DNA of 46,329 nt, taken from positions 1-46,329 of the IMG/VR virus record IMGVR_UViG_3300029947_000012. One strand, 5' to 3'. Positions within the stretch are counted from its first letter, which is position 1. The number at the start of each line of letters is the position of its first letter. The translations under genes were made by a program, and so were the position numbers. Source of the stretch: a virus. The notes under the pieces are model-generated. The model saw only the letters and a list, made by a program, of their open reading frames with translations, had not been told where the DNA came from and made no database searches. Below, one piece after another: positions 1 to 46,329 of the stretch.

Positions 1-97
1 CGCTCTGCCGGGAGCAACTCGCCCGCAAGAAAGAGCTGTTGCTCGTCGAGCCCGACGATTTGCTTACCTGCGAAATGGCGGGGGTGTGGGCGGCTTA
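1..97. repeat. Left copy of the 97-bp terminal overlap (identical to 46233..46329)
   Basis: Direct base-by-base comparison of both ends. The repeat lies inside an ORF that reads through the junction. Confidence 0.95.
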
Positions 98-206
98 CGC
101 CAAGGGCGACATCGACAATGCGATCGACGAAGTCTTCGACGCCATCGCGGTGCTCGTGCGCCTGATTGCGCGGCTCGTGGCGGAGAAGGAGGAGGTGACG
201 AAATGA
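3..206 (+). CDS. 3' part of the wrap-around hypothetical gene that starts at 46115
   Basis: Open frame from the window edge. The TGA at 204..206 overlaps the next ATG (203). Codon bias is good. Confidence 0.6.
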   Translation, partial: LCREQLARKKELLLVEPDDLLTCEMAGVWAAYAKGDIDNAIDEVFDAIAVLVRLIARLVAEKEEVTK

Positions 207-919
207 AGAAGTACGAATTGACCGGCGAAACGAAGGAAGTCTACGGGCATATCCTACACCGCATCCGTGCCCTGCGTGACTTCGGCGACTTTCGCAAGGG
301 CACCCTCGGCGGCTGGGTAGAGCGCGAGCGCAACCTGTCGCAGACGGGCAACGCGTGGGTCTCCGACAACGCTGAGGTCTACGGCGACGCGAAGGTCTAC
401 GGCAACGCGTGGGTCTCCGACAACGCTGAGGTCTACGGCGACGCGAAGGTCTACGGCAACGCGTGGGTCTATGACAACGCGAAGGTCTCCGACAACGCTG
501 AGGTCTACGGCAACGCGCTGGTCTCCGGCAACGCTGAGGTCTTCGGCAACGCGGAGGTCTACGGCGACGCGTGGGTCGGCGACAACGCGCGAGTGTACGG
601 CGACGCGTGGGTCGGCGACAACGCGCGAGTGTACGGCGTCGCGTGGGTCTCCGGCAATGCGACGGTCTGCGGCAAAGCCGATGTCTGCGGCGACGCCCAT
701 ATTGTCACGAACGCTGACTATACCGTATACAAAAACACATGGTCTTCTGGGCGGTGGTTCACCTACACGCGTTCGAACAAAAAGTGGGCAGTCGGATGTT
801 TCCACGGGACTGGCGACGAACTAGTCAAGAAGGCGTACGCCGATAGCGAACTCAGCGGCAACTGCTACAAGGCAATCGTCGAGGCGCAAGAGTATGTTGA
901 CAGGGTTTTAAGGAGGTGA
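203..919 (+). CDS. Beta-helix (hexapeptide-like) repeat protein
   Basis: AGGAGG lies 6 nt upstream of the ATG at 203. The track ORF 86..919 has an implausible R/G-rich N-terminal extension. The protein is built of repeated NAxV(S/Y)G / DAKVYG units. Confidence 0.75.
   Translation: MKKYELTGETKEVYGHILHRIRALRDFGDFRKGTLGGWVERERNLSQTGNAWVSDNAEVYGDAKVYGNAWVSDNAEVYGDAKVYGNAWVYDNAKVSDNAEVYGNALVSGNAEVFGNAEVYGDAWVGDNARVYGDAWVGDNARVYGVAWVSGNATVCGKADVCGDAHIVTNADYTVYKNTWSSGRWFTYTRSNKKWAVGCFHGTGDELVKKAYADSELSGNCYKAIVEAQEYVDRVLRR
347..454 (+). repeat. Perfect tandem duplication of a 54-bp unit inside the beta-helix gene
   Basis: 347..400 is identical to 401..454. More diverged copies follow. Confidence 0.9.
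563..634 (+). repeat. Perfect tandem duplication of a 36-bp unit inside the beta-helix gene
   Basis: 563..598 is identical to 599..634. Confidence 0.9.
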
Positions 920-923
920 CGAA

Positions 924-1109
924 ATGAAGACGCTGGACATCGCCGACCGCATCGCCGCGGCCGTCATCGCGCGGCGCGAGGGCCGACCCGCCCTCACCCC
1001 GCGCGACCACAAGGTGTGGGCTCGCCGCACCTACGACATGGACGGCTGGGAGACGGGCGAGTGGAAAGAGCCGGAAGCCGAAAACGAAGAAACGGAGGTG
1101 TCGGAATGA
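924..1109 (+). CDS. Hypothetical small protein
   Basis: AGGAGG RBS. The same 20-nt initiation cassette occurs at 203. The stop overlaps the next start. Confidence 0.55.
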   Translation: MKTLDIADRIAAAVIARREGRPALTPRDHKVWARRTYDMDGWETGEWKEPEAENEETEVSE

Positions 1110-1351
1110 GCGAAGTGAAAACGGAAACCGAGACATACTATGCTGTCGAGTGCCGATATCTGACGGGCAACAGAGAGTGGTTTTTCTTGTCAGATAGATA
1201 CGCTGAAATCGCAAAGTATAGCAAATTTGGGGAAGCCAAGGAACGCATCCCCGCTGAAAAGGCAAGAAGCAAGGCATTTGGTTGTAAGTGCCAAATGGAG
1301 TTCCGAATTGTCAGAATGACTGAAACGACAACAAAGGAGATTGTGGGATGA
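1106..1351 (+). CDS. Hypothetical protein in a low-GC patch
   Basis: ATGA overlap with the upstream gene and a GGAGG RBS. The region is visibly more AT-rich than its surroundings. Confidence 0.55.
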   Translation: MSEVKTETETYYAVECRYLTGNREWFFLSDRYAEIAKYSKFGEAKERIPAEKARSKAFGCKCQMEFRIVRMTETTTKEIVG

Positions 1352-1608
1352 GCAAGCCGAAGAAGGCAAAGATGGGCGCGGCGCGACTGCACGCGTACGC
1401 GGAACAACTGCAAGCGCACTACGAGCAGGCCGTCCTGGACAAGCGCCGCTTCGTCTCGTGGGTCGAACTGAACGGCCGGGTCGTGCCGAAGGAGTGCCTC
1501 GCCAAGATGGAACTTAAAATAGGCATGGCGGAGGAAGCCATATCGCATTTCGGGAAGGTCGCTAGACAGCACGGAATCGAATTGACGGAGCCGGAGGTGG
1601 AAGAATGA
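1348..1608 (+). CDS. Hypothetical protein
   Basis: Start and stop overlap on both sides. Codon bias is good. Confidence 0.6.
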   Translation: MSKPKKAKMGAARLHAYAEQLQAHYEQAVLDKRRFVSWVELNGRVVPKECLAKMELKIGMAEEAISHFGKVARQHGIELTEPEVEE

Positions 1609-2549
1609 TCAAGCCTGAATCTCTGTGGTGCCTCCTGCAGGACTGTACGGACTCCAAGTGGCTCGGCGACATCTGCCGCGCCCTTGGCGGACAGGAGGTC
1701 GAACTCGACTTTGGACAGCAACAGGCACTGAAAATCATCCGGCGCGACAGCGAATTGATGGACGAGCGCATGGAAGTCCAGCGCGAGAAGGAGCGCGAGC
1801 GCAAGCGGAATCTCCGCTTGTCCCGCGATGTCCCGGGGACAACACGGGACAACACAATGTCCCGGGGACAAACGAATGTCCCACAATGTCCCGGGGACAA
1901 TACGGGACACCGCAATGTCCCAGGGACAACACGGGACACCGTGGTGTCCCGGGGACAAGCAGGTGTCCCGCAATGTCCCGGGGACAACACGGGTGTCCCG
2001 GGGACAAACGCGTGTCCCGCACCATCCATCCATCCATCCCTCCCTCCATCCCTCCCTCCTACCAACCAACCATCCAATAGTGTGTGTGCTAACGCGCACG
2101 CACACACGCGCGAGGATTTGCCTGTCGACAAGGCCGTCGAGGGGGAGGTCCGAGATCCGACAGCCCCGTCCCTCAAGGAGGTTGTCGCAATCGCCACGAC
2201 GGCAATGAACATCCCGGAGACCTACGCCCGCTGGTGGTACAACAAAATGCAGGCCGTCGGATGGCGCACGACCTCGGGACTTGCCATCAACCACGCCAAC
2301 TGGCGGCCGATGCTCGCCGCCTGGCACAACAAGGCCGGCGAGAAGGAACTCGCCGAAGCCCAAGCCCAAGCCCGGCAGGCGGCGAAGCCCGCCCCCCGCG
2401 TCTTCGCGGCAAAGGACTGGGCGCCGTGCCATGCCTGCGCCGAATTCGTCGGCGGGCAATGCCAGAGGGGTTATACCATCCCGCCCGAACTGCGCAAGCA
2501 CCCAATCCCTGTCGAGCAATGCAACTACTACGAAAGGAAAGACGTATGA
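1605..2549 (+). CDS. Replication organiser/initiator-like protein (lambda O-like arrangement, with the origin repeats inside the gene)
   Basis: The iteron array is embedded in the central linker. The C-terminal motif YARWWYNKMQAVGW...INHANWRPMLAAWHNK resembles the (F/Y)xxYYxxxGW...W motif of DnaD/replisome-organiser phage proteins. Confidence 0.5.
   Translation: MIKPESLWCLLQDCTDSKWLGDICRALGGQEVELDFGQQQALKIIRRDSELMDERMEVQREKERERKRNLRLSRDVPGTTRDNTMSRGQTNVPQCPGDNTGHRNVPGTTRDTVVSRGQAGVPQCPGDNTGVPGTNACPAPSIHPSLPPSLPPTNQPSNSVCANAHAHTREDLPVDKAVEGEVRDPTAPSLKEVVAIATTAMNIPETYARWWYNKMQAVGWRTTSGLAINHANWRPMLAAWHNKAGEKELAEAQAQARQAAKPAPRVFAAKDWAPCHACAEFVGGQCQRGYTIPPELRKHPIPVEQCNYYERKDV
1819..2018. repeat. 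Iteron array: seven copies of the near-palindrome TGTCCC(G/A)GGGACA plus interspersed half-sites
   Basis: Cores start at 1829, 1858, 1887, 1916, 1945 and 1974 (exact 29-bp spacing) and at 1994. Half-sites TGTCCC/GGGACA lie at 1819, 1846, 1877, 1904, 1933, 1964 and 2013. Confidence 0.85.
2020..2079 (+). repeat. 60-nt G-free polypyrimidine-rich tract; the opposite strand carries the G-quadruplex motif GGGAGGGATGGAGGGAGGG (2038..2056)
   Basis: No G appears on the + strand from 2020 to 2079 in a high-GC genome (GC about 63% by eye). There are four C3 tracts with short loops. Confidence 0.85.
2080..2112. repeat. Alternating purine-pyrimidine tracts (GT)n/(CG/CA)n, a Z-DNA-prone or easily unwound segment
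   Basis: 2080..2089 and 2092..2112 alternate perfectly between R and Y. Confidence 0.8.
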
Positions 2550-3013
2550 ACATATCTGCTGCAATGTCCGCCGTCATGCCCGCACCGGCACAGGAAGAAC
2601 TCAAGCGGCGGCATGACGCATTTTACGCCGGGAAGTCTGACGAAGCCCAGTATGTGCGCCGGCAAATCGCGGACGCGTGGAACGAAACGTTCTCCCTCCG
2701 CAATTTCTGGCGAGACTGCGACGGAGGCGACGAGGAGAACGGGGGCGACGGACTTCGCCTGACGCTGGCCGCCCTCGCCGAAAAGGCGCTGTGGCATTAT
2801 TGGGCCGTCGCCCGTGCGATCAAACTCGACCCCCGCAATCCGGACGCCATGGCCGAATGCTGCCGCCAGATGGACAGGCTCGCGTCCACGGCCCGCGCGG
2901 TGCGGTGGTCGTGTCCGCCGGACAACACGCTGACCGAGTACAGGTGGCTCGTCGGACTTTTTGAGGATCGCGCCCGCGTCTACCGGGAGCATAAAGGAAT
3001 TTCGTCACGGTGA
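2546..3013 (+). CDS. Hypothetical protein
   Basis: ATGA overlap with the upstream stop. The track ORF 2234..3013 has an off-frame-looking N-terminus. Confidence 0.65.
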   Translation: MNISAAMSAVMPAPAQEELKRRHDAFYAGKSDEAQYVRRQIADAWNETFSLRNFWRDCDGGDEENGGDGLRLTLAALAEKALWHYWAVARAIKLDPRNPDAMAECCRQMDRLASTARAVRWSCPPDNTLTEYRWLVGLFEDRARVYREHKGISSR

Positions 3014-3059
3014 CGGAAGCCGAAAGGCAAACATCGAAGGAAAAAAGGAAAGAAGAAAA

Positions 3060-3434
3060 ATGCAAGAAAACAGCAAATACTACGAAATGACGGGCATCGT
3101 CCACAAGATCCTGCCCGTGAAAACGTTCCCCTCTGGGTTCTACAAGCGCGAACTCGTGCTGACGAACGACCTCGGGGAGGACACGAAGTACCCCAAGTAC
3201 GTGCCCTTCACGTTCAAGAAGGCGGCGGCCGATCGGCTCGAGGGCATCCGCGAGGGGCAGCGTGTCAAGGTGGTCTTCGCGCTCGAGGGCCGCGAGTACG
3301 ACGGGCGGTTCTGGCCGGACGTGACGGGGCTTAGGGCGACCGTCCTCGGCGATACGGCCAAAGCCCCCGAACCGGCCATCCCGGACTCCGGAATTCTGGG
3401 GGCGGATGCGGCTGAATCCGATTTGCCCTTCTAA
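3060..3434 (+). CDS. Single-stranded DNA-binding protein candidate (DUF3127-like OB fold with an acidic DLPF tail)
   Basis: The pattern YEMTGIVHKILPVKTFPSGFYKRELVL...YPKYVPFTF...EGREYDGRFW matches DUF3127. The C-terminal ESDLPF resembles the SSB tail. A purine-rich RBS lies upstream. Confidence 0.55.
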   Translation: MQENSKYYEMTGIVHKILPVKTFPSGFYKRELVLTNDLGEDTKYPKYVPFTFKKAAADRLEGIREGQRVKVVFALEGREYDGRFWPDVTGLRATVLGDTAKAPEPAIPDSGILGADAAESDLPF

Positions 3435-3439
3435 TCGAT

Positions 3440-3526
3440 GCGAGAAGGGGTCTAGAATTGCTCCGCGGGGTTCGGACGTAGGATTTATCCTCCCCATGCT
3501 CCTCTCGATTTTAGACCCCTTCTCGC
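3440..3526. other. Long inverted repeat (15-bp perfect arms GCGAGAAGGGGTCTA / TAGACCCCTTCTCGC, 57-nt spacer)
   Basis: Read directly from the sequence. It lies in the 145-nt gap after the SSB-like gene. A second hairpin GTTTCCG-AAA-CGGAAAC is at 3531..3547. Confidence 0.8.
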
Positions 3527-3579
3527 GCGGGTTTCCGAAACGGAAACAACCACAACCGAAAACAAGGAGAAAAAAGGCA

Positions 3580-3699
3580 ATGCTGACCATAAAAATACGC
3601 GTGCAGAAAATACTGGACGCGACCCCGGTAGACGCGCTCGTGGCGTCGCTCACGGTCGAAGAGCGCAAGGAACTCGCCCGCAGACTGCTCGGGCTTTAG
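3580..3699 (+). CDS. Hypothetical small protein (39 aa)
   Basis: An AAGGAG RBS lies upstream of the ATG at 3580. Confidence 0.4.
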   Translation: MLTIKIRVQKILDATPVDALVASLTVEERKELARRLLGL

Positions 3700-3717
3700 C
3701 ACGGAAGGAGACAGGCA

Positions 3718-4560
3718 ATGAGCGACAACGATAACGGCAAGGTGGAGACAGACGAGTGGGGAATCCCGGCGGTCTTCAAGGACACATGGTTCGGGGAAAT
3801 CTTGCGGTTCTCTTCGAAGTGGGAAAGAGACAGCGGAGAACTACTGGACAGCATACAGAAGATACGCGGCATGGTCGAGGTGTACGAGACATACAGTGGC
3901 ATGGAACGAGAAGCCGGGACGCAGGACGCGAAACGCACATACGGATGCGCCGCGGCATTCTTGGCGGTCGCCATTGTGACGGCCGTAAAGAACGACACGA
4001 AGAGGTTTTTCGGGAAAGAGGTGGAAGTGGACATCGACAAGGTAAAGCCGTTCCTGCGTGACATGGACGGGCGCGTACGCGCCCTCCTCGCCGATGCACG
4101 CCGCGCCGGGAAAGCGATGCGGAGACTGCCCCTCACGCTCTTGAAGGTGGCAGACCTGCCCGAGAAGGACAAGAATGAACTGCAGGCCGGGTTTGAAAAA
4201 CTGGACGCCCGGCTCGTGGAACGCATACGCCAGTTGGATGCGGAAGGAGAGTCCCGCGTCCCCGCGATATGCGAATTCGCCACAGACCTTGCGGACATGT
4301 ACGAACGACGCGTCTACGAGGTTTTCAAGAACGAAGTGGCCAAGATGAGGACGCAGGCCGCCTATACGAGAGAAGCCTTGATGGACAACGGCGTGACCGT
4401 CAACGGCTTTACGCTCAAAGGAAGGAGCGCCACCGGAAGCATCGTCTATGACGCCGTGAAGAAACGGAAGAAAGTCCAAGACGCGCACGGCGATGAAGAC
4501 GCGGGAAGGGTGCGGAAGCAGACCGCGTTGCGCAAAAACGAAGGAACGGCACAATGCTGA
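3718..4560 (+). CDS. Hypothetical protein
   Basis: GGAGA RBS, 280 aa, normal composition. Confidence 0.7.
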   Translation: MSDNDNGKVETDEWGIPAVFKDTWFGEILRFSSKWERDSGELLDSIQKIRGMVEVYETYSGMEREAGTQDAKRTYGCAAAFLAVAIVTAVKNDTKRFFGKEVEVDIDKVKPFLRDMDGRVRALLADARRAGKAMRRLPLTLLKVADLPEKDKNELQAGFEKLDARLVERIRQLDAEGESRVPAICEFATDLADMYERRVYEVFKNEVAKMRTQAAYTREALMDNGVTVNGFTLKGRSATGSIVYDAVKKRKKVQDAHGDEDAGRVRKQTALRKNEGTAQC

Positions 4561-5003
4561 CCGTCAAGCAACTCAATGCGCGCATCCGGCGGAAAGTCCG
4601 GGCGCGCGCGACCAAGAAGCCCAAGGGGCCGAACCTCAACGAGACCCGCTTCAACCGCCTCCTCCTCGCGGGGGAGGGGCTTTACGAGCCCTGCCACATC
4701 ATCCTCACCCGCAAGAAGAAGCGGCGATACACCCCCGACTTCCTCTACCGGGGCGCCTACATCGAGGTCAAGGGGGACTACCGACTCCAATCGGAAGATC
4801 GCGCCCGTTTGGCGTTCGAATTCGCCGCAGAAGCCAACACGGAAACCCCCTTCGTTTGGGCGCGTTGGGCCGGGATCGGCAAGGGATATTTGTGCGAAAT
4901 GTGGTACAAAGACGAAATTTTGGAACGATATTGCCGCACGAACGAAGAGTTTGTCGCGTTCCTCGCCGGAAACGCCGAACGCAAAGATAAACGGAAAATC
5001 TGA
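4554..5003 (+). CDS. PD-(D/E)XK-type nuclease candidate (DUF1064/resolvase-like)
   Basis: The motif YTPDF...AYIEVKG fits the D...E-x-K catalytic core. The N-terminus is basic. Confidence 0.45.
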   Translation: MLTVKQLNARIRRKVRARATKKPKGPNLNETRFNRLLLAGEGLYEPCHIILTRKKKRRYTPDFLYRGAYIEVKGDYRLQSEDRARLAFEFAAEANTETPFVWARWAGIGKGYLCEMWYKDEILERYCRTNEEFVAFLAGNAERKDKRKI

Positions 5004-5032
5004 TTATCTTCACAAGTCAAGGAGAATTGACC

Positions 5033-5254
5033 ATGGGAAAGAGAGACTTTGTTTTCGTCATGCCTACCCGCTCCGTCGTCTGCATTTTTTGCGGACGGAC
5101 GTTCGAGACGAGATTCCCCAATCAGAAGTGCTGCGGGGACGAGGCATGCAAGAAGGCTCAGGCGGCGGAGGCGTACGCCTGCGCAAAAAGGCGAAAGGAA
5201 CTCTACAGGAAGGCGAAGGAAAGGAGGGAACGCCATGACGAAGGAACAGTATGA
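5033..5254 (+). CDS. Small zinc-ribbon protein directly upstream of the large terminase
   Basis: AAGGAG lies 8 nt upstream of the ATG at 5033. Cysteine pairs CxxC ... CCxxxxC are present. The gene overlaps the terL start. Confidence 0.55.
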   Translation: MGKRDFVFVMPTRSVVCIFCGRTFETRFPNQKCCGDEACKKAQAAEAYACAKRRKELYRKAKERRERHDEGTV

Positions 5255-6788
5255 CACCCTTCACGCCGCCCCGCTGGACGGCCTCGCGCAGATCTACGCG
5301 GGCGTCTGGCGCGACAACTCCCCCGCGCTCGTGCGGGAGTTCATCCTGAACGACCGCTTCTTTCTCCTCACGCAGGTGTTGGACGTCGCCCCGGCGTGGC
5401 ATCCGTGGGTGCTCGCCCGGTGCCGCGAGGTCGAAGCCGACCCCGACGAGCACCTCGACCTCTGGAGCCGCGGCCACTTCAAATCCACCATCATAACCTA
5501 CGCCGGGGTGGCGCAGTATATCCTCGCCAACCCCGAGAAGACGGTCTGCATCATGTCCTACAAGGCCGGCGCGGCCGAAGCTTTCGCCTCGCAGATCAAG
5601 ACCGCCTTCGAGAAAAACGACATCCTCGCCAAGTGCTTTCCGGACGTCCTCTGGACCGACCGCCCCGACCGGCGCGGCGACCAGTGGACCGTCTCGGACT
5701 TCACCGTCCGGCGAAAGACGAACCGCAAGGAGGCCTCGGTCTCCACCTCGGGACTTGTCACGGGCATGCGCACGGGCGGCCACTACGACCTCCTCGTCTA
5801 CGACGACACCGTCACCCCCGAGTCCGTCACAACCCCCGAGCAGATACGCAAGACCACCGACGCCTGGTCGATGTCCCTCAACCTCGGCACCCTCGACGGC
5901 ACGCGACACTGGTATATCGGCACGCGCTACGCCCTCTACGACACCTACTACGAGATGCTCAAGACGGGCACCATCACGGAAAGGCGGCACGTCTGCATCG
6001 ACAAGGACGGCAAGCCCGTCCTCCTCCCGCAAGCCGAATTCGACAAGAAGAAAGCCGAAATGACCTCCAAGGACTGGGCCTCGCAGATGATGCAGACCCC
6101 GGTCGGAGACGGAGAACTCCTCATGAAAGAAGAATGGATACACGCCTACCGGCGACTGCCGGAAATCCCGATAAACTACTACATCCTCGCCGACACCGCG
6201 CAGAAGCAGACGAACGCCTCCGACTACACCGTCATGTGGGTCGTGGGGCTCGGGGCGGACCGGCGATACTACTGGGCCGACCTCGTCCGCGACAAACTCA
6301 CCCAGTCCCAGCGGTGCGCCAAACTCTTCGAACTCGTGGAGAAGTGGCGTCCCGTGACGGTGTTCTACGAGGAAAACGCCGCCCCGGACGACCCCGCCTA
6401 CATCCGCGACGAGATGGCGCGGCGCGGGCATTTCGACCTGAAGCCCTTCCGCCAGAAGTCCAACTCCGGCCCGAAGGCCCAGCGCATCGAGACGCTCGAG
6501 CCCCTCTACCGCGCCGGGCTCATGTGGCTCCCCGAAGCCCTCCGCTACCGCCAGTACGACGGCTCGTGGCGCGACCTCGTGCAGGACTTCCTACGCGATG
6601 AATTCCTTTCCTATCCGCAGGTCGTGCACGACGACATGCTCGACGCGCAAGCCTCCATGGGCAACGCGGACGTGAAGCCGTTCATGGAATTCCCGACCTT
6701 CAAGACCGCCCCGCGCTTCGCCGCCCCCGAACAGGCGCGGCTGGACGCGCTCGCCGCGCGGACGGACGACGGCCTCTTTGCGAGGTGA
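5235..6788 (+). CDS. terL: Terminase large subunit
   Basis: Motifs seen: Walker A-like WSRGHFKST, Walker B LLVYDD, and nuclease acidic motifs ILADTA and HDDMLDA. AAGGAGG RBS. The track ORF start at 5049 is an off-frame-looking extension. Confidence 0.85.
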   Translation: MTKEQYDTLHAAPLDGLAQIYAGVWRDNSPALVREFILNDRFFLLTQVLDVAPAWHPWVLARCREVEADPDEHLDLWSRGHFKSTIITYAGVAQYILANPEKTVCIMSYKAGAAEAFASQIKTAFEKNDILAKCFPDVLWTDRPDRRGDQWTVSDFTVRRKTNRKEASVSTSGLVTGMRTGGHYDLLVYDDTVTPESVTTPEQIRKTTDAWSMSLNLGTLDGTRHWYIGTRYALYDTYYEMLKTGTITERRHVCIDKDGKPVLLPQAEFDKKKAEMTSKDWASQMMQTPVGDGELLMKEEWIHAYRRLPEIPINYYILADTAQKQTNASDYTVMWVVGLGADRRYYWADLVRDKLTQSQRCAKLFELVEKWRPVTVFYEENAAPDDPAYIRDEMARRGHFDLKPFRQKSNSGPKAQRIETLEPLYRAGLMWLPEALRYRQYDGSWRDLVQDFLRDEFLSYPQVVHDDMLDAQASMGNADVKPFMEFPTFKTAPRFAAPEQARLDALAARTDDGLFAR

Positions 6789-6844
6789 CGGAAGCAAAAT
6801 GCAATCCTAGCGTCATAATAACATTCCGGAAAAAACGCCCCAGG

Positions 6845-6873
6845 GCGACCCGATTGCGGTCGCTCTTTTTTTT
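6845..6873 (+). terminator. Rho-independent terminator after terL
   Basis: GCGACC-CGATTGC-GGTCGC followed by TCTTTTTTTT. Confidence 0.75.
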
Positions 6874-6886
6874 GGAAAATACCCTC

Positions 6887-6915
6887 TTGACAAAACGGCG
6901 GATTTTTACTTAATT
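6887..6915 (+). promoter_or_regulatory. Sigma70-like promoter candidate for the structural operon (TTGACA-17-TTAATT)
   Basis: It shares 21 of 29 positions, including the spacer motif GGCG..GATTTT, with the candidate at 20012..20040. Confidence 0.5.
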
Positions 6916-6927
6916 GGTATCCGTCTA

Positions 6928-6946
6928 GGCGGAGACCGTCTCCGCC
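6928..6946. promoter_or_regulatory. Perfect 19-bp palindrome GGCGGAGAC-C-GTCTCCGCC just downstream of the promoter candidate
   Basis: Read directly. It starts 13 nt after the -10 element. Confidence 0.6.
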
Positions 6947-7028
6947 CGGGGACAGTGAAGACAAGTGAATCGCGGGAAAGGCAATGCGCGGGGAAGCGCT
7001 AACCTCCCGCATACAGGAGAGGTGCACC

Positions 7029-7262
7029 ATGGGTGGATTGGGCAGCAAGAAGGCGAAGGCGACGCCGGTCATTCAAGCGGCCGAAGTCATAACGCCTGCC
7101 GTAGCCAAAACGGCGAACGCGACAGAGGATACGGAACTCGCGCAGGACGAGGCGACGCGCAAGCGCCGCCGCGGCATCCGCTCGACCTACAACAACTCGC
7201 TCCTCAACTCCTCCTCCACCGGCTCCGCGCAAGGCGAACAAGGCTCCAAGACGCTGGGGTAA
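7029..7262 (+). CDS. Small hypothetical protein upstream of portal (MGGLGSKKAK...)
   Basis: An AGGAGAGG RBS lies 7 nt upstream of the ATG at 7029. An alternative start exists at 6984. Confidence 0.5.
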   Translation: MGGLGSKKAKATPVIQAAEVITPAVAKTANATEDTELAQDEATRKRRRGIRSTYNNSLLNSSSTGSAQGEQGSKTLG

Positions 7263-7265
7263 TCC

Positions 7266-9008
7266 ATGGACTGGGCGCTCATCCGCAAGCACTGCGAACG
7301 CAAGGCGAAGGAACTCTTCAACGACTTCGACACGAAGCGCAAGAGCATCCTCGCCGAGGTCGCGCGCGAATTCTACCCCGCCGGGGTGGCGGGACTCACG
7401 AAAAGCGTGGAGAACCTCGCAGACGAGAGCGCCTACGACGAAAAGAACCGCTTCCTCACCACGAAGCCCATGGACTGCCTCCGCAAGGGCGCGGCGGGAT
7501 TCCACGGCAACCTCACCTCCCCCGCGCGCCGCTGGTTCCATCTCCGCACCCGCGGCGGCGGCGCCTCCTCGATCGACCAGGATCGCGCCCTCGACAAACT
7601 CACCGAAGCCACGGAGTGGACCTTCTCATTCGGCGGCGTCTACCCCCAACTCTACAAACTCTACGAGCACTGCCTCTGCTTCGGCTTCGGCTGCATGCTC
7701 GTCTCGCGCGACCGCGAACGCATCGTCCGGGCGCAGACGTTGCGCGTGGGCACCTACGCCCTCGATGTCGGCGAAGACGGCAAGGTCTGCCGCGTCGTGC
7801 GACGCTTCTCCTGGACGGCCGACAAAATCATCTCCGAATACGGCGAGGAAGCGACCCCCGAGTGCGTCAAGAACGCCGCCCGGTGCGGCAAGGGCAACAT
7901 GCGCTGGACGATCTACAACATCGTCGAGCCCAACCTCACCGGCCCCCTGAAAGCCTACGACCCCATCTCGAAGGAACTCAACCTCGACGACAGCCTCGTC
8001 TACCGCTCAATCTACTGGCTCGAAAGCCCCGGCTCTTCCGACCGCGCCGGCATCCTCGAGACGGCCGGCTTCACCGTGAAGCCCATCGTCGCCCCCCGCA
8101 TGGACTACGAACTCGGCGACGTCTACGGGCGCGGCAGGGGCCTGGACGGGCTCGACCTCGCCCGCGGCATCCAGTCCTTCCAGTACGACATCCTGAAACT
8201 CTCCGGCCTGCGCGCCCAGCCCCCCGTCGTCGCCGCCTCCGAATTCAAGGATACGGGACTGCGCCTCGGCCGCGGGCAAGTCAACTACGCCCGCATGGGC
8301 GAACAGAGACAGGCCATGGTCGCCCCCATCTTCGCCTCCCCGCCCGATTCCTCCGAGACCCGCGCGGACAGGCAGGAGGCGGAAATGCAACTCGCCGACC
8401 TCTTCTTCAATACCGCCTTTGCCACCATCGACGCGCTGAAAAACCAGACCGGCGTCAAGACGGCGACCGAAATCGACGCGCTCGTGCGGGAAAACATGGA
8501 GCGTCTCAACCCGGTCGTGACCAATTTCGACAACGAACTCCTCGACCCCCTCGTGAACGCCATCGTCCACTACACCCTTTCGGACGAGGCGAATTTCAGG
8601 GAAGGCGGCCTCCTCGCCGACGTCGACCTCGCCTCCATCGGCGGCGAGACGGAAGTTGAGTACGTCTCCCAAATTCACCTCGCCGCCCGGCAGTCCCAGA
8701 TGTCCTCCGTCTCCACCTTCCTCCAGTTCGCGGGCGGCTTCGCGCAGGCGAAACCCGAAGCCCTCGACCTCGTCGATACGGACGGCACCATCCGGTGCTA
8801 CGCCAAGATGCTGGGTGTCCCGACCGACTGCCTCGCCAAGGAGGACGACATCCTCGCCATCCGCGCCAAGCGACAGTCCCTCGAGAACGCCGCGCGTCAG
8901 CAGCAGGCGCTCGCTTCCCTCGGCGACGTCGCCAAACTCGGCGCCATCCCGACGGACGAAGGACACGCGGGCGGGCTCATCGCCAAAGGATTGGGGGCCG
9001 GACAATGA
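7266..9008 (+). CDS. Portal (head-to-tail connector) protein
   Basis: 580 aa, lying after the terminase and before scaffold and capsid. The N-terminal region resembles T7 gp8-type connectors (call from memory). Confidence 0.75.
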   Translation: MDWALIRKHCERKAKELFNDFDTKRKSILAEVAREFYPAGVAGLTKSVENLADESAYDEKNRFLTTKPMDCLRKGAAGFHGNLTSPARRWFHLRTRGGGASSIDQDRALDKLTEATEWTFSFGGVYPQLYKLYEHCLCFGFGCMLVSRDRERIVRAQTLRVGTYALDVGEDGKVCRVVRRFSWTADKIISEYGEEATPECVKNAARCGKGNMRWTIYNIVEPNLTGPLKAYDPISKELNLDDSLVYRSIYWLESPGSSDRAGILETAGFTVKPIVAPRMDYELGDVYGRGRGLDGLDLARGIQSFQYDILKLSGLRAQPPVVAASEFKDTGLRLGRGQVNYARMGEQRQAMVAPIFASPPDSSETRADRQEAEMQLADLFFNTAFATIDALKNQTGVKTATEIDALVRENMERLNPVVTNFDNELLDPLVNAIVHYTLSDEANFREGGLLADVDLASIGGETEVEYVSQIHLAARQSQMSSVSTFLQFAGGFAQAKPEALDLVDTDGTIRCYAKMLGVPTDCLAKEDDILAIRAKRQSLENAARQQQALASLGDVAKLGAIPTDEGHAGGLIAKGLGAGQ

Positions 9009-9349
9009 CAAGGGACTTCTCGAACATCTACCCGTCCCCCACGCCGCTGACGGAAAAGGAACTCGAACGCCGCGAGAAGTGGCGTCGCCTGACGGCGAAC
9101 CTCGCCCGGAACGGAGATTTCCGCGAGTGGCTCTACGAAGTCCTCTCCCAACTCTCCTTCTTCGCCCGCGAGGAAGGACCCCGCTCCGATTTCGGCTACG
9201 GCATACGCGCCGCTTCGGACCATGTAAAAACCGTGCTCCTGCAGACGGAGGAGGGCGCGAACCTCCTCGCGGATCTGGCGAAGCGCGAATATCTGGAATC
9301 GTTCCGCAACATACAAAAGGAGATGAAAGAGAATGACGACGCTGAATAA
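9005..9349 (+). CDS. Hypothetical protein between portal and scaffold
   Basis: ATGA overlap with the portal stop. Confidence 0.6.
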   Translation: MTRDFSNIYPSPTPLTEKELERREKWRRLTANLARNGDFREWLYEVLSQLSFFAREEGPRSDFGYGIRAASDHVKTVLLQTEEGANLLADLAKREYLESFRNIQKEMKENDDAE

Positions 9350-10031
9350 ACGCGTGTTGATGGAAGAAGCCCCGTCCCCGGAAGGCGAAAGCGGCGGCGC
9401 ACCCGCCCCCGAGGCGACCCCCGAACCCGCCCCCGTCAAGACAATCCTCGACGGCGCGGCCCCGGAAGGCGAGGCAAAAAGCGACGGCGCGGCCCCGGAA
9501 GCCAAGGGCGGCGAAACCCCCGCCCCCGTCGCGCAGGAAGCCGACTACTTGAAAGCCCTCGCCGACGATCCGGAACTCGCCAAACTCAAGGACGTGCAGG
9601 TGGATGAAGCCTTCGCCAAGACCTTCATTCCGACGCTCCAGAAGCACAACATCCCCAAGGAAACCTACGCCGAACTCGCCCGCGACTATGCCGCATTCCA
9701 GCGCAAGCAGACCGAAGCGGCGCAGGAGGCCGCCAAGGAGGAGAACGCCGCCCGCAACAAGAACCTGCAGGCGATGAACGAAAAGGCTTTTTCCGAATTC
9801 ACGCGCAACGAACTGGGCCTCGTGTCGTCCTGGGGCAAGAAGAATCTCTCCCCCGCCGCGTACGACGCGCTCTGCACAACCGAACTCGGCTCGGACATCA
9901 CCGTGCTCAGGGCGCTTCTCTACTGCGCGCGCCACTCCTCGGAGGACAGCGCGAAAGGCGCGGGCGCGGGCGGCGGCTCCCGCCCCTACGACCCCAACGA
10001 CATCTCGGGCCTCGCCGACCAGTGGAAATAG
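9333..10031 (+). CDS. Scaffolding protein candidate
   Basis: It sits immediately upstream of the capsid gene. The protein is A/E/K/P-rich and predicted helical. Confidence 0.6.
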   Translation: MTTLNKRVLMEEAPSPEGESGGAPAPEATPEPAPVKTILDGAAPEGEAKSDGAAPEAKGGETPAPVAQEADYLKALADDPELAKLKDVQVDEAFAKTFIPTLQKHNIPKETYAELARDYAAFQRKQTEAAQEAAKEENAARNKNLQAMNEKAFSEFTRNELGLVSSWGKKNLSPAAYDALCTTELGSDITVLRALLYCARHSSEDSAKGAGAGGGSRPYDPNDISGLADQWK

Positions 10032-10106
10032 ACGATTTCGCCGCCTCGCGGGTTCTCGGGTGAGACGCAAGCGGACGGCTGAACACGAAACAAGGAAACA
10101 GAAAAA

Positions 10107-11180
10107 ATGACAGTAAACGGAACTCGCGCACTGACGTACGCCGACCTCCTGAAAGGTCTCGATCCGAAGGGCAACTTCGCGCATCGCGTCGTCGACATGT
10201 GCGTCCGCGCAAACGAAATGCTCGACGACATCACCGTCATCGAGGCCAACAACGGCACGTCGCTCGAAACGACGATCCGCACGGGCATCCCCAAGCCGGT
10301 CTGGACGACCTACTACGGCGGCATCCCGTCCAACAAGGCGTCCAAGGCCCGCGCGAAGGCGACCTGCGGCCGCATGGGCACGAAGATCCTTATCGACAAG
10401 GAACTCTACGACACCGCCGCGGGCAAGTCCAAGGAAGCGGCCAACGCCCTCCTCGCCGACGAAATCATGTCCGCCCAGAATGGCATGCGCCTCGAGATGG
10501 GCTCCACCCTCATCTACGGGCTCCTCGACGACAACCCGCTCGCCTTCAACGGCCTCTTCAAGCACTATACGTCCTATTCGACGGGCGAGGAAGGCGACGA
10601 AAATGCGGCGCACTACGTTCTCGACGCGTTCGGCAAGGGCGGCGGCGCGAACAAGGCCTCCGAGGACAAACTCGGCTCCATCGCGCTCGTGGGCTGGTCG
10701 CCGAACACCATCACCTGCTTCCACCCGGAGGGCGCCGCGACGGGCGGCATCGAAATCCGCGAGAAGTTCATGGACAACGTCCACGACCCGGACCGCGGCG
10801 GCGACGCCACCTACGCGGCCTACGTGCAGTACATCTACTGGACGCTGGGTCTTGCCGTGCGCGACCCGCGCTACGCCGGCCGCATCGCCAACATCCAGCG
10901 CGACGACATCCTCAACGGCACGGACAAGGGCGCGTCCTACATCGAACTCATCGACCGCCTCTCCATGCGCGTCTATGACGACCAGGGCGTCAAGCAGGCG
11001 TGGTACATGGACAAGGGCGTGTGGGAAAGCGTCTGCACGCTCTTCTCGCGCATGACCCGCGCCAACGCCATCTCCTTCCAGAACGTGGAGGGCCGCAAGG
11101 AGCGCAAACTCTTCGGCATCCCCGTGCGCCTGCAGGACGCGATGCGCGTCAACGAGGAGAAGGTTCCGGCCTTCGCCTGA
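10107..11180 (+). CDS. Major capsid protein
   Basis: 357 aa, called from its position after the scaffold gene. It is followed by a stable stem-loop. Confidence 0.75.
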   Translation: MTVNGTRALTYADLLKGLDPKGNFAHRVVDMCVRANEMLDDITVIEANNGTSLETTIRTGIPKPVWTTYYGGIPSNKASKARAKATCGRMGTKILIDKELYDTAAGKSKEAANALLADEIMSAQNGMRLEMGSTLIYGLLDDNPLAFNGLFKHYTSYSTGEEGDENAAHYVLDAFGKGGGANKASEDKLGSIALVGWSPNTITCFHPEGAATGGIEIREKFMDNVHDPDRGGDATYAAYVQYIYWTLGLAVRDPRYAGRIANIQRDDILNGTDKGASYIELIDRLSMRVYDDQGVKQAWYMDKGVWESVCTLFSRMTRANAISFQNVEGRKERKLFGIPVRLQDAMRVNEEKVPAFA

Positions 11181-11191
11181 ACGGAAATATA

Positions 11192-11209
11192 GGGGCGGTT
11201 CGCCGCCCC
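11192..11209 (+). other. GC stem-loop GGGGCGG-TTCG-CCGCCCC after the capsid gene, with no U-tract
   Basis: Read directly. A near-identical element lies at 40023..40044. Confidence 0.8.
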
Positions 11210-11241
11210 GCAATCCAACACACCAGCACAAGGAAAAGAAA

Positions 11242-11682
11242 ATGATATTCGACAAACTTCTGATGTTCGCGAACGAGACCACGGTCGCCAAGGCCGCGAA
11301 GACGTCCGTCAACTCCAAAATCGTCGACCTGCGCAATACGCGCCTCATCGACGGCGAACTGAAAATCTACGGACAGATCGTCGGCGCGCCGTCCGCGGCG
11401 GGCGCGATCTCGACGAAGGTTCTGACCTCGGCGGACGGCAAAGTCTGGACGGACGTGTTCGCGTCCGCGCAGGTCGGCAACACGCTCGTCGCGGCCTTCC
11501 TCCCGGCGACGCACGAGCGGTATGTCCGCCTCGTCTTCACGGTCGGCGAAACCGCCCTCTCGGAAGACGCCAAGGTGACGGCGGGTCTCGTCGACGCCTT
11601 CGACTTCGACGACGTCCCCGCCGTGACGGCCTATCCGCCGCTCGCCGACGATGCCGCCGCGGGTGACGCGGCCACGAAGTAA
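11242..11682 (+). CDS. Hypothetical capsid-associated protein (called by position)
   Basis: GGAAAAG RBS. It lies between the capsid gene and a terminator. Confidence 0.55.
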   Translation: MIFDKLLMFANETTVAKAAKTSVNSKIVDLRNTRLIDGELKIYGQIVGAPSAAGAISTKVLTSADGKVWTDVFASAQVGNTLVAAFLPATHERYVRLVFTVGETALSEDAKVTAGLVDAFDFDDVPAVTAYPPLADDAAAGDAATK

Positions 11683-11690
11683 ACCCTTCT

Positions 11691-11741
11691 CCGCCGCCCT
11701 CGTTCTCCTCTCAGCGTTAGTCTGCGGGGGCGGCGGTTTTT
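11691..11741 (+). terminator. Terminator candidate (CCGCCGCCC ... GGGCGGCGG followed by TTTTT; long 28-nt loop)
   Basis: 9-bp GC stem followed by a T run. Confidence 0.55.
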
Positions 11742-11754
11742 ACGGAACACGAAC

Positions 11755-12090
11755 ATGAGAATCACGGCCATTTATCCGACCCAGATGGGCGGGCATGTCT
11801 TCCACGCGGGCGACACGCTCGACTACTCCGGGGAAATCACGCCCCGCATCGCCGCCAACTTCCGCGCAGAGGACGGCTCGCCCCTCGTAAAGGCGAAAGG
11901 CTCTCCCGCCCCGGCGCTACCGGCGAAAGCCCCCGACGCCGAAAAGGAACAAATCGAAAAGACGGCGAAAGCCTACGGGGTCGAAGGGCTCCGCGCCGCG
12001 CTCGACGAAGCCCACATCGCCTACTCCCCGAAAATGACGGCCCGGCAACTCGCCGAGCTCCTCCTCAAATCCCGCGGCGCGCTGAACTGA
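11755..12090 (+). CDS. Hypothetical protein
   Basis: ORF with good codon bias. The C-terminus resembles a HeH/SAP-like helix pair (weak). Confidence 0.5.
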
Positions 12091-12106
12091 CATTGGAGAA
12101 AGAAAA

Positions 12107-14107
12107 ATGTCGAAAGAGGTATCGTTTGAGATAGACCCGTCCTCGGGGCAAGTGTTCCTGTCGGACGGCGCACTCTTCCTGGGCGAAGCCGCCCCGATCA
12201 AATTCACGGGCTACACCCCGTCGAGCGGCAATACGCTCTCCATCACGCTCTTCTCTTCCGACAAAACAACCCCCCTGGCGGACAACTCAGCCGACCCGAC
12301 CGTCCTCGACCTGCGGGGAGCCGACCTCCGCAACCGCTGGACCGGCACGACAGCCCCCCTCGCCTTTTTCACGACCATCTGCGAAAAAGACCGGGACGGC
12401 AACCTCCTCTCGACCGTGCACGCCGAAGGCATGACAACCGTCGTGTGGGCGCCTTTCGTCTTCGACGGCGGCGGCGTCACGGGCGGCACCGCGTCCATGC
12501 GCGGCCCGCAAGGTCCGCAAGGCGAGAAAGGCGACCCCGGTCCGGTCGGCCCGCAAGGACCCGAAGGCCCGCAAGGCCCGCAGGGCGAGCGCGGCCCGCA
12601 AGGTCCGCAAGGCGAACAGGGAATCCAAGGCCCGCAAGGCCCGCAAGGACTTGTCGGACCCCAAGGCAGAACCGGGTGGGGCGACCCCACCACTCTCGCC
12701 ATCGAATACGACCCCCTGCAGGCGTACCCCGCCGGGGCCTACGTCTTCACCTGCACGCGCGATGCGGATGGCTACCCCCGCAACCTCAAGTTCTGGCAGG
12801 CCCTCTACAACAACCCCATCGGCGCGCGCCCGGACGACGACACCACCTGGCAACCCATCTACGACGAGAACGGCGAACCCATCAAGGACGCAAACGGAGA
12901 GCAGGTGAAGTCCGCGTGGATCCATGTCACGCTCAATACGCTCTTTGCCCAGTTCCACGCCTTCTGCTACGCCTTGGAAGGCAAGCTGTACGGGCTTCTG
13001 GAGGACTTCGATTCCGACGTCCTCGGCTCGGCCGTCGGTGCGGCCAAAGCCTACACGGACGCCCAAGTGGCGCAAGTGCGCATTGACTATGGCGATTATC
13101 ACGCGTGCCACTGCATCTCCACAGACGAAATCCAGAAGATGATAGACGCCGCCTTGAGAAACGCGGCCGACAGCAAGTCATTCGTCGAACTGAGGAGCAA
13201 CCTGGCGAGCAGCAATTATCAGCAGGTTGCGAAATCGCTCCCGCTCATAACATACGTTTACGAGAGCATAAGAGATCGCGTCAAATACAACAATCTCGCC
13301 GACGCGTGGAACCGCAAGACCGAATACAAAATCGGCGACATCGTATACTACATAGACAATACCATCAGCGACCCTACGCTGGAGCGGACCGCCTTCCTCC
13401 GCTGCATCAAGGAGAATACGGACGTCCAGCCGTTTACGGTGGGCAACAGCTGGTCGGACTACTGGACCATCACAAGCCTGGAGGATATCCTGGATTTCGT
13501 CATATCCTCGCAGCAGGGCTTCAAAGCAAGCGTAGAGAACACCGTAAACAATTTCAAAGCCTCCTTGTCTGGTGCGCAAGATACTGCCAGCAAAGCCTTG
13601 TCGACCGCAAACAGCGCGAGCACCTTAGCCAATTCGCTTGATCGAAAAAAAACCAGTTTCTCTCACCTCGCAGGCGGGTGGAACCCGCGCTCGGGCGCGT
13701 CGTACGAAGTAAATGACGTAGTATACGCTTCAGATGGGTCGAACGCCTACAACGGATTCTATCGTTGCATAAAAGCGCACACATTCGTGGCCGGAAGTTC
13801 AGGATATCCCGACAGCGAGCACTGGGTCGCGACGAACCTAGGGGATATTCTGAAAGCCGGGGGCGGCGACACGGCCGCGGACGCGTACACCAAGGCCGAG
13901 GTCGACGCCAAAGTGTCCGCGCTCGAGGCGGTTCTCGCGAAACTTTCCGCAACTCTGCAGTCCGGCGTCTACCTTCCGTCCAATCTCATCAACGGAGTCC
14001 AGCACTACGCCAAGCAAACGCTCGTGTGGTCGGATAAGATGAACGCCTGGGGCGCGGAATGGTCGGGCGACTACATTATCGAGGACGGAACCTACAAGGA
14101 GGTGTAA
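12107..14107 (+). CDS. Collagen-like tail fibre with C-terminal carbohydrate-binding-like repeats
   Basis: 19 G-X-Y triplets. Three W...Y..GD.V.Y...Y.C...H......W segments resemble CBM5/12 modules. Confidence 0.8.
12503..12673 (+). repeat. Collagen G-X-Y coding repeat (19 triplets)
   Basis: [24 protein letters not shown]... read in frame. Confidence 0.9.
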
Positions 14108-14108
14108 G

Positions 14109-15764
14109 ATGAAGAGTTTGATGATAGCGGGGGTTGTGGCGTGCGCTGTCGCATCCGCGCACGCGATAACCGCGACGCTGGAATACGTCGACAAGCAAGA
14201 CACGGAAGAAACGACGCGTGCCAAAGCCGCCGAGAAGGCGAACGCCGACGCCATCAGCACGCACAAGTCCGATAAAAAGAACCCGCACGGCGTGACCGCG
14301 GCGCAGGTGGGCGCGTACACCAAGGGCGAGGTGGACGCGAAGGGTTACGTCACCAAGTCCGTCACCAACGGCTTGGCGACGGCGGCCGCGCTGTCCGCCG
14401 AAACGACGCGGGCCAAAGCCGCCGAGAAGGCGAATGCCGACGCCATCAGCGCGCACAAGGCGGACAAGAAGAACCCGCACGGCGTCACGGCCGCGCAGGT
14501 CGGCGCGTACACCAAATCGGAAGTGGACGCAAAAGGATACGTGACCAAGTCCGTCACCAATGGCCTCGCGACCGCGGCGTCTGTCGCGGCCGAAACCGAC
14601 CGTGCGAAGAAAGCCGAATCCGCCAACGCGTCCGCCGCGGCGAACGCGAAGAAGGCGGCGACCGACCACGCCGCCCGCACGGACAACCCGCACAAGGTGA
14701 CGGCCGCGCAGACGGGCGCCGTCCCCACCACCCGCACGATTAACGGCTACACACTTGACAAAGACCTCGACCTCTACGCGGAAGACGTGGGCGCGTACTC
14801 GACCGAGACGGCGGACGCACGCTTCTATCCGCTCGCGGAGGGCAATGTCTGGGCGTCATGGTGGTCCGGCGACGGCTTCCGCGTCTCCGTCACAAACTAC
14901 AATGTCGCCGTGACGGCGGAGACCGCGTGGGAGCGATTGCCGACGGCCGCGTTTGACTACAAGCCGGACGGGACGAACGCGGCCTACACGGTCGTGTGGA
15001 ACGAGAATACAAAGTGGAACCGTTGGCGCACGGAGTTCGACGCCTACAAAACAAGCGCGGCGGACGCCCTCGCCGATAAGGCGGATCGCGCGTGGGGCAA
15101 CTACGACAGCCATACGGGCGGCGAAGCCCCCGAGGGTTATACGTGGATTTCGTCGCCGCGCGTCGCGCTTGCGGGCGGACTATCCTGGCAGAAGTTCGTC
15201 GCGACCTCCGGCGGCATTTGGGTGCTGACCGCGAATGGCATGTCCGTCGAGGCGGACGGCGCGGGGACGACGAACGCCTATTTCCGCATCTCGGACGAGA
15301 CCGGCAAATCGCTCTTTGAAATCGTCAAGGGCGACCGCGTGCTGGTGGGTGCGAGTGCCGCGTCCATCAAGACCAAGAATTTGTCGAACGGCGACATCGA
15401 GGTGACGATCGCCTACAATGTCGAGTCCACCAAGCACCCGACTTTGTACGGTGCGCCCACGCTCGCGTACGTCCGCGAGACGGGCTGGATAAAGGGCGGG
15501 ACGGACGCCGCGCCGTGGACGGAGGTTTGGTCCGGCTCGTCCGGCGCGTGGCAGGTCGTCTGCACCGTGCCTGCGGCCGTCAACGCCGCCTCGGGCAACC
15601 AGTACTTCTTCTGCGCCCAGTACGAGCAGGGAAGCGAGACCTATATCAAGCAGACCGCGCCCGTCCAATTTGAAACCATCCGCGTCGGCGGCAAGACTTA
15701 CTCCATTACGGTCGAAGCCGTCAACGGCAAAAATCTTTTGGTGCTAACGGAGGTACAGGAATGA
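14109..15764 (+). CDS. Tail-fibre-repeat protein with a signal-peptide-like N-terminus
   Basis: The phage fibre motif NPHGVTAAQVGAY recurs three times. The N-terminus MKSLMIAGVVACAVASAHA has an AxA site. Confidence 0.7.
   Translation: MKSLMIAGVVACAVASAHAITATLEYVDKQDTEETTRAKAAEKANADAISTHKSDKKNPHGVTAAQVGAYTKGEVDAKGYVTKSVTNGLATAAALSAETTRAKAAEKANADAISAHKADKKNPHGVTAAQVGAYTKSEVDAKGYVTKSVTNGLATAASVAAETDRAKKAESANASAAANAKKAATDHAARTDNPHKVTAAQTGAVPTTRTINGYTLDKDLDLYAEDVGAYSTETADARFYPLAEGNVWASWWSGDGFRVSVTNYNVAVTAETAWERLPTAAFDYKPDGTNAAYTVVWNENTKWNRWRTEFDAYKTSAADALADKADRAWGNYDSHTGGEAPEGYTWISSPRVALAGGLSWQKFVATSGGIWVLTANGMSVEADGAGTTNAYFRISDETGKSLFEIVKGDRVLVGASAASIKTKNLSNGDIEVTIAYNVESTKHPTLYGAPTLAYVRETGWIKGGTDAAPWTEVWSGSSGAWQVVCTVPAAVNAASGNQYFFCAQYEQGSETYIKQTAPVQFETIRVGGKTYSITVEAVNGKNLLVLTEVQE
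14208..14591 (+). repeat. Two tandem 192-bp (64-aa) units in the fibre gene, followed by a third degenerate copy
   Basis: 14208..14399 aligns with 14400..14591 with scattered substitutions. Confidence 0.85.
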
Positions 15765-17236
15765 CACTCGCTACTCTAACCGCGGCCGCGTACAAGTGGT
15801 ACACGGACCAACCGACGCTCGGGCTCGTCGCGCAGGACGAAGCCGCCCAATGGCATGACCTCCTGCTTCTCATGGGCGGATGCGTGATGATTGCGCTCTC
15901 CGTCATCGCGCTCGCCCTGGTTGTCTGCCGCTATGTCCGCGACATCGTCAAGGCGCAGGGCGGGTCGAAGGCGGCGAAGCGCGTCACGGCGGTCGTGCTC
16001 TCCGCCTGCTTCGCGTTCGGCGTCCTCGAGGGCATCAGCAAGTCCGGCATCATCGGCTACTCGGACGCCAATGCGGGCGAGGGCTGGTGGCTCCGCGACA
16101 ATCCCGAAGACAAGTCCTATGTCACCAACGACTATGTCCACATCTCGTTCGAACGCCGCATCATCCCGGATGAAGCAAGCGTCTTTGTGGATTACCGTCC
16201 GGCGGACAGCACCAACGACAGCGACTGGGCGACGCTTGTCCAGTCAACCTTCGCGGCGTTCCCCAACCCGACGAACATCCCGTTCGCAAACGCCGTCAGC
16301 AACTCGTGGCATGTCTACTCGGACTGGACGCCCGGGCCGAGCGTGCAGACGAACGGCATCCTGCATGCGGACTGGGGCAAATCCCGCCGCGACGCGGCCG
16401 AACGCGCTCGCGGGCTTGCCGTCGGCATCCCCGTGCAGACGCGCGTCGCGCTGGACGGCAAGAGCCTGCCGAACCAGCCGAGCGGCAAAGCCTACACGGC
16501 GCGCGACTACGTGCAGGACGGGCTTGTTGCGATGTGGGACGGCGTCGAGAACGCCGGCTGGGGACTGCACGACAGCGCGGCCACGAACTGGGTCGACCTT
16601 GTCGGCGGAGATGTCCTGCGGCTTGTCGGCGATTATACGGTGCGGGATTCGGGGCTCCATTTCCCCCTCACGACCAAAGGACGGTCGAAGGCCGTCGGGG
16701 CGAAACGCTATGCGTTGGATGCGTTCACGATCAAAGTCTTTGTGTGGGTGCACGCGGGCTTCGCCGGAACCGGGCGTGGCGACATATTTTCGCTCGACGA
16801 GGCTGCGGGTTCGGGCGTTGTCGCGTATTCGGCGGATTATCTTACGCCTTGGCGCTCGTCGTGGTGGGTGTTTGGCGCCAATAAGACCGCCACGGTCGTG
16901 TGCGGGGAAGGCGTGATGCCGGAGACGGCTACGCTGGTTTGCGACGGCGAGAAGTGGACGGCCTACCATGGCGATAAAAAATGGTCCGGCACATACGACA
17001 AGAAAACGCTCGCCGGATTTGTCTCTCTCGGGCAGCTCCGCGACAGTTTAAACCGCCCGACCCCCGAGATGACCATCATGTCGCTTGCGATCTACTCCCG
17101 CGCCCTGACGCCGGACGAGGTGGCGCACAACGCCCGCATCGACCGTCTGCGCTTCGGCGAGGACGCCGTGGCGACCGTCGCCGCGGAAGACGCGCCCGCC
17201 TCGCGGACGAATCCGAAACCGAAACGAAAGGAATAA
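15761..17236 (+). CDS. Membrane-anchored LamG/concanavalin-like domain protein
   Basis: A TM helix is present (LLLMGGCVMIALSVIALALVV). The C-terminal LAIYSRALTPDEVAHN resembles the LamG signature. Confidence 0.55.
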   Translation: MTLATLTAAAYKWYTDQPTLGLVAQDEAAQWHDLLLLMGGCVMIALSVIALALVVCRYVRDIVKAQGGSKAAKRVTAVVLSACFAFGVLEGISKSGIIGYSDANAGEGWWLRDNPEDKSYVTNDYVHISFERRIIPDEASVFVDYRPADSTNDSDWATLVQSTFAAFPNPTNIPFANAVSNSWHVYSDWTPGPSVQTNGILHADWGKSRRDAAERARGLAVGIPVQTRVALDGKSLPNQPSGKAYTARDYVQDGLVAMWDGVENAGWGLHDSAATNWVDLVGGDVLRLVGDYTVRDSGLHFPLTTKGRSKAVGAKRYALDAFTIKVFVWVHAGFAGTGRGDIFSLDEAAGSGVVAYSADYLTPWRSSWWVFGANKTATVVCGEGVMPETATLVCDGEKWTAYHGDKKWSGTYDKKTLAGFVSLGQLRDSLNRPTPEMTIMSLAIYSRALTPDEVAHNARIDRLRFGEDAVATVAAEDAPASRTNPKPKRKE

Positions 17237-17240
17237 ACGA

Positions 17241-17765
17241 ATGACCACGCTCCTCCTCGCGGCGACCCTCGCCGCCACCAACATCCTCTCCGGCGCGACC
17301 GCCGGCAAAATCGACCCCGGCGTCATCGGCAAGGTGACCAACGTCGTCGACACCGTCATCAGCCGCACCAACGCGGTCGACTTCGTTCGCGCCCCGACAC
17401 TGCCCGCGTACTCCGACGAGGATATGCTGACCGTGCTGACCGTGCTCACGCGCCGCTACAACGACCAGATGCAGTCCTCGCCGCGATACAGGGCGCAGAT
17501 GCACGGCGAGATCGTCAAGACGGAGGTCGCGACGAACGCGGCCGGCTTGCTGACCAAGACCGTCACCTACAAGGACGGCTTGCAGTGGCGCGACTACGCG
17601 GGCTCCGTCCCCGTCCGCAAGCCGACGCCGTCCGGCAATCTCCCCAAGCGCCTCGCCGAAGCCCGCGCCCGCCGTCAGGCGGAACGCGCACAAGGCGTCA
17701 CGACCGTCACGCAGACCGTCAACATTACGCGCCCGAATCCGCCCAAGGGAAGCGAGGCGGAGTAA
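17241..17765 (+). CDS. Hypothetical exported protein
   Basis: Signal-like N-terminus MTTLLLAATLAATNILSG. Confidence 0.55.
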   Translation: MTTLLLAATLAATNILSGATAGKIDPGVIGKVTNVVDTVISRTNAVDFVRAPTLPAYSDEDMLTVLTVLTRRYNDQMQSSPRYRAQMHGEIVKTEVATNAAGLLTKTVTYKDGLQWRDYAGSVPVRKPTPSGNLPKRLAEARARRQAERAQGVTTVTQTVNITRPNPPKGSEAE

Positions 17766-18115
17766 TGTGCGACCGCGAGCACTGCAACATAATCCGCGGC
17801 AGGCTTGACCGCGTCGAGGACAACATGATCGAGTATCACGCGAAGACGGACGAGCGCATCAAGACGCTTTTCCAGACTTGCGCGGAACTGTCCTCGACGG
17901 CCAAACTGACCTTCCGCTGGACGATGGGCGTCATCACCTTTATCGTTGTTGTCGCAGTGCTCGCGCTAATCTACGGGGCGGTCGGCGACCACGGCTTCAA
18001 CGCCGTCACGCGCGCGGCGCGGCACAAGACCGTTTCTCTCGCGCCGTCCGTACGCCAATCGATTTCCGCCGCACTGGGATGCGGCGCGCCGCGGCACTGG
18101 GATGCGGCGGCGTAG
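17765..18115 (+). CDS. Holin/XhlA-like membrane protein candidate
   Basis: An N-terminal coiled segment is followed by one TM helix (VITFIVVVAVLALIYGAV). The start overlaps the upstream stop. Confidence 0.4.
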   Translation: MCDREHCNIIRGRLDRVEDNMIEYHAKTDERIKTLFQTCAELSSTAKLTFRWTMGVITFIVVVAVLALIYGAVGDHGFNAVTRAARHKTVSLAPSVRQSISAALGCGAPRHWDAAA

Positions 18116-18120
18116 TCTTT
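18088..18120 (+). terminator. Weak terminator candidate overlapping the end of the holin-like gene
   Basis: An imperfect GC hairpin is followed by TCTTTT. The preceding sequence holds a duplicated GCACTGGGATGCGGCG unit. Confidence 0.35.
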
Positions 18121-18147
18121 TGTCAACGCAGAAAAGGAAAACGAAAA

Positions 18148-18549
18148 ATGAAAATCAGCTACATCAAAATCGCTATCAAGTATCTCTTCGGCGGCAAGGA
18201 GTCCGTCCTCGACTACCTCCTTGACCTCGCCAATAGCGCGGTCGCGCTCCTTCCGCAGGCCCGCAAGGACCGCCTTGCGGAAATCATCGCGTTCCTCGAC
18301 AAACTGCTGGGGCTCTCGGAGAGCCTTGTCACATGGTGCCCCACGAAGTGGCGCAAGGCGTGGCTACAGACCTCGCTTGCTCTCGCGGCCGTCGTCAATG
18401 CTGCCGAAGACCTGCAGGTGACGAAAACGGAACTCGCGGACGTCATCGACAAGTTCCGCCTCGCCTACGCCGAGTGGCGCACGGACGATGACAGCGTCGG
18501 CGGTTCCATCCTCGCCGACCTCGCCGAAGAGACGGAGAGCGCGAAGTGA
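18148..18549 (+). CDS. Hypothetical protein
   Basis: A purine-rich RBS lies upstream of the ATG at 18148. Confidence 0.55.
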   Translation: MKISYIKIAIKYLFGGKESVLDYLLDLANSAVALLPQARKDRLAEIIAFLDKLLGLSESLVTWCPTKWRKAWLQTSLALAAVVNAAEDLQVTKTELADVIDKFRLAYAEWRTDDDSVGGSILADLAEETESAK

Positions 18550-18923
18550 CGCGCCCGGACGACCTCACCCGCGCGGCCTTCGGCGTCATGCTGTTCGTCG
18601 GCCTCATGGCATTCCTCGCGCTCTTCTCCCTCCTCGCGGGGTGCTCGAGCATCCCGACGGGGGTGCGCGTCGTCGCCTCCTCGGCGACCGCGACGAGCCT
18701 CGGCAACATCAACTGGGACACCTACACCATCCCCGTCTTCTCGGTCTACACGGGCCCCAAGACGACGATCTGGGTCAACCGCGACTATATCGCGCTCAAG
18801 TCCGTCGCGGCGGAAGGCATCGTCACCAACACGACCTCCGCGCTCGGCGTCTATCAGGCGCGGGAGCAGAAGCGCACGCGCGTGGACATCGAATTCATGC
18901 CGCAGACGCGGCATGAACGGTAA
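18546..18923 (+). CDS. Lipoprotein (spanin or exclusion-type candidate)
   Basis: Lipobox LLAGC after a hydrophobic helix. The GTG start overlaps the upstream stop. Confidence 0.55.
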   Translation: MTRPDDLTRAAFGVMLFVGLMAFLALFSLLAGCSSIPTGVRVVASSATATSLGNINWDTYTIPVFSVYTGPKTTIWVNRDYIALKSVAAEGIVTNTTSALGVYQAREQKRTRVDIEFMPQTRHER

Positions 18924-18941
18924 AACGGAAAGGCGGCGAGA

Positions 18942-20015
18942 ATGGCACAGTCAGACGATATAGTTGAATTCCCGAAAGACCTCATCCCGGAACTCGTCAA
19001 GAACCCGACGCTCGTGAAGCCACAGCAGGGGCTCGACTACTCCACTTCGCCCTTCTACATCCCGCCGCCGCAACCTGTGCTCTACCTGAAGTACGGTGAC
19101 GCCCGACACACCTACCCGTCGTTCATGATCGCGCGCCCCTACATCGAACGGGGGCTTGTCCACGACGATACGGAAGGCTTTATCGTGCTCGTCACCTGTG
19201 GCGCCGTGCGCAGCATTAGCACGGTCGTCAAGGTTCTGCCCGGCGAGGATTCGTCGCATAGCGACCCCAACCTGAAGGTCGACTACACGAACTGGTTCTG
19301 GTGGAAGCCTCACCAATGGCACGAAAGGCCCCGCATGCCGCTCGTCTTTTGGTTCCCCCGCAAGCCCCTGCTGGAAGACGGCGAATACGACTGCACGCGC
19401 GTCGACGGCACGCTCTCCACCCCGCAAGGCTGGAGAATCTCGCAGAAATCGGCCCCTGTCGGACAGATTGACGGACACTCGACCATCATGTCGTACACGA
19501 TGACGGCGGTGGAAACCATGGTTTCGGACAAGAGCCAATACCAACGCTTCGCCTCCGACAAAGAACCGCCGTCAGACTATCGCATCGAGGCCGGCGCGGC
19601 GTTCGTGCTTCCCGATGAATGCCCGCCCATAACCGAAGACTCTAACCCCTATGGCATCAAGACAAGCCGCGTCTATGGGACGGCGGACACCTTCCCGCTC
19701 ATGGTCGACGAGCGCCCCGGATACGTGTTCATGTCCAGCGTGTGGACGACAGACGTCGAGCACCTCTACAAGAATGCGGAAATCAGGACGATGCGGGAAG
19801 CCTACAGCTCCCCCCTCGTCGACAGAATAGGCGGCTCTCCCTATCGGCGCAGTACGGGGACAGGCAAGAAACAAATCCCGTTTGACGTGGTGGGCGTCGG
19901 CGAGAAACTCGGCATCCTCGGCATCGGCGAAGGTCGCGCCGTACAACTTTGGATGAATCCGAACTGCAACTACAACATCGACACTCTCGGCAAATGGACG
20001 CCCCTGCAGGATTGA
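18942..20015 (+). CDS. Hypothetical protein (357 aa)
   Basis: Good codon bias. No motif recognised. Confidence 0.65.
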   Translation: MAQSDDIVEFPKDLIPELVKNPTLVKPQQGLDYSTSPFYIPPPQPVLYLKYGDARHTYPSFMIARPYIERGLVHDDTEGFIVLVTCGAVRSISTVVKVLPGEDSSHSDPNLKVDYTNWFWWKPHQWHERPRMPLVFWFPRKPLLEDGEYDCTRVDGTLSTPQGWRISQKSAPVGQIDGHSTIMSYTMTAVETMVSDKSQYQRFASDKEPPSDYRIEAGAAFVLPDECPPITEDSNPYGIKTSRVYGTADTFPLMVDERPGYVFMSSVWTTDVEHLYKNAEIRTMREAYSSPLVDRIGGSPYRRSTGTGKKQIPFDVVGVGEKLGILGIGEGRAVQLWMNPNCNYNIDTLGKWTPLQD

Positions 20016-20040
20016 CAAACAGGCGTGATTTTGCTACATT
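20012..20040 (+). promoter_or_regulatory. Sigma70-like promoter candidate (TTGACA-17-TACATT)
   Basis: Related over 21 of 29 positions to the candidate at 6887..6915. Confidence 0.5.
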
Positions 20041-20065
20041 TTGACTAGGACGACATGGAGGCGAA

Positions 20066-21754
20066 ATGACCTATACGGCGGAAATAAGAGATATCGTGCA
20101 GGAAGCCTACGGGCTTCTCCGGCAGGACTACTCCGCACCCGACGGTGCGCAGGTCGGGAAGACTCTCGACGCCGTGACGGACAACGCGTCGGGCGGCACG
20201 CCCACGGTCGACTGGCTCAATACACGCACCGCCCTCGTCTCCTCCGCGCACGAAGTCTACGACGCCTTCGACTGGGGCACGGACGTAGACCCCTCCCTCC
20301 CCGGCGAGTGGCCCTACAAGATGCGCAATGCGCTCGTCTACGCCCTCGCCCGCGCCCTCGCCGTCCCCGTCGGCGGCCGCGTCGAAGACCTCAAGAACTG
20401 GGACTCCCTCTACCGCGACAAACTCCTGCAGGCCGAAATCCGCGTCCTCAACGACAAACTCGCCGCCAACACGGATCCCATCCTCGCGCAACTCCTCATG
20501 AATTTCAAGGGCGACGACGCGAGTCTCGTGCGCTCCTACGCCGTCTACACGCAGAGAATCGCGAACACGACCGCCATCTGCGAAAAGGAGGTCAAGTCCC
20601 AGTACGAGGATTGGCAGAGCGACAACGCGAAACTCTACGCCTCAAATCCGGCGAAACTCTGGGAACCCCCCTGCGAAGCCCTCATACGCGCAAAAATCGC
20701 CCCCGCCATGGGTTTTGACGCAAACCTCGTGCAGATCTACGAGCAGGAGTACGCCACCAAACTCGCGCAGGCGAAGGCGGACGCCCTCAACGACAAACTC
20801 AAGACCATCTCCGACCCCATCCTCTCCCAGCTTCTCGCAACCTTCCGCAACGACTCCCCCGCCCTCGCCCGCGCCTACGAGGCGTACACGAGACGCGTGG
20901 ACGCCGTACTCCCCGCCGCGGAGTGGGAAGTCAAAAGCCAGTTGAAGGCGTGGGCGAACGACAACACCAGGCCCTCGTTCAAGTCCGCCCGCAAGCAGTG
21001 GGAAGCCCCCTACGAAGCCCTCGCCCGCGCGAAACTCGCCGCCGTCATGGGCTTCGACGCCAATATCGTCAATCTCTACCAGCAGGAATACGCCACCAAA
21101 CTCGCCGTCGCCAAGGCGAACGAACTCAACGCTGAACTCGCCGCCGTCAAGGACGAGGAGACGAAGGAGGTCATCGCCTCGGTCGTGGCGGACTTCAAGC
21201 CCGCGACCGACCTCCCCTACTCCTGCGACAGCATCGTCTCCCGCATCGAATCCTGCAAGGCGACCGCCCGCGAGGACGTGCTCCTCGCCCACGAGTGGAC
21301 GTTTGCCACGCGCACCGAGCCCATGCCGGGCACGCGGCGCGAGGAGAACGCCTCCCACCTCCACCTCCCCTACGTCTGCCCGCTCCCCTCCCGCGCCATC
21401 CGCCTCCTCGCCGTCCTCGACAGGGCCGGCAAACTCCTCGAGTGGCGCATCGAAAACCGCTTCATCTTTGCCTCCGGCGAAACCGCCGCCCTCCGCTATG
21501 TCGTGGACGTCGAGGACATGTCGAAATGGCACGTGCAGGCGCGAAGCCTCTACATGCTCCGCCTCAAAGCCCTCGCCGCCCGCGCCCTCGGGAGCGCACA
21601 GGCCGCCCTCTCCTCCGAGCAGCTCTACCAGGTCGCGCTCGCCAACGCCAAGCTCCGCGACACCTCCGAGACGAATGCACCCTCCGACGCGTGGGACGAT
21701 TGCCCCGCGTGCAACCCCGACCCCTACGGCGGCGCATACAGGAGACCCCTCTGA
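20066..21754 (+). CDS. Adaptor / tail tubular A-position protein with an internal duplication
   Basis: It sits immediately upstream of the nozzle-like gene. It contains two 113-aa tandem units. Confidence 0.45.
   Translation: MTYTAEIRDIVQEAYGLLRQDYSAPDGAQVGKTLDAVTDNASGGTPTVDWLNTRTALVSSAHEVYDAFDWGTDVDPSLPGEWPYKMRNALVYALARALAVPVGGRVEDLKNWDSLYRDKLLQAEIRVLNDKLAANTDPILAQLLMNFKGDDASLVRSYAVYTQRIANTTAICEKEVKSQYEDWQSDNAKLYASNPAKLWEPPCEALIRAKIAPAMGFDANLVQIYEQEYATKLAQAKADALNDKLKTISDPILSQLLATFRNDSPALARAYEAYTRRVDAVLPAAEWEVKSQLKAWANDNTRPSFKSARKQWEAPYEALARAKLAAVMGFDANIVNLYQQEYATKLAVAKANELNAELAAVKDEETKEVIASVVADFKPATDLPYSCDSIVSRIESCKATAREDVLLAHEWTFATRTEPMPGTRREENASHLHLPYVCPLPSRAIRLLAVLDRAGKLLEWRIENRFIFASGETAALRYVVDVEDMSKWHVQARSLYMLRLKALAARALGSAQAALSSEQLYQVALANAKLRDTSETNAPSDAWDDCPACNPDPYGGAYRRPL
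20447..21124 (+). repeat. Two tandem 339-bp (113-aa) units
   Basis: Units start with CTCAAC at 20447, 20786 and 21125. The protein pattern is LNDKL..DPIL.QLL..F...EVKSQ..W..DN...WE.P.EAL.RAK.A..MGFDAN.V..Y.QEYATKLA. Confidence 0.8.
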
Positions 21755-23853
21755 TGGCCCTTTGGACGAACATACAGAACTCCTGGGTTGGCGGCCGTCT
21801 CGACGCCGAACTTATGGGCCGGCAAGACCTCGAACGCTACCGCCAGGGCGCGTCCGAACTCAAAAACTTCGTCGTCCGCCGCCAAGGCTACATCTCCAAA
21901 CGCACCGGCACGGACTTCGTCTGTTCGCTGGACGAAAACGAAAAACTCTACTCCTTCCCGGGCGGCAAAGCCCTCATCGTGAACAGCCGCCTCGGCGCCA
22001 ACACGACCTATCGCTTCCTCGGCGAAAACTCTACGCTCACGCTCGGCTACGCCCCGGTATCCGTCATTGAAATAGGCGATTCCCTCCTCGGCTGGTTCAG
22101 ACAAACGAACGCCGTCACAGGGCAAGAGAAGAAAAGTGTCGTCGGACGAATCTACGGCGTATCCACGCCCACATGGGAGGAACTTCCCCTCATGGAATGG
22201 AATCAATCGCTCCCACGCCCGGTCATGGGCTCTACGACGCTCGCGGGCAAGTGGACGGAAGACAAAGAGAAGCCCGCGAAGAGGACCGTCTCGTACAAAG
22301 CCGCGCTCTTTCGCGATGGCGTGGAGGGATACATTGCCGAAACGGCGGCGGAGGCGACCTACAATCTGCCGTGGGGGAATACCTGCACCATTACGGTGGA
22401 GATCGGAACGACGCTAGACGACGGCACAAAAATAAAATCCACCGACAAAATCGTCCTGTACAAGAAATCCGCAGGCTCGTACGGCTACATCGGCACGATC
22501 GACTGCGGCGAGGAAGCCCCGAACGGGGGAAAGAACGCGTACGAATTCGTCGACGACTACATCCAGCCGGACGCGACGCGCGAGCCTGTCGAGGGCACGA
22601 ACTACAGGTTCGTAAACGAAAACAACTTCTCACGGTATGCGAGCACGCCCCGCCTCGTTTCCATGTTCCAGCAGCGTCTCGTCTTCGCCAATACGCCGGA
22701 CCAGATAAACGGCGTGTGGCTTTCCCGCACGGGCGACTTCTACGACTTCACGACGCACACGAAGGTACAGGACGATGACGCCATCGGCTTTGAAATCGCA
22801 GACATCAAGCGTGCGGAAATCCACCACCTCGTCCAGGTGCGCGATACGCTGCTCGGCTTCTGCGACAACGCCGTCTGGTCGATCGCTCCCATGTCCGGAA
22901 ACGCGCTCACGCACAAGACCGTCTCCGCCCGCAAAGTTTCCGACATGACGTCCGCCGCGGACGTCCCGCCTGTCCTGATTGGAGACGAGGTCATCGTCGT
23001 CAACAAGGCCAAAACGGGGCTTGTCGCGCTCCAATACTCCTTCACGAGCGACAACTACGCCTCGACCGACATCTCCGTCCTCTCGCAATGGGTGTTCAAG
23101 GACAACGAAATCACCTCCATGGCGTACAAGCAGTTCCCCGACTCCACGATCGAGTGCACGCTCAAGGACGGCTCCGTCGCCGCCTGCGTCTACATGAAGG
23201 AGCAAAACATCTGCGCCTGGTCGCGCTTCGTATTCTCCGACGGCTGGAGGGCCGTGGGCGTGGTCACGACGGACGAAATCCGCAACGGCACGACCGCGAC
23301 CTTCTATATCATGGAGAAAAACGACGTGCGCGAACTCTGGCGCGCCCGAGACGACCTGCCCGTCAGAAAGTCCGACGAGGTGGACGGACGCATGCAACTG
23401 CGCCTCGACCGCGTGACGAAATTCGACGGCAACTACGGACTTACGGGCAAGACCATCGTCAAGTACTCCGACAGCGACATGTACGAGGGGTGGCAGTACG
23501 AGGCGAAGATGACGACCGTCCGTCCCGAGCCCTCGGGCGGCGCGGAATCCATACAGACCGAAATCAAGAATGCCCGCGGCGTCGACGTGCGTGTCCTCGA
23601 CTCCGGCGACTTCACCGTCTACGCCGAAGGCGTCGACACCGCCCGCGCCACCGCCTCCAACACAGGGGCGGATGTCGTACACGGCAAATACGCGACGCGC
23701 GACTGCATGCTCAAACTCGCCGGCAACAACACCCGCGACGGCAGAATCACGCTCGTCTCGCAGAACTTCGCCCCCCTCAACATCCTCCGCATGGCAACGA
23801 CCTACCAGGTCGAAATCGCCGACAACCCCCCGACGACGAAAGGAAACGGATGA
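21754..23853 (+). CDS. Nozzle / tail tubular B-like protein
   Basis: The N-terminus NIQNSWVGGRLDAELMGRQD...LKNFVVRRQGYISKRTG resembles the T7 gp12 N-terminal pattern. 699 aa. ATGA-type overlap with the upstream gene. Confidence 0.55.
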   Translation: MALWTNIQNSWVGGRLDAELMGRQDLERYRQGASELKNFVVRRQGYISKRTGTDFVCSLDENEKLYSFPGGKALIVNSRLGANTTYRFLGENSTLTLGYAPVSVIEIGDSLLGWFRQTNAVTGQEKKSVVGRIYGVSTPTWEELPLMEWNQSLPRPVMGSTTLAGKWTEDKEKPAKRTVSYKAALFRDGVEGYIAETAAEATYNLPWGNTCTITVEIGTTLDDGTKIKSTDKIVLYKKSAGSYGYIGTIDCGEEAPNGGKNAYEFVDDYIQPDATREPVEGTNYRFVNENNFSRYASTPRLVSMFQQRLVFANTPDQINGVWLSRTGDFYDFTTHTKVQDDDAIGFEIADIKRAEIHHLVQVRDTLLGFCDNAVWSIAPMSGNALTHKTVSARKVSDMTSAADVPPVLIGDEVIVVNKAKTGLVALQYSFTSDNYASTDISVLSQWVFKDNEITSMAYKQFPDSTIECTLKDGSVAACVYMKEQNICAWSRFVFSDGWRAVGVVTTDEIRNGTTATFYIMEKNDVRELWRARDDLPVRKSDEVDGRMQLRLDRVTKFDGNYGLTGKTIVKYSDSDMYEGWQYEAKMTTVRPEPSGGAESIQTEIKNARGVDVRVLDSGDFTVYAEGVDTARATASNTGADVVHGKYATRDCMLKLAGNNTRDGRITLVSQNFAPLNILRMATTYQVEIADNPPTTKGNG

Positions 23854-24362
23854 CGGAAGCCCCCGAGACCGAAATCGTGCTCGGCGAGGGCGTGCGCCTC
23901 GTCCCGGCGACGGACGAACTCCTCGCCGAGGTCGAAGCCGACCTCCGCCCGGGCGACAAGGCGGAACACGACTTCGGCGGCGGCAACCTGCGGCGACCCG
24001 ACCGCCACTCCCCCGTGTGGGCCATCCTGGACGGGGACGATTTGCTGGGCGCGGGCGGCTGGCTGATTCCGGCCGACGGCACGTGGCTCGCCCCCGTCCG
24101 CGTCGCCTGGTTCCTCTCCACCCGCAAGGTCGACACCCGCAAGAAGAAGTTTGTCCGCCTCTCCCCGCGCGTCCTCGCCGCCATGGCTGAAACCCTCCCG
24201 CCCTGGGTGGACAGGATCGTCGTCTGCCCCATGAACCTCTACCCGATGTCCATCAAGTGGCTCAAACGCGTCATGAAAATGCGCGTCCTCTGCGAGAAGA
24301 AGGTGGACGGCGCGATGTTTACGATCTTGATGGCAGACAGAAAGGAACTCGAAAATGTGTGA
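23850..24362 (+). CDS. Hypothetical virion-module protein (possible GNAT-like fold)
   Basis: Overlapping start. It lies between the nozzle gene and the internal virion protein genes. Confidence 0.5.
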   Translation: MTEAPETEIVLGEGVRLVPATDELLAEVEADLRPGDKAEHDFGGGNLRRPDRHSPVWAILDGDDLLGAGGWLIPADGTWLAPVRVAWFLSTRKVDTRKKKFVRLSPRVLAAMAETLPPWVDRIVVCPMNLYPMSIKWLKRVMKMRVLCEKKVDGAMFTILMADRKELENV

Positions 24363-24966
24363 CATGATTTCGGCGACGATGGGAGTCTTGGCCGTCGTGA
24401 GCGCGGTCGCGGGAGGCGTCTCCGCCTACCAAGGGGCGCAGGCGCAGAAAGCCTCCGCGCGCGCCCAGCAGGCGCAGGCGGAAGCCTCCGCACGCGAAGC
24501 CGAACGGCAGGCACAGGTCGAATCCCAACGCGCCGCCATCACGCAGGAGCAGGGGGAGCGCGACGCCGCCAACCGCATGCGACTCCTCTCGCAGGACATC
24601 GGCTCAAACTACGCCAACTTCGCCGGGAACGGACTCCTTGTGGACGGAAACTCCAACGGCACCGTGGCGGACGTTCTCCGCACGACCACGAAGGAAGGTC
24701 TCGCCGACATCGCCACCATCAACGAGAATACGAAGAATAAACTCTGGGAACACCAGAACAACATAGCCTCGCTGCAGGCTTCCGCCGGAAACTACCGCCT
24801 GCAGGGGCAGAACGCCTACTCGGTCGGCACGGCGCAGGCCAACGCGAGCAAGGTCAGCGCGATCGGCTCGACCATCGGCGGTATCGGCTCGGCCGTCGGC
24901 GGCGCGGCCGGAATCCACAACTCCATCGGCGGAAAGACCATCCTCGGCTACAACGTGCCGAAATAA
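24355..24966 (+). CDS. Internal virion / ejection protein candidate (gp14 position)
   Basis: N-terminal TM helix, Q/A-rich coiled coil and G-rich C-terminus. Confidence 0.5.
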   Translation: MCDMISATMGVLAVVSAVAGGVSAYQGAQAQKASARAQQAQAEASAREAERQAQVESQRAAITQEQGERDAANRMRLLSQDIGSNYANFAGNGLLVDGNSNGTVADVLRTTTKEGLADIATINENTKNKLWEHQNNIASLQASAGNYRLQGQNAYSVGTAQANASKVSAIGSTIGGIGSAVGGAAGIHNSIGGKTILGYNVPK

Positions 24967-24978
24967 GGAGGAAGCGCA

Positions 24979-26811
24979 ATGGGCGTCATCAACATCCGCA
25001 TGCGCAGCGAGCGCCTGGACCAAATCGGCGCGATCCGCTCCCCCATGCTCGACACGGGCGCGGCGCAGGCCGCGCAGGGCTACGCCGCCGCCGCGCGGGA
25101 AACCGCACGCGGCATCCGCGGCATCGGCGAAGGCCTCATGGACGTCGCCAAAGCGGGCGCCTGGTGGGTGAACCACGAGCACCAAATCCGCTACGACCGC
25201 GCGCTTTCCGAACTCCGCACCGAATTCAACGACTGGATGAACGGCGACGGCGAGACCCCCGGCAAGATGCAACTCATGGGTTCGGACCCCAAGAAGTGGG
25301 CCGAGGAGTGCAACGACAAGTACCGGGAACTCCTCGACAAGAAACTCAAGGACAACGAAATCACGAGCCACGAGTGGCAGTCCGAGGTCAAGAACGCCGC
25401 CGAACCCTTCCGGGAACAGTGGGCAAACCGCATTTCCCAGACCGCCTTCTCCGCGCAGAAGAAGAACGCCATCACCGCCGCGGACACCAACCTCGAGAGC
25501 CTGTACGCGACGCTCAAGGACGGCGACGGCTCGCCCGAACTCTACAGCCAGTGGGGAGCCGCGGTCGTAAAAAGCCTCGACGCCCGCCAAATCGTGGATC
25601 CCGACGCCCGCGCCGCCATCCTCCGGGCGAACGCCCGCAAGATGTGCGACATCGGCGTGAACAACTTCGTCACCGACACCGAGGCGCAGGCGGACGCCGA
25701 CCCCGACAACGCCGAAAAACTCTGGAAGTCGCGCATCGAGGACCTCAAAAACGCGGACGCCGACGCCTTCTTTCCTCCGAACGCCCGCGTCCCCACCCCG
25801 GACGGCAAGTCCGCCTACAACTTCTGCAAGGACTGGGCGGAAGAAGGCGACATGGAAACCTACCGCAAGGGCGCAATCAAGCAGCTCGAAAACGCCCGCG
25901 ACAAGTGGACGCGCAAACGTCTCTACCAGAAGTCCCTGCAGGAGAGGGAATCGAAGGATGCCTTCCAGAAGGAGGAGGGGGAAATATTCAAAGCTCCCGT
26001 CCCCCAGGACGAGAACGACCAGCCCGCCTACTTCGGGAACATGGCAAACGGCTACTACGCCCTCGCCGACAAGGCGGAAGCGCAGGGGCTCTCCGGACTC
26101 GCCCTCTCCTACCGCAAGACGGCGCAGGCCCTCGCCTTCAAGGAGAACAATGCGCACGACGCGCTCGCCGCGGCGAAGACGAAGGCGGAAGCCGAACGCC
26201 TGAAAGCCCTCCGGGAGCAGAACTACAACACAGCCCTCGCCCAATTCGAAGCGGGTGCCTATTATGACGAGACGAGCGGCAGGTGGGTGGACATCAACCC
26301 GGAAGAACGTTTCGTCCGCGCGAAGCAGATGCTCCAGAGCGGGCTCGTCACCCGTGCGCAGTTCGCCGGACTCTGCAAGGTCGCCAAGCCCGCGCTGGAC
26401 GAGGAAGGTCAGTCCTTCCGAACCTACGTGCTCGACATCGCGGGCAAACTCGTCCCCTCCGCCGTCCACTACAACCCCGGCACCACCCGCTTCGAACTGC
26501 GCCCGACAGCCAAGGTGGACGCCTCCACCCCGCTCCCCGGCGGCGGCGACATGCCCCGCAAGTGGACGGTCAAAAGCGGTCGGCAGGCCGCCACCTACGC
26601 GAACCTCGTCCGCGCCATGAATGTCGCGCTCGAATGGAAGCGCGTCAACAAGAAGAACGTCGAGGAGACGAAAAAGTACTTTGACAATCTCGTCTCGGGC
26701 ACGATGCGCAAGGAACAGCAAGCTACGATCGACGAGAACCTGGACTTTGAAAGCGAGATTGTCAAGGACATGAAGAACATCACGCGCAACACGGGATATA
26801 CGACGCGCTAA
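24979..26811 (+). CDS. Internal virion / ejection protein candidate (gp15 position)
   Basis: AAGGAGG RBS, 610 aa, largely helical composition. Confidence 0.5.
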   Translation: MGVINIRMRSERLDQIGAIRSPMLDTGAAQAAQGYAAAARETARGIRGIGEGLMDVAKAGAWWVNHEHQIRYDRALSELRTEFNDWMNGDGETPGKMQLMGSDPKKWAEECNDKYRELLDKKLKDNEITSHEWQSEVKNAAEPFREQWANRISQTAFSAQKKNAITAADTNLESLYATLKDGDGSPELYSQWGAAVVKSLDARQIVDPDARAAILRANARKMCDIGVNNFVTDTEAQADADPDNAEKLWKSRIEDLKNADADAFFPPNARVPTPDGKSAYNFCKDWAEEGDMETYRKGAIKQLENARDKWTRKRLYQKSLQERESKDAFQKEEGEIFKAPVPQDENDQPAYFGNMANGYYALADKAEAQGLSGLALSYRKTAQALAFKENNAHDALAAAKTKAEAERLKALREQNYNTALAQFEAGAYYDETSGRWVDINPEERFVRAKQMLQSGLVTRAQFAGLCKVAKPALDEEGQSFRTYVLDIAGKLVPSAVHYNPGTTRFELRPTAKVDASTPLPGGGDMPRKWTVKSGRQAATYANLVRAMNVALEWKRVNKKNVEETKKYFDNLVSGTMRKEQQATIDENLDFESEIVKDMKNITRNTGYTTR

Positions 26812-26815
26812 GGAG

Positions 26816-29800
26816 ATGGCAAACATGGAAGAATTCGAAGAGAACGGCAACGAAACCACGGCCAAGGCGTCCAACGGACTCTCCTATCAGGGCTTGTCGC
26901 GCCTCGCGTCCGGAGCCCCCGCACCCGAGACCCCCGCCGCGGGAGACACCCCCGCGACCCCCAAGCGCGACGCCTATCTGGACTTCCTCGACAACCTGCA
27001 GGCGAAACAGAAGTACGCCCGCGGCGTGGAACTCGACCGCGACCTCTACGAATTCTACAACTCCGGGGATGCCAAGGACGAAGAAAAGGCGTTCGCCTTC
27101 TACGACAAGTGGACGCAAGACCGCTTTGGCGTGGGCACGACGCGCGGCGACATCTGGACGCGCGACCGCAAGGGCTTCGACAACGCGCAGCAGTACGGGA
27201 ACGCCCTCTTCGGGCTCTCCCAGCGCGGCTACGCCGCCATCGCCTCGCCCGAATACAAGGCGTGGGAGAAGGCCTGCGCCGCGGGCGACCGCGCCGAAAT
27301 GATGCGACTGGCGGGGATAGACCCCACCGTGACGGAACGCGAGGGAGAAGCCCCCGCCTACACGGTAGGCGCGGCGGGCGCGATCGTCGACAACCGCCCC
27401 CTCGTCTCCCGGCAGAAGACGGACGAGGAGATAGACGAGGAACTGGACGCCCACAACGCGAAGATGAAAAGCGAGAACTGGCTGGGCGCATTCCGCGCCA
27501 TGGACGCGGCGTACCATTTCACGGACGAGGAGAAGGAACTCGTCCGGGCCTCGCTCCGCTCGGGCGACGGTCTCCCGAAGGAATACGAGGACACCTACGC
27601 CGGCATCATCCGCGGCGACGTCTCGCGCGCCGCCGTCCTCAACTATCTCATCGACAACGGCCGTCATGTGGAAAGCCGGTGGTTGCGCGACAACGTCGTC
27701 CTCCCCTTCACATCGGTGGTGAAATCCTTCTGGCAGGGCGCGAAAGACACCTTCGAGGAAGCCTCCCTCTCCCGCGCCTACACTCGGGCGAACTACGAGA
27801 CGGTGCGCTCCTCCTCAGATTCGGCGAAATTCTACTGGAACGACGAGGAAAGAGCCGAGTACAAGCGGCTCCTCGATTCCGGCGAACTCGCCCGCGAAGC
27901 CGAAGCGCGGCACTACGCAAACGCCGATCTCGCCGAAATCGCCAAGGAGCGCGTGGACGCCCAATGCGCCCGCCGTCTCGCCGACGAAGCCAAGCCGCGC
28001 GAACAGTACCTGCGCGAACGCCGCGAACGCCTGTATCTCGAAGACGCCCTTTCCCCCAAGGCGGCGGGCGACTATGGCTGGTTCTCCCGCTCCGTCTCGG
28101 GCGCGATTTCCACCCTCCCCTACATGGTCATGTCCGCCACCCCGGCGGGCTTCGCGTGGAATGTCGCCGCGCAATTCCAGGACGTCCGCAACGACCTCAT
28201 TCTCCGGGGTGAAGACCCCGACAAAGCCCTGTTCTTCCAGGCGTTCTCCGCGACGGCGTGGGCCGCCATAGAGAAAGTCCAGTGGGGCGGGCTTTTCGGC
28301 AAGGAACTCTCCAACCTCGCCAAGAAGCGCCTTCTCGGCAACGTCCTCCAGAAGGCGTGGGGCGCGGGCAAACTGCAGGGCATCGGCACGCTCCTCAAGG
28401 AAGGCGGCAAGGACGTCCTCAAGAAGACCGTGAAGGAATCGCTCGAGGAAGGCATGCAGGGCGGGCTCGAGGGATGGACGCGCGAATACCTCCGCTCCGC
28501 CGACCTCTCCAAGGCGATGGACGCCGCCGTCGGGCAGGCCGCCTCCGACTTCGTCGACTCCCTCGGCGCCATGGGGCTCGTCTCCCTCGCCTCCACGGGC
28601 GCGAAATTCTCCGGCGCCCGGCACGCCGCCGTCGGCATCGACGACCTCGTCGAGGTGGCGCAGGCGAAAATCCACGCGCTCAACACCTACAAGAACACCC
28701 TCTTCGACCCCGAGAAAGGCGCGCCGGACGCCCAACTGAACAAGCAGACCGCCGCCTTCGCCGCGGACTGCCAGTCCATCATGGACGCCCACGTCAAGGA
28801 CGGCTCGGGCGCAATCGCCGCCATGGACGAAATCGCGGCGAAATACGCGCTCGCCCCGAAGGAATCGCAGGCCATCGCCGAGTGGCTCGACCTCCGCCAG
28901 AACGCCATCGGCATGGCCAAGTGGGCGAATTCGGACGCGGCCGCAAACTTCGCCGCCCGCGAACTCGGTGCGCTCCCGATCGGCAACGACACGACATTTG
29001 ACGTGGAGGGCCTCTTCAGGCTCGTGAACCCGAACGCCCGCGTGGAGAGGATGCAGGTCGCCGATACGGCCGCCCCCGCCCCCGAGACGGTGCGACATGT
29101 GAACGCGGACGAGGTCGACGCCCTCGAAGCCCAACTCGCCGGCATGAAAGCCCGTCTCGACGAAATGCCCCAGAACGCCAAGAAGCGGAAAGCCGAACGC
29201 CAGTACGCCGAACGCGCCAAGCGTCTCGCCCGCCTGAAAAACCGCCTCGCCGAGGAGGAGCAGACCGCCCACGACGCCGTCCCCACGAAGGACGTCGTCC
29301 GCGTCACCATCCCCATGGGCGACAAGGGCGAAACGAAGAGCTTCGTGGTCGAAACCTCCTCTGCCGCCCCCGACATCGAATCGCGGGGCTTTGCCGCCTC
29401 CGTCTCCGAAGCCATGCGCGGCGCAATCGGCGAGGACGGCGTCGTGGACGGCGGCACGCTCACGGATGAGCAGTTCGCCGCCCTCCCCATCGCGCAAAAG
29501 GCGAATGTCGCCGTCACCGAAAATCAGTACCTCGCCATGTCCGAGGAGGACAAAGCCGCCTACCTCGAGATGAACAGCCTCAAGGAAGGCGGCGACTTCC
29601 GCATCCTGGACGGCGAAGGCAAGGTCGTATACAATGCGGATGCGCTCGTCACGCTCAAGCGTGCGCTCAACGCCCCCTCCCCCTTCACGCGCGTCGGCGG
29701 CAACTCCACCCTCGCGCACGAGTATTCCCACGCCATCTCCCGCTTTGCCCGCGACCTCGGGCTTGTCTCCGGGGAAGACGCCAAGACCATGTCCGCCCTC

Positions 29801-32800
29801 TTCGGCGCGCCCCGCAAGGGCGTGGACGAACTCTGGGACGAGGAAGCCGTGGGCGACGGGTTCGTGGACTTCCTCCGCGGCAAGTACGACTTCCGCCGCC
29901 TGACGGAAGAGGAACGCCGCGCGGCCATGGGCTTCTTCGAGCGCATCTGGGACGCCATCAAATCCGTCTTCCGCCTGAACGGCATGTCCGCCCCCGTGAC
30001 GCAACACGACCGCAACCGGCGCGAACAGGCGCGCGAGACGGCGTTTGAAGCCATCCAGCGCGGCGACTTCGCGGGACTCTCCCAGTATGCGGGCATCAAA
30101 TTCGACGATGACGCGTCCGCCCCCGAGAAGAAGGAGCCGGCAAAGACGGAAGAAAAGCCGCAGGAAGCGAAGGCGGAGGAGAAGAAGACGTCCGAGGAAA
30201 CGCCGCCCCCGCAGAAGGAAGCGAAGCCCGAGGAGATGTCCGAGGAGAAGCCCGCCCGAGAAACCGACGCGTCCGTGGACGCCGACCGCCTGCAGGAGGG
30301 GCTGGACAAAGTCTCCTCCTCCCCGCGCGAAGCCGAAGCGTCCACCCCGCGCCGCGTCGACCTCAAGCGCACCATCTTCACCCCCGACTACTCCATGAAG
30401 GTGGAGACGGAAACCCTGTGGGCCCCCCTCGCCGACCTCGTCGAATCCACCGACGACCGCACCGTGCAGATGCGCGACCGCTCCCGCGTCGCCACCGACA
30501 TGCAGGTGCTGGAGAAAACCCGCAAAGGCACGTTCCAGCCCCTCGCGCTCTTCCCCGGCACGAAGTCCGACGACGGCGCGCCCATCGTCGGCGGCGGTCT
30601 CCGCATCGTCTCCGGGCACGGCCGCAAGCGCATGCTTGAGACACTCGCCCGCGAAGGCCGCTACAGCGAATACCTGGACGCCATAAACGAAGAATGCCGC
30701 AAGCAGGGCATTCCCTCGTCTCCCGCCGGGATGAAGAACCCTGTCCTCGTTTCCCGCATCACGGGTGGGCTCAAGAACCACGCCGATCTCGCCCGCTTCG
30801 CCGAACGCTCAAACCGTTGGGGCGGACTCGAGCGCTCCGGCGCGGAATACGCCGAATCGGACGCCCGCGCCATCACCCCCGCCCTGATGCGCCTCTACGC
30901 GCCGGACGCGAACGGCAATCTCCTCGCCGCCTCCAACCGCGAATTCATGGGCGCGTTCCTCGACGCCGTGGGCGCGACGGGGCTTACGAACGCCGACGGC
31001 ACCCCCACCCCGGAAGCCGCCCTGCGCGTCCGACGCGCCCTCATGACCGCCCTCTTCGGCGACGACGAACGCGTCCGCTCCATGGTGCGCAACCTCCTCG
31101 AAAAGGGAGACGAACTCTCCACGGGCACGCTCCTCAACGCCCTCATGAAGTCCGCCGGACGCCTCCTCGCCCTCAAGGACGGACGCGCCTCCTACGACAT
31201 CGTCCCGGACGTGCGCGAAGCCGCCCTGCAGTATATCGCCTGGCGCGTGGAAGCCCGCCGCAACCCGCGGCTCACCCTCTCCGACCACCTCGCGCAGACC
31301 GACCTCTTCTCCGCGTCCGCGACCCCCGTACAGCAGGCTCTCGCCCGCCTCCTCGAGAACGGACGCTTCGGCGCGGCCATAGACCGCTACGCCGAACTCG
31401 CCGCCAAGCAGGCCGTGGACGCGCAGACCGCGCTCCCGGGCTTCGCGCCCGCAACCCCGCTCCAACTCCTCTCTCGCGCCGAGCGCGACACGACCCCGAA
31501 GAACCCGGACGGCTCCCCCGTCGCACCCTACGTCACCCCCGACCCCGAATCGGAGCAGGCAAAAACCCCCGTGCAGACGCCGCCCGCCGTGCAGGAAGCC
31601 CCCAAGCCCGCCCCCATCCTCGAGAAAAAGACGGAAAATGCGGCTGTGGAAGCCGCGAAGGCCATTCTCGCGCCCAAGGCGAAAGAGACGCCGTTCGTGC
31701 CCGTCCCCTTCGTGCGCGGCACGGCGACCTTGCCTCAGCCCGGTGCGCCCGCCATCGTCAACCCAAAGACCGGCAAGCCCCTCAAGACGGGCGCCTACAA
31801 CCTCCTCCGCGGCGCGTACGAGACGGCCGAACGCCCCACGCCCTCCGCCCAGGACAAGAGTGGACGCGGACTCGGAATCTTCAATCCGCCCAAGGCGACG
31901 GACGCCAAAGGCCGATATTGGGGCGACATCTTCCCGCATTTCCAAGGCAACAAGACCGAGATGGCCGACCGCGTCTCGCAGGCCCTCCGCGTCAACATGA
32001 CGCGACAGGAGCGCGACCACTACAAGACCGTCGTGGACTATTTCGGCGGCGGCGGGTGCTGGGGACTCTACAACGCGCTCACCAACTTCGATAACGCCGA
32101 CCGGCTCGTCGTGAATGAATACGACCCCGACCGTCTCGCCAAAATCCGCCTCCTCCACGAGGTCGACGGCAAGGTGGCGGACATTGCCGAGAGCCTCCTC
32201 TTCCGCGAAGGCAACATGGAACGCCTGGTCGAGGATATGCGTGGAAGCAGAAAGACCCCGCTGACGAATTCGCCCAACGTCCTCGCCTCGCACGCCGAGT
32301 CGCTATTCTGGGAGGAAGTCAAGGACGCGAACGACCGCGCGGCCTTCATGGCGTTCCTCGATTGCGCCCACACCATGCTCTCCTCCTCCGACCAAGGCAA
32401 GTCCGACCCGGCAAGCCGCACCCGCGCCTACTACGACATCGGCGTCCGCAAAGCGCTGGACGCCGTCCGGGCGGACGGCAAGCGGGCGAAGGAAGCCGCC
32501 GACGCCTTCAAGGCACGCGGGGGAACGATAGACTACCGCGCGGGCGACGCCGCCAATTGGCCCGACGCCCCGCACGGGGACGAGGTCGTCGCCGTCTTCG
32601 ACCCGCCCTACTACCGCACGATGGGCTACGACGGCTCGTCCGTCCCCCTCGACGCCGCCGGACGCGGCTGGGACTACAAGACAACCGCCGCCACCCTCCG
32701 CCGCCTGGTTGACGCGGGCGACGCGATAGTGTATACTGATGAGGCGTGGTGGTTGACGGGAGGATACTCGGCGGACGAAGGCGCGGCGGAACAGTTGTCG

Positions 32801-35800
32801 CTGTTCGACGACATCAAGCCCGTGTTCGCCGAGGAGAACGACCTCCTCCTGGGCATCATCAACAACTTCGACCACTTTGACGTCGCCGGCGCGGTCGACG
32901 GGCGCCAAGAGACACTGGGAGTGCAGCATGGACACAAAACTGACGAAAGAACAGAAAGCGGCGCGGGTGGCGATTCTGCTGAGCCTGCGCGAACCGCTGA
33001 CGGACGGGGAACTGGATCTCATACAGGGGCCGTCCAGCCTGTGGACGCAGGCGATGCGGGACAAAGTCGGCCCACTCGTGCGCCTGGCGGAAGCGGAGGA
33101 CGCGCGGGCGGAGAACCCACCGCCGGAGAACGCGCCCTCGCAAGAGCCGTAATCGCCGACGACATCGCCCGACACTCCGTCTCCCGCCTCTACACGGGTA
33201 GCGCGGCGGACTACGACCAGCCCTCCCTCCGCGCCGTCGGTACGGGAGTGGGAAGGCAGGCATTCGGCTGGGGATTGTACGCGAGCAAAAATCGCGCCGT
33301 CGCGGAGAACCACGCCACGCGTGAACAGAACAGAAAATCCATGCCGGGCGAAGCCGGTGCAAACGCGCATGTCTACGAGCAGACGTGGTTCACCGACCGT
33401 CCCGAAGGCGACGAAAGCCGCCTCCTCGAGTGGGACGAGGTTATATCCGCGGAAATCCTCGCGCGCATCGAGAAGCAGTCGGACGCCGAAGGCATAGGAC
33501 AGGAGGTGCGCGACGCGCTGCGCTTCGGGAACGGATATGAAGGTGACAACGTCTATGACGACCTGCGCGATCAAGTCTTTGCGGGCGACGCGAAAGCGAC
33601 CTCGGAGTTTCTCGCCCGCGCGGGCATCGACGGCATGAAATACCCCGCCGCCCCACGCGGCTGGAACTACATCTCGTTCCGCGACGACAACATGCGCATC
33701 GATCACCACTGGGTAGACGGCGAGCAACGCTACTCCGTCCAGCGCGTGACGCCAGAGGAAGACGCCGCCTACATGGACGCCGTGCGCCGCGGCGACACGG
33801 AGACGGCCCAGCGCATGGTGCGCGAGGCCGCGAAACGCGCCATGCCGAATACGCAGGTCGTCGGGGAGGACGGACTGCCCCGCATCGTCTACCACGCCAC
33901 GGACGAGGACTTTACGCGATTCGACCGCACGAAACTCGGCAAGGCGACCGAAGCCAACAGCGGCAACGTGGACATGGCTAAAATCGGCTTCTGGTTCAAC
34001 GACAACGACCTGTCCGGGAAGGTCGCGACGAACCCCGCGAAGACGAAAGCGGTGTTTCTCGACCTGGAAAATCCGGCACGCGCCACCTTTGACGAACTCT
34101 GGGACGGAGCCCGTGACGAGAACGCGGACGGCTACATCGTGGAGGATACGGAACTCGGCGGCATGTCCTATGTCGCGCTCGACCCCGCGCAAATCAAGTC
34201 CGCGGAGCCTGTGACCTACGACGACGCCGGGCGCATCATCCCGCTCTCCGAACGGTTCGACCCCGCCGACCCCGACATCCGCCACTCCGTCCGCCGCGAC
34301 CCGTGGCATTCCGTCCAATACGGATACGCGCAGGCGGCCGGATACAGCGAGGACGCGCATCTCTCCCCGGAAGATAAGCAGGCGACCGACTATGCTCTCG
34401 ACGCGCTGATCGAGAAACACCATTCCGGCTCGGAGCGCTTCGGCAATGACGTCATGCTCGCCAATATGTACCCGCCAGACTGGGCGGAACGCCCTGTGGT
34501 CAAGTTCGCCCTGCAGTTCGTTGGCAACGACGGGGCTCTGCGGGATATTCGGAAAGCCTTCTTCCTTCGCAACGGGTGGCGGACGAACGACAAAGAAGGA
34601 TGGCTGCGATACAATGCCCCCGCAAAAGCCGCAGTACTTGAAAAGGACTACTCGCCCAAGGAACTGCAGGAGAAGAAGAATCGCTTCCAGACGCTTCTCG
34701 ATGCTGAGAGGGAAGTGGCGAAGAAGCGCAGTGCACTTCAAAAGAAACTGGGGTACCCCGCGTACAAGGACAGCGAGGAGTGGTCGCGCCTGTCTGCCGA
34801 AGAGCAACGCCTGAAGGCGGAACGATTGTCCCCAGACAAGAGGCACGCGGATGCGGAAGCAGACTATCAAAAGACGAAAGCCGAATGGGAACGGTCCAAG
34901 GACGCTAAATATGAGGAGTGGCGGAACGAGCGCGTCGCCCGAGGGAACGCAATGCTCGACGAAGTGGCAAGGGAGCACGGCAAGAAGACGCTGGGCGAAT
35001 TCATCGCCGAAGGCAGAACGCAGCCCGAACGCCACAGCGTCCGCCGCGGACGCCGCGAGGACGCCGTGCCCGCGCTCGACATAGCGACCGGCTACCTCGC
35101 CCGCCGCCTCCTCGGCGGCAAGACGATAACCCCGCAGCAGGCGAAGGACATCCTCGGCAATCTCGGATTTGTCCAGGAAAACCCCGCCGAAGTCCTCCGC
35201 CGGGCGCAATCCGCCGCCGACACCGTGCGCGAACGCGTCAAGGACGCCGGGGAACGCGCGGATTCCGAACTCTACCGCTACCTCTCGCAAGCCTCCATGA
35301 CGGGTCGCATGCAGGAAGCCATGGATCGCGCCATCACGGGCGCGGCGCAGGCCGCAGACCCCGAGATCGGCCGCCGCCTCGAGCGCGCAATCTCCTCCAA
35401 ACGCACGCGCGACCTCGAAGCGGCCAACGGCTTCACCGCCGCCGAAATGATGGCCGAACTCCCCATCTCGCTGACGGACGCGTTCCTCTCGGTCGCCGAA
35501 TTCGAGCGCACACCCGAGGAGAAAGCGCGACTGGAAGCCGAACGCGCCAACCGCGCGGAGGAGGAGAAGACGGACGGCAAGACGGACGAGGAACTCCTCG
35601 CCGAGGTTGACGACGGCGAAGTCACCGACCCGACGCCCGAGCAGGTCGCCGCATTCGACGAACTGATGGGACGCGCCCGCTACGCCGAAGACGCCCGCAA
35701 GCGCAAGGAGGCGATAGACATCGCCGCCCGCGCGAAGGCGAAGGCGGAGGCAGGCGAGGAAGCCCAGTCCGAGGACGCCGGGAGCGGAGAGGATGAGGAC

Positions 35801-38674
35801 GCCATCGGCGGCATTCCCCTCGCCCGCATTCGCCGCATCGCGCCCGTCTTCGAGGACCAGAACCTGTTTGCCGCGTTTCTGATCGAATGGACGGCGCAGA
35901 AGATCGTCCAGAAGCACCCCGAACTGACCAACAACCGCGACCTGTGGAAATCCCCCGTCGCCATCCGCGAACTGAAGCAGACCGCGACGCACATTCTGCG
36001 CCGCCTCGCCGCGGACATCCTCGGAAGTCCCACGGGTAGCCACGCGCGGAACTTCGCCGACCACATCATCAACGAACTGGAATCGGACGCGACCTGCCGC
36101 ACCTACAAAGCCGTGCGCCGCAAAATCGCCTATGTCTACGACGCCATCCACACGGACGGCCTGCGCCAGTCCCGCAAGGAATTGATGCACCGCCTGACGG
36201 ACGGGTGGCGCGAGAAAGGACCGGACGGCAAGTACATCGTCCACCCGGGCATCCGGCAGTTGGTTGGTGCGAAGGGACGGTTCAGCGCGACCACCGAGGA
36301 AGGCAAGCGCAAGATTGACGGCCGCACCGAAATGTACGGCCGCACCCTCCTGCGCGTCCTGGCCATGTCGGACGAGGAACTGCAGGCCCGCGACGCCGAG
36401 CTGCGCGAGATAACCGACATCAACCCCACGGCGACAGGCGACGCGGGCGCGAAAGCGACCGAAGAGAAGGTGCGCGAAGCCGCCGCCGAACGCGCCATCA
36501 TCGCCGCGTACGGTGGGCTCGCCCGCCGCCTGCCGGGCGAAATCCGCGACGCGACCGAGCGTATCCTCGCCGATCTGCAAGGAAAGCGGCAGGCGTTCGA
36601 GGCCCGCCGCGAAGCCGAGAAGGCGGAGAACGACAAGGTCAAGGCCGCGCTCGTCGAGGCTATGTCCGATACACCCGCCCCCAGGAGGACGAAGCCGAAG
36701 GGCCGCGCGGAGAAGTACATCGAATCGTTTGTGGGCAACATCGGTCTCGAAATGCGCAATCTGATACGCTACTGCAAGGACGGCAAGAAACGGGACGCCG
36801 CGCAGGACGTCATTACGGACACCGAGGCCGCCCTGTCCGAGGCGACCGGCAAGTACCGCGCGACCAAGATGGGGCACGAAATCGCCATCAACGCCGCGCT
36901 GAAAGCCTGCTACGGAAACGCCGCGGACGGCGTCCGGCACCTGACCGCCGAGCCCGTGCCGGAGGAAGTTGCCCGTGCCGTCTTCGGACAGGACGCCGCC
37001 ATGACCCCGACCTACGGCAACCTGTTGCAACTCTATGCGTCAATCGTCCAGGCGGACTACAAGGCAAACGCGGAAAAGCACGGACGCCTCGCGCAACTGC
37101 CCATGATTCGCGCCGCGCTGACGGACGCCGACATGCGCTTCTACGCGTTCGCGCTGGGCTGGTACCGCGACAATCGCGCCGCCCTGTCGGACGCAGTGGA
37201 AGCCGTGACCGGCGTTCCGGTCGTATCTCCCGACCCGCTGTACGTGCCTGTCCGCGTCGCCCGCCCCGTGGAGGGATTGTCTGCGGACGTCGTCGCGTGG
37301 TCCCCCATTCCGCGCGCCCTGTCCCTCCGCGTCCCGCACGGCTGGGACTTTGACGAACACGCCAACTTCTTCCGCCTACTGGACGAGCAGGCGGAAATGC
37401 ACGCACAGACGGTCGCCTACGCCAAACTGGGCATCCGCCTGCGCGATACATGGGCGTCGCGCGAGGTTCAGGACGCCGCCCGTCGCAATGTCGGGTCGGA
37501 CGACATGATGGCCGTCACAGGGCACATGCGCGACGTCCTCGCGCAGGACGCCGCCCGCCCGGAGGATACGCGCATCCTGTCGGCAATCAACTACGCACGC
37601 GCATGGATTGCCCGCTTCGCGATCAGCGGCAACTTGTCGTCCGCAATGTCCCAGCCCGCATCCATCCCGGTGTGGGCCAACATCATGCTGGGCCACGAGG
37701 CGGTCGGATTCCGCCGCCTAGCCCGGTACATGCTGCACGTGGACGCGGACGCCGTGCGCGACCTCGTCCAGTCCGACGGCTACCGCGCCCGCTATTTGAT
37801 GGGCTGGACCGAGGACGTGCAAAACGCCATCCTGCACCCGTCCAAATCGCGCATCATGTCCACGGTCGAAACGGCCTACGACAAAGGCATGGCGCTGTCC
37901 AAGGTCGCCGACAAGGGCGCGTCCTTGTGGATTGCGCAGGGCTTCTATCGCGACGCCCGCGACATGTTCATCCGGCGCGGGGATACGGACGCGGACGCCA
38001 AACGCAAGGCCATCGCCCTGACATGGGCGGCCGTCGAGGCCAGTCAGCAGACAGGGCGGTCGGAATACCTTAACCGCCTACAGCGTGGCAATGGCGCGGT
38101 GTCCAAAATCCTGTTCCAATTCCGGACGGCCCAGTTGCTGTCCAACAACTACCTGATACAGGCCGTGCGCGATGTGCGTGCCGGGGGCGACCCCGCCGCC
38201 AAAGGACGCCTGTTGCGGGCCGTGGCGATTAACACCATTATCGTCCCGGCGTATCTGACGCTCGTTCGCGCGGCATGGGACGCGATTCTGGGCGACCCCC
38301 CGCCGGAAACCGAAGACGTGGAAGTCCCCGAGCAGGTGCGCGAGTTCCTCTGGAACGCGATTGACAACAACACCGCCCCGCTGTTCTTCGTCTCGGCGGT
38401 TGCCTCGGCCGGCGCGAAACCCCTGCTGGGGCTGGACACCTACGGCGCGTCCAGTGGCATGCCCGCCGTGGACAGCACCATCCGCATCGGACAGCACGCG
38501 GGCAGGGCATTGGCGGACGCGTCCCGCTACATCGTCAACCTGTGCACGGCGGACGACATCGCGGACGAAGTTACGGCCGAAAAACTGATAGCGGACGTGC
38601 TGCGTTTGGGACGCGACATCGCCGCGCCTGTACGGCACGCCGCGCGGGCATACGACAACTACATGGGGGATTGA
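26816..38674 (+). CDS. Giant (3,952-codon) polyvalent internal virion/ejection protein
   Basis: One uninterrupted ORF with coding bias almost throughout. It contains HExxH, ParB-like, Dam-like MTase and ART-like motifs plus a hydrophobic C-terminal core. The in-frame ATG at 26825 has better RBS spacing than the one at 26816. Confidence 0.85.
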   Translation: MANMEEFEENGNETTAKASNGLSYQGLSRLASGAPAPETPAAGDTPATPKRDAYLDFLDNLQAKQKYARGVELDRDLYEFYNSGDAKDEEKAFAFYDKWTQDRFGVGTTRGDIWTRDRKGFDNAQQYGNALFGLSQRGYAAIASPEYKAWEKACAAGDRAEMMRLAGIDPTVTEREGEAPAYTVGAAGAIVDNRPLVSRQKTDEEIDEELDAHNAKMKSENWLGAFRAMDAAYHFTDEEKELVRASLRSGDGLPKEYEDTYAGIIRGDVSRAAVLNYLIDNGRHVESRWLRDNVVLPFTSVVKSFWQGAKDTFEEASLSRAYTRANYETVRSSSDSAKFYWNDEERAEYKRLLDSGELAREAEARHYANADLAEIAKERVDAQCARRLADEAKPREQYLRERRERLYLEDALSPKAAGDYGWFSRSVSGAISTLPYMVMSATPAGFAWNVAAQFQDVRNDLILRGEDPDKALFFQAFSATAWAAIEKVQWGGLFGKELSNLAKKRLLGNVLQKAWGAGKLQGIGTLLKEGGKDVLKKTVKESLEEGMQGGLEGWTREYLRSADLSKAMDAAVGQAASDFVDSLGAMGLVSLASTGAKFSGARHAAVGIDDLVEVAQAKIHALNTYKNTLFDPEKGAPDAQLNKQTAAFAADCQSIMDAHVKDGSGAIAAMDEIAAKYALAPKESQAIAEWLDLRQNAIGMAKWANSDAAANFAARELGALPIGNDTTFDVEGLFRLVNPNARVERMQVADTAAPAPETVRHVNADEVDALEAQLAGMKARLDEMPQNAKKRKAERQYAERAKRLARLKNRLAEEEQTAHDAVPTKDVVRVTIPMGDKGETKSFVVETSSAAPDIESRGFAASVSEAMRGAIGEDGVVDGGTLTDEQFAALPIAQKANVAVTENQYLAMSEEDKAAYLEMNSLKEGGDFRILDGEGKVVYNADALVTLKRALNAPSPFTRVGGNSTLAHEYSHAISRFARDLGLVSGEDAKTMSALFGAPRKGVDELWDEEAVGDGFVDFLRGKYDFRRLTEEERRAAMGFFERIWDAIKSVFRLNGMSAPVTQHDRNRREQARETAFEAIQRGDFAGLSQYAGIKFDDDASAPEKKEPAKTEEKPQEAKAEEKKTSEETPPPQKEAKPEEMSEEKPARETDASVDADRLQEGLDKVSSSPREAEASTPRRVDLKRTIFTPDYSMKVETETLWAPLADLVESTDDRTVQMRDRSRVATDMQVLEKTRKGTFQPLALFPGTKSDDGAPIVGGGLRIVSGHGRKRMLETLAREGRYSEYLDAINEECRKQGIPSSPAGMKNPVLVSRITGGLKNHADLARFAERSNRWGGLERSGAEYAESDARAITPALMRLYAPDANGNLLAASNREFMGAFLDAVGATGLTNADGTPTPEAALRVRRALMTALFGDDERVRSMVRNLLEKGDELSTGTLLNALMKSAGRLLALKDGRASYDIVPDVREAALQYIAWRVEARRNPRLTLSDHLAQTDLFSASATPVQQALARLLENGRFGAAIDRYAELAAKQAVDAQTALPGFAPATPLQLLSRAERDTTPKNPDGSPVAPYVTPDPESEQAKTPVQTPPAVQEAPKPAPILEKKTENAAVEAAKAILAPKAKETPFVPVPFVRGTATLPQPGAPAIVNPKTGKPLKTGAYNLLRGAYETAERPTPSAQDKSGRGLGIFNPPKATDAKGRYWGDIFPHFQGNKTEMADRVSQALRVNMTRQERDHYKTVVDYFGGGGCWGLYNALTNFDNADRLVVNEYDPDRLAKIRLLHEVDGKVADIAESLLFREGNMERLVEDMRGSRKTPLTNSPNVLASHAESLFWEEVKDANDRAAFMAFLDCAHTMLSSSDQGKSDPASRTRAYYDIGVRKALDAVRADGKRAKEAADAFKARGGTIDYRAGDAANWPDAPHGDEVVAVFDPPYYRTMGYDGSSVPLDAAGRGWDYKTTAATLRRLVDAGDAIVYTDEAWWLTGGYSADEGAAEQLSLFDDIKPVFAEENDLLLGIINNFDHFDVAGAVDGRQETLGVQHGHKTDERTESGAGGDSAEPARTADGRGTGSHTGAVQPVDAGDAGQSRPTRAPGGSGGRAGGEPTAGERALARAVIADDIARHSVSRLYTGSAADYDQPSLRAVGTGVGRQAFGWGLYASKNRAVAENHATREQNRKSMPGEAGANAHVYEQTWFTDRPEGDESRLLEWDEVISAEILARIEKQSDAEGIGQEVRDALRFGNGYEGDNVYDDLRDQVFAGDAKATSEFLARAGIDGMKYPAAPRGWNYISFRDDNMRIDHHWVDGEQRYSVQRVTPEEDAAYMDAVRRGDTETAQRMVREAAKRAMPNTQVVGEDGLPRIVYHATDEDFTRFDRTKLGKATEANSGNVDMAKIGFWFNDNDLSGKVATNPAKTKAVFLDLENPARATFDELWDGARDENADGYIVEDTELGGMSYVALDPAQIKSAEPVTYDDAGRIIPLSERFDPADPDIRHSVRRDPWHSVQYGYAQAAGYSEDAHLSPEDKQATDYALDALIEKHHSGSERFGNDVMLANMYPPDWAERPVVKFALQFVGNDGALRDIRKAFFLRNGWRTNDKEGWLRYNAPAKAAVLEKDYSPKELQEKKNRFQTLLDAEREVAKKRSALQKKLGYPAYKDSEEWSRLSAEEQRLKAERLSPDKRHADAEADYQKTKAEWERSKDAKYEEWRNERVARGNAMLDEVAREHGKKTLGEFIAEGRTQPERHSVRRGRREDAVPALDIATGYLARRLLGGKTITPQQAKDILGNLGFVQENPAEVLRRAQSAADTVRERVKDAGERADSELYRYLSQASMTGRMQEAMDRAITGAAQAADPEIGRRLERAISSKRTRDLEAANGFTAAEMMAELPISLTDAFLSVAEFERTPEEKARLEAERANRAEEEKTDGKTDEELLAEVDDGEVTDPTPEQVAAFDELMGRARYAEDARKRKEAIDIAARAKAKAEAGEEAQSEDAGSGEDEDAIGGIPLARIRRIAPVFEDQNLFAAFLIEWTAQKIVQKHPELTNNRDLWKSPVAIRELKQTATHILRRLAADILGSPTGSHARNFADHIINELESDATCRTYKAVRRKIAYVYDAIHTDGLRQSRKELMHRLTDGWREKGPDGKYIVHPGIRQLVGAKGRFSATTEEGKRKIDGRTEMYGRTLLRVLAMSDEELQARDAELREITDINPTATGDAGAKATEEKVREAAAERAIIAAYGGLARRLPGEIRDATERILADLQGKRQAFEARREAEKAENDKVKAALVEAMSDTPAPRRTKPKGRAEKYIESFVGNIGLEMRNLIRYCKDGKKRDAAQDVITDTEAALSEATGKYRATKMGHEIAINAALKACYGNAADGVRHLTAEPVPEEVARAVFGQDAAMTPTYGNLLQLYASIVQADYKANAEKHGRLAQLPMIRAALTDADMRFYAFALGWYRDNRAALSDAVEAVTGVPVVSPDPLYVPVRVARPVEGLSADVVAWSPIPRALSLRVPHGWDFDEHANFFRLLDEQAEMHAQTVAYAKLGIRLRDTWASREVQDAARRNVGSDDMMAVTGHMRDVLAQDAARPEDTRILSAINYARAWIARFAISGNLSSAMSQPASIPVWANIMLGHEAVGFRRLARYMLHVDADAVRDLVQSDGYRARYLMGWTEDVQNAILHPSKSRIMSTVETAYDKGMALSKVADKGASLWIAQGFYRDARDMFIRRGDTDADAKRKAIALTWAAVEASQQTGRSEYLNRLQRGNGAVSKILFQFRTAQLLSNNYLIQAVRDVRAGGDPAAKGRLLRAVAINTIIVPAYLTLVRAAWDAILGDPPPETEDVEVPEQVREFLWNAIDNNTAPLFFVSAVASAGAKPLLGLDTYGASSGMPAVDSTIRIGQHAGRALADASRYIVNLCTADDIADEVTAEKLIADVLRLGRDIAAPVRHAARAYDNYMGD
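29717..29731 (+). other. HExxH zincin motif (HEYSH) within the giant protein
   Basis: The context is TLAHEYSHAISRF, with acidic WDEEAV downstream. Confidence 0.5.
30350..31260 (+). other. ParB/sulfiredoxin-like domain region of the giant protein
   Basis: APIVGGGLRIVSGHGRKRMLETL (GHGRKR at 30614..30631) fits the ParB-type PiV...G.gR motif. Confidence 0.5.
31870..32926 (+). other. Dam-like (D12 class) N6-adenine DNA methyltransferase domain of the giant protein
   Basis: Motifs seen: FGGGG (32042..32056), NEYDP and DPPY (32600..32611). The ending VDGRQETLGV resembles stand-alone Dam C-termini. Confidence 0.7.
32709..32737 (+). promoter_or_regulatory. Internal sigma70-like promoter candidate TTGACG-17-TATACT inside the giant gene
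   Basis: The hexamers and spacer length are identical to the early promoter at 39270..39298. TATACT is rare in this high-GC genome. Confidence 0.5.
32928..33152 (+). CDS. Nested 74-codon ORF in the +1 frame of the giant gene (hypothetical small protein)
   Basis: The ATG lies 6 nt after GGGAG. By hand count, GC3 is about 80% in this frame against about 45% in the host frame. The TAA stop falls exactly where host-frame codon bias resumes. Confidence 0.4.
   Translation: MDTKLTKEQKAARVAILLSLREPLTDGELDLIQGPSSLWTQAMRDKVGPLVRLAEAEDARAENPPPENAPSQEP
33746..34297 (+). other. ADP-ribosyltransferase-like (ART-PolyVal-type) domain of the giant protein
   Basis: The motif order RIVYHAT..F..F, IGFWF, DGYIVED and DPAQIKSAEP...DPDIRHSV matches the pattern I recall for ART domains of polyvalent proteins. 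Confidence 0.45.
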
Positions 38675-38675
38675 C

Positions 38676-39137
38676 ATGGCAACCAAACGACAACTGCACA
38701 ATCCGGATGGGTCGCTAACAAACCCGAAGCATGAGATCTACGCGCAACAGCGGGCGCTAGGATTTAGCATGCGCGACGCGTACAAGACAGCAAACCCGGG
38801 CGCGAAGCACGCGACGCCGGGATCCCTGTACAATTCCGCACAGCAGGTCGACGCCCGCCCGGAAGTCCGCGAACGGATCGCGGCGGTCCAGCACGACCTC
38901 CTGCAGTCCTCGGACGCCCTCTTATCCAAGCGTGCCCTGGGCGAAATGATGGCGGACGAGATACGCCACATGGCACAGGATGTGGGCGGGCTGACGGCCG
39001 CGAAGGGACTGATAGACACCTACTGCAAAATGTTCGGCCTCTACGAACCGGACAAAGCGGAATTGCGGATAGGTGCGGCGGACGGCGACGCGGTTGCGAC
39101 CAAACTGGCGCAATTGCTAGGCCCAAAAAAACAGTAA
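38676..39137 (+). CDS. Terminase small subunit candidate
   Basis: LTNPKHEIYAQQRALGFSMRDAYKTANPG...ARPEVRERI fits the Terminase_2-type N-terminal HTH pattern. Confidence 0.5.
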   Translation: MATKRQLHNPDGSLTNPKHEIYAQQRALGFSMRDAYKTANPGAKHATPGSLYNSAQQVDARPEVRERIAAVQHDLLQSSDALLSKRALGEMMADEIRHMAQDVGGLTAAKGLIDTYCKMFGLYEPDKAELRIGAADGDAVATKLAQLLGPKKQ

Positions 39138-39162
39138 TCGCCAATTTTTGCGCGCCCGACCG

Positions 39163-39238
39163 GGCTGGCTACCCCCCTATATAGTGGGGCGGCTGGCTCG
39201 GCGGCTTTTATTTGCCCTTATTTACCCCTTATTTGCCC
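39163..39238. repeat. Repeat cluster: GGCTGGCT x2 flanking the palindrome CTATATAG, then TTATTTGCCC / TTATTTACCCC / TTATTTGCCC in tandem
   Basis: Read directly (39163, 39191; 39177..39184; 39208..39238). Confidence 0.85.
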
Positions 39239-39269
39239 AAAAAAAATTAAAAAAACTTTAAAAACCCTA

Positions 39270-39298
39270 TTGACGCAGTGCTAAAAATATGATATACT
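39270..39298 (+). promoter_or_regulatory. Early promoter candidate TTGACG-17-TATACT with an extended -10 (TGA) and upstream A-tracts
   Basis: Near-consensus hexamers. It shares the 15-nt block ATATGATATACTATA with 42602..42616. Confidence 0.7.
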
Positions 39299-39370
39299 AT
39301 AGGCATAAACAACGGGGGAAAGGCGAAGCCACGGTGGCGACGCCCGAAACCCTAGGAAAGGAACAGCAAA

Positions 39371-40012
39371 ATGAACAAGGAACTAAAAAAATGGCTGGAT
39401 GCCAACACGACGGTCGAGACGGACGCCGGATCTGCGTACTGGTACTACAACGCCTCGGGGACGAAGACGATTGACGCGCGCGATGTCAACACGCCCGCCT
39501 ACATTAGCCTAATGTTGCACGGCGATCCGATCTACACGGACTGCCTGTCGTACTGCAACCACGGCCTTGGCGACGGCGTAGGCGGAAGCGACGCGGACGA
39601 TATCCTGGCGTTGATGCCGCCCGCGCTTGCGGACGCATTGCGCGACGGGTATGCGGTTGACGGCAGCCTGGAGGACGACCTGGCCGAATACCTGCACGAC
39701 AGGACGGAATGGACGCCCGACTACGATTATTACGATCAGCCCGCGGACGACGATGACGCGGACGACGAGGCGATCGCCGCGCTGGGAATCCCGCACGACG
39801 CGGACGAGGACAAGTGCAAGCCCGGCGAGTACACCTACTCGGTCCTGATCGACGACGGCGAATACGCCGAGGAGAGCGACTGGGATCTGACGCTGGAGCA
39901 GGCCGAGGCGAATGCGGCCGACGCCCGCAAAGATGGCAAGACCGCAAAAATCAACCGCTGGATTGTCCGGTCGGCGGGGGACGCGGACTTTGACTGCACG
40001 TTCGACGAATAA
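39371..40012 (+). CDS. Highly acidic early protein (DNA-mimic / anti-restriction candidate)
   Basis: It is the first gene after the strong promoter. By hand count it has about 52 D/E and about 15 K/R in 213 aa, including a DDDDADDE run. Confidence 0.7.
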   Translation: MNKELKKWLDANTTVETDAGSAYWYYNASGTKTIDARDVNTPAYISLMLHGDPIYTDCLSYCNHGLGDGVGGSDADDILALMPPALADALRDGYAVDGSLEDDLAEYLHDRTEWTPDYDYYDQPADDDDADDEAIAALGIPHDADEDKCKPGEYTYSVLIDDGEYAEESDWDLTLEQAEANAADARKDGKTAKINRWIVRSAGDADFDCTFDE

Positions 40013-40022
40013 CATCAACCGC

Positions 40023-40044
40023 GGGGGCGGTTCGCGCCGCCCCC
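40023..40044 (+). other. GC stem-loop GGGGGCGG-TTCGCG-CCGCCCCC after the acidic-protein gene
   Basis: Near-identical to the stem-loop after the capsid gene. It is followed by a C run and then an A run, with no U-tract. Confidence 0.8.
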
Positions 40045-40074
40045 CCCCGAAACCAAAAAAAAGGAGAACGAGAA

Positions 40075-40266
40075 ATGAAGCAATATGATATTTTCGAGTC
40101 TGAGGGCGGATACCGCGTGGCCGGGGCCCTTCACGCAGGATGGCCCGTGATGAGTGCCAGTCCGTGGCGCAAGACGCGCCGCGGAGCAGAAGCCCTCCGC
40201 AAAAAAATGCTTGCGCGGCAAAAGGAGTTGGATGCGGAAGCCAATCGAATAATGTACGGCGAATAA
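40075..40266 (+). CDS. Hypothetical small protein
   Basis: An AAGGAGAA RBS lies upstream of the ATG at 40075. Confidence 0.5.
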   Translation: MKQYDIFESEGGYRVAGALHAGWPVMSASPWRKTRRGAEALRKKMLARQKELDAEANRIMYGE

Positions 40267-40271
40267 AACCG

Positions 40272-40315
40272 CGCCCCCCCGGAAGGAACAGCAACGAATC
40301 CAACAGGGGGGGGCG
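40272..40315 (+). other. Hairpin with homopolymer arms (CGCCCCCCC ... GGGGGGGCG, 26-nt loop)
   Basis: Read directly. The loop contains GGAAGGAACAGCAAC, a degenerate copy of the recurrent leader motif. Confidence 0.75.
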
Positions 40316-40551
40316 ACATACATCTTATCACAATCGCGCCTTTCGGCGTTGGCTGTGACAACGTCAATTATGTTTTAATTCACGCGGCCTTTCGACCGGA
40401 CGAAGAACAGTATACCAAATTTTTGCGTGCCCCGTCAAGGCGCTTTTTGCAACATGCCAAAAATGCGATTTTCGGCGCAAAAAGCGCAATTGACCCTATC
40501 CCGGCAGGAGGAAAAACGGGGGCGCGAACGAAACGAAAGGAGAACAGAACC

Positions 40552-40770
40552 ATGTACAGGATGAAGGACCCCGAAAAATGCAGGCAGATACGGATCGATG
40601 CGGCGAACGCACGCTGGGAGAATCGTGGACGGTCAAAAACCGTGCGTGTTGACATTGCCGCGGCGGACGCGCTGTTGCAGATCCCCGAAAGGGACAGGCG
40701 AATGGTGGCGACGGCGGGCATATGGCGCGCGGTCGCGGCCTACAGGCAAAAAAACTCCCCCTCCGCGTGA
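40552..40770 (+). CDS. Hypothetical small basic protein (possible ribbon-helix-helix regulator)
   Basis: An AAAGGAGAA RBS lies upstream of the ATG at 40552. The gene converges on the integrase gene. Confidence 0.5.
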   Translation: MYRMKDPEKCRQIRIDAANARWENRGRSKTVRVDIAAADALLQIPERDRRMVATAGIWRAVAAYRQKNSPSA

Positions 40771-40887
40771 AAGGGGGAGAAAAACTACTAAGGGAAAGGA
40801 CACGCCGATTAACCACGGACGCGGCCGAACAAACGGTAATATGTCAACGCGTCACAATATAGCACAATCGCGGCTTCCCGTCAACGG

Positions 40888-41955
40888 TCAGCGTGCAGAA
40901 TTGACGGCGTGCAGCATTTCGGCAAGGCGGACGGAGTGGTCGTAGTGTTCCGCCATAGCGAGGTTCGTCCACCCACCCAGGCGCCTGGCAATATCGTCGG
41001 AGACGCCAGCCTCGGCAAGACGGGTGCGGAAGGTGTGCCGCCAGGAGTGGAAGGGGTACCGTTCCGCGTCCAATCCGGCGGAAGCGAGAACGGCGGAGAA
41101 CGGAACGGGCATCGGCTTGGGGTAGCACATTGCGTGCTCCGGGAGAACAAACCCCTCCTGGACGGGGCGGGACTGCAGCGCGGCGAGGAGTTCGTCCGCG
41201 ATCGGCAGGAGAAGGTGCACCCCGTGCTTGGCGGTTTTGGACGGCGTGATGGCGATCGTGCGCCGCGCAAGGTCGATCTGCCCCCAGTCCAGTCGGGCGA
41301 CATCCCCATAACGAAGGCCCGTCCAGCGGGAGAGAATCGAGGCAAGTAGCCAGTCGTGGCCCTTATCCCGGCAGGAGGCGAGAACGCGCCGCTCCTCGTC
41401 AGGGGAGAACGCCTCGCGCCGGACGGACGAGCCGTCGTTGTCGGGGGATACAGCCTTCCACGGATTGTGTACGCCGGGGCGCAGCTGTCCGACGGCCTCC
41501 CACATCTGGGAGAGATACCCGCAGTAGGTGCGTTGGGTCTTGTTCGCGCGCCCGAGGGAGGCGACGAATTCGCGCGCGAGGGCGACCGAAACATCCCCCA
41601 TGTCGTAGGCCCCGCGCTTTTTCGCCCAGGAGACGAAGCGGGCGAGAAGGTTTTTGCGGTTCGTGTAGGTCGTGCGGGCGACCTTCCTCCCCTTCCCTTG
41701 ACACCAATCGTCGTAGATCTGCCACACCGACCCGAGGGGCAGACCCGCGTCCGGCGCACCCGCGCCATAGATGGCGGCGAGAATACCCTCGACGGCGGAA
41801 CGTTTGGGGCGGGCGGAAAACGCCAGGCGGAAGGCATTCCACGCGGCGAGGGCCTGCGCTTTCTGCTCCTTCCGGAAGCCCGTGCTGACCACTTTCCGCA
41901 CGCGGCTCGTGCGATACTCCATCCACCAGACATTACCTCTCAGAAACAACGCCAT
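40888..41955 (-). CDS. int: Tyrosine recombinase / phage integrase
   Basis: Motifs seen: GLRYGDVARL (catalytic-type Arg box), HSWRHTF (HxxR) and LAMAEHYDH (catalytic Tyr). AAAGGAGAA RBS. attP is adjacent. Confidence 0.9.
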   Translation of the reverse strand: MALFLRGNVWWMEYRTSRVRKVVSTGFRKEQKAQALAAWNAFRLAFSARPKRSAVEGILAAIYGAGAPDAGLPLGSVWQIYDDWCQGKGRKVARTTYTNRKNLLARFVSWAKKRGAYDMGDVSVALAREFVASLGRANKTQRTYCGYLSQMWEAVGQLRPGVHNPWKAVSPDNDGSSVRREAFSPDEERRVLASCRDKGHDWLLASILSRWTGLRYGDVARLDWGQIDLARRTIAITPSKTAKHGVHLLLPIADELLAALQSRPVQEGFVLPEHAMCYPKPMPVPFSAVLASAGLDAERYPFHSWRHTFRTRLAEAGVSDDIARRLGGWTNLAMAEHYDHSVRLAEMLHAVNSAR

Positions 41956-41971
41956 GATTTTCTCCTTTCAA

Positions 41972-41993
41972 CCACTCCAACACCACTCCAACA
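41972..41993. repeat. Tandem CCACTCCAACA x2, an arm-type integrase-site candidate on the int-proximal side of attP
   Basis: TCCAACA occurs at 41976 and 41987, and again at 42152 and 42164 on the other side of the core. Confidence 0.55.
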
Positions 41994-42005
41994 CCCCCAT
42001 CTCGC

Positions 42006-42026
42006 AAAAACCCCGGTTTTACGGGG
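42006..42026 (-). terminator. Rho-independent terminator on the - strand (CCCCG-TAAAAC-CGGGG followed by TTTTT), downstream of the tRNA-like 3' end
   Basis: Read as the reverse complement. It would terminate the reconstituted tRNA gene after integration. Confidence 0.6.
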
Positions 42027-42043
42027 CTTTTCGGGGATTTCTC

Positions 42044-42070
42044 TGGTGCGACTGACTGGGATCGAACCGG
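42044..42070 (-). other. attP core candidate: 3' end fragment of a tRNA (…GGTTCGATCCCAGTCAGTCGCACCA)
   Basis: T-loop, 3' acceptor strand and CCA are present. The upstream sequence does not fold into the rest of a cloverleaf. Confidence 0.7.
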
Positions 42071-42151
42071 GGGCTGGCATGCCGAAACCCGTGATATGCC
42101 AATGTTTTCGGGGGTTTCCGCACGCATGGAAGCCATGGAAATGGCAAAAAT

Positions 42152-42170
42152 TCCAACACACACTCCAACA
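42152..42170. repeat. TCCAACA x2, an arm-type site candidate on the distal side of attP
   Basis: Same orientation as the copies at 41976 and 41987. Confidence 0.5.
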
Positions 42171-42173
42171 CTC

Positions 42174-42491
42174 CTACCTGGCGGATGGCGGGCGGGAACG
42201 GATCACCGCCGGGATGAACTCCAGGGATAGATAGACCGCAAAGGCGATCCAGAATGCGACGACCTCGCGACCCGTCGCCTCCCCGAGGAAGAACATGGCG
42301 ACGATATACAGGACGGGCCGGAGGAAGACGCCCAGGAGTGGAATGAACAGGGCCGCGAGGACCAGCAGATCTCCCCAGAACGGGAAGTGGAAAACGGCGA
42401 TGGGGGCGTAGTACACGACAACGCCCAGCACCCAGTAGGCGACAAGCGCGAGGGGTGCGCAGGAAGGGAAAGGATTTTTTGACATGTTCAT
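42174..42491 (-). CDS. Small polytopic membrane protein (moron / superinfection-exclusion candidate)
   Basis: Three to four hydrophobic helices. GGAGA RBS. It is the only other - strand gene, and it would lie at the prophage end. Confidence 0.6.
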   Translation of the reverse strand: MNMSKNPFPSCAPLALVAYWVLGVVVYYAPIAVFHFPFWGDLLVLAALFIPLLGVFLRPVLYIVAMFFLGEATGREVVAFWIAFAVYLSLEFIPAVIRSRPPSAR

Positions 42492-42540
42492 GTCTCCATT
42501 ATACCAAAACACCGGGCGAAAACAAGGGGGTTTGTGAACT

Positions 42541-42580
42541 TTTCAAAACATTTCGGAATATTTCAAAATTTTTGAAAAAA
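42541..42580. promoter_or_regulatory. Four phased 10-bp T/A-tract units (TTTCAAAACA TTTCGGAATA TTTCAAAATT TTTGAAAAAA), likely bent DNA or an UP element, containing the palindrome TTTCAAAA-T-TTTTGAAA
   Basis: Read directly. It lies immediately upstream of the promoter at 42585. Confidence 0.6.
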
Positions 42581-42584
42581 CCGC

Positions 42585-42613
42585 TTGCGTGTGCGCACAC
42601 TATATGATATACT
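42585..42613 (+). promoter_or_regulatory. Early/switch promoter candidate TTGCGT-17-TATACT with an extended -10, overlapped by operator copy 1
   Basis: It shares the 15-nt block ATATGATATACTATA with the promoter at 39270. Confidence 0.6.
42589..42600. promoter_or_regulatory. Operator candidate copy 1: palindrome GTGTGCGCACAC
   Basis: Perfect 12-bp palindrome overlapping the -35 element and spacer. Confidence 0.6.
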
Positions 42614-42663
42614 ATACCCCAGAAAGCCCGCGATGGGCGAACACGCGAGAAATGGAGAACAAT

Positions 42664-42918
42664 ATGGCAACGAGAACAGGAAAGCACAAGAAAGGCAACG
42701 TGCGCATGGGCATATACGTCGAGCCCTTCCGCAAGGCCATCGCGCTTCTCACGGCGGAACGGCTGGGCATGACGATGACGGATCTCATCTGGCACGGCAT
42801 CGAAGCGACGGCCCGCGAGGCCGGAATCCTCAACGCCGAAGGCAAAGTCACGAAAGAGTACGAAGACCAGCTGCGCGTAGCCACGGCGATCGTGAGGCAA
42901 AGCGAAGTCAACGGATAA
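42664..42918 (+). CDS. Ribbon-helix-helix (Arc/CopG-like) regulator candidate
   Basis: VRMGIYVEPFRKAIALLTAERLGMTMTDLIWHGIE fits a beta-strand-helix-helix pattern. GGAGA RBS. Confidence 0.55.
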   Translation: MATRTGKHKKGNVRMGIYVEPFRKAIALLTAERLGMTMTDLIWHGIEATAREAGILNAEGKVTKEYEDQLRVATAIVRQSEVNG

Positions 42919-42934
42919 TCCAAGGAGAAAGAAA

Positions 42935-43105
42935 ATGCTGAAGGTAATCAAACTCAAAACGTCGGATCTGTCCAAGGCCGCCAAGGCGGCGGGCACATCG
43001 CCCGAAAAATTCGTGAGCGACATCCGGTCCAAATCTTTGGGCCGCGAAGTGTGCGCACACCTCCTGCGGAAGGAGGGCGCGTACTCGGTTTTTCGCTGCC
43101 AATGA
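42935..43105 (+). CDS. Hypothetical small protein (56 aa, below the ORF-track cutoff)
   Basis: AAGGAG lies 7 nt upstream of the ATG at 42935. Operator copy 2 lies inside the gene. Confidence 0.4.
   Translation: MLKVIKLKTSDLSKAAKAAGTSPEKFVSDIRSKSLGREVCAHLLRKEGAYSVFRCQ
43049..43060. promoter_or_regulatory. Operator candidate copy 2: GTGTGCGCACAC
   Basis: Identical to copy 1. Confidence 0.55.
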
Positions 43106-43116
43106 GTGTGCGCACA
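43106..43116. promoter_or_regulatory. Operator candidate copy 3: GTGTGCGCACA
   Basis: Matches copies 1 and 2 at 11 of 12 positions. It lies just upstream of the second RHH-like gene. Confidence 0.55.
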
Positions 43117-43143
43117 TCACCTCGCCCAGGAAGGAGAATGGCA

Positions 43144-43302
43144 ATGAAGAACGAAACCTACATCTACACGCCACTACCGAAGGACATAGCGTCCGCGATC
43201 AAGGAGCAGGCGAAAGGCAACGGGAGAAGCGCGGGTCGGGAACTTGCGCAGATCGCGATACGGCAAATCGAAAAGAAGCTGCGGAAGGACGCGACGAAAT
43301 GA
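43144..43302 (+). CDS. Second ribbon-helix-helix-like small regulator candidate
   Basis: AAGGAG lies 7 nt upstream. YIYTPLPKDIASAIKEQAKGNGRSAGRELAQIAIRQI fits an Arc-like pattern. Confidence 0.5.
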   Translation: MKNETYIYTPLPKDIASAIKEQAKGNGRSAGRELAQIAIRQIEKKLRKDATK

Positions 43303-43595
43303 AACCGGGGACGGTCGAACTTCTGTACCGGGCGCTCGCCGAGGAACTCGAGGCGCGGAAAGCGGGGCTGGACGCGGTGCGACGCGCCGCCGAGAGGCCC
43401 GGCCCGTGGTGCACGCGCGAACAGGCGACGCGCTACTTCGCCATCCCCAAGGGACGGCTGGAGCAGTGGGTCGCCGAGGGCAAGGTGATCGCGAAGAAGT
43501 TTGACGCAACCTGCGCCAATTCGGCGATTCGGTTCAAGACGGCCGACATCGAAGCCGCCTACGAAGCAATGCCGAACTACAAGCCAAAAATTTGA
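43299..43595 (+). CDS. Excisionase/MerR-like HTH protein candidate
   Basis: WCTREQATRYFAIPKGRLEQWVAEGKV resembles excisionase-family HTH sequences. Confidence 0.45.
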   Translation: MKPGTVELLYRALAEELEARKAGLDAVRRAAERPGPWCTREQATRYFAIPKGRLEQWVAEGKVIAKKFDATCANSAIRFKTADIEAAYEAMPNYKPKI

Positions 43596-43615
43596 CAACA
43601 ACAAAGGAACAGCAA

Positions 43616-43774
43616 ATGGAAAACATAAAGGAAATTCTGGGTGTGGCGATCAAGACGCTTGCGCTCCTCGCGCTGGCCGCGCTGTGCTGGCTCGCGCTGT
43701 ACCTCTCGCCGGACCAAATGTCCGGTGAATATGACTGGGCGGCCCAGGAAGGAAAGGCGGCGACAAATGGCTAA
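43616..43774 (+). CDS. Small membrane protein
   Basis: The AAAGGAACAGCAAATG leader is present, and the protein has one TM helix. Confidence 0.45.
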   Translation: MENIKEILGVAIKTLALLALAALCWLALYLSPDQMSGEYDWAAQEGKAATNG

Positions 43775-44156
43775 GAGACGCGCCGACATGACGCCCGAGG
43801 AGCTCGAGCGCATCCGCACACAGCAGCGCGAGTCCTACCGCCGCCGCGTCGCCAACATGACGCCCGAGGAGCTCGAGATCCGCCGGGCCAAGCAGCGCGA
43901 GGCCACCCGCCGCTTCTGGGAGAAACGCTTGGCCGAGGAGCGCAGAGACCGCGCCATTGCCCGGGAAATAAAAAGAAGTGCCTGGGCGCCGGCCGTCACC
44001 AACACGAATCTCTTGATCTACTACTCCATCTACAAGGCGAAGCACCCGAACGAGCCCGTGCCGTGCCCGGACTGGTGCTCGAGACCGCGTTGGAACATGT
44101 TCACGGCGTGGCGGAAGAAGCCGTCGTACTACAGGTTTTGCGGGGATTCTGTATAA
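43767..44156 (+). CDS. Hypothetical basic protein with a duplicated MTPEELE(R/I)R motif
   Basis: ORF with good codon bias. The start overlaps the upstream gene. Confidence 0.55.
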   Translation: MAKRRADMTPEELERIRTQQRESYRRRVANMTPEELEIRRAKQREATRRFWEKRLAEERRDRAIAREIKRSAWAPAVTNTNLLIYYSIYKAKHPNEPVPCPDWCSRPRWNMFTAWRKKPSYYRFCGDSV

Positions 44157-44183
44157 CAACCAACCAAGACAGAGGAGAACAAG

Positions 44184-44489
44184 ATGACACGGACACGCAA
44201 AGGGCAAAAGCCGAAAAAACTGAAAATCAACGGACGGATGGACGAGGCGGGAAACGCCAACGCCTACCAAATCACCTTCCGCACCTCGCGCAAGAACTCC
44301 GCGGAATGGAGCCGCCTGCGCGGATTGTGCACCCTGTCCGGGCACGACGAAAAGACGCCGGAACTGATGGAGAAGGTTCTTCTCCCGGCGATGCGGGACT
44401 ACGTTGCGCGCAAGGGATACGCCGAGCGTGCGCGACGCATCCGGGTCAAGAACCTGCCGCGCGATCTCGGCGACGTATACGACATTTGA
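44184..44489 (+). CDS. Hypothetical protein
   Basis: GAGGAGAA RBS. Confidence 0.55.
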   Translation: MTRTRKGQKPKKLKINGRMDEAGNANAYQITFRTSRKNSAEWSRLRGLCTLSGHDEKTPELMEKVLLPAMRDYVARKGYAERARRIRVKNLPRDLGDVYDI

Positions 44490-44516
44490 GAACCAAACGA
44501 CAAAGGAGAACAAAAA

Positions 44517-45335
44517 ATGACGAACGCACTACTGCGCGTGATGCCGGAGGCGGAATATCACGCGGAAACAAAGAGCGGGACAAAACTCTCGAGCCACATG
44601 CTGATGGAGTTTATCCACTGCCCGCTCACCTACCACCAGAAACTGACGGGGGAGATCGCTGACGAGCAGACCGACGCCATGTTCATCGGCTCGGCCGCGC
44701 ACTGTTTGATCCTGCAGGGCGACGCGGCATTCAACGCCGCGTACATGATCGCCGAGGGCCCGGTCAACCCCAAGACGGGGACGCCGTATGGGCGGATGAC
44801 AAAGGCCTACAAGGACTGGCTCGCCGTCCAACCGCACCCGGTTGTGACGCCCAACGACTACGCGGTCATCGCGCAGACGCGCCAGGCGATCTGGCGGCAC
44901 AATGATGCCGCGTCCATCCTCTCGCAGGGGCTTGCGGAGCGCGTCGTGGACTTCGCGATCGAGGGCGAACCTTGCCACGCCCGGTTTGATTGGATCGACC
45001 CCGAGCGGGAGATTCTCGCCGACCTCAAAACTTGCGCGGACTTGGACGGATTCACCCGCGAGGCCATCAACCGAGACTACATCCTGCAACTGGCGTTCTA
45101 CCTCCGCGCGGCCCGCGCGGCCGGGATCGCGATCGGACACGCCTATCTGATCGCCGCCGAGAAGAAAGCCCCCTACCGCGTCGCCGTCTACGAGGTCGAG
45201 AAAGGCTCGCTCGATCGGGCGGACACGCGCATTGTCGAGGGGGTCAAGGACCTCCGCGCGGCCCGCGAGGCGGGCGAATGGAAAACGGGCTATGAGGGTG
45301 TTTGCCCGCTTGCCTATCCCCCGCACATGGCTTAA
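44517..45335 (+). CDS. PD-(D/E)XK exonuclease (RecE/YqaJ-type recombination exonuclease)
   Basis: The core ARFDWIDPEREILADLKT (D...D/E-x-K) is present. The gene is paired with an ERF-type annealase downstream. Confidence 0.65.
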   Translation: MTNALLRVMPEAEYHAETKSGTKLSSHMLMEFIHCPLTYHQKLTGEIADEQTDAMFIGSAAHCLILQGDAAFNAAYMIAEGPVNPKTGTPYGRMTKAYKDWLAVQPHPVVTPNDYAVIAQTRQAIWRHNDAASILSQGLAERVVDFAIEGEPCHARFDWIDPEREILADLKTCADLDGFTREAINRDYILQLAFYLRAARAAGIAIGHAYLIAAEKKAPYRVAVYEVEKGSLDRADTRIVEGVKDLRAAREAGEWKTGYEGVCPLAYPPHMA

Positions 45336-45383
45336 CATGCATAATCCCAAAACCAAATCCTAAAAACTGAAAGGAACAGCAAA

Positions 45384-46118
45384 ATGGAAAAGAAAGTCTA
45401 CGCAAAACTGCTGGAAGTCCAGCAGAAACTCCGCGTCCCCAAGGGACGTATGAACAAGTTCGGCGGATACTCGTTCCGCAACGCCTCGGACATCCTCGAG
45501 GCCGCGAAGCCGCACCTCGAAGCGGTGAAGGCGGCCATTCTCTTGGAGGACGAAATCCGCGAGTGCGGCACCCGCTTTTACCTGCGGGCGACGGCGACCT
45601 TTGTTGATGCAGAAACGGGCGACACGGTCTCGACCGTGGGCATGGCCCGCGAGGAAGACGCCAAGAAGGGGATGGATAGTGCGCAATTGACGGGGGCGTG
45701 CTCCTCCTACGCCCGCAAGTACGCCCTGTGCGGACTCTTCGCGATCGACGACAGCCGCCTCGACCCGGACGAGGTCGGTGGCGAACCGGCCCGGACGGTG
45801 GCCGCGCCCGCGCAGGCAACCAATGCGCTTCGTCCGACCGAGCCCGCACCGAAACCGACGCCCGCGAAGAAGATGTCGCATCAGCCCAACCCCCGCGCCG
45901 TCAAGGCGTGGACGGCATTCCTCGCCCTCCCCGGCATGGATCGGAAGACGAAGGAGGCGCGGACGGACGAGTGGAAGTCACTTCTCCTCGTGTCCGCCGG
46001 GACGGACGCCACGGCAAAATTGACGGACGCGGACTGGGACAAGGTGGACGCGCAGATCGCCGATCTCGTCCAATCCACGGCCGCAGTCGCAAAGGAGATC
46101 GAGGGGGGTGCGAAATGA
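45384..46118 (+). CDS. erf: ERF-family single-strand annealing protein
   Basis: FGGYSFRNASDILEAAKPHL ... QLTGACSSYARKYALCGLFAID matches the ERF pattern. Confidence 0.7.
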   Translation: MEKKVYAKLLEVQQKLRVPKGRMNKFGGYSFRNASDILEAAKPHLEAVKAAILLEDEIRECGTRFYLRATATFVDAETGDTVSTVGMAREEDAKKGMDSAQLTGACSSYARKYALCGLFAIDDSRLDPDEVGGEPARTVAAPAQATNALRPTEPAPKPTPAKKMSHQPNPRAVKAWTAFLALPGMDRKTKEARTDEWKSLLLVSAGTDATAKLTDADWDKVDAQIADLVQSTAAVAKEIEGGAK

Positions 46119-46329
46119 CACTGTCCATGCGCAACAAAATTACAGAGCATGTCAACAAGGCGTACCTGAAGCACCCCATCTTCGTCGACCGCTTGCCTGC
46201 GAAAACTCCGCAGGCGGCGGAGGCGAACCTCGCGCTCTGCCGGGAGCAACTCGCCCGCAAGAAAGAGCTGTTGCTCGTCGAGCCCGACGATTTGCTTACC
46301 TGCGAAATGGCGGGGGTGTGGGCGGCTTA
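46115..46329 (+). CDS. Hypothetical protein, 5' part of a wrap-around gene (continues at 98..206; 107 aa in total)
   Basis: The ATG at 46115 overlaps the stop of the upstream gene (ATGA). The frame is continuous through the 97-bp overlap to the TGA at 204..206. Confidence 0.6.
   Translation, partial: MTLSMRNKITEHVNKAYLKHPIFVDRLPAKTPQAAEANLALCREQLARKKELLLVEPDDLLTCEMAGVWAA
46233..46329. repeat. Right copy of the 97-bp terminal overlap
   Basis: Identical to 1..97. Confidence 0.95.

Follow-up and report, generated by a model that had tools for sequence, protein, structure and literature searches.

The locus and its features

The window, that is, the whole stretch of 46,329 bases of viral DNA that was analysed, contains a candidate replication initiator gene whose interior is occupied by an array of palindromic repeats, a periodic tract free of G and an alternating purine-pyrimidine element (Table 1). 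The initial annotation had described an open reading frame that reads through this entire module, and the frame is indeed uninterrupted. The phage is temperate, and its host is an uncultured bacterium with a high-GC genome.

Table 1. Positions of the genes and sequence elements at the candidate origin, in window coordinates
Feature	Position	Strand	Description
Candidate replication initiator gene	1605..2549	+	314 aa; N-domain, disordered linker, C-domain with four-cysteine tail
N-domain coding region	1605..1829	+	aa 1-75; two short helices and a long helix, aa 36-74 (AF2)
Lys67 codon	1803..1805	+	AAG; residue co-varying with base 5 of the half-site
Iteron array	1819..2018		21 TGTCCC/GGGACA half-sites: seven TGTCCC(G/A)GGGACA palindromes and seven singles
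Terminal forward half-site	2013..2018	+	TGTCCC; G-free run follows after 1 nt, first CCAT after 3 nt
G-free tract	2020..2079	+	Candidate unwinding/single-strand loading element; (CCAT)4(CCCT)2CCAT(CCCT)2 CCTA CCAA CCAA CCAT CCAA
Alternating purine-pyrimidine element	2080..2112		GTGTGTGTGC, then TA, then ACGCGCACGCACACACGCGCG
C-domain coding region	2160..2549	+	aa 186-314; helical core, motifs WWY...GW...NWRP, four-cysteine tail
ORF of 155 aa, possible partner	2546..3013	+	Start overlaps initiator stop (ATGA); conserved in close relatives only
DUF3127/SSB-like gene	3060..3434	+	PF11325 8.6e-16; phrog_4932 'single strand DNA binding protein'

Across loci, the candidate initiator gene always lies 3' of genes for an exonuclease and an SSAP (ERF, RecT or Sak), and a terminase is not a consistent neighbour. 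The DUF3127 gene recurs a few genes downstream in seven relatives (L003, L004, L005, L006, L008, L015 and L029) and farther downstream in L013. The 155-aa ORF, which is not conserved family-wide, has no family match in Pfam, PHROG or NCBIfam. Together with an upstream ORF of 86 aa it was considered as the iteron binder; both were rejected because the iterons of the close relatives L001 and L002 differ although L002 keeps both ORFs (L001 is without the 86-aa ORF). No helicase-loader partner is conserved downstream across the family, the scanned window ORFs gave no helicase, primase or polymerase family match, and no DnaA-box cluster was found. Cumulative GC skew, which the initial annotation had put forward as a check, turns near 5 kb and 39 kb, away from the module, and leaves it unmarked; the skew follows gene-block boundaries and is therefore uninformative on the origin.

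The encoded protein and its family

In the AF2 model, residues 1-75 and 186-314 are predicted with high confidence (pLDDT >90), and residues 76-185 with low confidence (pLDDT <55), so that the repeat module maps to the codons of a disordered linker that joins two confident domains. The long helix of the N-domain terminates in a basic stretch, QREKERERKRNLRLSR. Modelled by itself, the C-domain reaches a pLDDT of 83.5; four of its residues (W92, C95, C106 and P113) do not vary, and two more (C98 and C126) hardly vary.

The protein belongs to an unnamed and unannotated family of about 414 representative clusters (50% identity), which is known from metagenomes only. The window protein has no match in Pfam, PHROG or NCBIfam, and its relatives are found neither among 50,697 deposited phage genomes (DNA or protein) nor among 72,556 plasmids; the contig scans for relatives yielded two viral, three genome and seven metagenome loci. 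No relative of solved structure was detected for either domain by Foldseek against the PDB, where the best E values were 3.7 (full model) and 1.7 (C-domain model) and nothing fell below 1, or by a PDB sequence profile, which gave chance-level matches only. Weak fold matches in BFVD (best E 2e-3) to a 'Replication initiator protein' and to Lin1244-like proteins provide a hint only.

A DnaD/replisome-organiser-like C-terminus, as claimed in the initial annotation, is unsupported by Pfam, NCBIfam, the PDB sequence profile and Foldseek with full and domain-only models. Pfam detected no DnaD or DnaB_2 domain at E up to 1 in 17 family members or at E up to 0.001 in 111 members, and the Foldseek results contained no DnaD entry, so that we dropped a DnaD-like C-domain.

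The domain partners of the family are more informative. In 144 family members, every annotated PHROG match is replication-related and none is a terminase. Relatives that share the N-domain of the window protein carry 'replication initiation' or 'primosomal' C-domains, and the window-type C-domain is joined in P0152 and P0131 to HTH_36 or 'O-like' winged-helix N-domains. Relatives with another N-domain, such as these two proteins, are the only ones that match O-like PHROGs; the window protein itself matches neither these nor the Pfam lambda O family (Phage_rep_O). The position of the gene and the replication-related PHROG matches of such domain-swapped relatives suggest that ORF 1605-2549 encodes an initiator.

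The iteron array

The palindrome TGTCCCRGGGACA (13 bp) occurs seven times in the window, at 1829, 1858, 1887, 1916, 1945, 1974 and 1994, compared to 0.01 occurrences expected by chance, and none of 100 shuffled sequences contained seven copies. Six of the seven copies are spaced at exactly 29 bp, and the copy at 1916 has a central A. Single half-sites lie between the palindromes (at 1819, 1846, 1877, 1904, 1933, 1964 and 2013), and all of them except the one at 2013 are positioned 10 bp from the matching palindrome half. Counts, spacing and coordinates thus agree with those first annotated. The array holds 21 of the 33 TGTCCC half-sites of the whole window; TRF reports periods of 29 (5.9 copies) and 87 (2 copies) over 1823-1993, and the window has no second iteron-like array elsewhere.

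The number of array units differs among relatives and among natural variants, the latter carrying deletions of 87 or 78 nt within the array, and the reading frame is always kept. With basic periods of 29 and 4 nt, copies of one and the same DNA motif fall into each of the three reading frames. The final forward (T)GTCNC is placed 2-6 nt ahead of the periodic tract in at least 13 loci.

The periodic tract and the alternating element

As initially described, the 60 nt of 2020-2079 contain no G, which makes them the longest such run in the window (the runner-up measures 47 nt). This run coincides with the sole period-4 array that TRF finds in the window (2022-2076). Comparable tracts are present in 16 of 20 homologous genes, with scores at or above those of at least 99.7% of 338 background windows, and four-residue periodic peptides, each at least two repeat units long, occur in 54 of 166 family proteins. 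The encoded peptides are diverse (PSIH, PSVR, LPTY, QTDK), and the DNA periodicity is retained. An apparent depth peak at 2001-2200 was also seen, and is probably due to short contigs from other sequences with the same tract.

This segment had been proposed to stand in for an AT-rich unwinding element. Its position beside the iterons is conserved, and its duplex is only moderately unstable. G+C content is 58%, compared to about 63% for the genome, and nearest-neighbour stability is -1.40 kcal/mol per bp against a genome mean of -1.58, which ranks the tract within the least stable 4-6% of windows; the genome minima are located in the promoter regions near 39.2 and 42.5 kb. As an unwinding element in the simple thermodynamic sense, the tract is only weakly supported. 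Nor is the tract the homopurine/homopyrimidine segment that it was initially taken for, because 22% of its bases are A. The complement of 2038-2056 does carry the annotated G-quadruplex motif, in the canonical form G3N1G3N5G3N1G3, but the motif is not conserved: it is absent from L006, L011, L012, L013, L015, L001 and L002, which have CC doublets only or (CAGA)n. About five further such motifs exist elsewhere in the window. As most relatives are without G3 runs, we rejected the G-quadruplex as a conserved feature.

The alternating purine-pyrimidine runs of 10 nt (2080-2089) and 21 nt (2092-2112) are present as annotated, and the latter is the longest of its kind in the window (runner-up 15 nt). 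On sequence alone, 2092-2112 is a long alternating run rich in CG and CA and hence Z-DNA-prone. An imperfect 10-pair hairpin is possible in 2080-2112, but its folding does not surpass that of shuffled sequence (2080-2109, z = -0.9), for which reason a cruciform is not claimed here. In most relatives, the equivalent position is taken by a short palindrome or a (CG)n run.

Layout and exchange of the module among relatives

In about 20 relatives, a half-site cluster is followed by a periodic tract and then by a short palindrome or CG-alternating element; this order persists in about 18 loci with proteins that are only 30-60% identical. The half-site itself depends on the lineage, being TGTCCC, TGTCAC, TGTAAC or GTACWGTAC; the genes of the closest relatives hold 12-21 copies, and most of the genes have no copy outside the array.

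We found two natural exchanges that link the protein to its repeats. On both flanks, the DNA of L001 and L002 is 93-98% identical to the window, and 1610-2078 is swapped for an unrelated cassette, in which N-domain, iterons and tract form one unit with GTACWGTAC repeats and (CAGA)n. The breaks in homology fall at 1609 and 2079; similarity to the window resumes exactly at 2079, which leaves 2080-2112 on the conserved right-hand side of the cassette boundary, with the C-domain. L028 and L013 show about 95% identity both in the stretch that runs to codon 59 and in the one that starts with the tract; in the interval that separates these stretches, the tail of the basic helix and the iterons differ together.

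A covariation analysis singles out one position in this helix. Column 67 has the highest mutual information with half-site class (0.84 bit): residue 67 is K in 14 of 16 proteins of the TGTCCC class, and Q or H in 19 of 20 of the TGTCAC class (Fisher p = 4e-7). The half-site class of these 36 proteins was derived from linker peptides in 22 cases and verified on DNA in 14, all 14 of which fit the rule. On a tree built from residues 1-58, residue 67 and half-site switched about 11-12 times. Part of this co-inheritance could be simple linkage, as the iterons directly neighbour the codons of the basic helix. The covariation would furthermore point to binding specificity and not to initiation.

A different arrangement was observed in L025. 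This gene has no intragenic repeats, and five TGTGACNGTCACA palindromes at 19-bp spacing are found in the non-coding DNA upstream of it, directly continued by a (CCCT/CCGT)n tract. Iterons and tract are therefore both DNA-level elements. Along with the in-frame length variants of 87 and 78 nt, this supports the argument of the initial annotation that the repeats are maintained at the level of DNA. L026 shows neither repeats nor tract within its 1-kb contig, which is too short to place the sites.

A candidate replication origin within its initiator gene

We consider it likely that 1819-2112 is the replication origin of this phage, embedded in the coding sequence of the phage's own initiator (ORF 1605-2549) in the manner of lambda ori and gene O. 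The comparative evidence strongly supports the lambda-ori-like module, with iterons and an adjoining opening region in an initiator gene, that had been suggested for this locus.

The initiator would bind the 21 half-sites via the basic end of the long N-domain helix; we propose this stretch, QREKERERKRNLRLSR, as the iteron-recognition element. Residue 67 may read base 5 of the half-site, with Lys matching TGTCCC and Gln or His matching TGTCAC, and the candidate target sites under this recognition model would be TGTCCCGGGGACA, TGTCACGGTGACA and TGTAAC. The palindromes and the singles phased at 10 bp could assemble a multi-protein complex over about 200 bp, which would have the fixed terminal half-site as its boundary, a single nucleotide ahead of the 60-nt tract. 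The strands would then open at the tract, possibly with binding of one strand, and the C-domain, for which we propose a recruiting role, would bring in host replication proteins. As the module lies within the codons of a disordered linker, it must stay in frame, and its sequence is selected as DNA.

A more specific proposal goes beyond this, and we advance it tentatively, regarding it as possible and yet rather doubtful: the periodic, G-poor tract, which reads (CCNT)n in the majority of lineages and (CAGA)n in a single one, could represent a new type of opening element that serves the initiator as a single-strand landing pad in a 4-nt register and is combined with a one-residue code. Instead of mere AT-rich melting, the initiator would nucleate at the terminal half-site and spread along the tract, and K, Q/H or V/M at position 67 would correspond to G, A or T at base 5.

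Alternative explanations

In many pac phages, the packaging site is located within the small terminase gene. If the array were such a pac site, the ORF would be a small terminase, a protein type in which, likewise, a helical oligomerisation region comes after a DNA-binding domain at the N-terminus. Its location would suit this role in so far as the large terminase gene (5049-6788) begins about 3 kb downstream of the module and the gene of L011 sits two genes upstream of the terminase. We nevertheless deem a packaging function very improbable. Early genes extend for 3.6 to 6.6 kb after the gene in L009 and L013 (RusA in L009), the L013 contig contains no terminase, and that of L009 only an unannotated ORF at its end; in the window, small ORFs (4554-5003 and 5027-5254) intervene between the region and TerL. 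The constant neighbours are exonuclease and SSAP, with DUF3127 downstream in at least seven loci, and the annotated PHROG matches of the family are all replication initiators, with no terminase family in Pfam or PHROG. Even less credible to us is that the repeats are protein-level tandem repeats or the result of neutral slippage in an unconstrained linker, and have no function as DNA. The region does encode a linker of low AF2 confidence that differs in length between strains, and the periods of 87 and 12 nt yield peptide repeats (29 aa; PSIH-like). However, the motif is palindromic, has periods of 29 and 4 nt and is read in all three frames, the peptides diverge widely while the DNA periodicity stays, and the half-site co-varies with a residue of a folded domain. 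The iterons and tract in the non-coding DNA of L025 contradict this explanation directly.

The protein might also bind the repeats for purposes other than initiation, such as autoregulation, copy-number control or incompatibility (handcuffing), partition, or exclusion of related phages, which we judge unlikely. The fixed junction to a strand-asymmetric tract, which is kept when the module leaves the gene, is the anatomy of an origin and not of an operator; moreover, the domain partners are replication initiators, the window has no second iteron-like array, and the phage possesses an integrase and no ParA-like gene nearby. A control function would, on the other side, agree with the residue-67 covariation, which speaks to specificity of binding, and a dense intragenic array of sites could block transcription of the gene itself. 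Iteron arrays of plasmids also act in control and incompatibility (PMC5043065).

Significance

An origin embedded in the initiator gene is a textbook feature of lambda. Our data extend this principle to a large, unannotated family of about 414 clusters at 50% identity and, if the origin reading holds, tell what a widespread "hypothetical protein" does in temperate phages found in samples of gut and rumen type. The natural specificity swaps and the correlation between a single residue and a single base are accessible through one point mutation. With a conserved tetranucleotide tract in place of an AT-rich element, the opening of origins in GC-rich replicons becomes directly testable. Initiator and origin could, furthermore, make up a minimal replicon for hosts without genetic tools.

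Comparison with known replication origins

The module resembles the lambdoid origins in gene O (lambda, Stx phages, P22 gene 18) in several respects. The origin is placed in the middle of the initiator gene, between the parts for N-terminal iteron binding and C-terminal recruitment, its iterons have internal dyad symmetry and differ in number among relatives, and a strand-opening region (a candidate here) adjoins the last iteron. The iterons travel between phages jointly with the N-terminus of the initiator, and both systems would depend on host replication enzymes. Lambda ori combines iterons with an AT-rich region in mid-gene O, with four iterons in lambda and six in Stx phages (PMC7466680), and O shares with the Rep proteins of plasmids the ability to bind the unwinding region in single-stranded form (PMC7466680, PMC4081077, PMC5043065). 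Differences are nonetheless considerable: no sequence or fold similarity to lambda O was detected for the window protein, and its recognition element, as modelled, is apparently no winged helix but the basic terminus of a long helix. Here, 21 half-sites are packed into 200 bp, whereas lambdoid origins have 4-6 iterons of 19 bp; the G-free, 4-nt-periodic tract with 58% G+C contrasts with the AT-rich region of those origins; and a P-like loader gene was not recognised in the phage.

Repeats bound by the gene's own product are also found inside the two-domain replisome organiser genes of the phages SPP1 (gene 38 oriL), TP901-1 and r1t and of Sfi21-type phages, and replisome organiser genes of Gram-positive phages adjoin genes for recombination and SSB proteins. 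The window gene shares the intragenic repeats, the two-domain product and the recombination and SSB neighbours, with binding of the repeats a candidate property here. Unlike these organisers, which belong to the Phage_rep_org_N and DnaD/DnaB_2 families, the window protein matches none of them. To our knowledge, a tetranucleotide tract has not been described for the origins of Gram-positive phage replisome organisers.

Iteron plasmids have phased initiator sites beside an unwinding element with short repeats, as may be the case here. In RK2, F, pPS10 and R6K, these short repeats are bound by the initiator as single-stranded DNA (PMC4081077, PMC10602881), and plasmid iterons are spaced near whole helical turns (PMC5043065), a phasing that the phage sites share. 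Their iterons are, however, direct repeats outside the rep gene that are bound by a monomeric winged-helix Rep, their unwinding elements are AT-rich 13-mers, and the 72,556 plasmids include no relative of the window protein.

At oriC, finally, the period of the DnaA-trios is 3 nt and not 4 nt as here, and the window protein, which has no AAA+ domain, is unrelated to DnaA, just as a DnaA-box cluster is missing from the phage. DnaA box and DnaA-trios nevertheless share with the phage module the principle that a double-strand site is fixed beside a short-period, strand-specific tract. Should the landing-pad proposal be true, the tract would be the counterpart of DnaA-trios or of Rep-bound 13-mers in phages of high-GC hosts.

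Organization of the repeat module

Seven copies of the palindrome TGTCCCRGGGACA are present across the 46,329 bases of the window, against 0.01 expected by chance, and six of the seven are spaced exactly 29 bp, as the initial annotation had described. The array holds 21 of the window's 33 TGTCCC half-sites. Seven of these 21 are single; except for the one at 2013, each is separated from the corresponding half of a palindrome by one helical turn (10 bp). TRF returned array periods of 29 and 87 nt, and the protein carries a 29-residue repeat only because translation passes through the 29-nt DNA unit in each of the three frames. Two repeats within structural genes, one collagen-like with a 9-nt unit and one a tandem duplication of 192 nt, are ordinary coding repeats, unlike this array. 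The G-free tract and the two alternating purine-pyrimidine runs described beforehand were likewise recovered. Of the proposed G-quadruplex, the motif itself is real (the window has about six of this kind, this one included), but it is not conserved. Folding of the alternating CG/CA run into a hairpin was not significant. In double-stranded form the tract shows only moderate instability, and base composition alone is insufficient to explain it as an opening site, if it opens.

Features of the window and of the candidate initiator
Feature	Position	Strand	Description
Candidate initiator gene	1605-2549	+	314 aa
N-domain	aa 1-75		confident (AlphaFold2); two short helices and a long helix, aa 36-74
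Linker segment	aa 76-185		low confidence (AlphaFold2)
C-domain	aa 186-314		confident (AlphaFold2)
Half-site array	1819-2018
TGTCCCRGGGACA palindromes	1829, 1858, 1887, 1916, 1945, 1974, 1994
G-free tract	2020-2079		longest G-free stretch of the window; its sole period-4 array
G-quadruplex motif	2038-2056	complement
Alternating run	2080-2089		10 nt
Alternating run	2092-2112		longest such run of the window
Repeat ORF	203-919		18-nt (6-aa) repeats
Indel hotspot	1110-1323		within ORF 1016-1351
Skipped segment	3436-4534		about 1.09 kb
280-aa ORF	3718-4560
Collagen-like repeats	12499-12648		9-nt unit
Tandem duplication	14208-14591		192 nt
3,952-aa ORF	26816-38674		a quarter of the genome
Least stable regions	39208-39300, 42540-42615		AT-rich
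Integrase gene	40888-41955	-
GGTGCGACTGACTGGGATCGAACC	42040-42075		adjoins integrase gene
GTGTGCGCACAC palindromes	42589-42600, 43049-43060, 43106-43117		early control region; one copy mismatched
Exonuclease gene	44517-45335		rightward early block
Erf-like annealing protein gene	45384-46118		rightward early block

We compared about 20 homologous genes at the DNA level, and nearly all have the same order in their linker-coding middle: a half-site cluster, a 4-nt-periodic tract, and a short palindrome and/or CG-rich alternating run. The half-sites are lineage-specific, being TGTCCC in the window and loci L003, L008, L021, L014 and L028, TGTCCCC in L006 and L015, TGTCAC in L009, L011, L013, L020, L023 and L029, TGTAAC in L010 and L012, and GTACWGTAC in L001 and L002. 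Each is strongly enriched in the gene relative to the remainder of its locus, and in most genes it is wholly confined to the array. The periodic tract (20-85 nt) was present in 16 of 20 genes, scoring at or above at least 99.7% of 338 background windows; it is mostly (CCNT)n with G nearly absent, replaced by (CAGA/CAGT)n in L001 and L002. At least 13 loci place their final forward half-site 2-6 nt ahead of the tract. Matching four-residue periodic peptides, counted when spanning at least two repeat units, occur in 54 of 166 family proteins; PSIH, PSVR, LPTY, QTDK and the like are chemically dissimilar, and the DNA period stays constant.

That the repeats are kept at the DNA level, as initially proposed, is borne out by L025, a locus whose protein shares the N-domain (aa 1-65, 59% identical). 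The initial annotation had named homologues that keep the protein and replicate without the repeats as a refuting case, and L025 answers this point: its gene contains no repeats and no tract, but these have moved upstream: about 500 bp of non-coding DNA hold five TGTGACNGTCACA palindromes at 19-bp spacing, directly followed by CCCCTCCCTCCCTCCGTCCCTCCCTCCGTCC, in the order and orientation of the window. This placement in non-coding DNA shows that iterons and tetranucleotide tract are both selected as DNA; the module acts at the DNA level and not as protein. Inside the gene, the array must still stay in frame; skips of 87 or 78 nt within it are seen in natural variants from four metagenomes, and differences between relatives and the window amount to 87, 78 or 57 nt. 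A 49.5-kb metagenome contig (L024, at 3001-3399) encodes the same N-domain (97% identity over aa 1-70) and then has a deletion corresponding to window 1811-4787, which begins 8 nt ahead of the first half-site and ends at 4788. The gene is fused out of frame, and iterons, C-domain, SSB-like gene and more are lost; this may be a defective prophage with its breakpoint at the array edge.

The candidate initiator and proposed recognition of its sites

The product of ORF 1605-2549 had no match in Pfam, PHROG or NCBIfam. A full HMMER scan gathered 414 representative clusters, many of which match the N-terminal or the C-terminal part only, and the family is therefore modular. In an AlphaFold2 model built with 144 sequences, the long helix of the N-domain terminates in the basic stretch QREKERERKRNLRLSR, while iterons, tract and alternating run encode exactly the low-confidence segment. 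No relative of either domain was detected among solved structures, which leaves the suggested DnaD-like C-terminal motif unsupported; it failed every test. One family member, P0088, combines a winged-helix N-domain, iteron-like peptide repeats and an ...ARTHTRED... segment as encoded by the alternating run, after which two C-domains of different type stand in tandem.

The likely site reader is the N-domain, as two natural swaps indicate. From 2079 on, L001 and L002 match the window at 93-98% identity, and L002 matches it up to 1609 as well (87%); in place of 1610-2078 they carry an N-domain unrelated to that of the window, along with GTACWGTAC repeats and (CAGA)n. Binding by a neighboring gene product was considered as well, yet the 86-aa ORF upstream and the 155-aa ORF downstream do not change when the iterons do, and the former is absent altogether from L001, so that neither of them binds the sites. 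In the second swap, L028 and L013 share about 95% identity as far as codon 59 and regain it from the (CCTA)n tract on; between these points the basic helix tail (RERWKDRKRALRAKK versus KARWAERQRRKRQKD) and the iterons (TGTCCC versus TGTCAC) differ together. The tract type switches with the N-domain cassette in L001/L002 and is unswitched in L028/L013. Part of the co-inheritance of helix tail and iterons is linkage, because the two are physically adjacent.

Covariation was tabulated for 36 classified proteins, 22 of which received their class label from linker peptides and not from DNA. Aligned column 67 (Lys67 in the window protein) was the one sharing most mutual information with the class of half-site: 14 of 16 proteins of the TGTCCC class have K there, and 19 of 20 of the TGTCAC class have Q or H. 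All 14 DNA-verified cases fit this pattern, and a tree from aa 1-58 has about 11-12 switches. Where the sites are TGTAAC or GTAC-type, the residue is V or M. Lysine usually contacts G and glutamine A in protein-DNA complexes. The covariation fits a model in which residue 67 reads base 5 directly, an apparent basic-helix recognition code in this candidate initiator family.

Genomic setting

The window appears to be the complete genome of a temperate phage, and related contigs measure 45.2-46.8 kb. The rightward early block runs on over the window's ends into 1-5000; beginning at about 5 kb come the large terminase and the structural genes. No helicase, primase or polymerase was found when about 20 early-region ORFs were scanned for family matches, and gene tables of related loci list none beside the homologues. 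The sources of the relatives are metagenomes and MAGs labelled Verrucomicrobia, Bacteroidales and Clostridium; deposited phage genomes and plasmids yielded nothing similar.

The genome's two least stable regions share promoter-like ATATGATATACTATA, preceded by TTGACG or TTGCGT, together with TTATTTGCCC-like and TTTCAAAATA-like short repeats, and are probably the main early promoters. The three GTGTGCGCACAC copies are not above chance by count (2.45 expected with two mismatches allowed) and may be operator sites; the half-sites GTGTGC/GCACAC also border the alternating run (2080-2107). The resemblance of GGTGCGACTGACTGGGATCGAACC to the reverse complement of a tRNA 3' end makes it a likely attP core, and ARAGORN detected no complete tRNA in the window. 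The repeat ORF is a YdcK-type beta-solenoid (phrog_7964, 3.9e-93); natural populations vary highly in this ORF, showing back-joins as well as skips of 211-721 nt. Natural variants in metagenome runs X1 and X4, as well as L001, skip the 1.09-kb segment, which identifies the 280-aa ORF, itself without a family match, as an accessory insert. Immediately upstream of the replication genes, homology to L002, L008 and L003 leaps from 1109 to 1324 across a small indel hotspot.

Evidence for a probable origin and comparison with known systems

In related loci, the gene is always preceded by exonuclease and SSAP genes and, in at least seven, followed downstream by a DUF3127 SSB-like gene. This position is the replication slot of temperate phages; the distance to the terminase varies widely. 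Annotated PHROG matches among 144 family members are all replication-related. P0022 and P0142 join the window-type N-domain and linker to C-domains matching 'replication initiation protein' and 'primosomal protein' PHROGs, and P0152 and P0131 join the window-type C-domain to HTH_36 N-domains matching 'replication initiation O-like' PHROGs, their linkers likewise holding repeated peptides. BFVD gave weak fold matches to 'Replication initiator protein'. GC skew, recommended initially as a check, and DnaA boxes were of no help in marking an origin, and no conserved loader partner was found. Comparative genomics lends good support to the lambda-like origin within the gene that the initial annotation had proposed, and we regard this reading as quite probable.

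The principle of an origin inside an initiator gene is already known; here the candidate initiator family is unnamed, and a tetranucleotide-periodic tract occupies the place normally expected for an AT-rich unwinding element. In lambda, ori lies in the middle of gene O, with dyad-symmetric iterons of variable number adjoining the opening region (PMC7466680, PMC5043065), and the window module agrees with this anatomy in its mid-gene site, dyad symmetry, variable iteron number and adjoining candidate opening region. The strict 4-nt period, the strand asymmetry and the fixed junction with the terminal half-site suggest that the tract may be bound sequence-specifically as a single strand, much like plasmid unwinding elements by Rep proteins (PMC4081077, PMC10602881) or the DnaA-trios by DnaA.

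Follow-up and report, generated by a model that had tools for sequence, protein, structure and literature searches.

Background

Phage-type polyvalent proteins, for which a framework was laid out by Iyer, Burroughs, Anand, de Souza and Aravind in 2017 (PMC5512222), join unrelated effector domains in one polypeptide. DdrB-type ParB domains typically occur in packaged proteins, and DdrB of phage P1 is found in the P1 head in a processed form (PMC5512222). This component of the Dar antirestriction system is a 995-aa myovirus protein with a metallopeptidase C-terminal to its ParB domain. Far larger examples are the Lessievirus proteins annotated as "DarB-like antirestriction protein", namely Bcep22 gp75 and JC1 gp69 (PMC9144972). 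These reach 4,515-4,602 aa, are encoded by the last large morphogenesis gene, and are preceded by virion proteins of ~200 and 510-530 aa. JC1 gp69 (4,515 aa; closest homologue Bcep22 gp75) closes the morphogenesis module, accounts for 22% of the genome and was shown to be virion-associated by mass spectrometry (PMC9144972). Similarly, gp47 of phi24B (2,811 aa), which combines LPD5, LPD1, LPD38 and MuF-C domains, is present in the virion proteome and has been proposed as an ejection protein (bioRxiv 10.64898/2026.04.10.717836). Together with the N4 virion RNA polymerase gp50, it represents the very large podovirus proteins which are capsid-packaged and are ejected, or proposed to be so. The concept is already described, and the polyvalent class, the DarB-like giants of Bcep22 and JC1 and phi24B gp47 provide experimental precedents.

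The window analysed here is the whole 46,329-nucleotide stretch of IMG/VR virus record IMGVR_UViG_3300029947_000012. Its 97-nt ends are identical to each other, and it therefore represents a complete genome of ~46.2 kb. About a quarter of it (~26%) is occupied by a single gene, whose product represents a rare lineage among the polyvalent, injected-effector proteins of phages. We consider it likely that this product is a virion-internal polyvalent effector taking the gp16 slot of a temperate podovirus, in which conserved delivery ends enclose an enzyme payload injected with the DNA.

Genome context and integrity of the giant gene

Upstream of the giant gene, and on the same strand, are a terminase, a T7-type portal, capsid and fibre genes, followed by tubular protein A, the nozzle, the gp13-like gene, the T7_gp14 gene and a 610-aa gene (Table 1). 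This order is kept in three distant relatives, P0017 (a Hadza gut contig, in which T7_gp14 is also called), P0029 and P0038, and the gp15 position is held in relatives by counterparts of 614-722 aa. The giant gene begins 5 nt past the stop of its upstream neighbour and is itself followed, 2 nt past its stop, by the start of the next gene. An initial annotation had placed it at the T7 gp16 position, after a nozzle-like gene and two genes at the gp14/gp15 positions, and this assignment agrees with the profile matches (PF25675, the gp13-like PHROG and PF24072) that precede it and with the conserved order. The tyrosine integrase identifies the phage as temperate, and its arrangement is shared with the P0017 contig.

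The open reading frame comprises 3,952 codons plus the stop, as initially annotated, and its translation from the first ATG contains no internal stop. The ribosome-binding site AAGGAG directly abuts this first ATG, with a normal spacing to the ATG at 26825, and the relative P0016 (98-99% identical) begins at the second methionine. In the light of the spacing and of the P0016 start, 26825 is the likelier start, and the protein is probably 3,949 aa long.

An open reading frame of such extreme length and mosaic content, in a genome whose GC content of 63-68% yields long spurious frames, could in principle be an artefact of chimeric assembly or of sequencing errors that fused several genes. This is extremely improbable, as full-length relatives of 3,000-5,642 aa with an identical order of parts come from independent assemblies of different samples, P0016 and an IMG/VR contig show 97-99% identity wherever parts are shared, in-frame GC3 is high throughout, and the genome closes via its identical ends. 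The relatives, the GC3 and the closure likewise oppose the chimera across the frame that the initial annotation had named as a way of being wrong. A chance high-GC reading frame was also considered and rejected, because GC3 stays between 0.72 and 0.87 along the entire length, two Pfam domains score above threshold and the full-length relatives share its order of parts. The giant open reading frame is real.

Table 1. Coordinates of the giant gene, its parts and its neighbours in the window
Feature	Residues (aa)	Nucleotides	Strand	Evidence
Gene like T7 tail tubular protein A (gp11)		20066..21754	+	phrog_394, E 3e-18
Nozzle gene (tail tubular protein B, gp12-like)		21295..23853 (start of maximal ORF)	+	phrog_376, E 8e-73; PF25675 Phage_nozzle, E 5e-13
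gp13-like internal virion protein		23850..24362 (start approximate)	+	phrog_308, E 1e-9
T7 gp14-family internal virion protein		24355..24966	+	PF24072 T7_gp14, E 3e-12, above cut-off; phrog_418, phrog_805
610-aa protein, gp15 position		24979..26811	+	no detectable homology
Ribosome-binding site AAGGAG		26810-26815	+	
Giant open reading frame	1-3952	26816..38674	+	stop-free translation
Conserved N-terminal scaffold	1-823	26816..29284	+	almost all helical; common to 35 proteins (exhaustive phmmer search)
HExxH region, candidate zincin-like metallopeptidase	824-1095	29285..30100	+	invariant site residues; AF2 topology
HEYSH	968	29717-29731	+	motif check
K/E/P-rich low-complexity linker	1100-1200	30113..30415	+	composition
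DdrB-type ParB module and trailing helical region	1205-1621	30428..31678	+	PF18763, PHROG, tblastn
IVSGHGRKRML	1264		+	motif check
Dam-like (D12-class) N6-adenine DNA methyltransferase module, predicted, large helical insert	1690-2015	31883..32860	+	invariants, AF2, Foldseek
FGGGG	1743		+	motif check
NEYDP	1767		+	motif check
DPPY	1929		+	motif check
Module X, containing GTGVGRQAFGWGLY	2119-2308	33170..33739	+	phrog_873; weak ART-clan signals
Junction 1, RHSV	2119-2122	33170..33181	+	motif scan
GTGVGRQAFGWGLY	2142		+	motif check
Junction 2, RYSV	2305-2308	33728..33739	+	site of the 583-aa insertion in P0016
ART-PolyVal ADP-ribosyltransferase module	2309-2492 (Pfam match 2351-2424)	33740..34291	+	PF18760
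RIVYHAT	2356		+	motif check
QIKSAEP	2459		+	motif check
DIRHSV	2487		+	motif check
Junction 3, RHSV	2489-2492	34280..34291	+	motif scan
Module Y, with K/E-rich coiled segment	2493-2738	34292..35029	+	composition; swapped in relatives
Junction 4, RHSV, start of C-terminal core	2739-2742	35030..35041	+	motif scan
Conserved C-terminal core	2739-3952	35030..38671	+	family alignments
Hydrophobic helix pair, candidate membrane-inserting hairpin	3799-3826 and 3855-3873	38210..38434	+	Kyte-Doolittle
Tyrosine integrase		40888..41955	-	PF00589, E 2e-17

Domain content of the payload

All nine motifs quoted in the initial annotation were found where it had placed them, and three of the domains read from them (ParB, methyltransferase and ART) were confirmed. 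The ParB-like segment matches ddrB-ParB (PF18763) with an E-value of 6e-15 and 55.9 bits against a curated cut-off of 27.6, as well as phrog_5143 and phrog_2299. Homology to P1 DdrB (tblastn E 1e-18) and to P7 Prt (E 5e-17) extends at 29% identity across ~300 aa, over the ParB domain and the stretch that follows, and no part of the giant protein has a characterised homologue other than DdrB. The K/E/P-rich linker ahead of it, also noted initially, has 33 K+E and 11 P per 100 residues (aa 1101-1200).

The segment annotated as a Dam-like N6-adenine methyltransferase shows the motif order of the alpha class, in which the AdoMet-binding FxGxG (F1743-G-G-G-G) is followed by the catalytic D1929-P-P-Y-Y. 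Ten relatives all retain, unchanged, the lysine of FQGNK, F-G-G-x-G and D-P-P-Y-Y, and these catalytic signatures persist across relatives at 31-57% identity. PF02086 was not matched and no other methyltransferase family was found in the Pfam and NCBIfam scans, while the best hit of a PDB profile search, the adenine methyltransferase 7m6b, had an E-value of 0.12 and covered the DPPYY segment only. The annotation gained its support at the level of the fold. In the AF2 model (pLDDT 82.4, pTM 0.84), Foldseek PDB ranks 1-16, 18 and 20 were Mcbe1, E. coli Dam, DpnM and T4 Dam, with E-values of 4e-4 to 5e-2, probabilities of 0.96-1.00 and TM-scores of only 0.4-0.54 (target-normalised maximum 0.54). 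The model thus confirms a predicted Dam-like fold for aa 1690-2015. Fold and motif order (GNK, F-G-G-x-G, D-P-P-Y) are shared with E. coli Dam, T4 Dam, DpnM and Mcbe1, whereas the module is 11-16% identical to these Dam-family enzymes, escapes PF02086, contains a ~100-residue helical insert and sits inside a protein of 3,952 aa.

Downstream, module X aligns with positions 1051-1207 of the 1277 of phrog_873 (E 2e-7) and is conserved in 6 relatives; weak ART-clan signals in relatives, DUF3990 (E 0.0014) and ART-PolyVal (E 0.0075), stay below threshold. The next module, initially annotated as ART-like, scores 45.7 bits (E 1.4e-11) against the 31.2-bit cut-off of PF18760, although the match covers the first half of the model only (profile positions 2-67 of 140). 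The predicted ART module includes VYHAT, with its histidine, and QIKSA, which is conserved in the family, and ART-PolyVal is found in 8 of 12 relatives with a best E-value of 3e-33. Module Y had no match in the Pfam, NCBIfam or PHROG scans; its composition agrees with the K/E-rich coiled segment reported earlier, such stretches being located at aa 2601-2700 and, within the C-terminal core, at aa 2901-3000.

Conserved N- and C-terminal parts

The family comprises ~35 relatives (exhaustive phmmer), most of them of 3,000-5,642 aa, which have the N-terminal ~1,100 aa and the C-terminal ~1,200 aa in common. The N-terminal scaffold (aa 1-823) had zero matches in Pfam, PHROG and NCBIfam, and Foldseek of the 1,140-aa N-terminal model, which is helical with a mean pLDDT of 69, returned nothing significant in PDB and BFVD.

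Within this part, aa 830-1030 are modelled with a pLDDT of 85-96 and show a beta-sheet, then the HExxH helix (963-980), then a helix (1009-1025) which opens with a Glu pair. Across 17 relatives, the most divergent of them at ~25% identity, no change is seen in H968, E969, H972, F996 and G997 or in one Glu of the (N/D)EE motif (aa 1008-1010). An HExxH, read by the initial annotation as the zincin motif HEYSH, is therefore followed by a candidate Glu ligand, as in the MPTase-PolyVal zincins (PF18818), but neither PF18818 nor any other zincin profile or fold was matched by the region. No Pfam peptidase was matched in the giant protein and the 17 relatives even at E-values up to 1, hhalign against the P1 DdrB metallopeptidase revealed no similarity, and a PDB profile search gave no match. 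Since profile and fold searches were negative and the invariance across relatives is what speaks for it, we infer a zincin from sequence, as a candidate function.

The C-terminal core is present in every full-length family member, and a word-indexed search of 5.8 billion proteins retrieved only 7 relatives of it. No match was found in Pfam, PHROG or PDB. The hydrophobic helices described near the C-terminus were recovered as a pair separated by an acidic, proline-rich loop, with Kyte-Doolittle 19-residue means of 1.81 and 1.42; these are the sole 19-residue windows of at least 1.2 in the entire protein, and the hydrophobic segment is kept in the family consensus.

The gene had been described as combining its cargo with an ejection-protein core. 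The gp16 gene position agrees with this description, while no homology was found in support of it: the conserved N- and C-terminal parts match no PHROG internal-virion family, and hhalign against T7 gp16, gp15 and gp14 gave probabilities of at most 1%, in a comparison of low sensitivity that misses even the window's own gp13- and gp14-like genes. The term "ejection-protein core" consequently draws on the gene position and on the C-terminal hydrophobic hairpin, from which a membrane-active role may be presumed by comparison with T7 gp16. The two proteins occupy the same gene position and are both large and mostly helical. However, the giant is three times longer, has no profile or hhalign similarity to gp16, carries an enzyme cargo absent from gp16, and is devoid of the lytic transglycosylase domain (no SLT or lysozyme family in the Pfam and NCBIfam scans).

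Relation to packaged polyvalent proteins

As judged from its Pfam matches, the giant protein belongs to the known phage polyvalent-protein class, in agreement with the initial annotation. At least two disparate biochemical domains are united in it (ParB and ART, with the methyltransferase at fold level); signature families of the class occur here (PF18763, PF18760) and in relatives (LPD23, MuF_C, PBECR5); and the gene has a late, virion-type location in a phage with portal and terminase. Among 12 relatives, ddrB-ParB was found in 10 and LPD23 in 6, and Pribosyltran is a further payload domain. Among the hub domains described in PMC5512222, all of which had been put forward for segment-wise profile and structure searches, DdrB-ParB and ART were matched by Pfam, the N6-adenine methylase was detectable as a D12 fold and not by the D12 profile, and MPTase-PolyVal was not detectable. 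The LPD families, also put forward, were represented by LPD23 in relatives. No catalogued domain matches the large conserved N- and C-terminal pieces.

P1 DarB, which the initial annotation had cited as the matching packaged example, proved not to be the counterpart. The tblastn matches in P1 fall on ddrB, not on darB, and the SWI2/SNF2 helicase partner of a DarB-type methylase-helicase dyad is missing, no helicase or ATPase domain being found in any scan. In contrast to P1 DdrB, ParB is an internal module here and is preceded by the HExxH region. The Bcep22 and JC1 phages are likewise temperate, GC-rich podoviruses, but their giants are annotated as DarB-like whereas the methylase found here is Dam-like, BLASTP against gp75 and gp69 detected no similarity at E 1e-3, and the junction motif described below is not enriched in them (1 copy versus 0.27 expected). 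Likewise, tblastn against the phage collection gave no similarity to phi24B gp47 or N4 gp50, whose LPD and MuF-C domains and RNA polymerase, respectively, differ from the content of this protein.

By analogy with JC1 gp69 and phi24B gp47, we infer that the protein would be part of the virion and enter the host together with the DNA. The N-terminal ~1,100 aa, with HExxH...E, and the C-terminal ~1,210 aa, with the helix pair, would probably serve for incorporation into the capsid core and for passage or channel formation at ejection, in a phage with T7-type portal, nozzle and gp13/gp14 core genes. The payload, in the order DdrB-type ParB, Dam-like methyltransferase, X, ART-PolyVal and Y, could then act ahead of any phage gene expression, with the methylase and ParB-DdrB protecting or handling the incoming DNA against restriction and the ART modifying host proteins.

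Alternatively, the protein could be made late or from the prophage without being packaged, and act in the producing or lysogenic cell through, for example, superinfection exclusion, takeover of the host or modification of DNA before it is packaged. A Dam-like methylase could equally modify progeny DNA at that stage, the gene is near the integrase end of the genome, and related module fragments persist in bacterial chromosomes, where they adjoin housekeeping genes, so that some copies exist outside intact phages. We regard this scenario as unlikely: the giant gene is translationally contiguous with the genes at the gp13, gp14 and gp15 positions in an order conserved in distant relatives, analogous giants have been identified in virions by mass spectrometry (PMC9144972; bioRxiv 10.64898/2026.04.10.717836), and it contains a DdrB-type ParB domain.

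Module turnover between conserved ends

A recurring junction, R-[HFY]-S-[VILFM], bounds the swappable modules between the conserved ends and, in the variable half, opens each of them. The motif occurs 4 times in the giant protein against 0.2 expected, and 75 times in 21 proteins against 5.5 expected; nearly all copies lie within the middle 28-78% of the protein length, and R2739 is invariant in family alignments. The remainder of the phage's proteome has zero copies, and term searches did not find the motif in PMC5512222.

The payload is a cassette array, and it is at these junctions that close relatives have gained, lost or swapped entire modules. P0016, 98% identical over the shared parts, is devoid of aa 1601-2072, including the methyltransferase, and carries 583 extra residues, corresponding to two ART-like modules, at junction 2. 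In P0008, P0010 and P0012-P0015, aa 2311-2738 (ART and Y, junctions 2 to 4) are replaced together by ~410 unrelated residues. Phages which are 98% identical and differ only by whole modules, with breakpoints at a short conserved junction, represent a clean natural experiment, and at least one relative derives from a human gut metagenome.

This turnover also bears on whether the protein is mainly a structural gp16 equivalent, forming core and channel, with the enzyme-like modules as inactive relics of no effector role. The conserved gene position would fit such a protein, as would the fact that the N- and C-terminal pieces are the family's conserved parts, the half-length ART match and a methyltransferase too divergent for Pfam. 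Nevertheless, F-G-G-x-G, D-P-P-Y-Y and the G-N-K lysine have remained invariant at 31-57% identity, ParB and ART exceed curated thresholds, and fast gain, loss and swapping of modules between 98%-identical phages points to payloads under selection and not to decaying relics. A mainly structural role is accordingly quite improbable.

For the packaged effector, a tentative extension is that of a self-processing polyprotein, in which the embedded, family-invariant HExxH...E peptidase, of no described family, might cleave the junctions that open X, ART, Y and the C-terminal core and so free the enzyme modules as separate effectors, inside the capsid or once ejected. The junction might also act as a universal connector, allowing cassettes to be added, dropped or swapped with the delivery ends undisturbed. 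If packaging is confirmed, the conserved ends would constitute a delivery chassis and the junction a cargo exchange point, which would help in understanding the turnover of counter-defence functions and in designing phages for the delivery of selected proteins. Along the gene, GC3 is reduced in the methyltransferase, X and Y modules, with its minimum of 0.72 in module Y.

Genomic context of the giant gene

The 3,952-codon reading frame is by far the longest in the window and translates cleanly, and all nine peptide motifs initially quoted from its product lie where they were reported, confirming the observation as such. The compositional description holds as well, with one K/E/P-rich and two K/E-rich stretches, and the hydrophobic helices noted near the C-terminus are the only strongly hydrophobic windows of the protein. 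Within window 26810-26827 an AAGGAG ribosome-binding site abuts ATG 26816, whereas ATG 26825 is normally spaced and matches the position at which the near-identical homologue P0016 begins; on these grounds, the annotated start probably lies 9 nt too far upstream and ATG 26825 is to be preferred. Two long ORFs run antisense within the gene, as is common in GC-rich coding DNA.

The identical ends of the window imply a complete genome of about 46.2 kb, either circularly closing or terminally redundant, of which the giant gene makes up about 26%. The phage is temperate, and a T7-like RNA polymerase is absent from it despite the T7-type portal, nozzle and gp14 genes. The placement of the giant gene in the T7 gp16 position is correct, since in the observed + strand order it is preceded by the nozzle, gp13-like, T7_gp14 and 610-aa genes, with 5 nt between the stop of the last and its own start. 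The relative P0017 (3,500 aa; 48% identity across the N-terminus), from a 46.5-kb Hadza gut contig, is preceded by nozzle, 169-aa, T7_gp14 and 614-aa genes and followed by a 165-aa gene and an integrase, and the much more distant relatives P0029 and P0038 each stand last in the same operon, behind a 642-722-aa gene. Beside this recurring order, an assembly artefact is an extremely improbable origin for so long a frame.

The ejection-protein core that had been proposed in this position was not demonstrated, as the homology tests to T7 gp14-16 were all negative. PHROG scans of the segments gave no gp16 homology, hhalign against T7 gp14, gp15 and gp16 was negative, and so was a search of the PDB with a profile of the C-terminal core; neither conserved end (820 aa at the N-terminus, 1,210 aa at the C-terminus) had a match in the profile libraries, T7 gp14-16 or the PDB.

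Features of the phage genome, the giant protein (aa) and contigs carrying its relatives
Feature	Position	Strand	Remarks
Identical ends	1-97 and 46233-46329		97 nt
Best-conserved non-structural gene	86-919		phrog_7964 (E 1e-93), phrog_5070 (E 8e-84); function unknown
Large terminase, T7-type portal (PF12236), protease-like gene, GP7-type capsid protein		+	Head of the + strand order
Two collagen-repeat fibre genes		+	After capsid gene
Adjacent tail-fibre gene pair	12107-15764		Many collagen-like/tail-fibre PHROGs matched over short repeat regions
gp11-like tubular protein, then nozzle (PF25675)		+	After fibre genes
gp13-like protein (phrog_308)		+	After nozzle
T7_gp14-family protein		+	After gp13-like gene; PF24072, above cut-off
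610-aa protein without match		+	Between T7_gp14-family gene and giant gene
Giant gene	26816-38674	+	3,952 codons
Antisense ORF, 988 aa	27815-30781	-	Within giant gene
Antisense ORF, 1,575 aa	32303-37030	-	Within giant gene
Tyrosine integrase	40888-41955	-	
RecE-like exonuclease	44517-45335	+	
ERF single-strand annealing protein (recombinase)	45384-46118	+	
K/E/P-rich stretch	aa 1101-1200		
ddrB-ParB	aa 1205-1315		PF18763, E 6e-15, above threshold
Junctions 1-4	aa 2119, 2305, 2489, 2739		
ART-like domain	aa 2351-2424		PF18760, E 1.4e-11, above threshold
Module Y	aa 2493-2738		
K/E-rich stretches	aa 2601-2700, 2901-3000		
Hydrophobic helices	aa 3799-3826, 3855-3873		
Stand-alone MethyltransfD12 (PF02086) gene	L014 22836-23678	-	P0038 contig, 2.5 kb downstream of giant gene
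Family fragments in bacterial contigs	L001 2633-6397; L002 627-2897; L003 268-2538		Directly adjoining housekeeping genes

A family with conserved ends and a cassette-like middle

In tblastn against phages, neither the first 1,140 aa nor the last 953 aa had a match, and ParB-DdrB was the only match of the middle region; phmmer of the whole protein against the PDB returned nothing. A word-indexed search of 5.8 billion proteins returned seven relatives for the C-terminus and nothing for the N-terminus, and exhaustive phmmer was the sole search to recover the family, comprising 35 relatives, most of them 3,000-5,642 aa long. About 1,100 N-terminal and 1,200 C-terminal residues are common in the family alignments, while the ParB module is usually kept and the middle is variable. 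A Pfam census of this middle in 12 members detected ddrB-ParB (10/12), ART-PolyVal (8/12), LPD23 (6/12), MuF_C (3/12), Pribosyltran (2/12), PBECR5 (1/12) and DUF6782 (1/12), a set which, judged by profile matches, corresponds to the polyvalent-protein repertoire (PMC5512222).

The variable middle is organised as cassettes; of all the findings, this arrangement of junctions and cassettes most deserves further study. The junction motif R-[HFY]-S-[VILFM] occurs four times in the giant protein against 0.2 expected; across 21 family members 75 copies were counted where 5.5 are expected, nearly always within the middle 28-78% of protein length. It opens unrelated module types as well as the C-terminal core, and R2739 is invariant. 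Breakpoints between relatives coincide with the junctions; in P0008, P0010 and P0012-P0015 the replaced segment runs precisely from junction 2 to junction 4, and P0016, 98% identical in the shared parts, lacks the methyltransferase (aa 1601-2072) and has an additional 583 residues, with two ART-like modules, inserted at junction 2. GC3 ranges from 0.72 to 0.80 across the methyltransferase, X and Y modules and is higher, 0.85-0.87, in the conserved ends.

The motif is not enriched in Bcep22 gp75, P1 DdrB or T7 gp16, and a prohead-protease site common to virion proteins was rejected, given its absence from the remaining ~9,100 aa of the phage proteome. Long DNA repeats driving the exchange were likewise dismissed, the only repeat found being one of 19 nt which encodes the junction itself. 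The family fragments in bacterial contigs contain either ParB and methyltransferase only, or module X with an alternative cassette ending without the C-terminal core; they could represent remains of prophages or domesticated segments.

Predicted modules of the middle region

The ParB-like segment and the ART-like domain recognised initially are both borne out by Pfam, the match to PF18760 covering the first half of the model only. The ParB module with its ~200 following residues shares 29% identity with P1 DdrB (E 1e-18) and P7 Prt (E 5e-17); the counterpart in P1 is DdrB, and DarB, with which the protein had been compared, is not the relative.

The Dam-like N6-adenine methyltransferase stands at the level of fold and motif. 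Sequence matches were found in neither Pfam, NCBIfam nor the PDB, where phmmer of the segment gave only spurious matches to ribosomal L2. The GNK lysine, F-G-G-x-G and D-P-P-Y-Y are invariant in an alignment of ten relatives, the AF2 model is confident (pLDDT 82.4, pTM 0.84), and Foldseek places Mcbe1, E. coli Dam, DpnM and T4 Dam at ranks 1-16, 18 and 20 (probability 0.96-1.00). We accept a Dam-like fold with its active-site signature for this predicted module. The P0038 giant gene likewise has an embedded methyltransferase module, in addition to the stand-alone gene on its contig.

Module X (GTGVGRQAFGWGLY) is a real, conserved module which matches the C-terminal part of phrog_873 (E 2e-7). 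It was considered as a second ART and is left without that assignment because the ART-clan signals, DUF3990 and ART-PolyVal, were all sub-threshold. Module Y matches nothing.

The HExxH region

The zincin reading of the HEYSH motif draws support from the invariance of the site and none from matches to known peptidase families. H968, E969, H972 and one Glu of (N/D)EE at aa 1008-1010 make up four of the only seven columns that are invariant across 17 relatives, down to ~25% identity. In the AF2 model of aa 1-1140, pLDDT averages 69 and rises to 85-96 over aa 830-1030, where a sheet is followed by the HExxH helix and by a helix opening with the Glu pair. No peptidase family was supported by a PDB profile search, by Pfam on the 17 relatives with E up to 1, or by a Foldseek comparison of the 1,140-aa N-terminal model with PDB and BFVD, nor did hhalign support a relationship with P1 DdrB; the region is therefore not filed under MPTase-PolyVal. 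Overall, we lean towards the prediction that it is a metallopeptidase.

A cargo module bearing the motifs HE-x-QH and GEVEARNA, with the appearance of a further metallopeptidase, was seen in nine relatives (P0003, P0004, P0007, P0018, P0019, P0021, P0023, P0026, P0027) and is missing from the window protein. It resembles the N-terminal HExxH region in motif alone, and hhalign between the two aligned 19 columns with 19% probability.

Comparison with known systems and proposed role

Polyvalent proteins are a known class (PMC5512222), and there are precedents for a giant "DarB-like" or LPD-bearing virion protein whose gene is the last large one in the morphogenesis module of a podovirus. Bcep22 gp75 and JC1 gp69 (4,515-4,602 aa) occupy 22% of their genomes, and JC1 gp69 is virion-associated by mass spectrometry (PMC9144972); for phi24B gp47 (2,811 aa) a role in ejection was explicitly put forward (bioRxiv 10.64898/2026.04.10.717836). 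No similarity of the giant protein to Bcep22 gp75 was detected, and sequence comparison indicates that these three are analogous rather than homologous to it. Its particular features are N- and C-terminal chassis without matches, an HExxH site that is invariant and falls outside known peptidase families, a methylase which is Dam-like and not DarB-type, with no helicase domain detected, and the junction motif, at which cassette turnover was documented.

The initial interpretation is largely right, the zincin family and the ejection-protein core excepted. The protein would be synthesised late, incorporated into the capsid alongside the gp14-like and 610-aa proteins, and expelled before or together with the DNA, its conserved ends, including the C-terminal hydrophobic hairpin, serving incorporation and envelope passage. 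Once delivered, the Dam-like methylase and ParB-DdrB would act immediately on incoming DNA, countering restriction, and the ART on host proteins. We infer packaging, and consider this mechanism as a whole likely. An intracellular, unpackaged protein is an unlikely reading beside the gene's place in the morphogenesis order; a gp16 analogue of purely structural function, its modules dead, would suit that place, and appears very unlikely beside the invariant methyltransferase signatures. As for the form in which the packaged effector would act, the cargo may work as a single chain or, with lower probability, be cut at the junctions by the HExxH domain; processing by zincins has been proposed as a recurrent theme of the class, and P1 DdrB undergoes processing (PMC5512222).

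Other observations on the phage

Megablast of 12-27 kb against 50,697 phage records gave no match, and host assignment from MAG labels (Kiritimatiellia, Vampirovibrio, "bacterium") was discarded, the labels being mutually contradictory and unreliable for phage contigs. Relative to Markov expectation over the whole window, short palindromes are under-represented (CTAG 0.21, AGCT 0.35, ACGT 0.46, GGCC 0.56, GATC 0.64), which may reflect restriction avoidance; the depletion of GATC is only mild despite the Dam-like module.

Follow-up and report, generated by a model that had tools for sequence, protein, structure and literature searches.

A frame switch inside a giant virion-protein gene

Why should the coding signal of one very long phage gene leave its reading frame for the length of a small protein, and does the DNA at that point serve two genes at once? 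The question arises in a stretch of 46,329 nucleotides of viral DNA (the window; IMG/VR record IMGVR_UViG_3300029947_000012) from a temperate phage. The giant gene lies downstream of terminase, portal-like, major head and tail genes, an integrase is encoded at 40888-41955(-), and Pfam recognizes ddrB-ParB (aa 1205-1315) and ART-PolyVal (aa 2351-2424) in the giant protein. The elements that bear on the question are these:

26816..38674, + strand: host gene for a polyvalent virion protein of 3,952 aa, the last large gene of the late operon
31916..32926, + strand: Dam-like (D12-class) adenine methyltransferase-like domain, ending in ...FDVAGAVDGRQETLGVQ, assigned from motifs, hhalign and Foldseek
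32917..32921, + strand: Shine-Dalgarno (SD) sequence GGGAG, read in the host frame within Leu-Gly-Val (CTG GGA GTG)
32928..33152, + strand: embedded gene in the +1 frame, 74 aa, 8.1 kDa, pI 4.7, predicted three-helix protein (MDTKLTKEQKAARVAILLSLREPLTDGELDLIQGPSSLWTQAMRDKVGPLVRLAEAEDARAENPPPENAPSQEP)
32927..33151, + strand: host-frame read-out of the overlap, a low-complexity linker (aa 2038-2112) between the methyltransferase-like domain and the next domain
33170..33181, + strand: R-H-S-V motif directly past the overlap, the first of four R[HY]SV motifs at apparent domain boundaries

The giant ORF has an overall GC3 of 0.84. Within 32928..33152 the host-frame value falls to 0.46 and that of the +1 frame is 0.79 (59/74 codons, 43 of them G-ending), and the GC content by codon position in the +1 frame (0.74/0.46/0.79) follows the pattern of a coding frame. 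A 50-codon scan of the entire giant ORF found host GC3 below 0.6 solely at 32861..33160, a single frame-switch patch within 3,952 codons. The original prediction had described this switch, and all its numbers were reproduced, as were the ATG at 32928, the SD with its 6-nt gap and the TAA at 33150-33152. Openness in the window is by itself unremarkable, being unsurprising by chance for either frame (P = 0.64 and 0.95, the latter for the +1 frame given the host protein), so that significance has to come from composition and from comparison with relatives.

The two products and their surroundings

An AF2 model of the 74-aa protein (pLDDT 82.7) contains three helices (residues 7-19, 26-32 and 41-62). 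The protein is acidic and cytoplasmic-looking, with neither signal peptide nor lipobox nor Cys, and no relatives of it were found in Pfam, PHROG, PDB or BFVD. The host-frame translation of the same DNA is, as predicted, of low complexity (G17 A13 R8 T7 D5 E5 S5 P5 of 75 residues). The R[HY]SV motif that resumes the host protein occurs four times in it against 0.2 expected, and also follows the embedded gene in eight other loci (L004, L005, L011, L012, L028, L029, L030 and L038).

The domain on the other side had been called a Dam-like methyltransferase, a claim that keeps modest support. The order of its motifs (GNK..FGGGG..NEYD..DPPYY) agrees with the D12 class, hhalign returns E=0.008 for E. 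coli Dam, and the best 17 Foldseek matches in the PDB, obtained with a low-confidence model, are without exception D12 adenine methyltransferases. Searches of Pfam and PDB by sequence gave nothing for the domain, and PF02086 was touched by one of 15 relatives (E=0.03).

Conservation of the embedded gene

Relatives, with GC contents of 46-69%, were fetched via the methyltransferase domain only, and the linkage of the small gene to that domain is thus partly built into the sample. A homologous ATG-started ORF is found at the same junction, always in the +1 frame, in 19 of about 21 lineages. Directly 3' of the domain it is matched by the small-protein HMM in the window and in L004, L005, L011, L012, L013, L017, L018, L020, L021, L022, L023, L025/26, L028, L029, L030 and L032; in L019 and L038 it was recognized by inspection. 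One lineage (L014-16) lacks the embedded gene, and L033, a low-GC contig, has the homologous segment in the reading frame of the methyltransferase. Loci that carry it come from marine, gut and rumen samples and from MAGs assigned to several phyla.

The start region is conserved as DNA. Every copy begins with ATG. In the host frame this ATG sits in a NAT codon throughout, which specifies His, Asn, Tyr or Asp, and so it is the start codon that stays constant and the host amino acid that changes. All 18 loci have an SD-like stretch of purines 3-8 nt 5' of the ATG, and the host Gly codon GGA in the SD is one of the leading A/T-ending outliers. In L004 and L012, whose ATG has shifted position, Leu-Gly is again encoded by CTC/CTG GGC and a new ACGGAGA precedes the new ATG. 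As judged by this comparison, start codon and SD are under selection at the nucleotide level.

The small gene is also found by itself in bacterial contigs. A stand-alone copy, P0008 (L034-37), is 83% identical in nucleotides to the nested copy of L005; the match begins at -26, so that it takes in the SD, and runs almost to the stop, and the flanks are unrelated. Also stand-alone are P0009 and P0019, a protein with tandem domains. The neighbors of stand-alone copies are unrelated: an HTH-like 220-aa protein and cpYpsA, or an N6_N4 methyltransferase/ResIII locus.

Selection on the two frames

Nucleotide differences between L022 and L023 change phase at the overlap: at host positions 1/2/3 they number 21/16/112 upstream, 25/8/4 within it and 9/7/26 downstream (Fisher p=5e-13). 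NG86 dN/dS is 0.08-0.8 in the small frame and, as an apparent value, 1.2-2.2 in the host frame. The comparison shows purifying selection on the small frame, in about 19 lineages that conserve it.

The host frame is kept in another manner. It and the small frame are the only frames free of stops in all 18 loci, and since synonymous-codon resampling gives the host frame a probability of 0.001-0.009 of being open in seven low-GC loci, both frames must be maintained; the low-GC clade has, in addition, a conserved host C-terminal tail of ~68 aa past the overlap. Third positions of the small gene, which are first positions of host codons, are rich in G (0.40-0.68) and poor in T (0-0.12) in every locus and on any background composition, which turns the host read-out into a Gly/Ala-rich linker. 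By this comparison, the host frame is selected only for openness and linker-like composition. The same constraint bears on leucine codons, which are CTG 8 : CTC 2 in the patch versus 60 : 223 in late genes. This count had been read as early-gene codon usage; the count holds, but the bias toward CTG and other G-ending codons is better explained by the host frame, because G enrichment and T depletion at the third positions recur in 18/18 loci under any genome bias.

A promoter-like element in the methyltransferase coding sequence

Upstream of the small gene, two further elements overlap within the domain:

32709..32737, + strand: putative sigma-70-type promoter with -35 TTGACG (32709-32714), a 17-nt spacer and -10 TATACT (32732-32737)
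32717..32752, + strand: conserved 36-nt block GGCGACGCGATAGTGTATACTGATGAGGCGTGGTGG, which includes the -10

The site, present as originally described with the hexamers and spacing seen at 39270, matches consensus at 10/12 positions, and 190 nt separate the end of its -10 from the ATG. TTGACN{17,19}TATACT occurs three times in the window (32709+, 39270+, 40438-) versus 0.02 expected. In 10/10 high-GC relatives the -10, read as Tyr TAT and Thr ACT, is identical, in hosts that use TAT at 5-23% and ACT at 2-10%. The window, L004 and L005 differ within the 36-nt block by one synonymous change (GCG in the window, GCA in the other two), with amino-acid identity across the domain of 43-50%.

This conservation against codon bias suggests a promoter, in the high-GC clade only. 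It is unlikely, though quite conceivable, that a real embedded gene has no internal promoter and is translated solely from the late polycistronic mRNA, the A/T-ending block 32717-32752 being instead a rare-codon pausing cluster, a protein-binding DNA site or a set of off-frame stops. Either alternative frame does meet stops within the block (TAG in +1, TGATGA in +2), the -35 is TTGAC(N) in five of the ten high-GC relatives and a poorer TGGAT(N) in the other five, TATACT is not kept consistently in low-GC clades, and no terminator was found after the small gene. Against this stand the exact coincidence of the -10 hexamer with the two codon columns, among 62 invariant degenerate ones, that alone are A/T-ending in 8/8 loci; the perfect TTGACA-17-TATACT of L030 and L038; and the identity of hexamers and spacing with the window's two other best promoter matches, both in the integrase-side regulatory region.

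Isoform, relic or artifact

Three other explanations deny the small ORF the status of a gene in its own right, and we reject them on account of upstream +1 stops, the phase switch and independent assemblies. The original prediction had allowed for a shifted-frame truncated isoform, in which +1 slippage near 32900 would append the 74 residues to an N-terminal part of ~2,037 aa. In the window and in some high-GC relatives the +1 frame does indeed have 17-73 stop-free codons ahead of the ATG, and the in-frame fusion of L033 to the methyltransferase C-terminus shows that a fused form can exist. In most lineages, however, a +1 stop lies 1-3 codons before the ATG (L011, L013, L017, L018, L020, L021, L022, L023 and L025/26); the loci share no slippery motif, and neither the invariant ATG in a variable host residue, nor the SD that moves with it, nor the stand-alone genes with the same SD would follow from slippage, which we consider very unlikely. 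The small gene is, on the strength of its sequence, very probably initiated at its own ATG from its own SD, rather than entered by frameshifting.

An untranslated relic of a swallowed gene, left open only by GC-richness, would agree with the openness expected of the +1 frame in the window given the host protein, but ORF, ATG and SD persist down to 46% GC, and changes concentrate at small-gene third positions, with dN/dS reaching 0.08 there and exceeding 1 in the host frame, the reverse of what a relic would leave; we give it even less credence. Two compensating indel errors that shift a real protein out of frame are hardly believable at all: such errors do occur in these data, as in the Logan contig L038, which is frameshifted within the methyltransferase region, but the +1 ORF has stop codons of its own at its limits, the arrangement recurs where this phage was assembled independently (the IMG/VR contig and ERZ808267), and about 19 divergent lineages have an identical frame relation. 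With a conserved protein, its own ATG, a co-moving SD and stand-alone copies, the suggestion of a functional overprinted gene expressed on its own is borne out, and 32928..33152 is very probably a genuine dual-coding stretch that holds a real and so far unannotated gene.

Origin, expression and relation to known systems

The native codon signature and folded product of the small frame, the low complexity of the host frame and a domain ending in ..ETLGV make plausible the proposed capture of a methyltransferase-plus-small-gene cassette by stop-codon loss; its supposed fossil status does not stand, the gene being still under selection. We posit that the small-gene frame is the older and that the host gene was later read through it, probably via loss of the methyltransferase stop. 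The putative embedded promoter could give rise to a transcript from near 32744 and thereby to small protein that does not depend on the late operon being transcribed, for instance in the lysogen or in early infection; late mRNA may be a further template.

Out-of-frame genes with independent initiation are familiar from phiX174 and G4 (E in D, B in A, K) and from the MS2 lysis gene L, where both frames are maintained under asymmetric constraint, as here. Those genomes are tiny and strongly constrained in size, and what is embedded there is usually a young, disordered product; in our case the embedded product is folded and codon-adapted, and the host read-out is the low-complexity partner. A sigma-70-like promoter followed by a small accessory gene in a temperate-phage late region recalls phage morons, independently transcribed genes that lie between genes of late operons, usually with a terminator. 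Here, the gene is inside a coding sequence, the putative promoter is itself coding and a terminator is missing.

Spanin genes offer the closest geometry: lambda Rz1 lies within Rz in the +1 frame, on DNA that also encodes the flexible linker of Rz, and spanins come in embedded, overlapped and separated architectures, with stop-codon loss proposed as a way into the embedded state (PMC6139136). In both cases a small gene with its own start lies wholly within the +1 frame of a larger phage gene on linker DNA common to both, related phages differ in architecture, and the embedded partner routinely escapes gene callers. Unlike spanins, to which it has no sequence or functional relation, the acidic 74-aa protein lacks signal peptide, lipobox and Cys, its host is no lysis protein but a polyvalent protein of 3,952 aa that is ejected or part of the virion, the frame relation is +1 in every case, and a promoter-like element is embedded upstream.

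The position of a partner-sized gene directly after an effector domain, strictly linked to that one domain across varied architectures, resembles toxin/immunity or effector/partner pairs of polymorphic-toxin and polyvalent-protein loci; unlike in those pairs, partner interaction is here only proposed, from gene linkage. Iyer et al. 2017 (PMC5512222), in their account of polyvalent proteins, describe neither an immunity or partner gene nor an overlapping ORF. Because the small gene stays attached to the C-terminal end of the Dam-like domain even where the rest of the host protein differs, the most likely role of the 74-aa protein is that of a partner that binds the methyltransferase module: an inhibitor or immunity factor, a chaperone or a modulator. 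If so, embedding would keep the methyltransferase module and its partner together during domain shuffling.

A frame switch inside a giant polyvalent-protein gene

The window belongs to a temperate phage: besides the genes listed below it carries tail genes, and downstream of these lies one giant ORF, here called the host gene because a second, much smaller gene is embedded in it.

Features of the window
5049-6788, terminase
7266-9008, portal-like gene
10107-11180, major head protein
26816..38674, plus strand, giant ORF (host gene) of 3,952 codons at the end of the late operon
40888-41955, minus strand, integrase

The giant ORF encodes ddrB-ParB and ART-PolyVal domains and so qualifies as a polyvalent protein as defined by Iyer et al. 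2017 (PMC5512222); these two domains and the Dam-like domain discussed below all fall within its 3,952 aa, so that many effector domains occupy one polypeptide encoded among virion and late genes. In a marine low-GC clade the host gene has only about 1,000 codons and sits between head and virion-structural genes.

Averaged over the whole giant ORF, the first, second and third codon positions have GC contents of 0.68, 0.47 and 0.84. The original prediction held that the coding signal leaves this frame just after the Dam-like domain, and computed values bear it out: at 32928..33152 host-frame GC3 is 0.46 and that of the +1 frame 0.79, with +1-frame position values of 0.74/0.46/0.79, a normal coding pattern. 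Nowhere else in the giant gene does a 50-codon scan find host GC3 below 0.6. A complete ORF fills exactly this stretch, nested in 26816..38674 in the +1 frame of the same strand, and its claimed particulars proved accurate: its bounds (ATG 32928, TAA 33150-33152), a GGGAG 6 nt 5' of the ATG, the codon counts (59 of 74 GC-ending, 43 G-ending), a leucine usage of CTG 8 : CTC 2 as against 60 : 223 in late genes, and a promoter-like TTGACG-17-TATACT at 32709-32737. Judged from the window by itself, it is unremarkable that both frames are open (P=0.64 and P=0.95 by synonymous resampling).

Two other features of the giant gene deserve mention. Its sole other dip in host GC3, at 34521-34750 (0.62, with GC1/GC2 of 0.62/0.35), is an AT-richer patch with two 9-of-12 promoter-like matches on the plus strand. 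An R-[HY]-S-V motif also recurs in the giant protein: four copies, where 0.2 are expected, sit at apparent domain boundaries, at intervals of 185-250 aa. The first of them lies directly 3' of the embedded gene, a position kept in eight relatives; the motif may mark sites of processing or the starts of domains in the polyvalent protein.

R-[HY]-S-V copies
33170, aa 2119
33728, aa 2305
34280, aa 2489
35030, aa 2739

The nested arrangement among relatives

Relatives were fetched solely through the domain 5' of the patch, and sampling was therefore blind to the +1 ORF. IMG/VR yielded one near-identical contig and two phages with domains 50% and 43% identical, metagenomes 19 loci, and GTDB genomes 6 loci. 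An HMM of the small peptide, run against every stop-to-stop segment of the fetched loci, matches the segment immediately 3' of the domain in nearly all of them; all matches are +1 relative to the domain, and in every case the host frame continues beyond the stop of the small ORF. With three loci (L019, L032, L038) counted as carriers by inspection, the nested arrangement occurs in about 19 of 21 distinct lineages, spanning 46% to 69% GC. One lineage (L014-16) has no nested +1 ORF after its methyltransferase homologue, and one further locus, L027, was discarded as not a true relative. GenBank phages and plasmids contained nothing similar by blastn or tblastn with the small protein and three methyltransferase-domain variants, and a word-indexed protein search with the methyltransferase domain returned two proteins only.

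Several loci show individual peculiarities. In L014, L015 and L016, around 3235-3950, the methyltransferase homologue (…HEVLGVHNSQ…) simply runs on in the host frame as ordinary sequence. L033 (1090-1650) comes from a Campylobacter MAG contig of 35% GC. Its small-protein homologue shares the frame of the methyltransferase C-terminus and is followed by a Gly-rich stretch, and the domain is truncated, cut by an upstream stop; this locus could represent either a fusion or a copy in decay. The near-identical contig (L001/L002, IMGVR_UViG_3300012662_000004, 46,807 bp) starts and ends inside the embedded-gene region, where its ends overlap, and its small protein differs from that of the window by Asp-to-Asn and Val-to-Ile. 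On a Logan prophage contig (L038, 5700-5830), beside Mur ligase genes, a one-base frame break in the methyltransferase region led the gene caller to split the host gene and report the small ORF separately, as a gene of 69 aa.

Start signals of the embedded gene

The start codon is ATG in 18 of 18 loci and follows a purine-rich SD-like run by 3-8 nt. The host codon that holds its A and T is CAT, AAT, TAT or GAT, so the ATG is constant across host residues that may be His, Asn, Tyr or Asp. Seven high-GC loci spell the SD within the Leu-Gly codons of a host motif, E-T-L-G, as (C/T)T(G/A) GGA. Where the ATG is displaced downstream (L004, an IMG/VR phage, and L012), Leu-Gly is written with the preferred codons CTC/CTG GGC, and the displaced ATG is preceded by an ACGGAGA of its own; the SD moves along with the start.

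Most lineages also have a +1-frame stop 1-3 codons 5' of the ATG, so the ORF could not be entered from upstream. This nearby stop and the conservation of ATG and SD speak against a product of programmed ribosomal frameshifting, for which, moreover, the loci have no slippery motif in common. The embedded gene thus has a conserved start codon and ribosome-binding site of its own, and comparison of the loci establishes it as self-starting.

Selection on the two frames

The closest informative pair for substitution counts is L022 and L023.

Differences between L022 and L023 at host codon positions 1/2/3
300 codons upstream: 21/16/112
Overlap: 25/8/4
65 codons downstream: 9/7/26

The phase contrasts of the overlap are significant by Fisher's test (p=5e-13 and p=2e-6), host amino-acid identity falls from 0.92 to 0.57 in the overlap and recovers after it, and across eight pairs dN/dS ranges from 0.08 to 0.8 for the small frame and from 1.2 to 2.2 for the host frame. 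The phase switch, the identity drop and these ratios together argue that the small frame carries the protein information, and by this substitution record it is demonstrably under purifying selection.

The host frame is evidently maintained nonetheless. It is stop-free in 18 of 18 loci, the third sense frame having 3-9 stops in each; when synonymous codons of the small protein are resampled, the probability of an open host frame is 0.001-0.009 in seven low-GC loci; and beyond the overlap lie a conserved host C-terminal tail or further domains. Antisense coding can be set aside, as the antisense frames carry stops in many loci. The third positions of the small gene are the first positions of the host codons, and in every locus they are G-rich (0.40-0.68) and T-poor (0.00-0.12), even where background T3 is about 0.3. 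Host codons starting with G give Gly, Ala, Asp and Glu, and the shortage of T excludes stops, which accounts for the composition of the linker (G17 A13 R8 T7... in the window). The same constraint explains the CTG bias, which had been likened to that of the early region; early-gene codon usage is not needed and is replaced by it. Compositional evidence from every locus thus shows the host read-out to be a linker kept open and Gly/Ala-rich through the synonymous sites of the embedded gene, and by these comparative measures the stretch is dual-coding.

A putative promoter within the methyltransferase coding sequence

The promoter pattern occurs three times in the window, where 0.02 are expected; the two occurrences besides this one are next to the integrase, in the regulatory region. 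Among high-GC relatives the -10 TATACT is intact in 10 of 10, at the cost of a Tyr TAT (host usage 5-23%) and a Thr ACT (2-10%); the -35 reads TTGAC(N) in five of these loci and TGGAT(N) in the other five, and is a perfect TTGACA in L030 and L038. A control covered the domain's invariant, degenerate amino-acid columns in eight high-GC loci, 62 in total: the two -10 codons are the only columns that are A/T-ending in all eight. Behind them, the strongest outliers are the Asp following the -10, the GGA codon for Gly in the SD and an Asp within the -35. The nucleotide sequence itself is therefore genuinely constrained, and the constrained sites coincide with the predicted expression signals. In low-GC clades the TATACT constraint is not consistently seen. 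We posit that the embedded gene would be transcribed from this putative promoter.

A search for a terminator-like site 3' of 33152 on the plus strand found none, the leader RNA, from the putative transcription start to the ATG, was no more structured than shuffles (z=0.12), and Rfam gave no family on the whole window. A conserved block at 32717-32752 contains a +1-frame TAG and a +2-frame TGATGA, closing both alternative frames just 5' of the leader of the embedded gene. A hammerhead-like CUGAUGAG in this block was rejected, having no Rfam match and unfitting flanks.

The small protein and its stand-alone copies

The small protein (8.1 kDa, pI 4.7) is predicted to form three helices, 7-19, 26-32 and 41-62 (13, 7 and 22 residues, an 8-residue loop preceding the last; pLDDT 82.7), and has an invariant Trp in a P-x-x-E-W-P-x-x-L-K motif. 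Peptides suitable for its detection are VAILLSLR, EPLTDGELDLIQGPSSLWTQAMR, VGPLVR and LAEAEDAR. Pfam and PHROGs searches with it and 15 relatives found no related family; a PG_1098_N match of one member (E=0.005) was treated as noise. A Foldseek comparison of its model with PDB and BFVD yielded nothing at E<1. A restriction-modification controller (C) protein, with an Xre-type HTH, is disfavored, since none of 16 members matches a Pfam HTH family.

A profile search of 5.8 billion proteins returned 13 small proteins, and an exhaustive HMM search of 1.84 billion representatives only 28, nearly all of 50-101 aa and mostly on short contigs; gene callers do not report the nested ORFs, and the scarcity of members indicates that standard annotation is unable to report the embedded gene. 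One member, P0008, is called as a free-standing gene on bacterial-looking contigs of 39-54 kb, flanked by the gene of an HTH-like 220-aa protein and a cpYpsA gene, a pairing repeated for P0009. The DNA of P0008 and the nested copy in the IMG/VR phage L005 share 83% identity from 26 nt 5' of the ATG, SD included, to near the stop, and the flanks are unrelated. The small gene can therefore exist alone.

Stand-alone small-gene loci
L034, 3063-4596
L042, 1168-2162
L043, 74-1122

The gene that precedes a stand-alone copy always encodes a conserved protein of 215-233 aa whose C-terminal half is HTH-like. In L034-37 a cpYpsA (PF12694) gene follows the small gene, and in L034 an N6_N4 methyltransferase and NmeDI_C pair lies 3 kb upstream. 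P0019 (L039, 5001-5477), a 158-aa protein with two tandem small-protein domains, is divergent from an N6_N4 methyltransferase/ResIII helicase locus.

The preceding domain

The domain encoded directly 5' of the embedded gene (31916..32926) has no Pfam match at E<=1, PF02086 (D12) included; one of 15 domain relatives matches PF02086 (E=0.03), and a PDB profile search with the window domain gave only E=0.08, at the DPPY region. The D12 motifs GxK, FxGxG and DPPY occur in the right order, and hhalign gives E=0.008 against a Dam sequence. The top 17 Foldseek matches are all Dam, DpnM or Mcbe1, with TM-scores of 0.3-0.4 for a poor-quality model (pLDDT 52) built from a three-sequence alignment. These weak resemblances suggest a Dam-like domain.

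Interpretation

The comparative record identifies the embedded gene as real, conserved and previously unannotated: we found no description of it in the literature searched, and overlapping ORFs are absent from the polyvalent-protein survey (PMC5512222). It probably originated when the host gene came to read through an older small gene: of the two frames, the embedded one is codon-adapted and encodes the fold, and the D12 domain closes with ..ETLGV.

The closest known system is lambda Rz/Rz1, spanins that occur in several architectures and for which a stop-loss route to embedding has been proposed (PMC6139136). Common to both are +1 embedding, DNA shared with a flexible linker, several architectures and the proposed stop-loss route. 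The two differ in host gene class, in the strict +1 relation and in the putative coding-sequence promoter, and the small protein is not a spanin: an Rz1-like o-subunit is contradicted by a peptide with neither Cys nor signal sequence and by a host gene for a virion polyvalent protein. A promoter consensus match, kept against codon bias in the high-GC clade, would make the gene moron-like if it served as a promoter of its own; unlike a moron, the gene is intragenic, with no terminator-like site after 33152.

We propose that the small protein is a partner of the methyltransferase module. In a more specific version, which we consider rather unlikely, it would be the dedicated partner of an ejected Dam-like effector, acting as (i) an inhibitor or immunity factor, or (ii) a loading or ejection chaperone, nested in the linker of the effector so that shuffling never separates the pair, and transcribed from a promoter in the coding sequence of the effector, which would allow a lysogen to produce it independently of the late operon. 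If this were true, the small protein could, for instance, neutralise methyltransferase effectors of superinfecting relatives, the bacterial stand-alone copies would be captured versions used against phage, and the gene would be the first described partner gene for polyvalent proteins, whose linkers would be a general hiding place for accessory genes.

The methyltransferase module now offers several experimental handles: a new small-protein family, a putative internal promoter and two host-silent knock-out point mutations, T32929C (ATG to ACG; host CAT to CAC, His) and G33043A (Trp39 TGG to TAG; host GTG to GTA, Val). Frame-specific composition scans of giant phage genes are a general method and can reveal more embedded genes. 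The overlap is a clean natural case of dual coding: the protein information lies in one frame, whose synonymous sites shape the other into a linker rich in Gly and Ala and free of stops. Polyvalent proteins, a widespread group of large phage effectors that is still poorly understood, look to gene callers like single ORFs; at least one of their modules evidently hides a second, deeply conserved gene.
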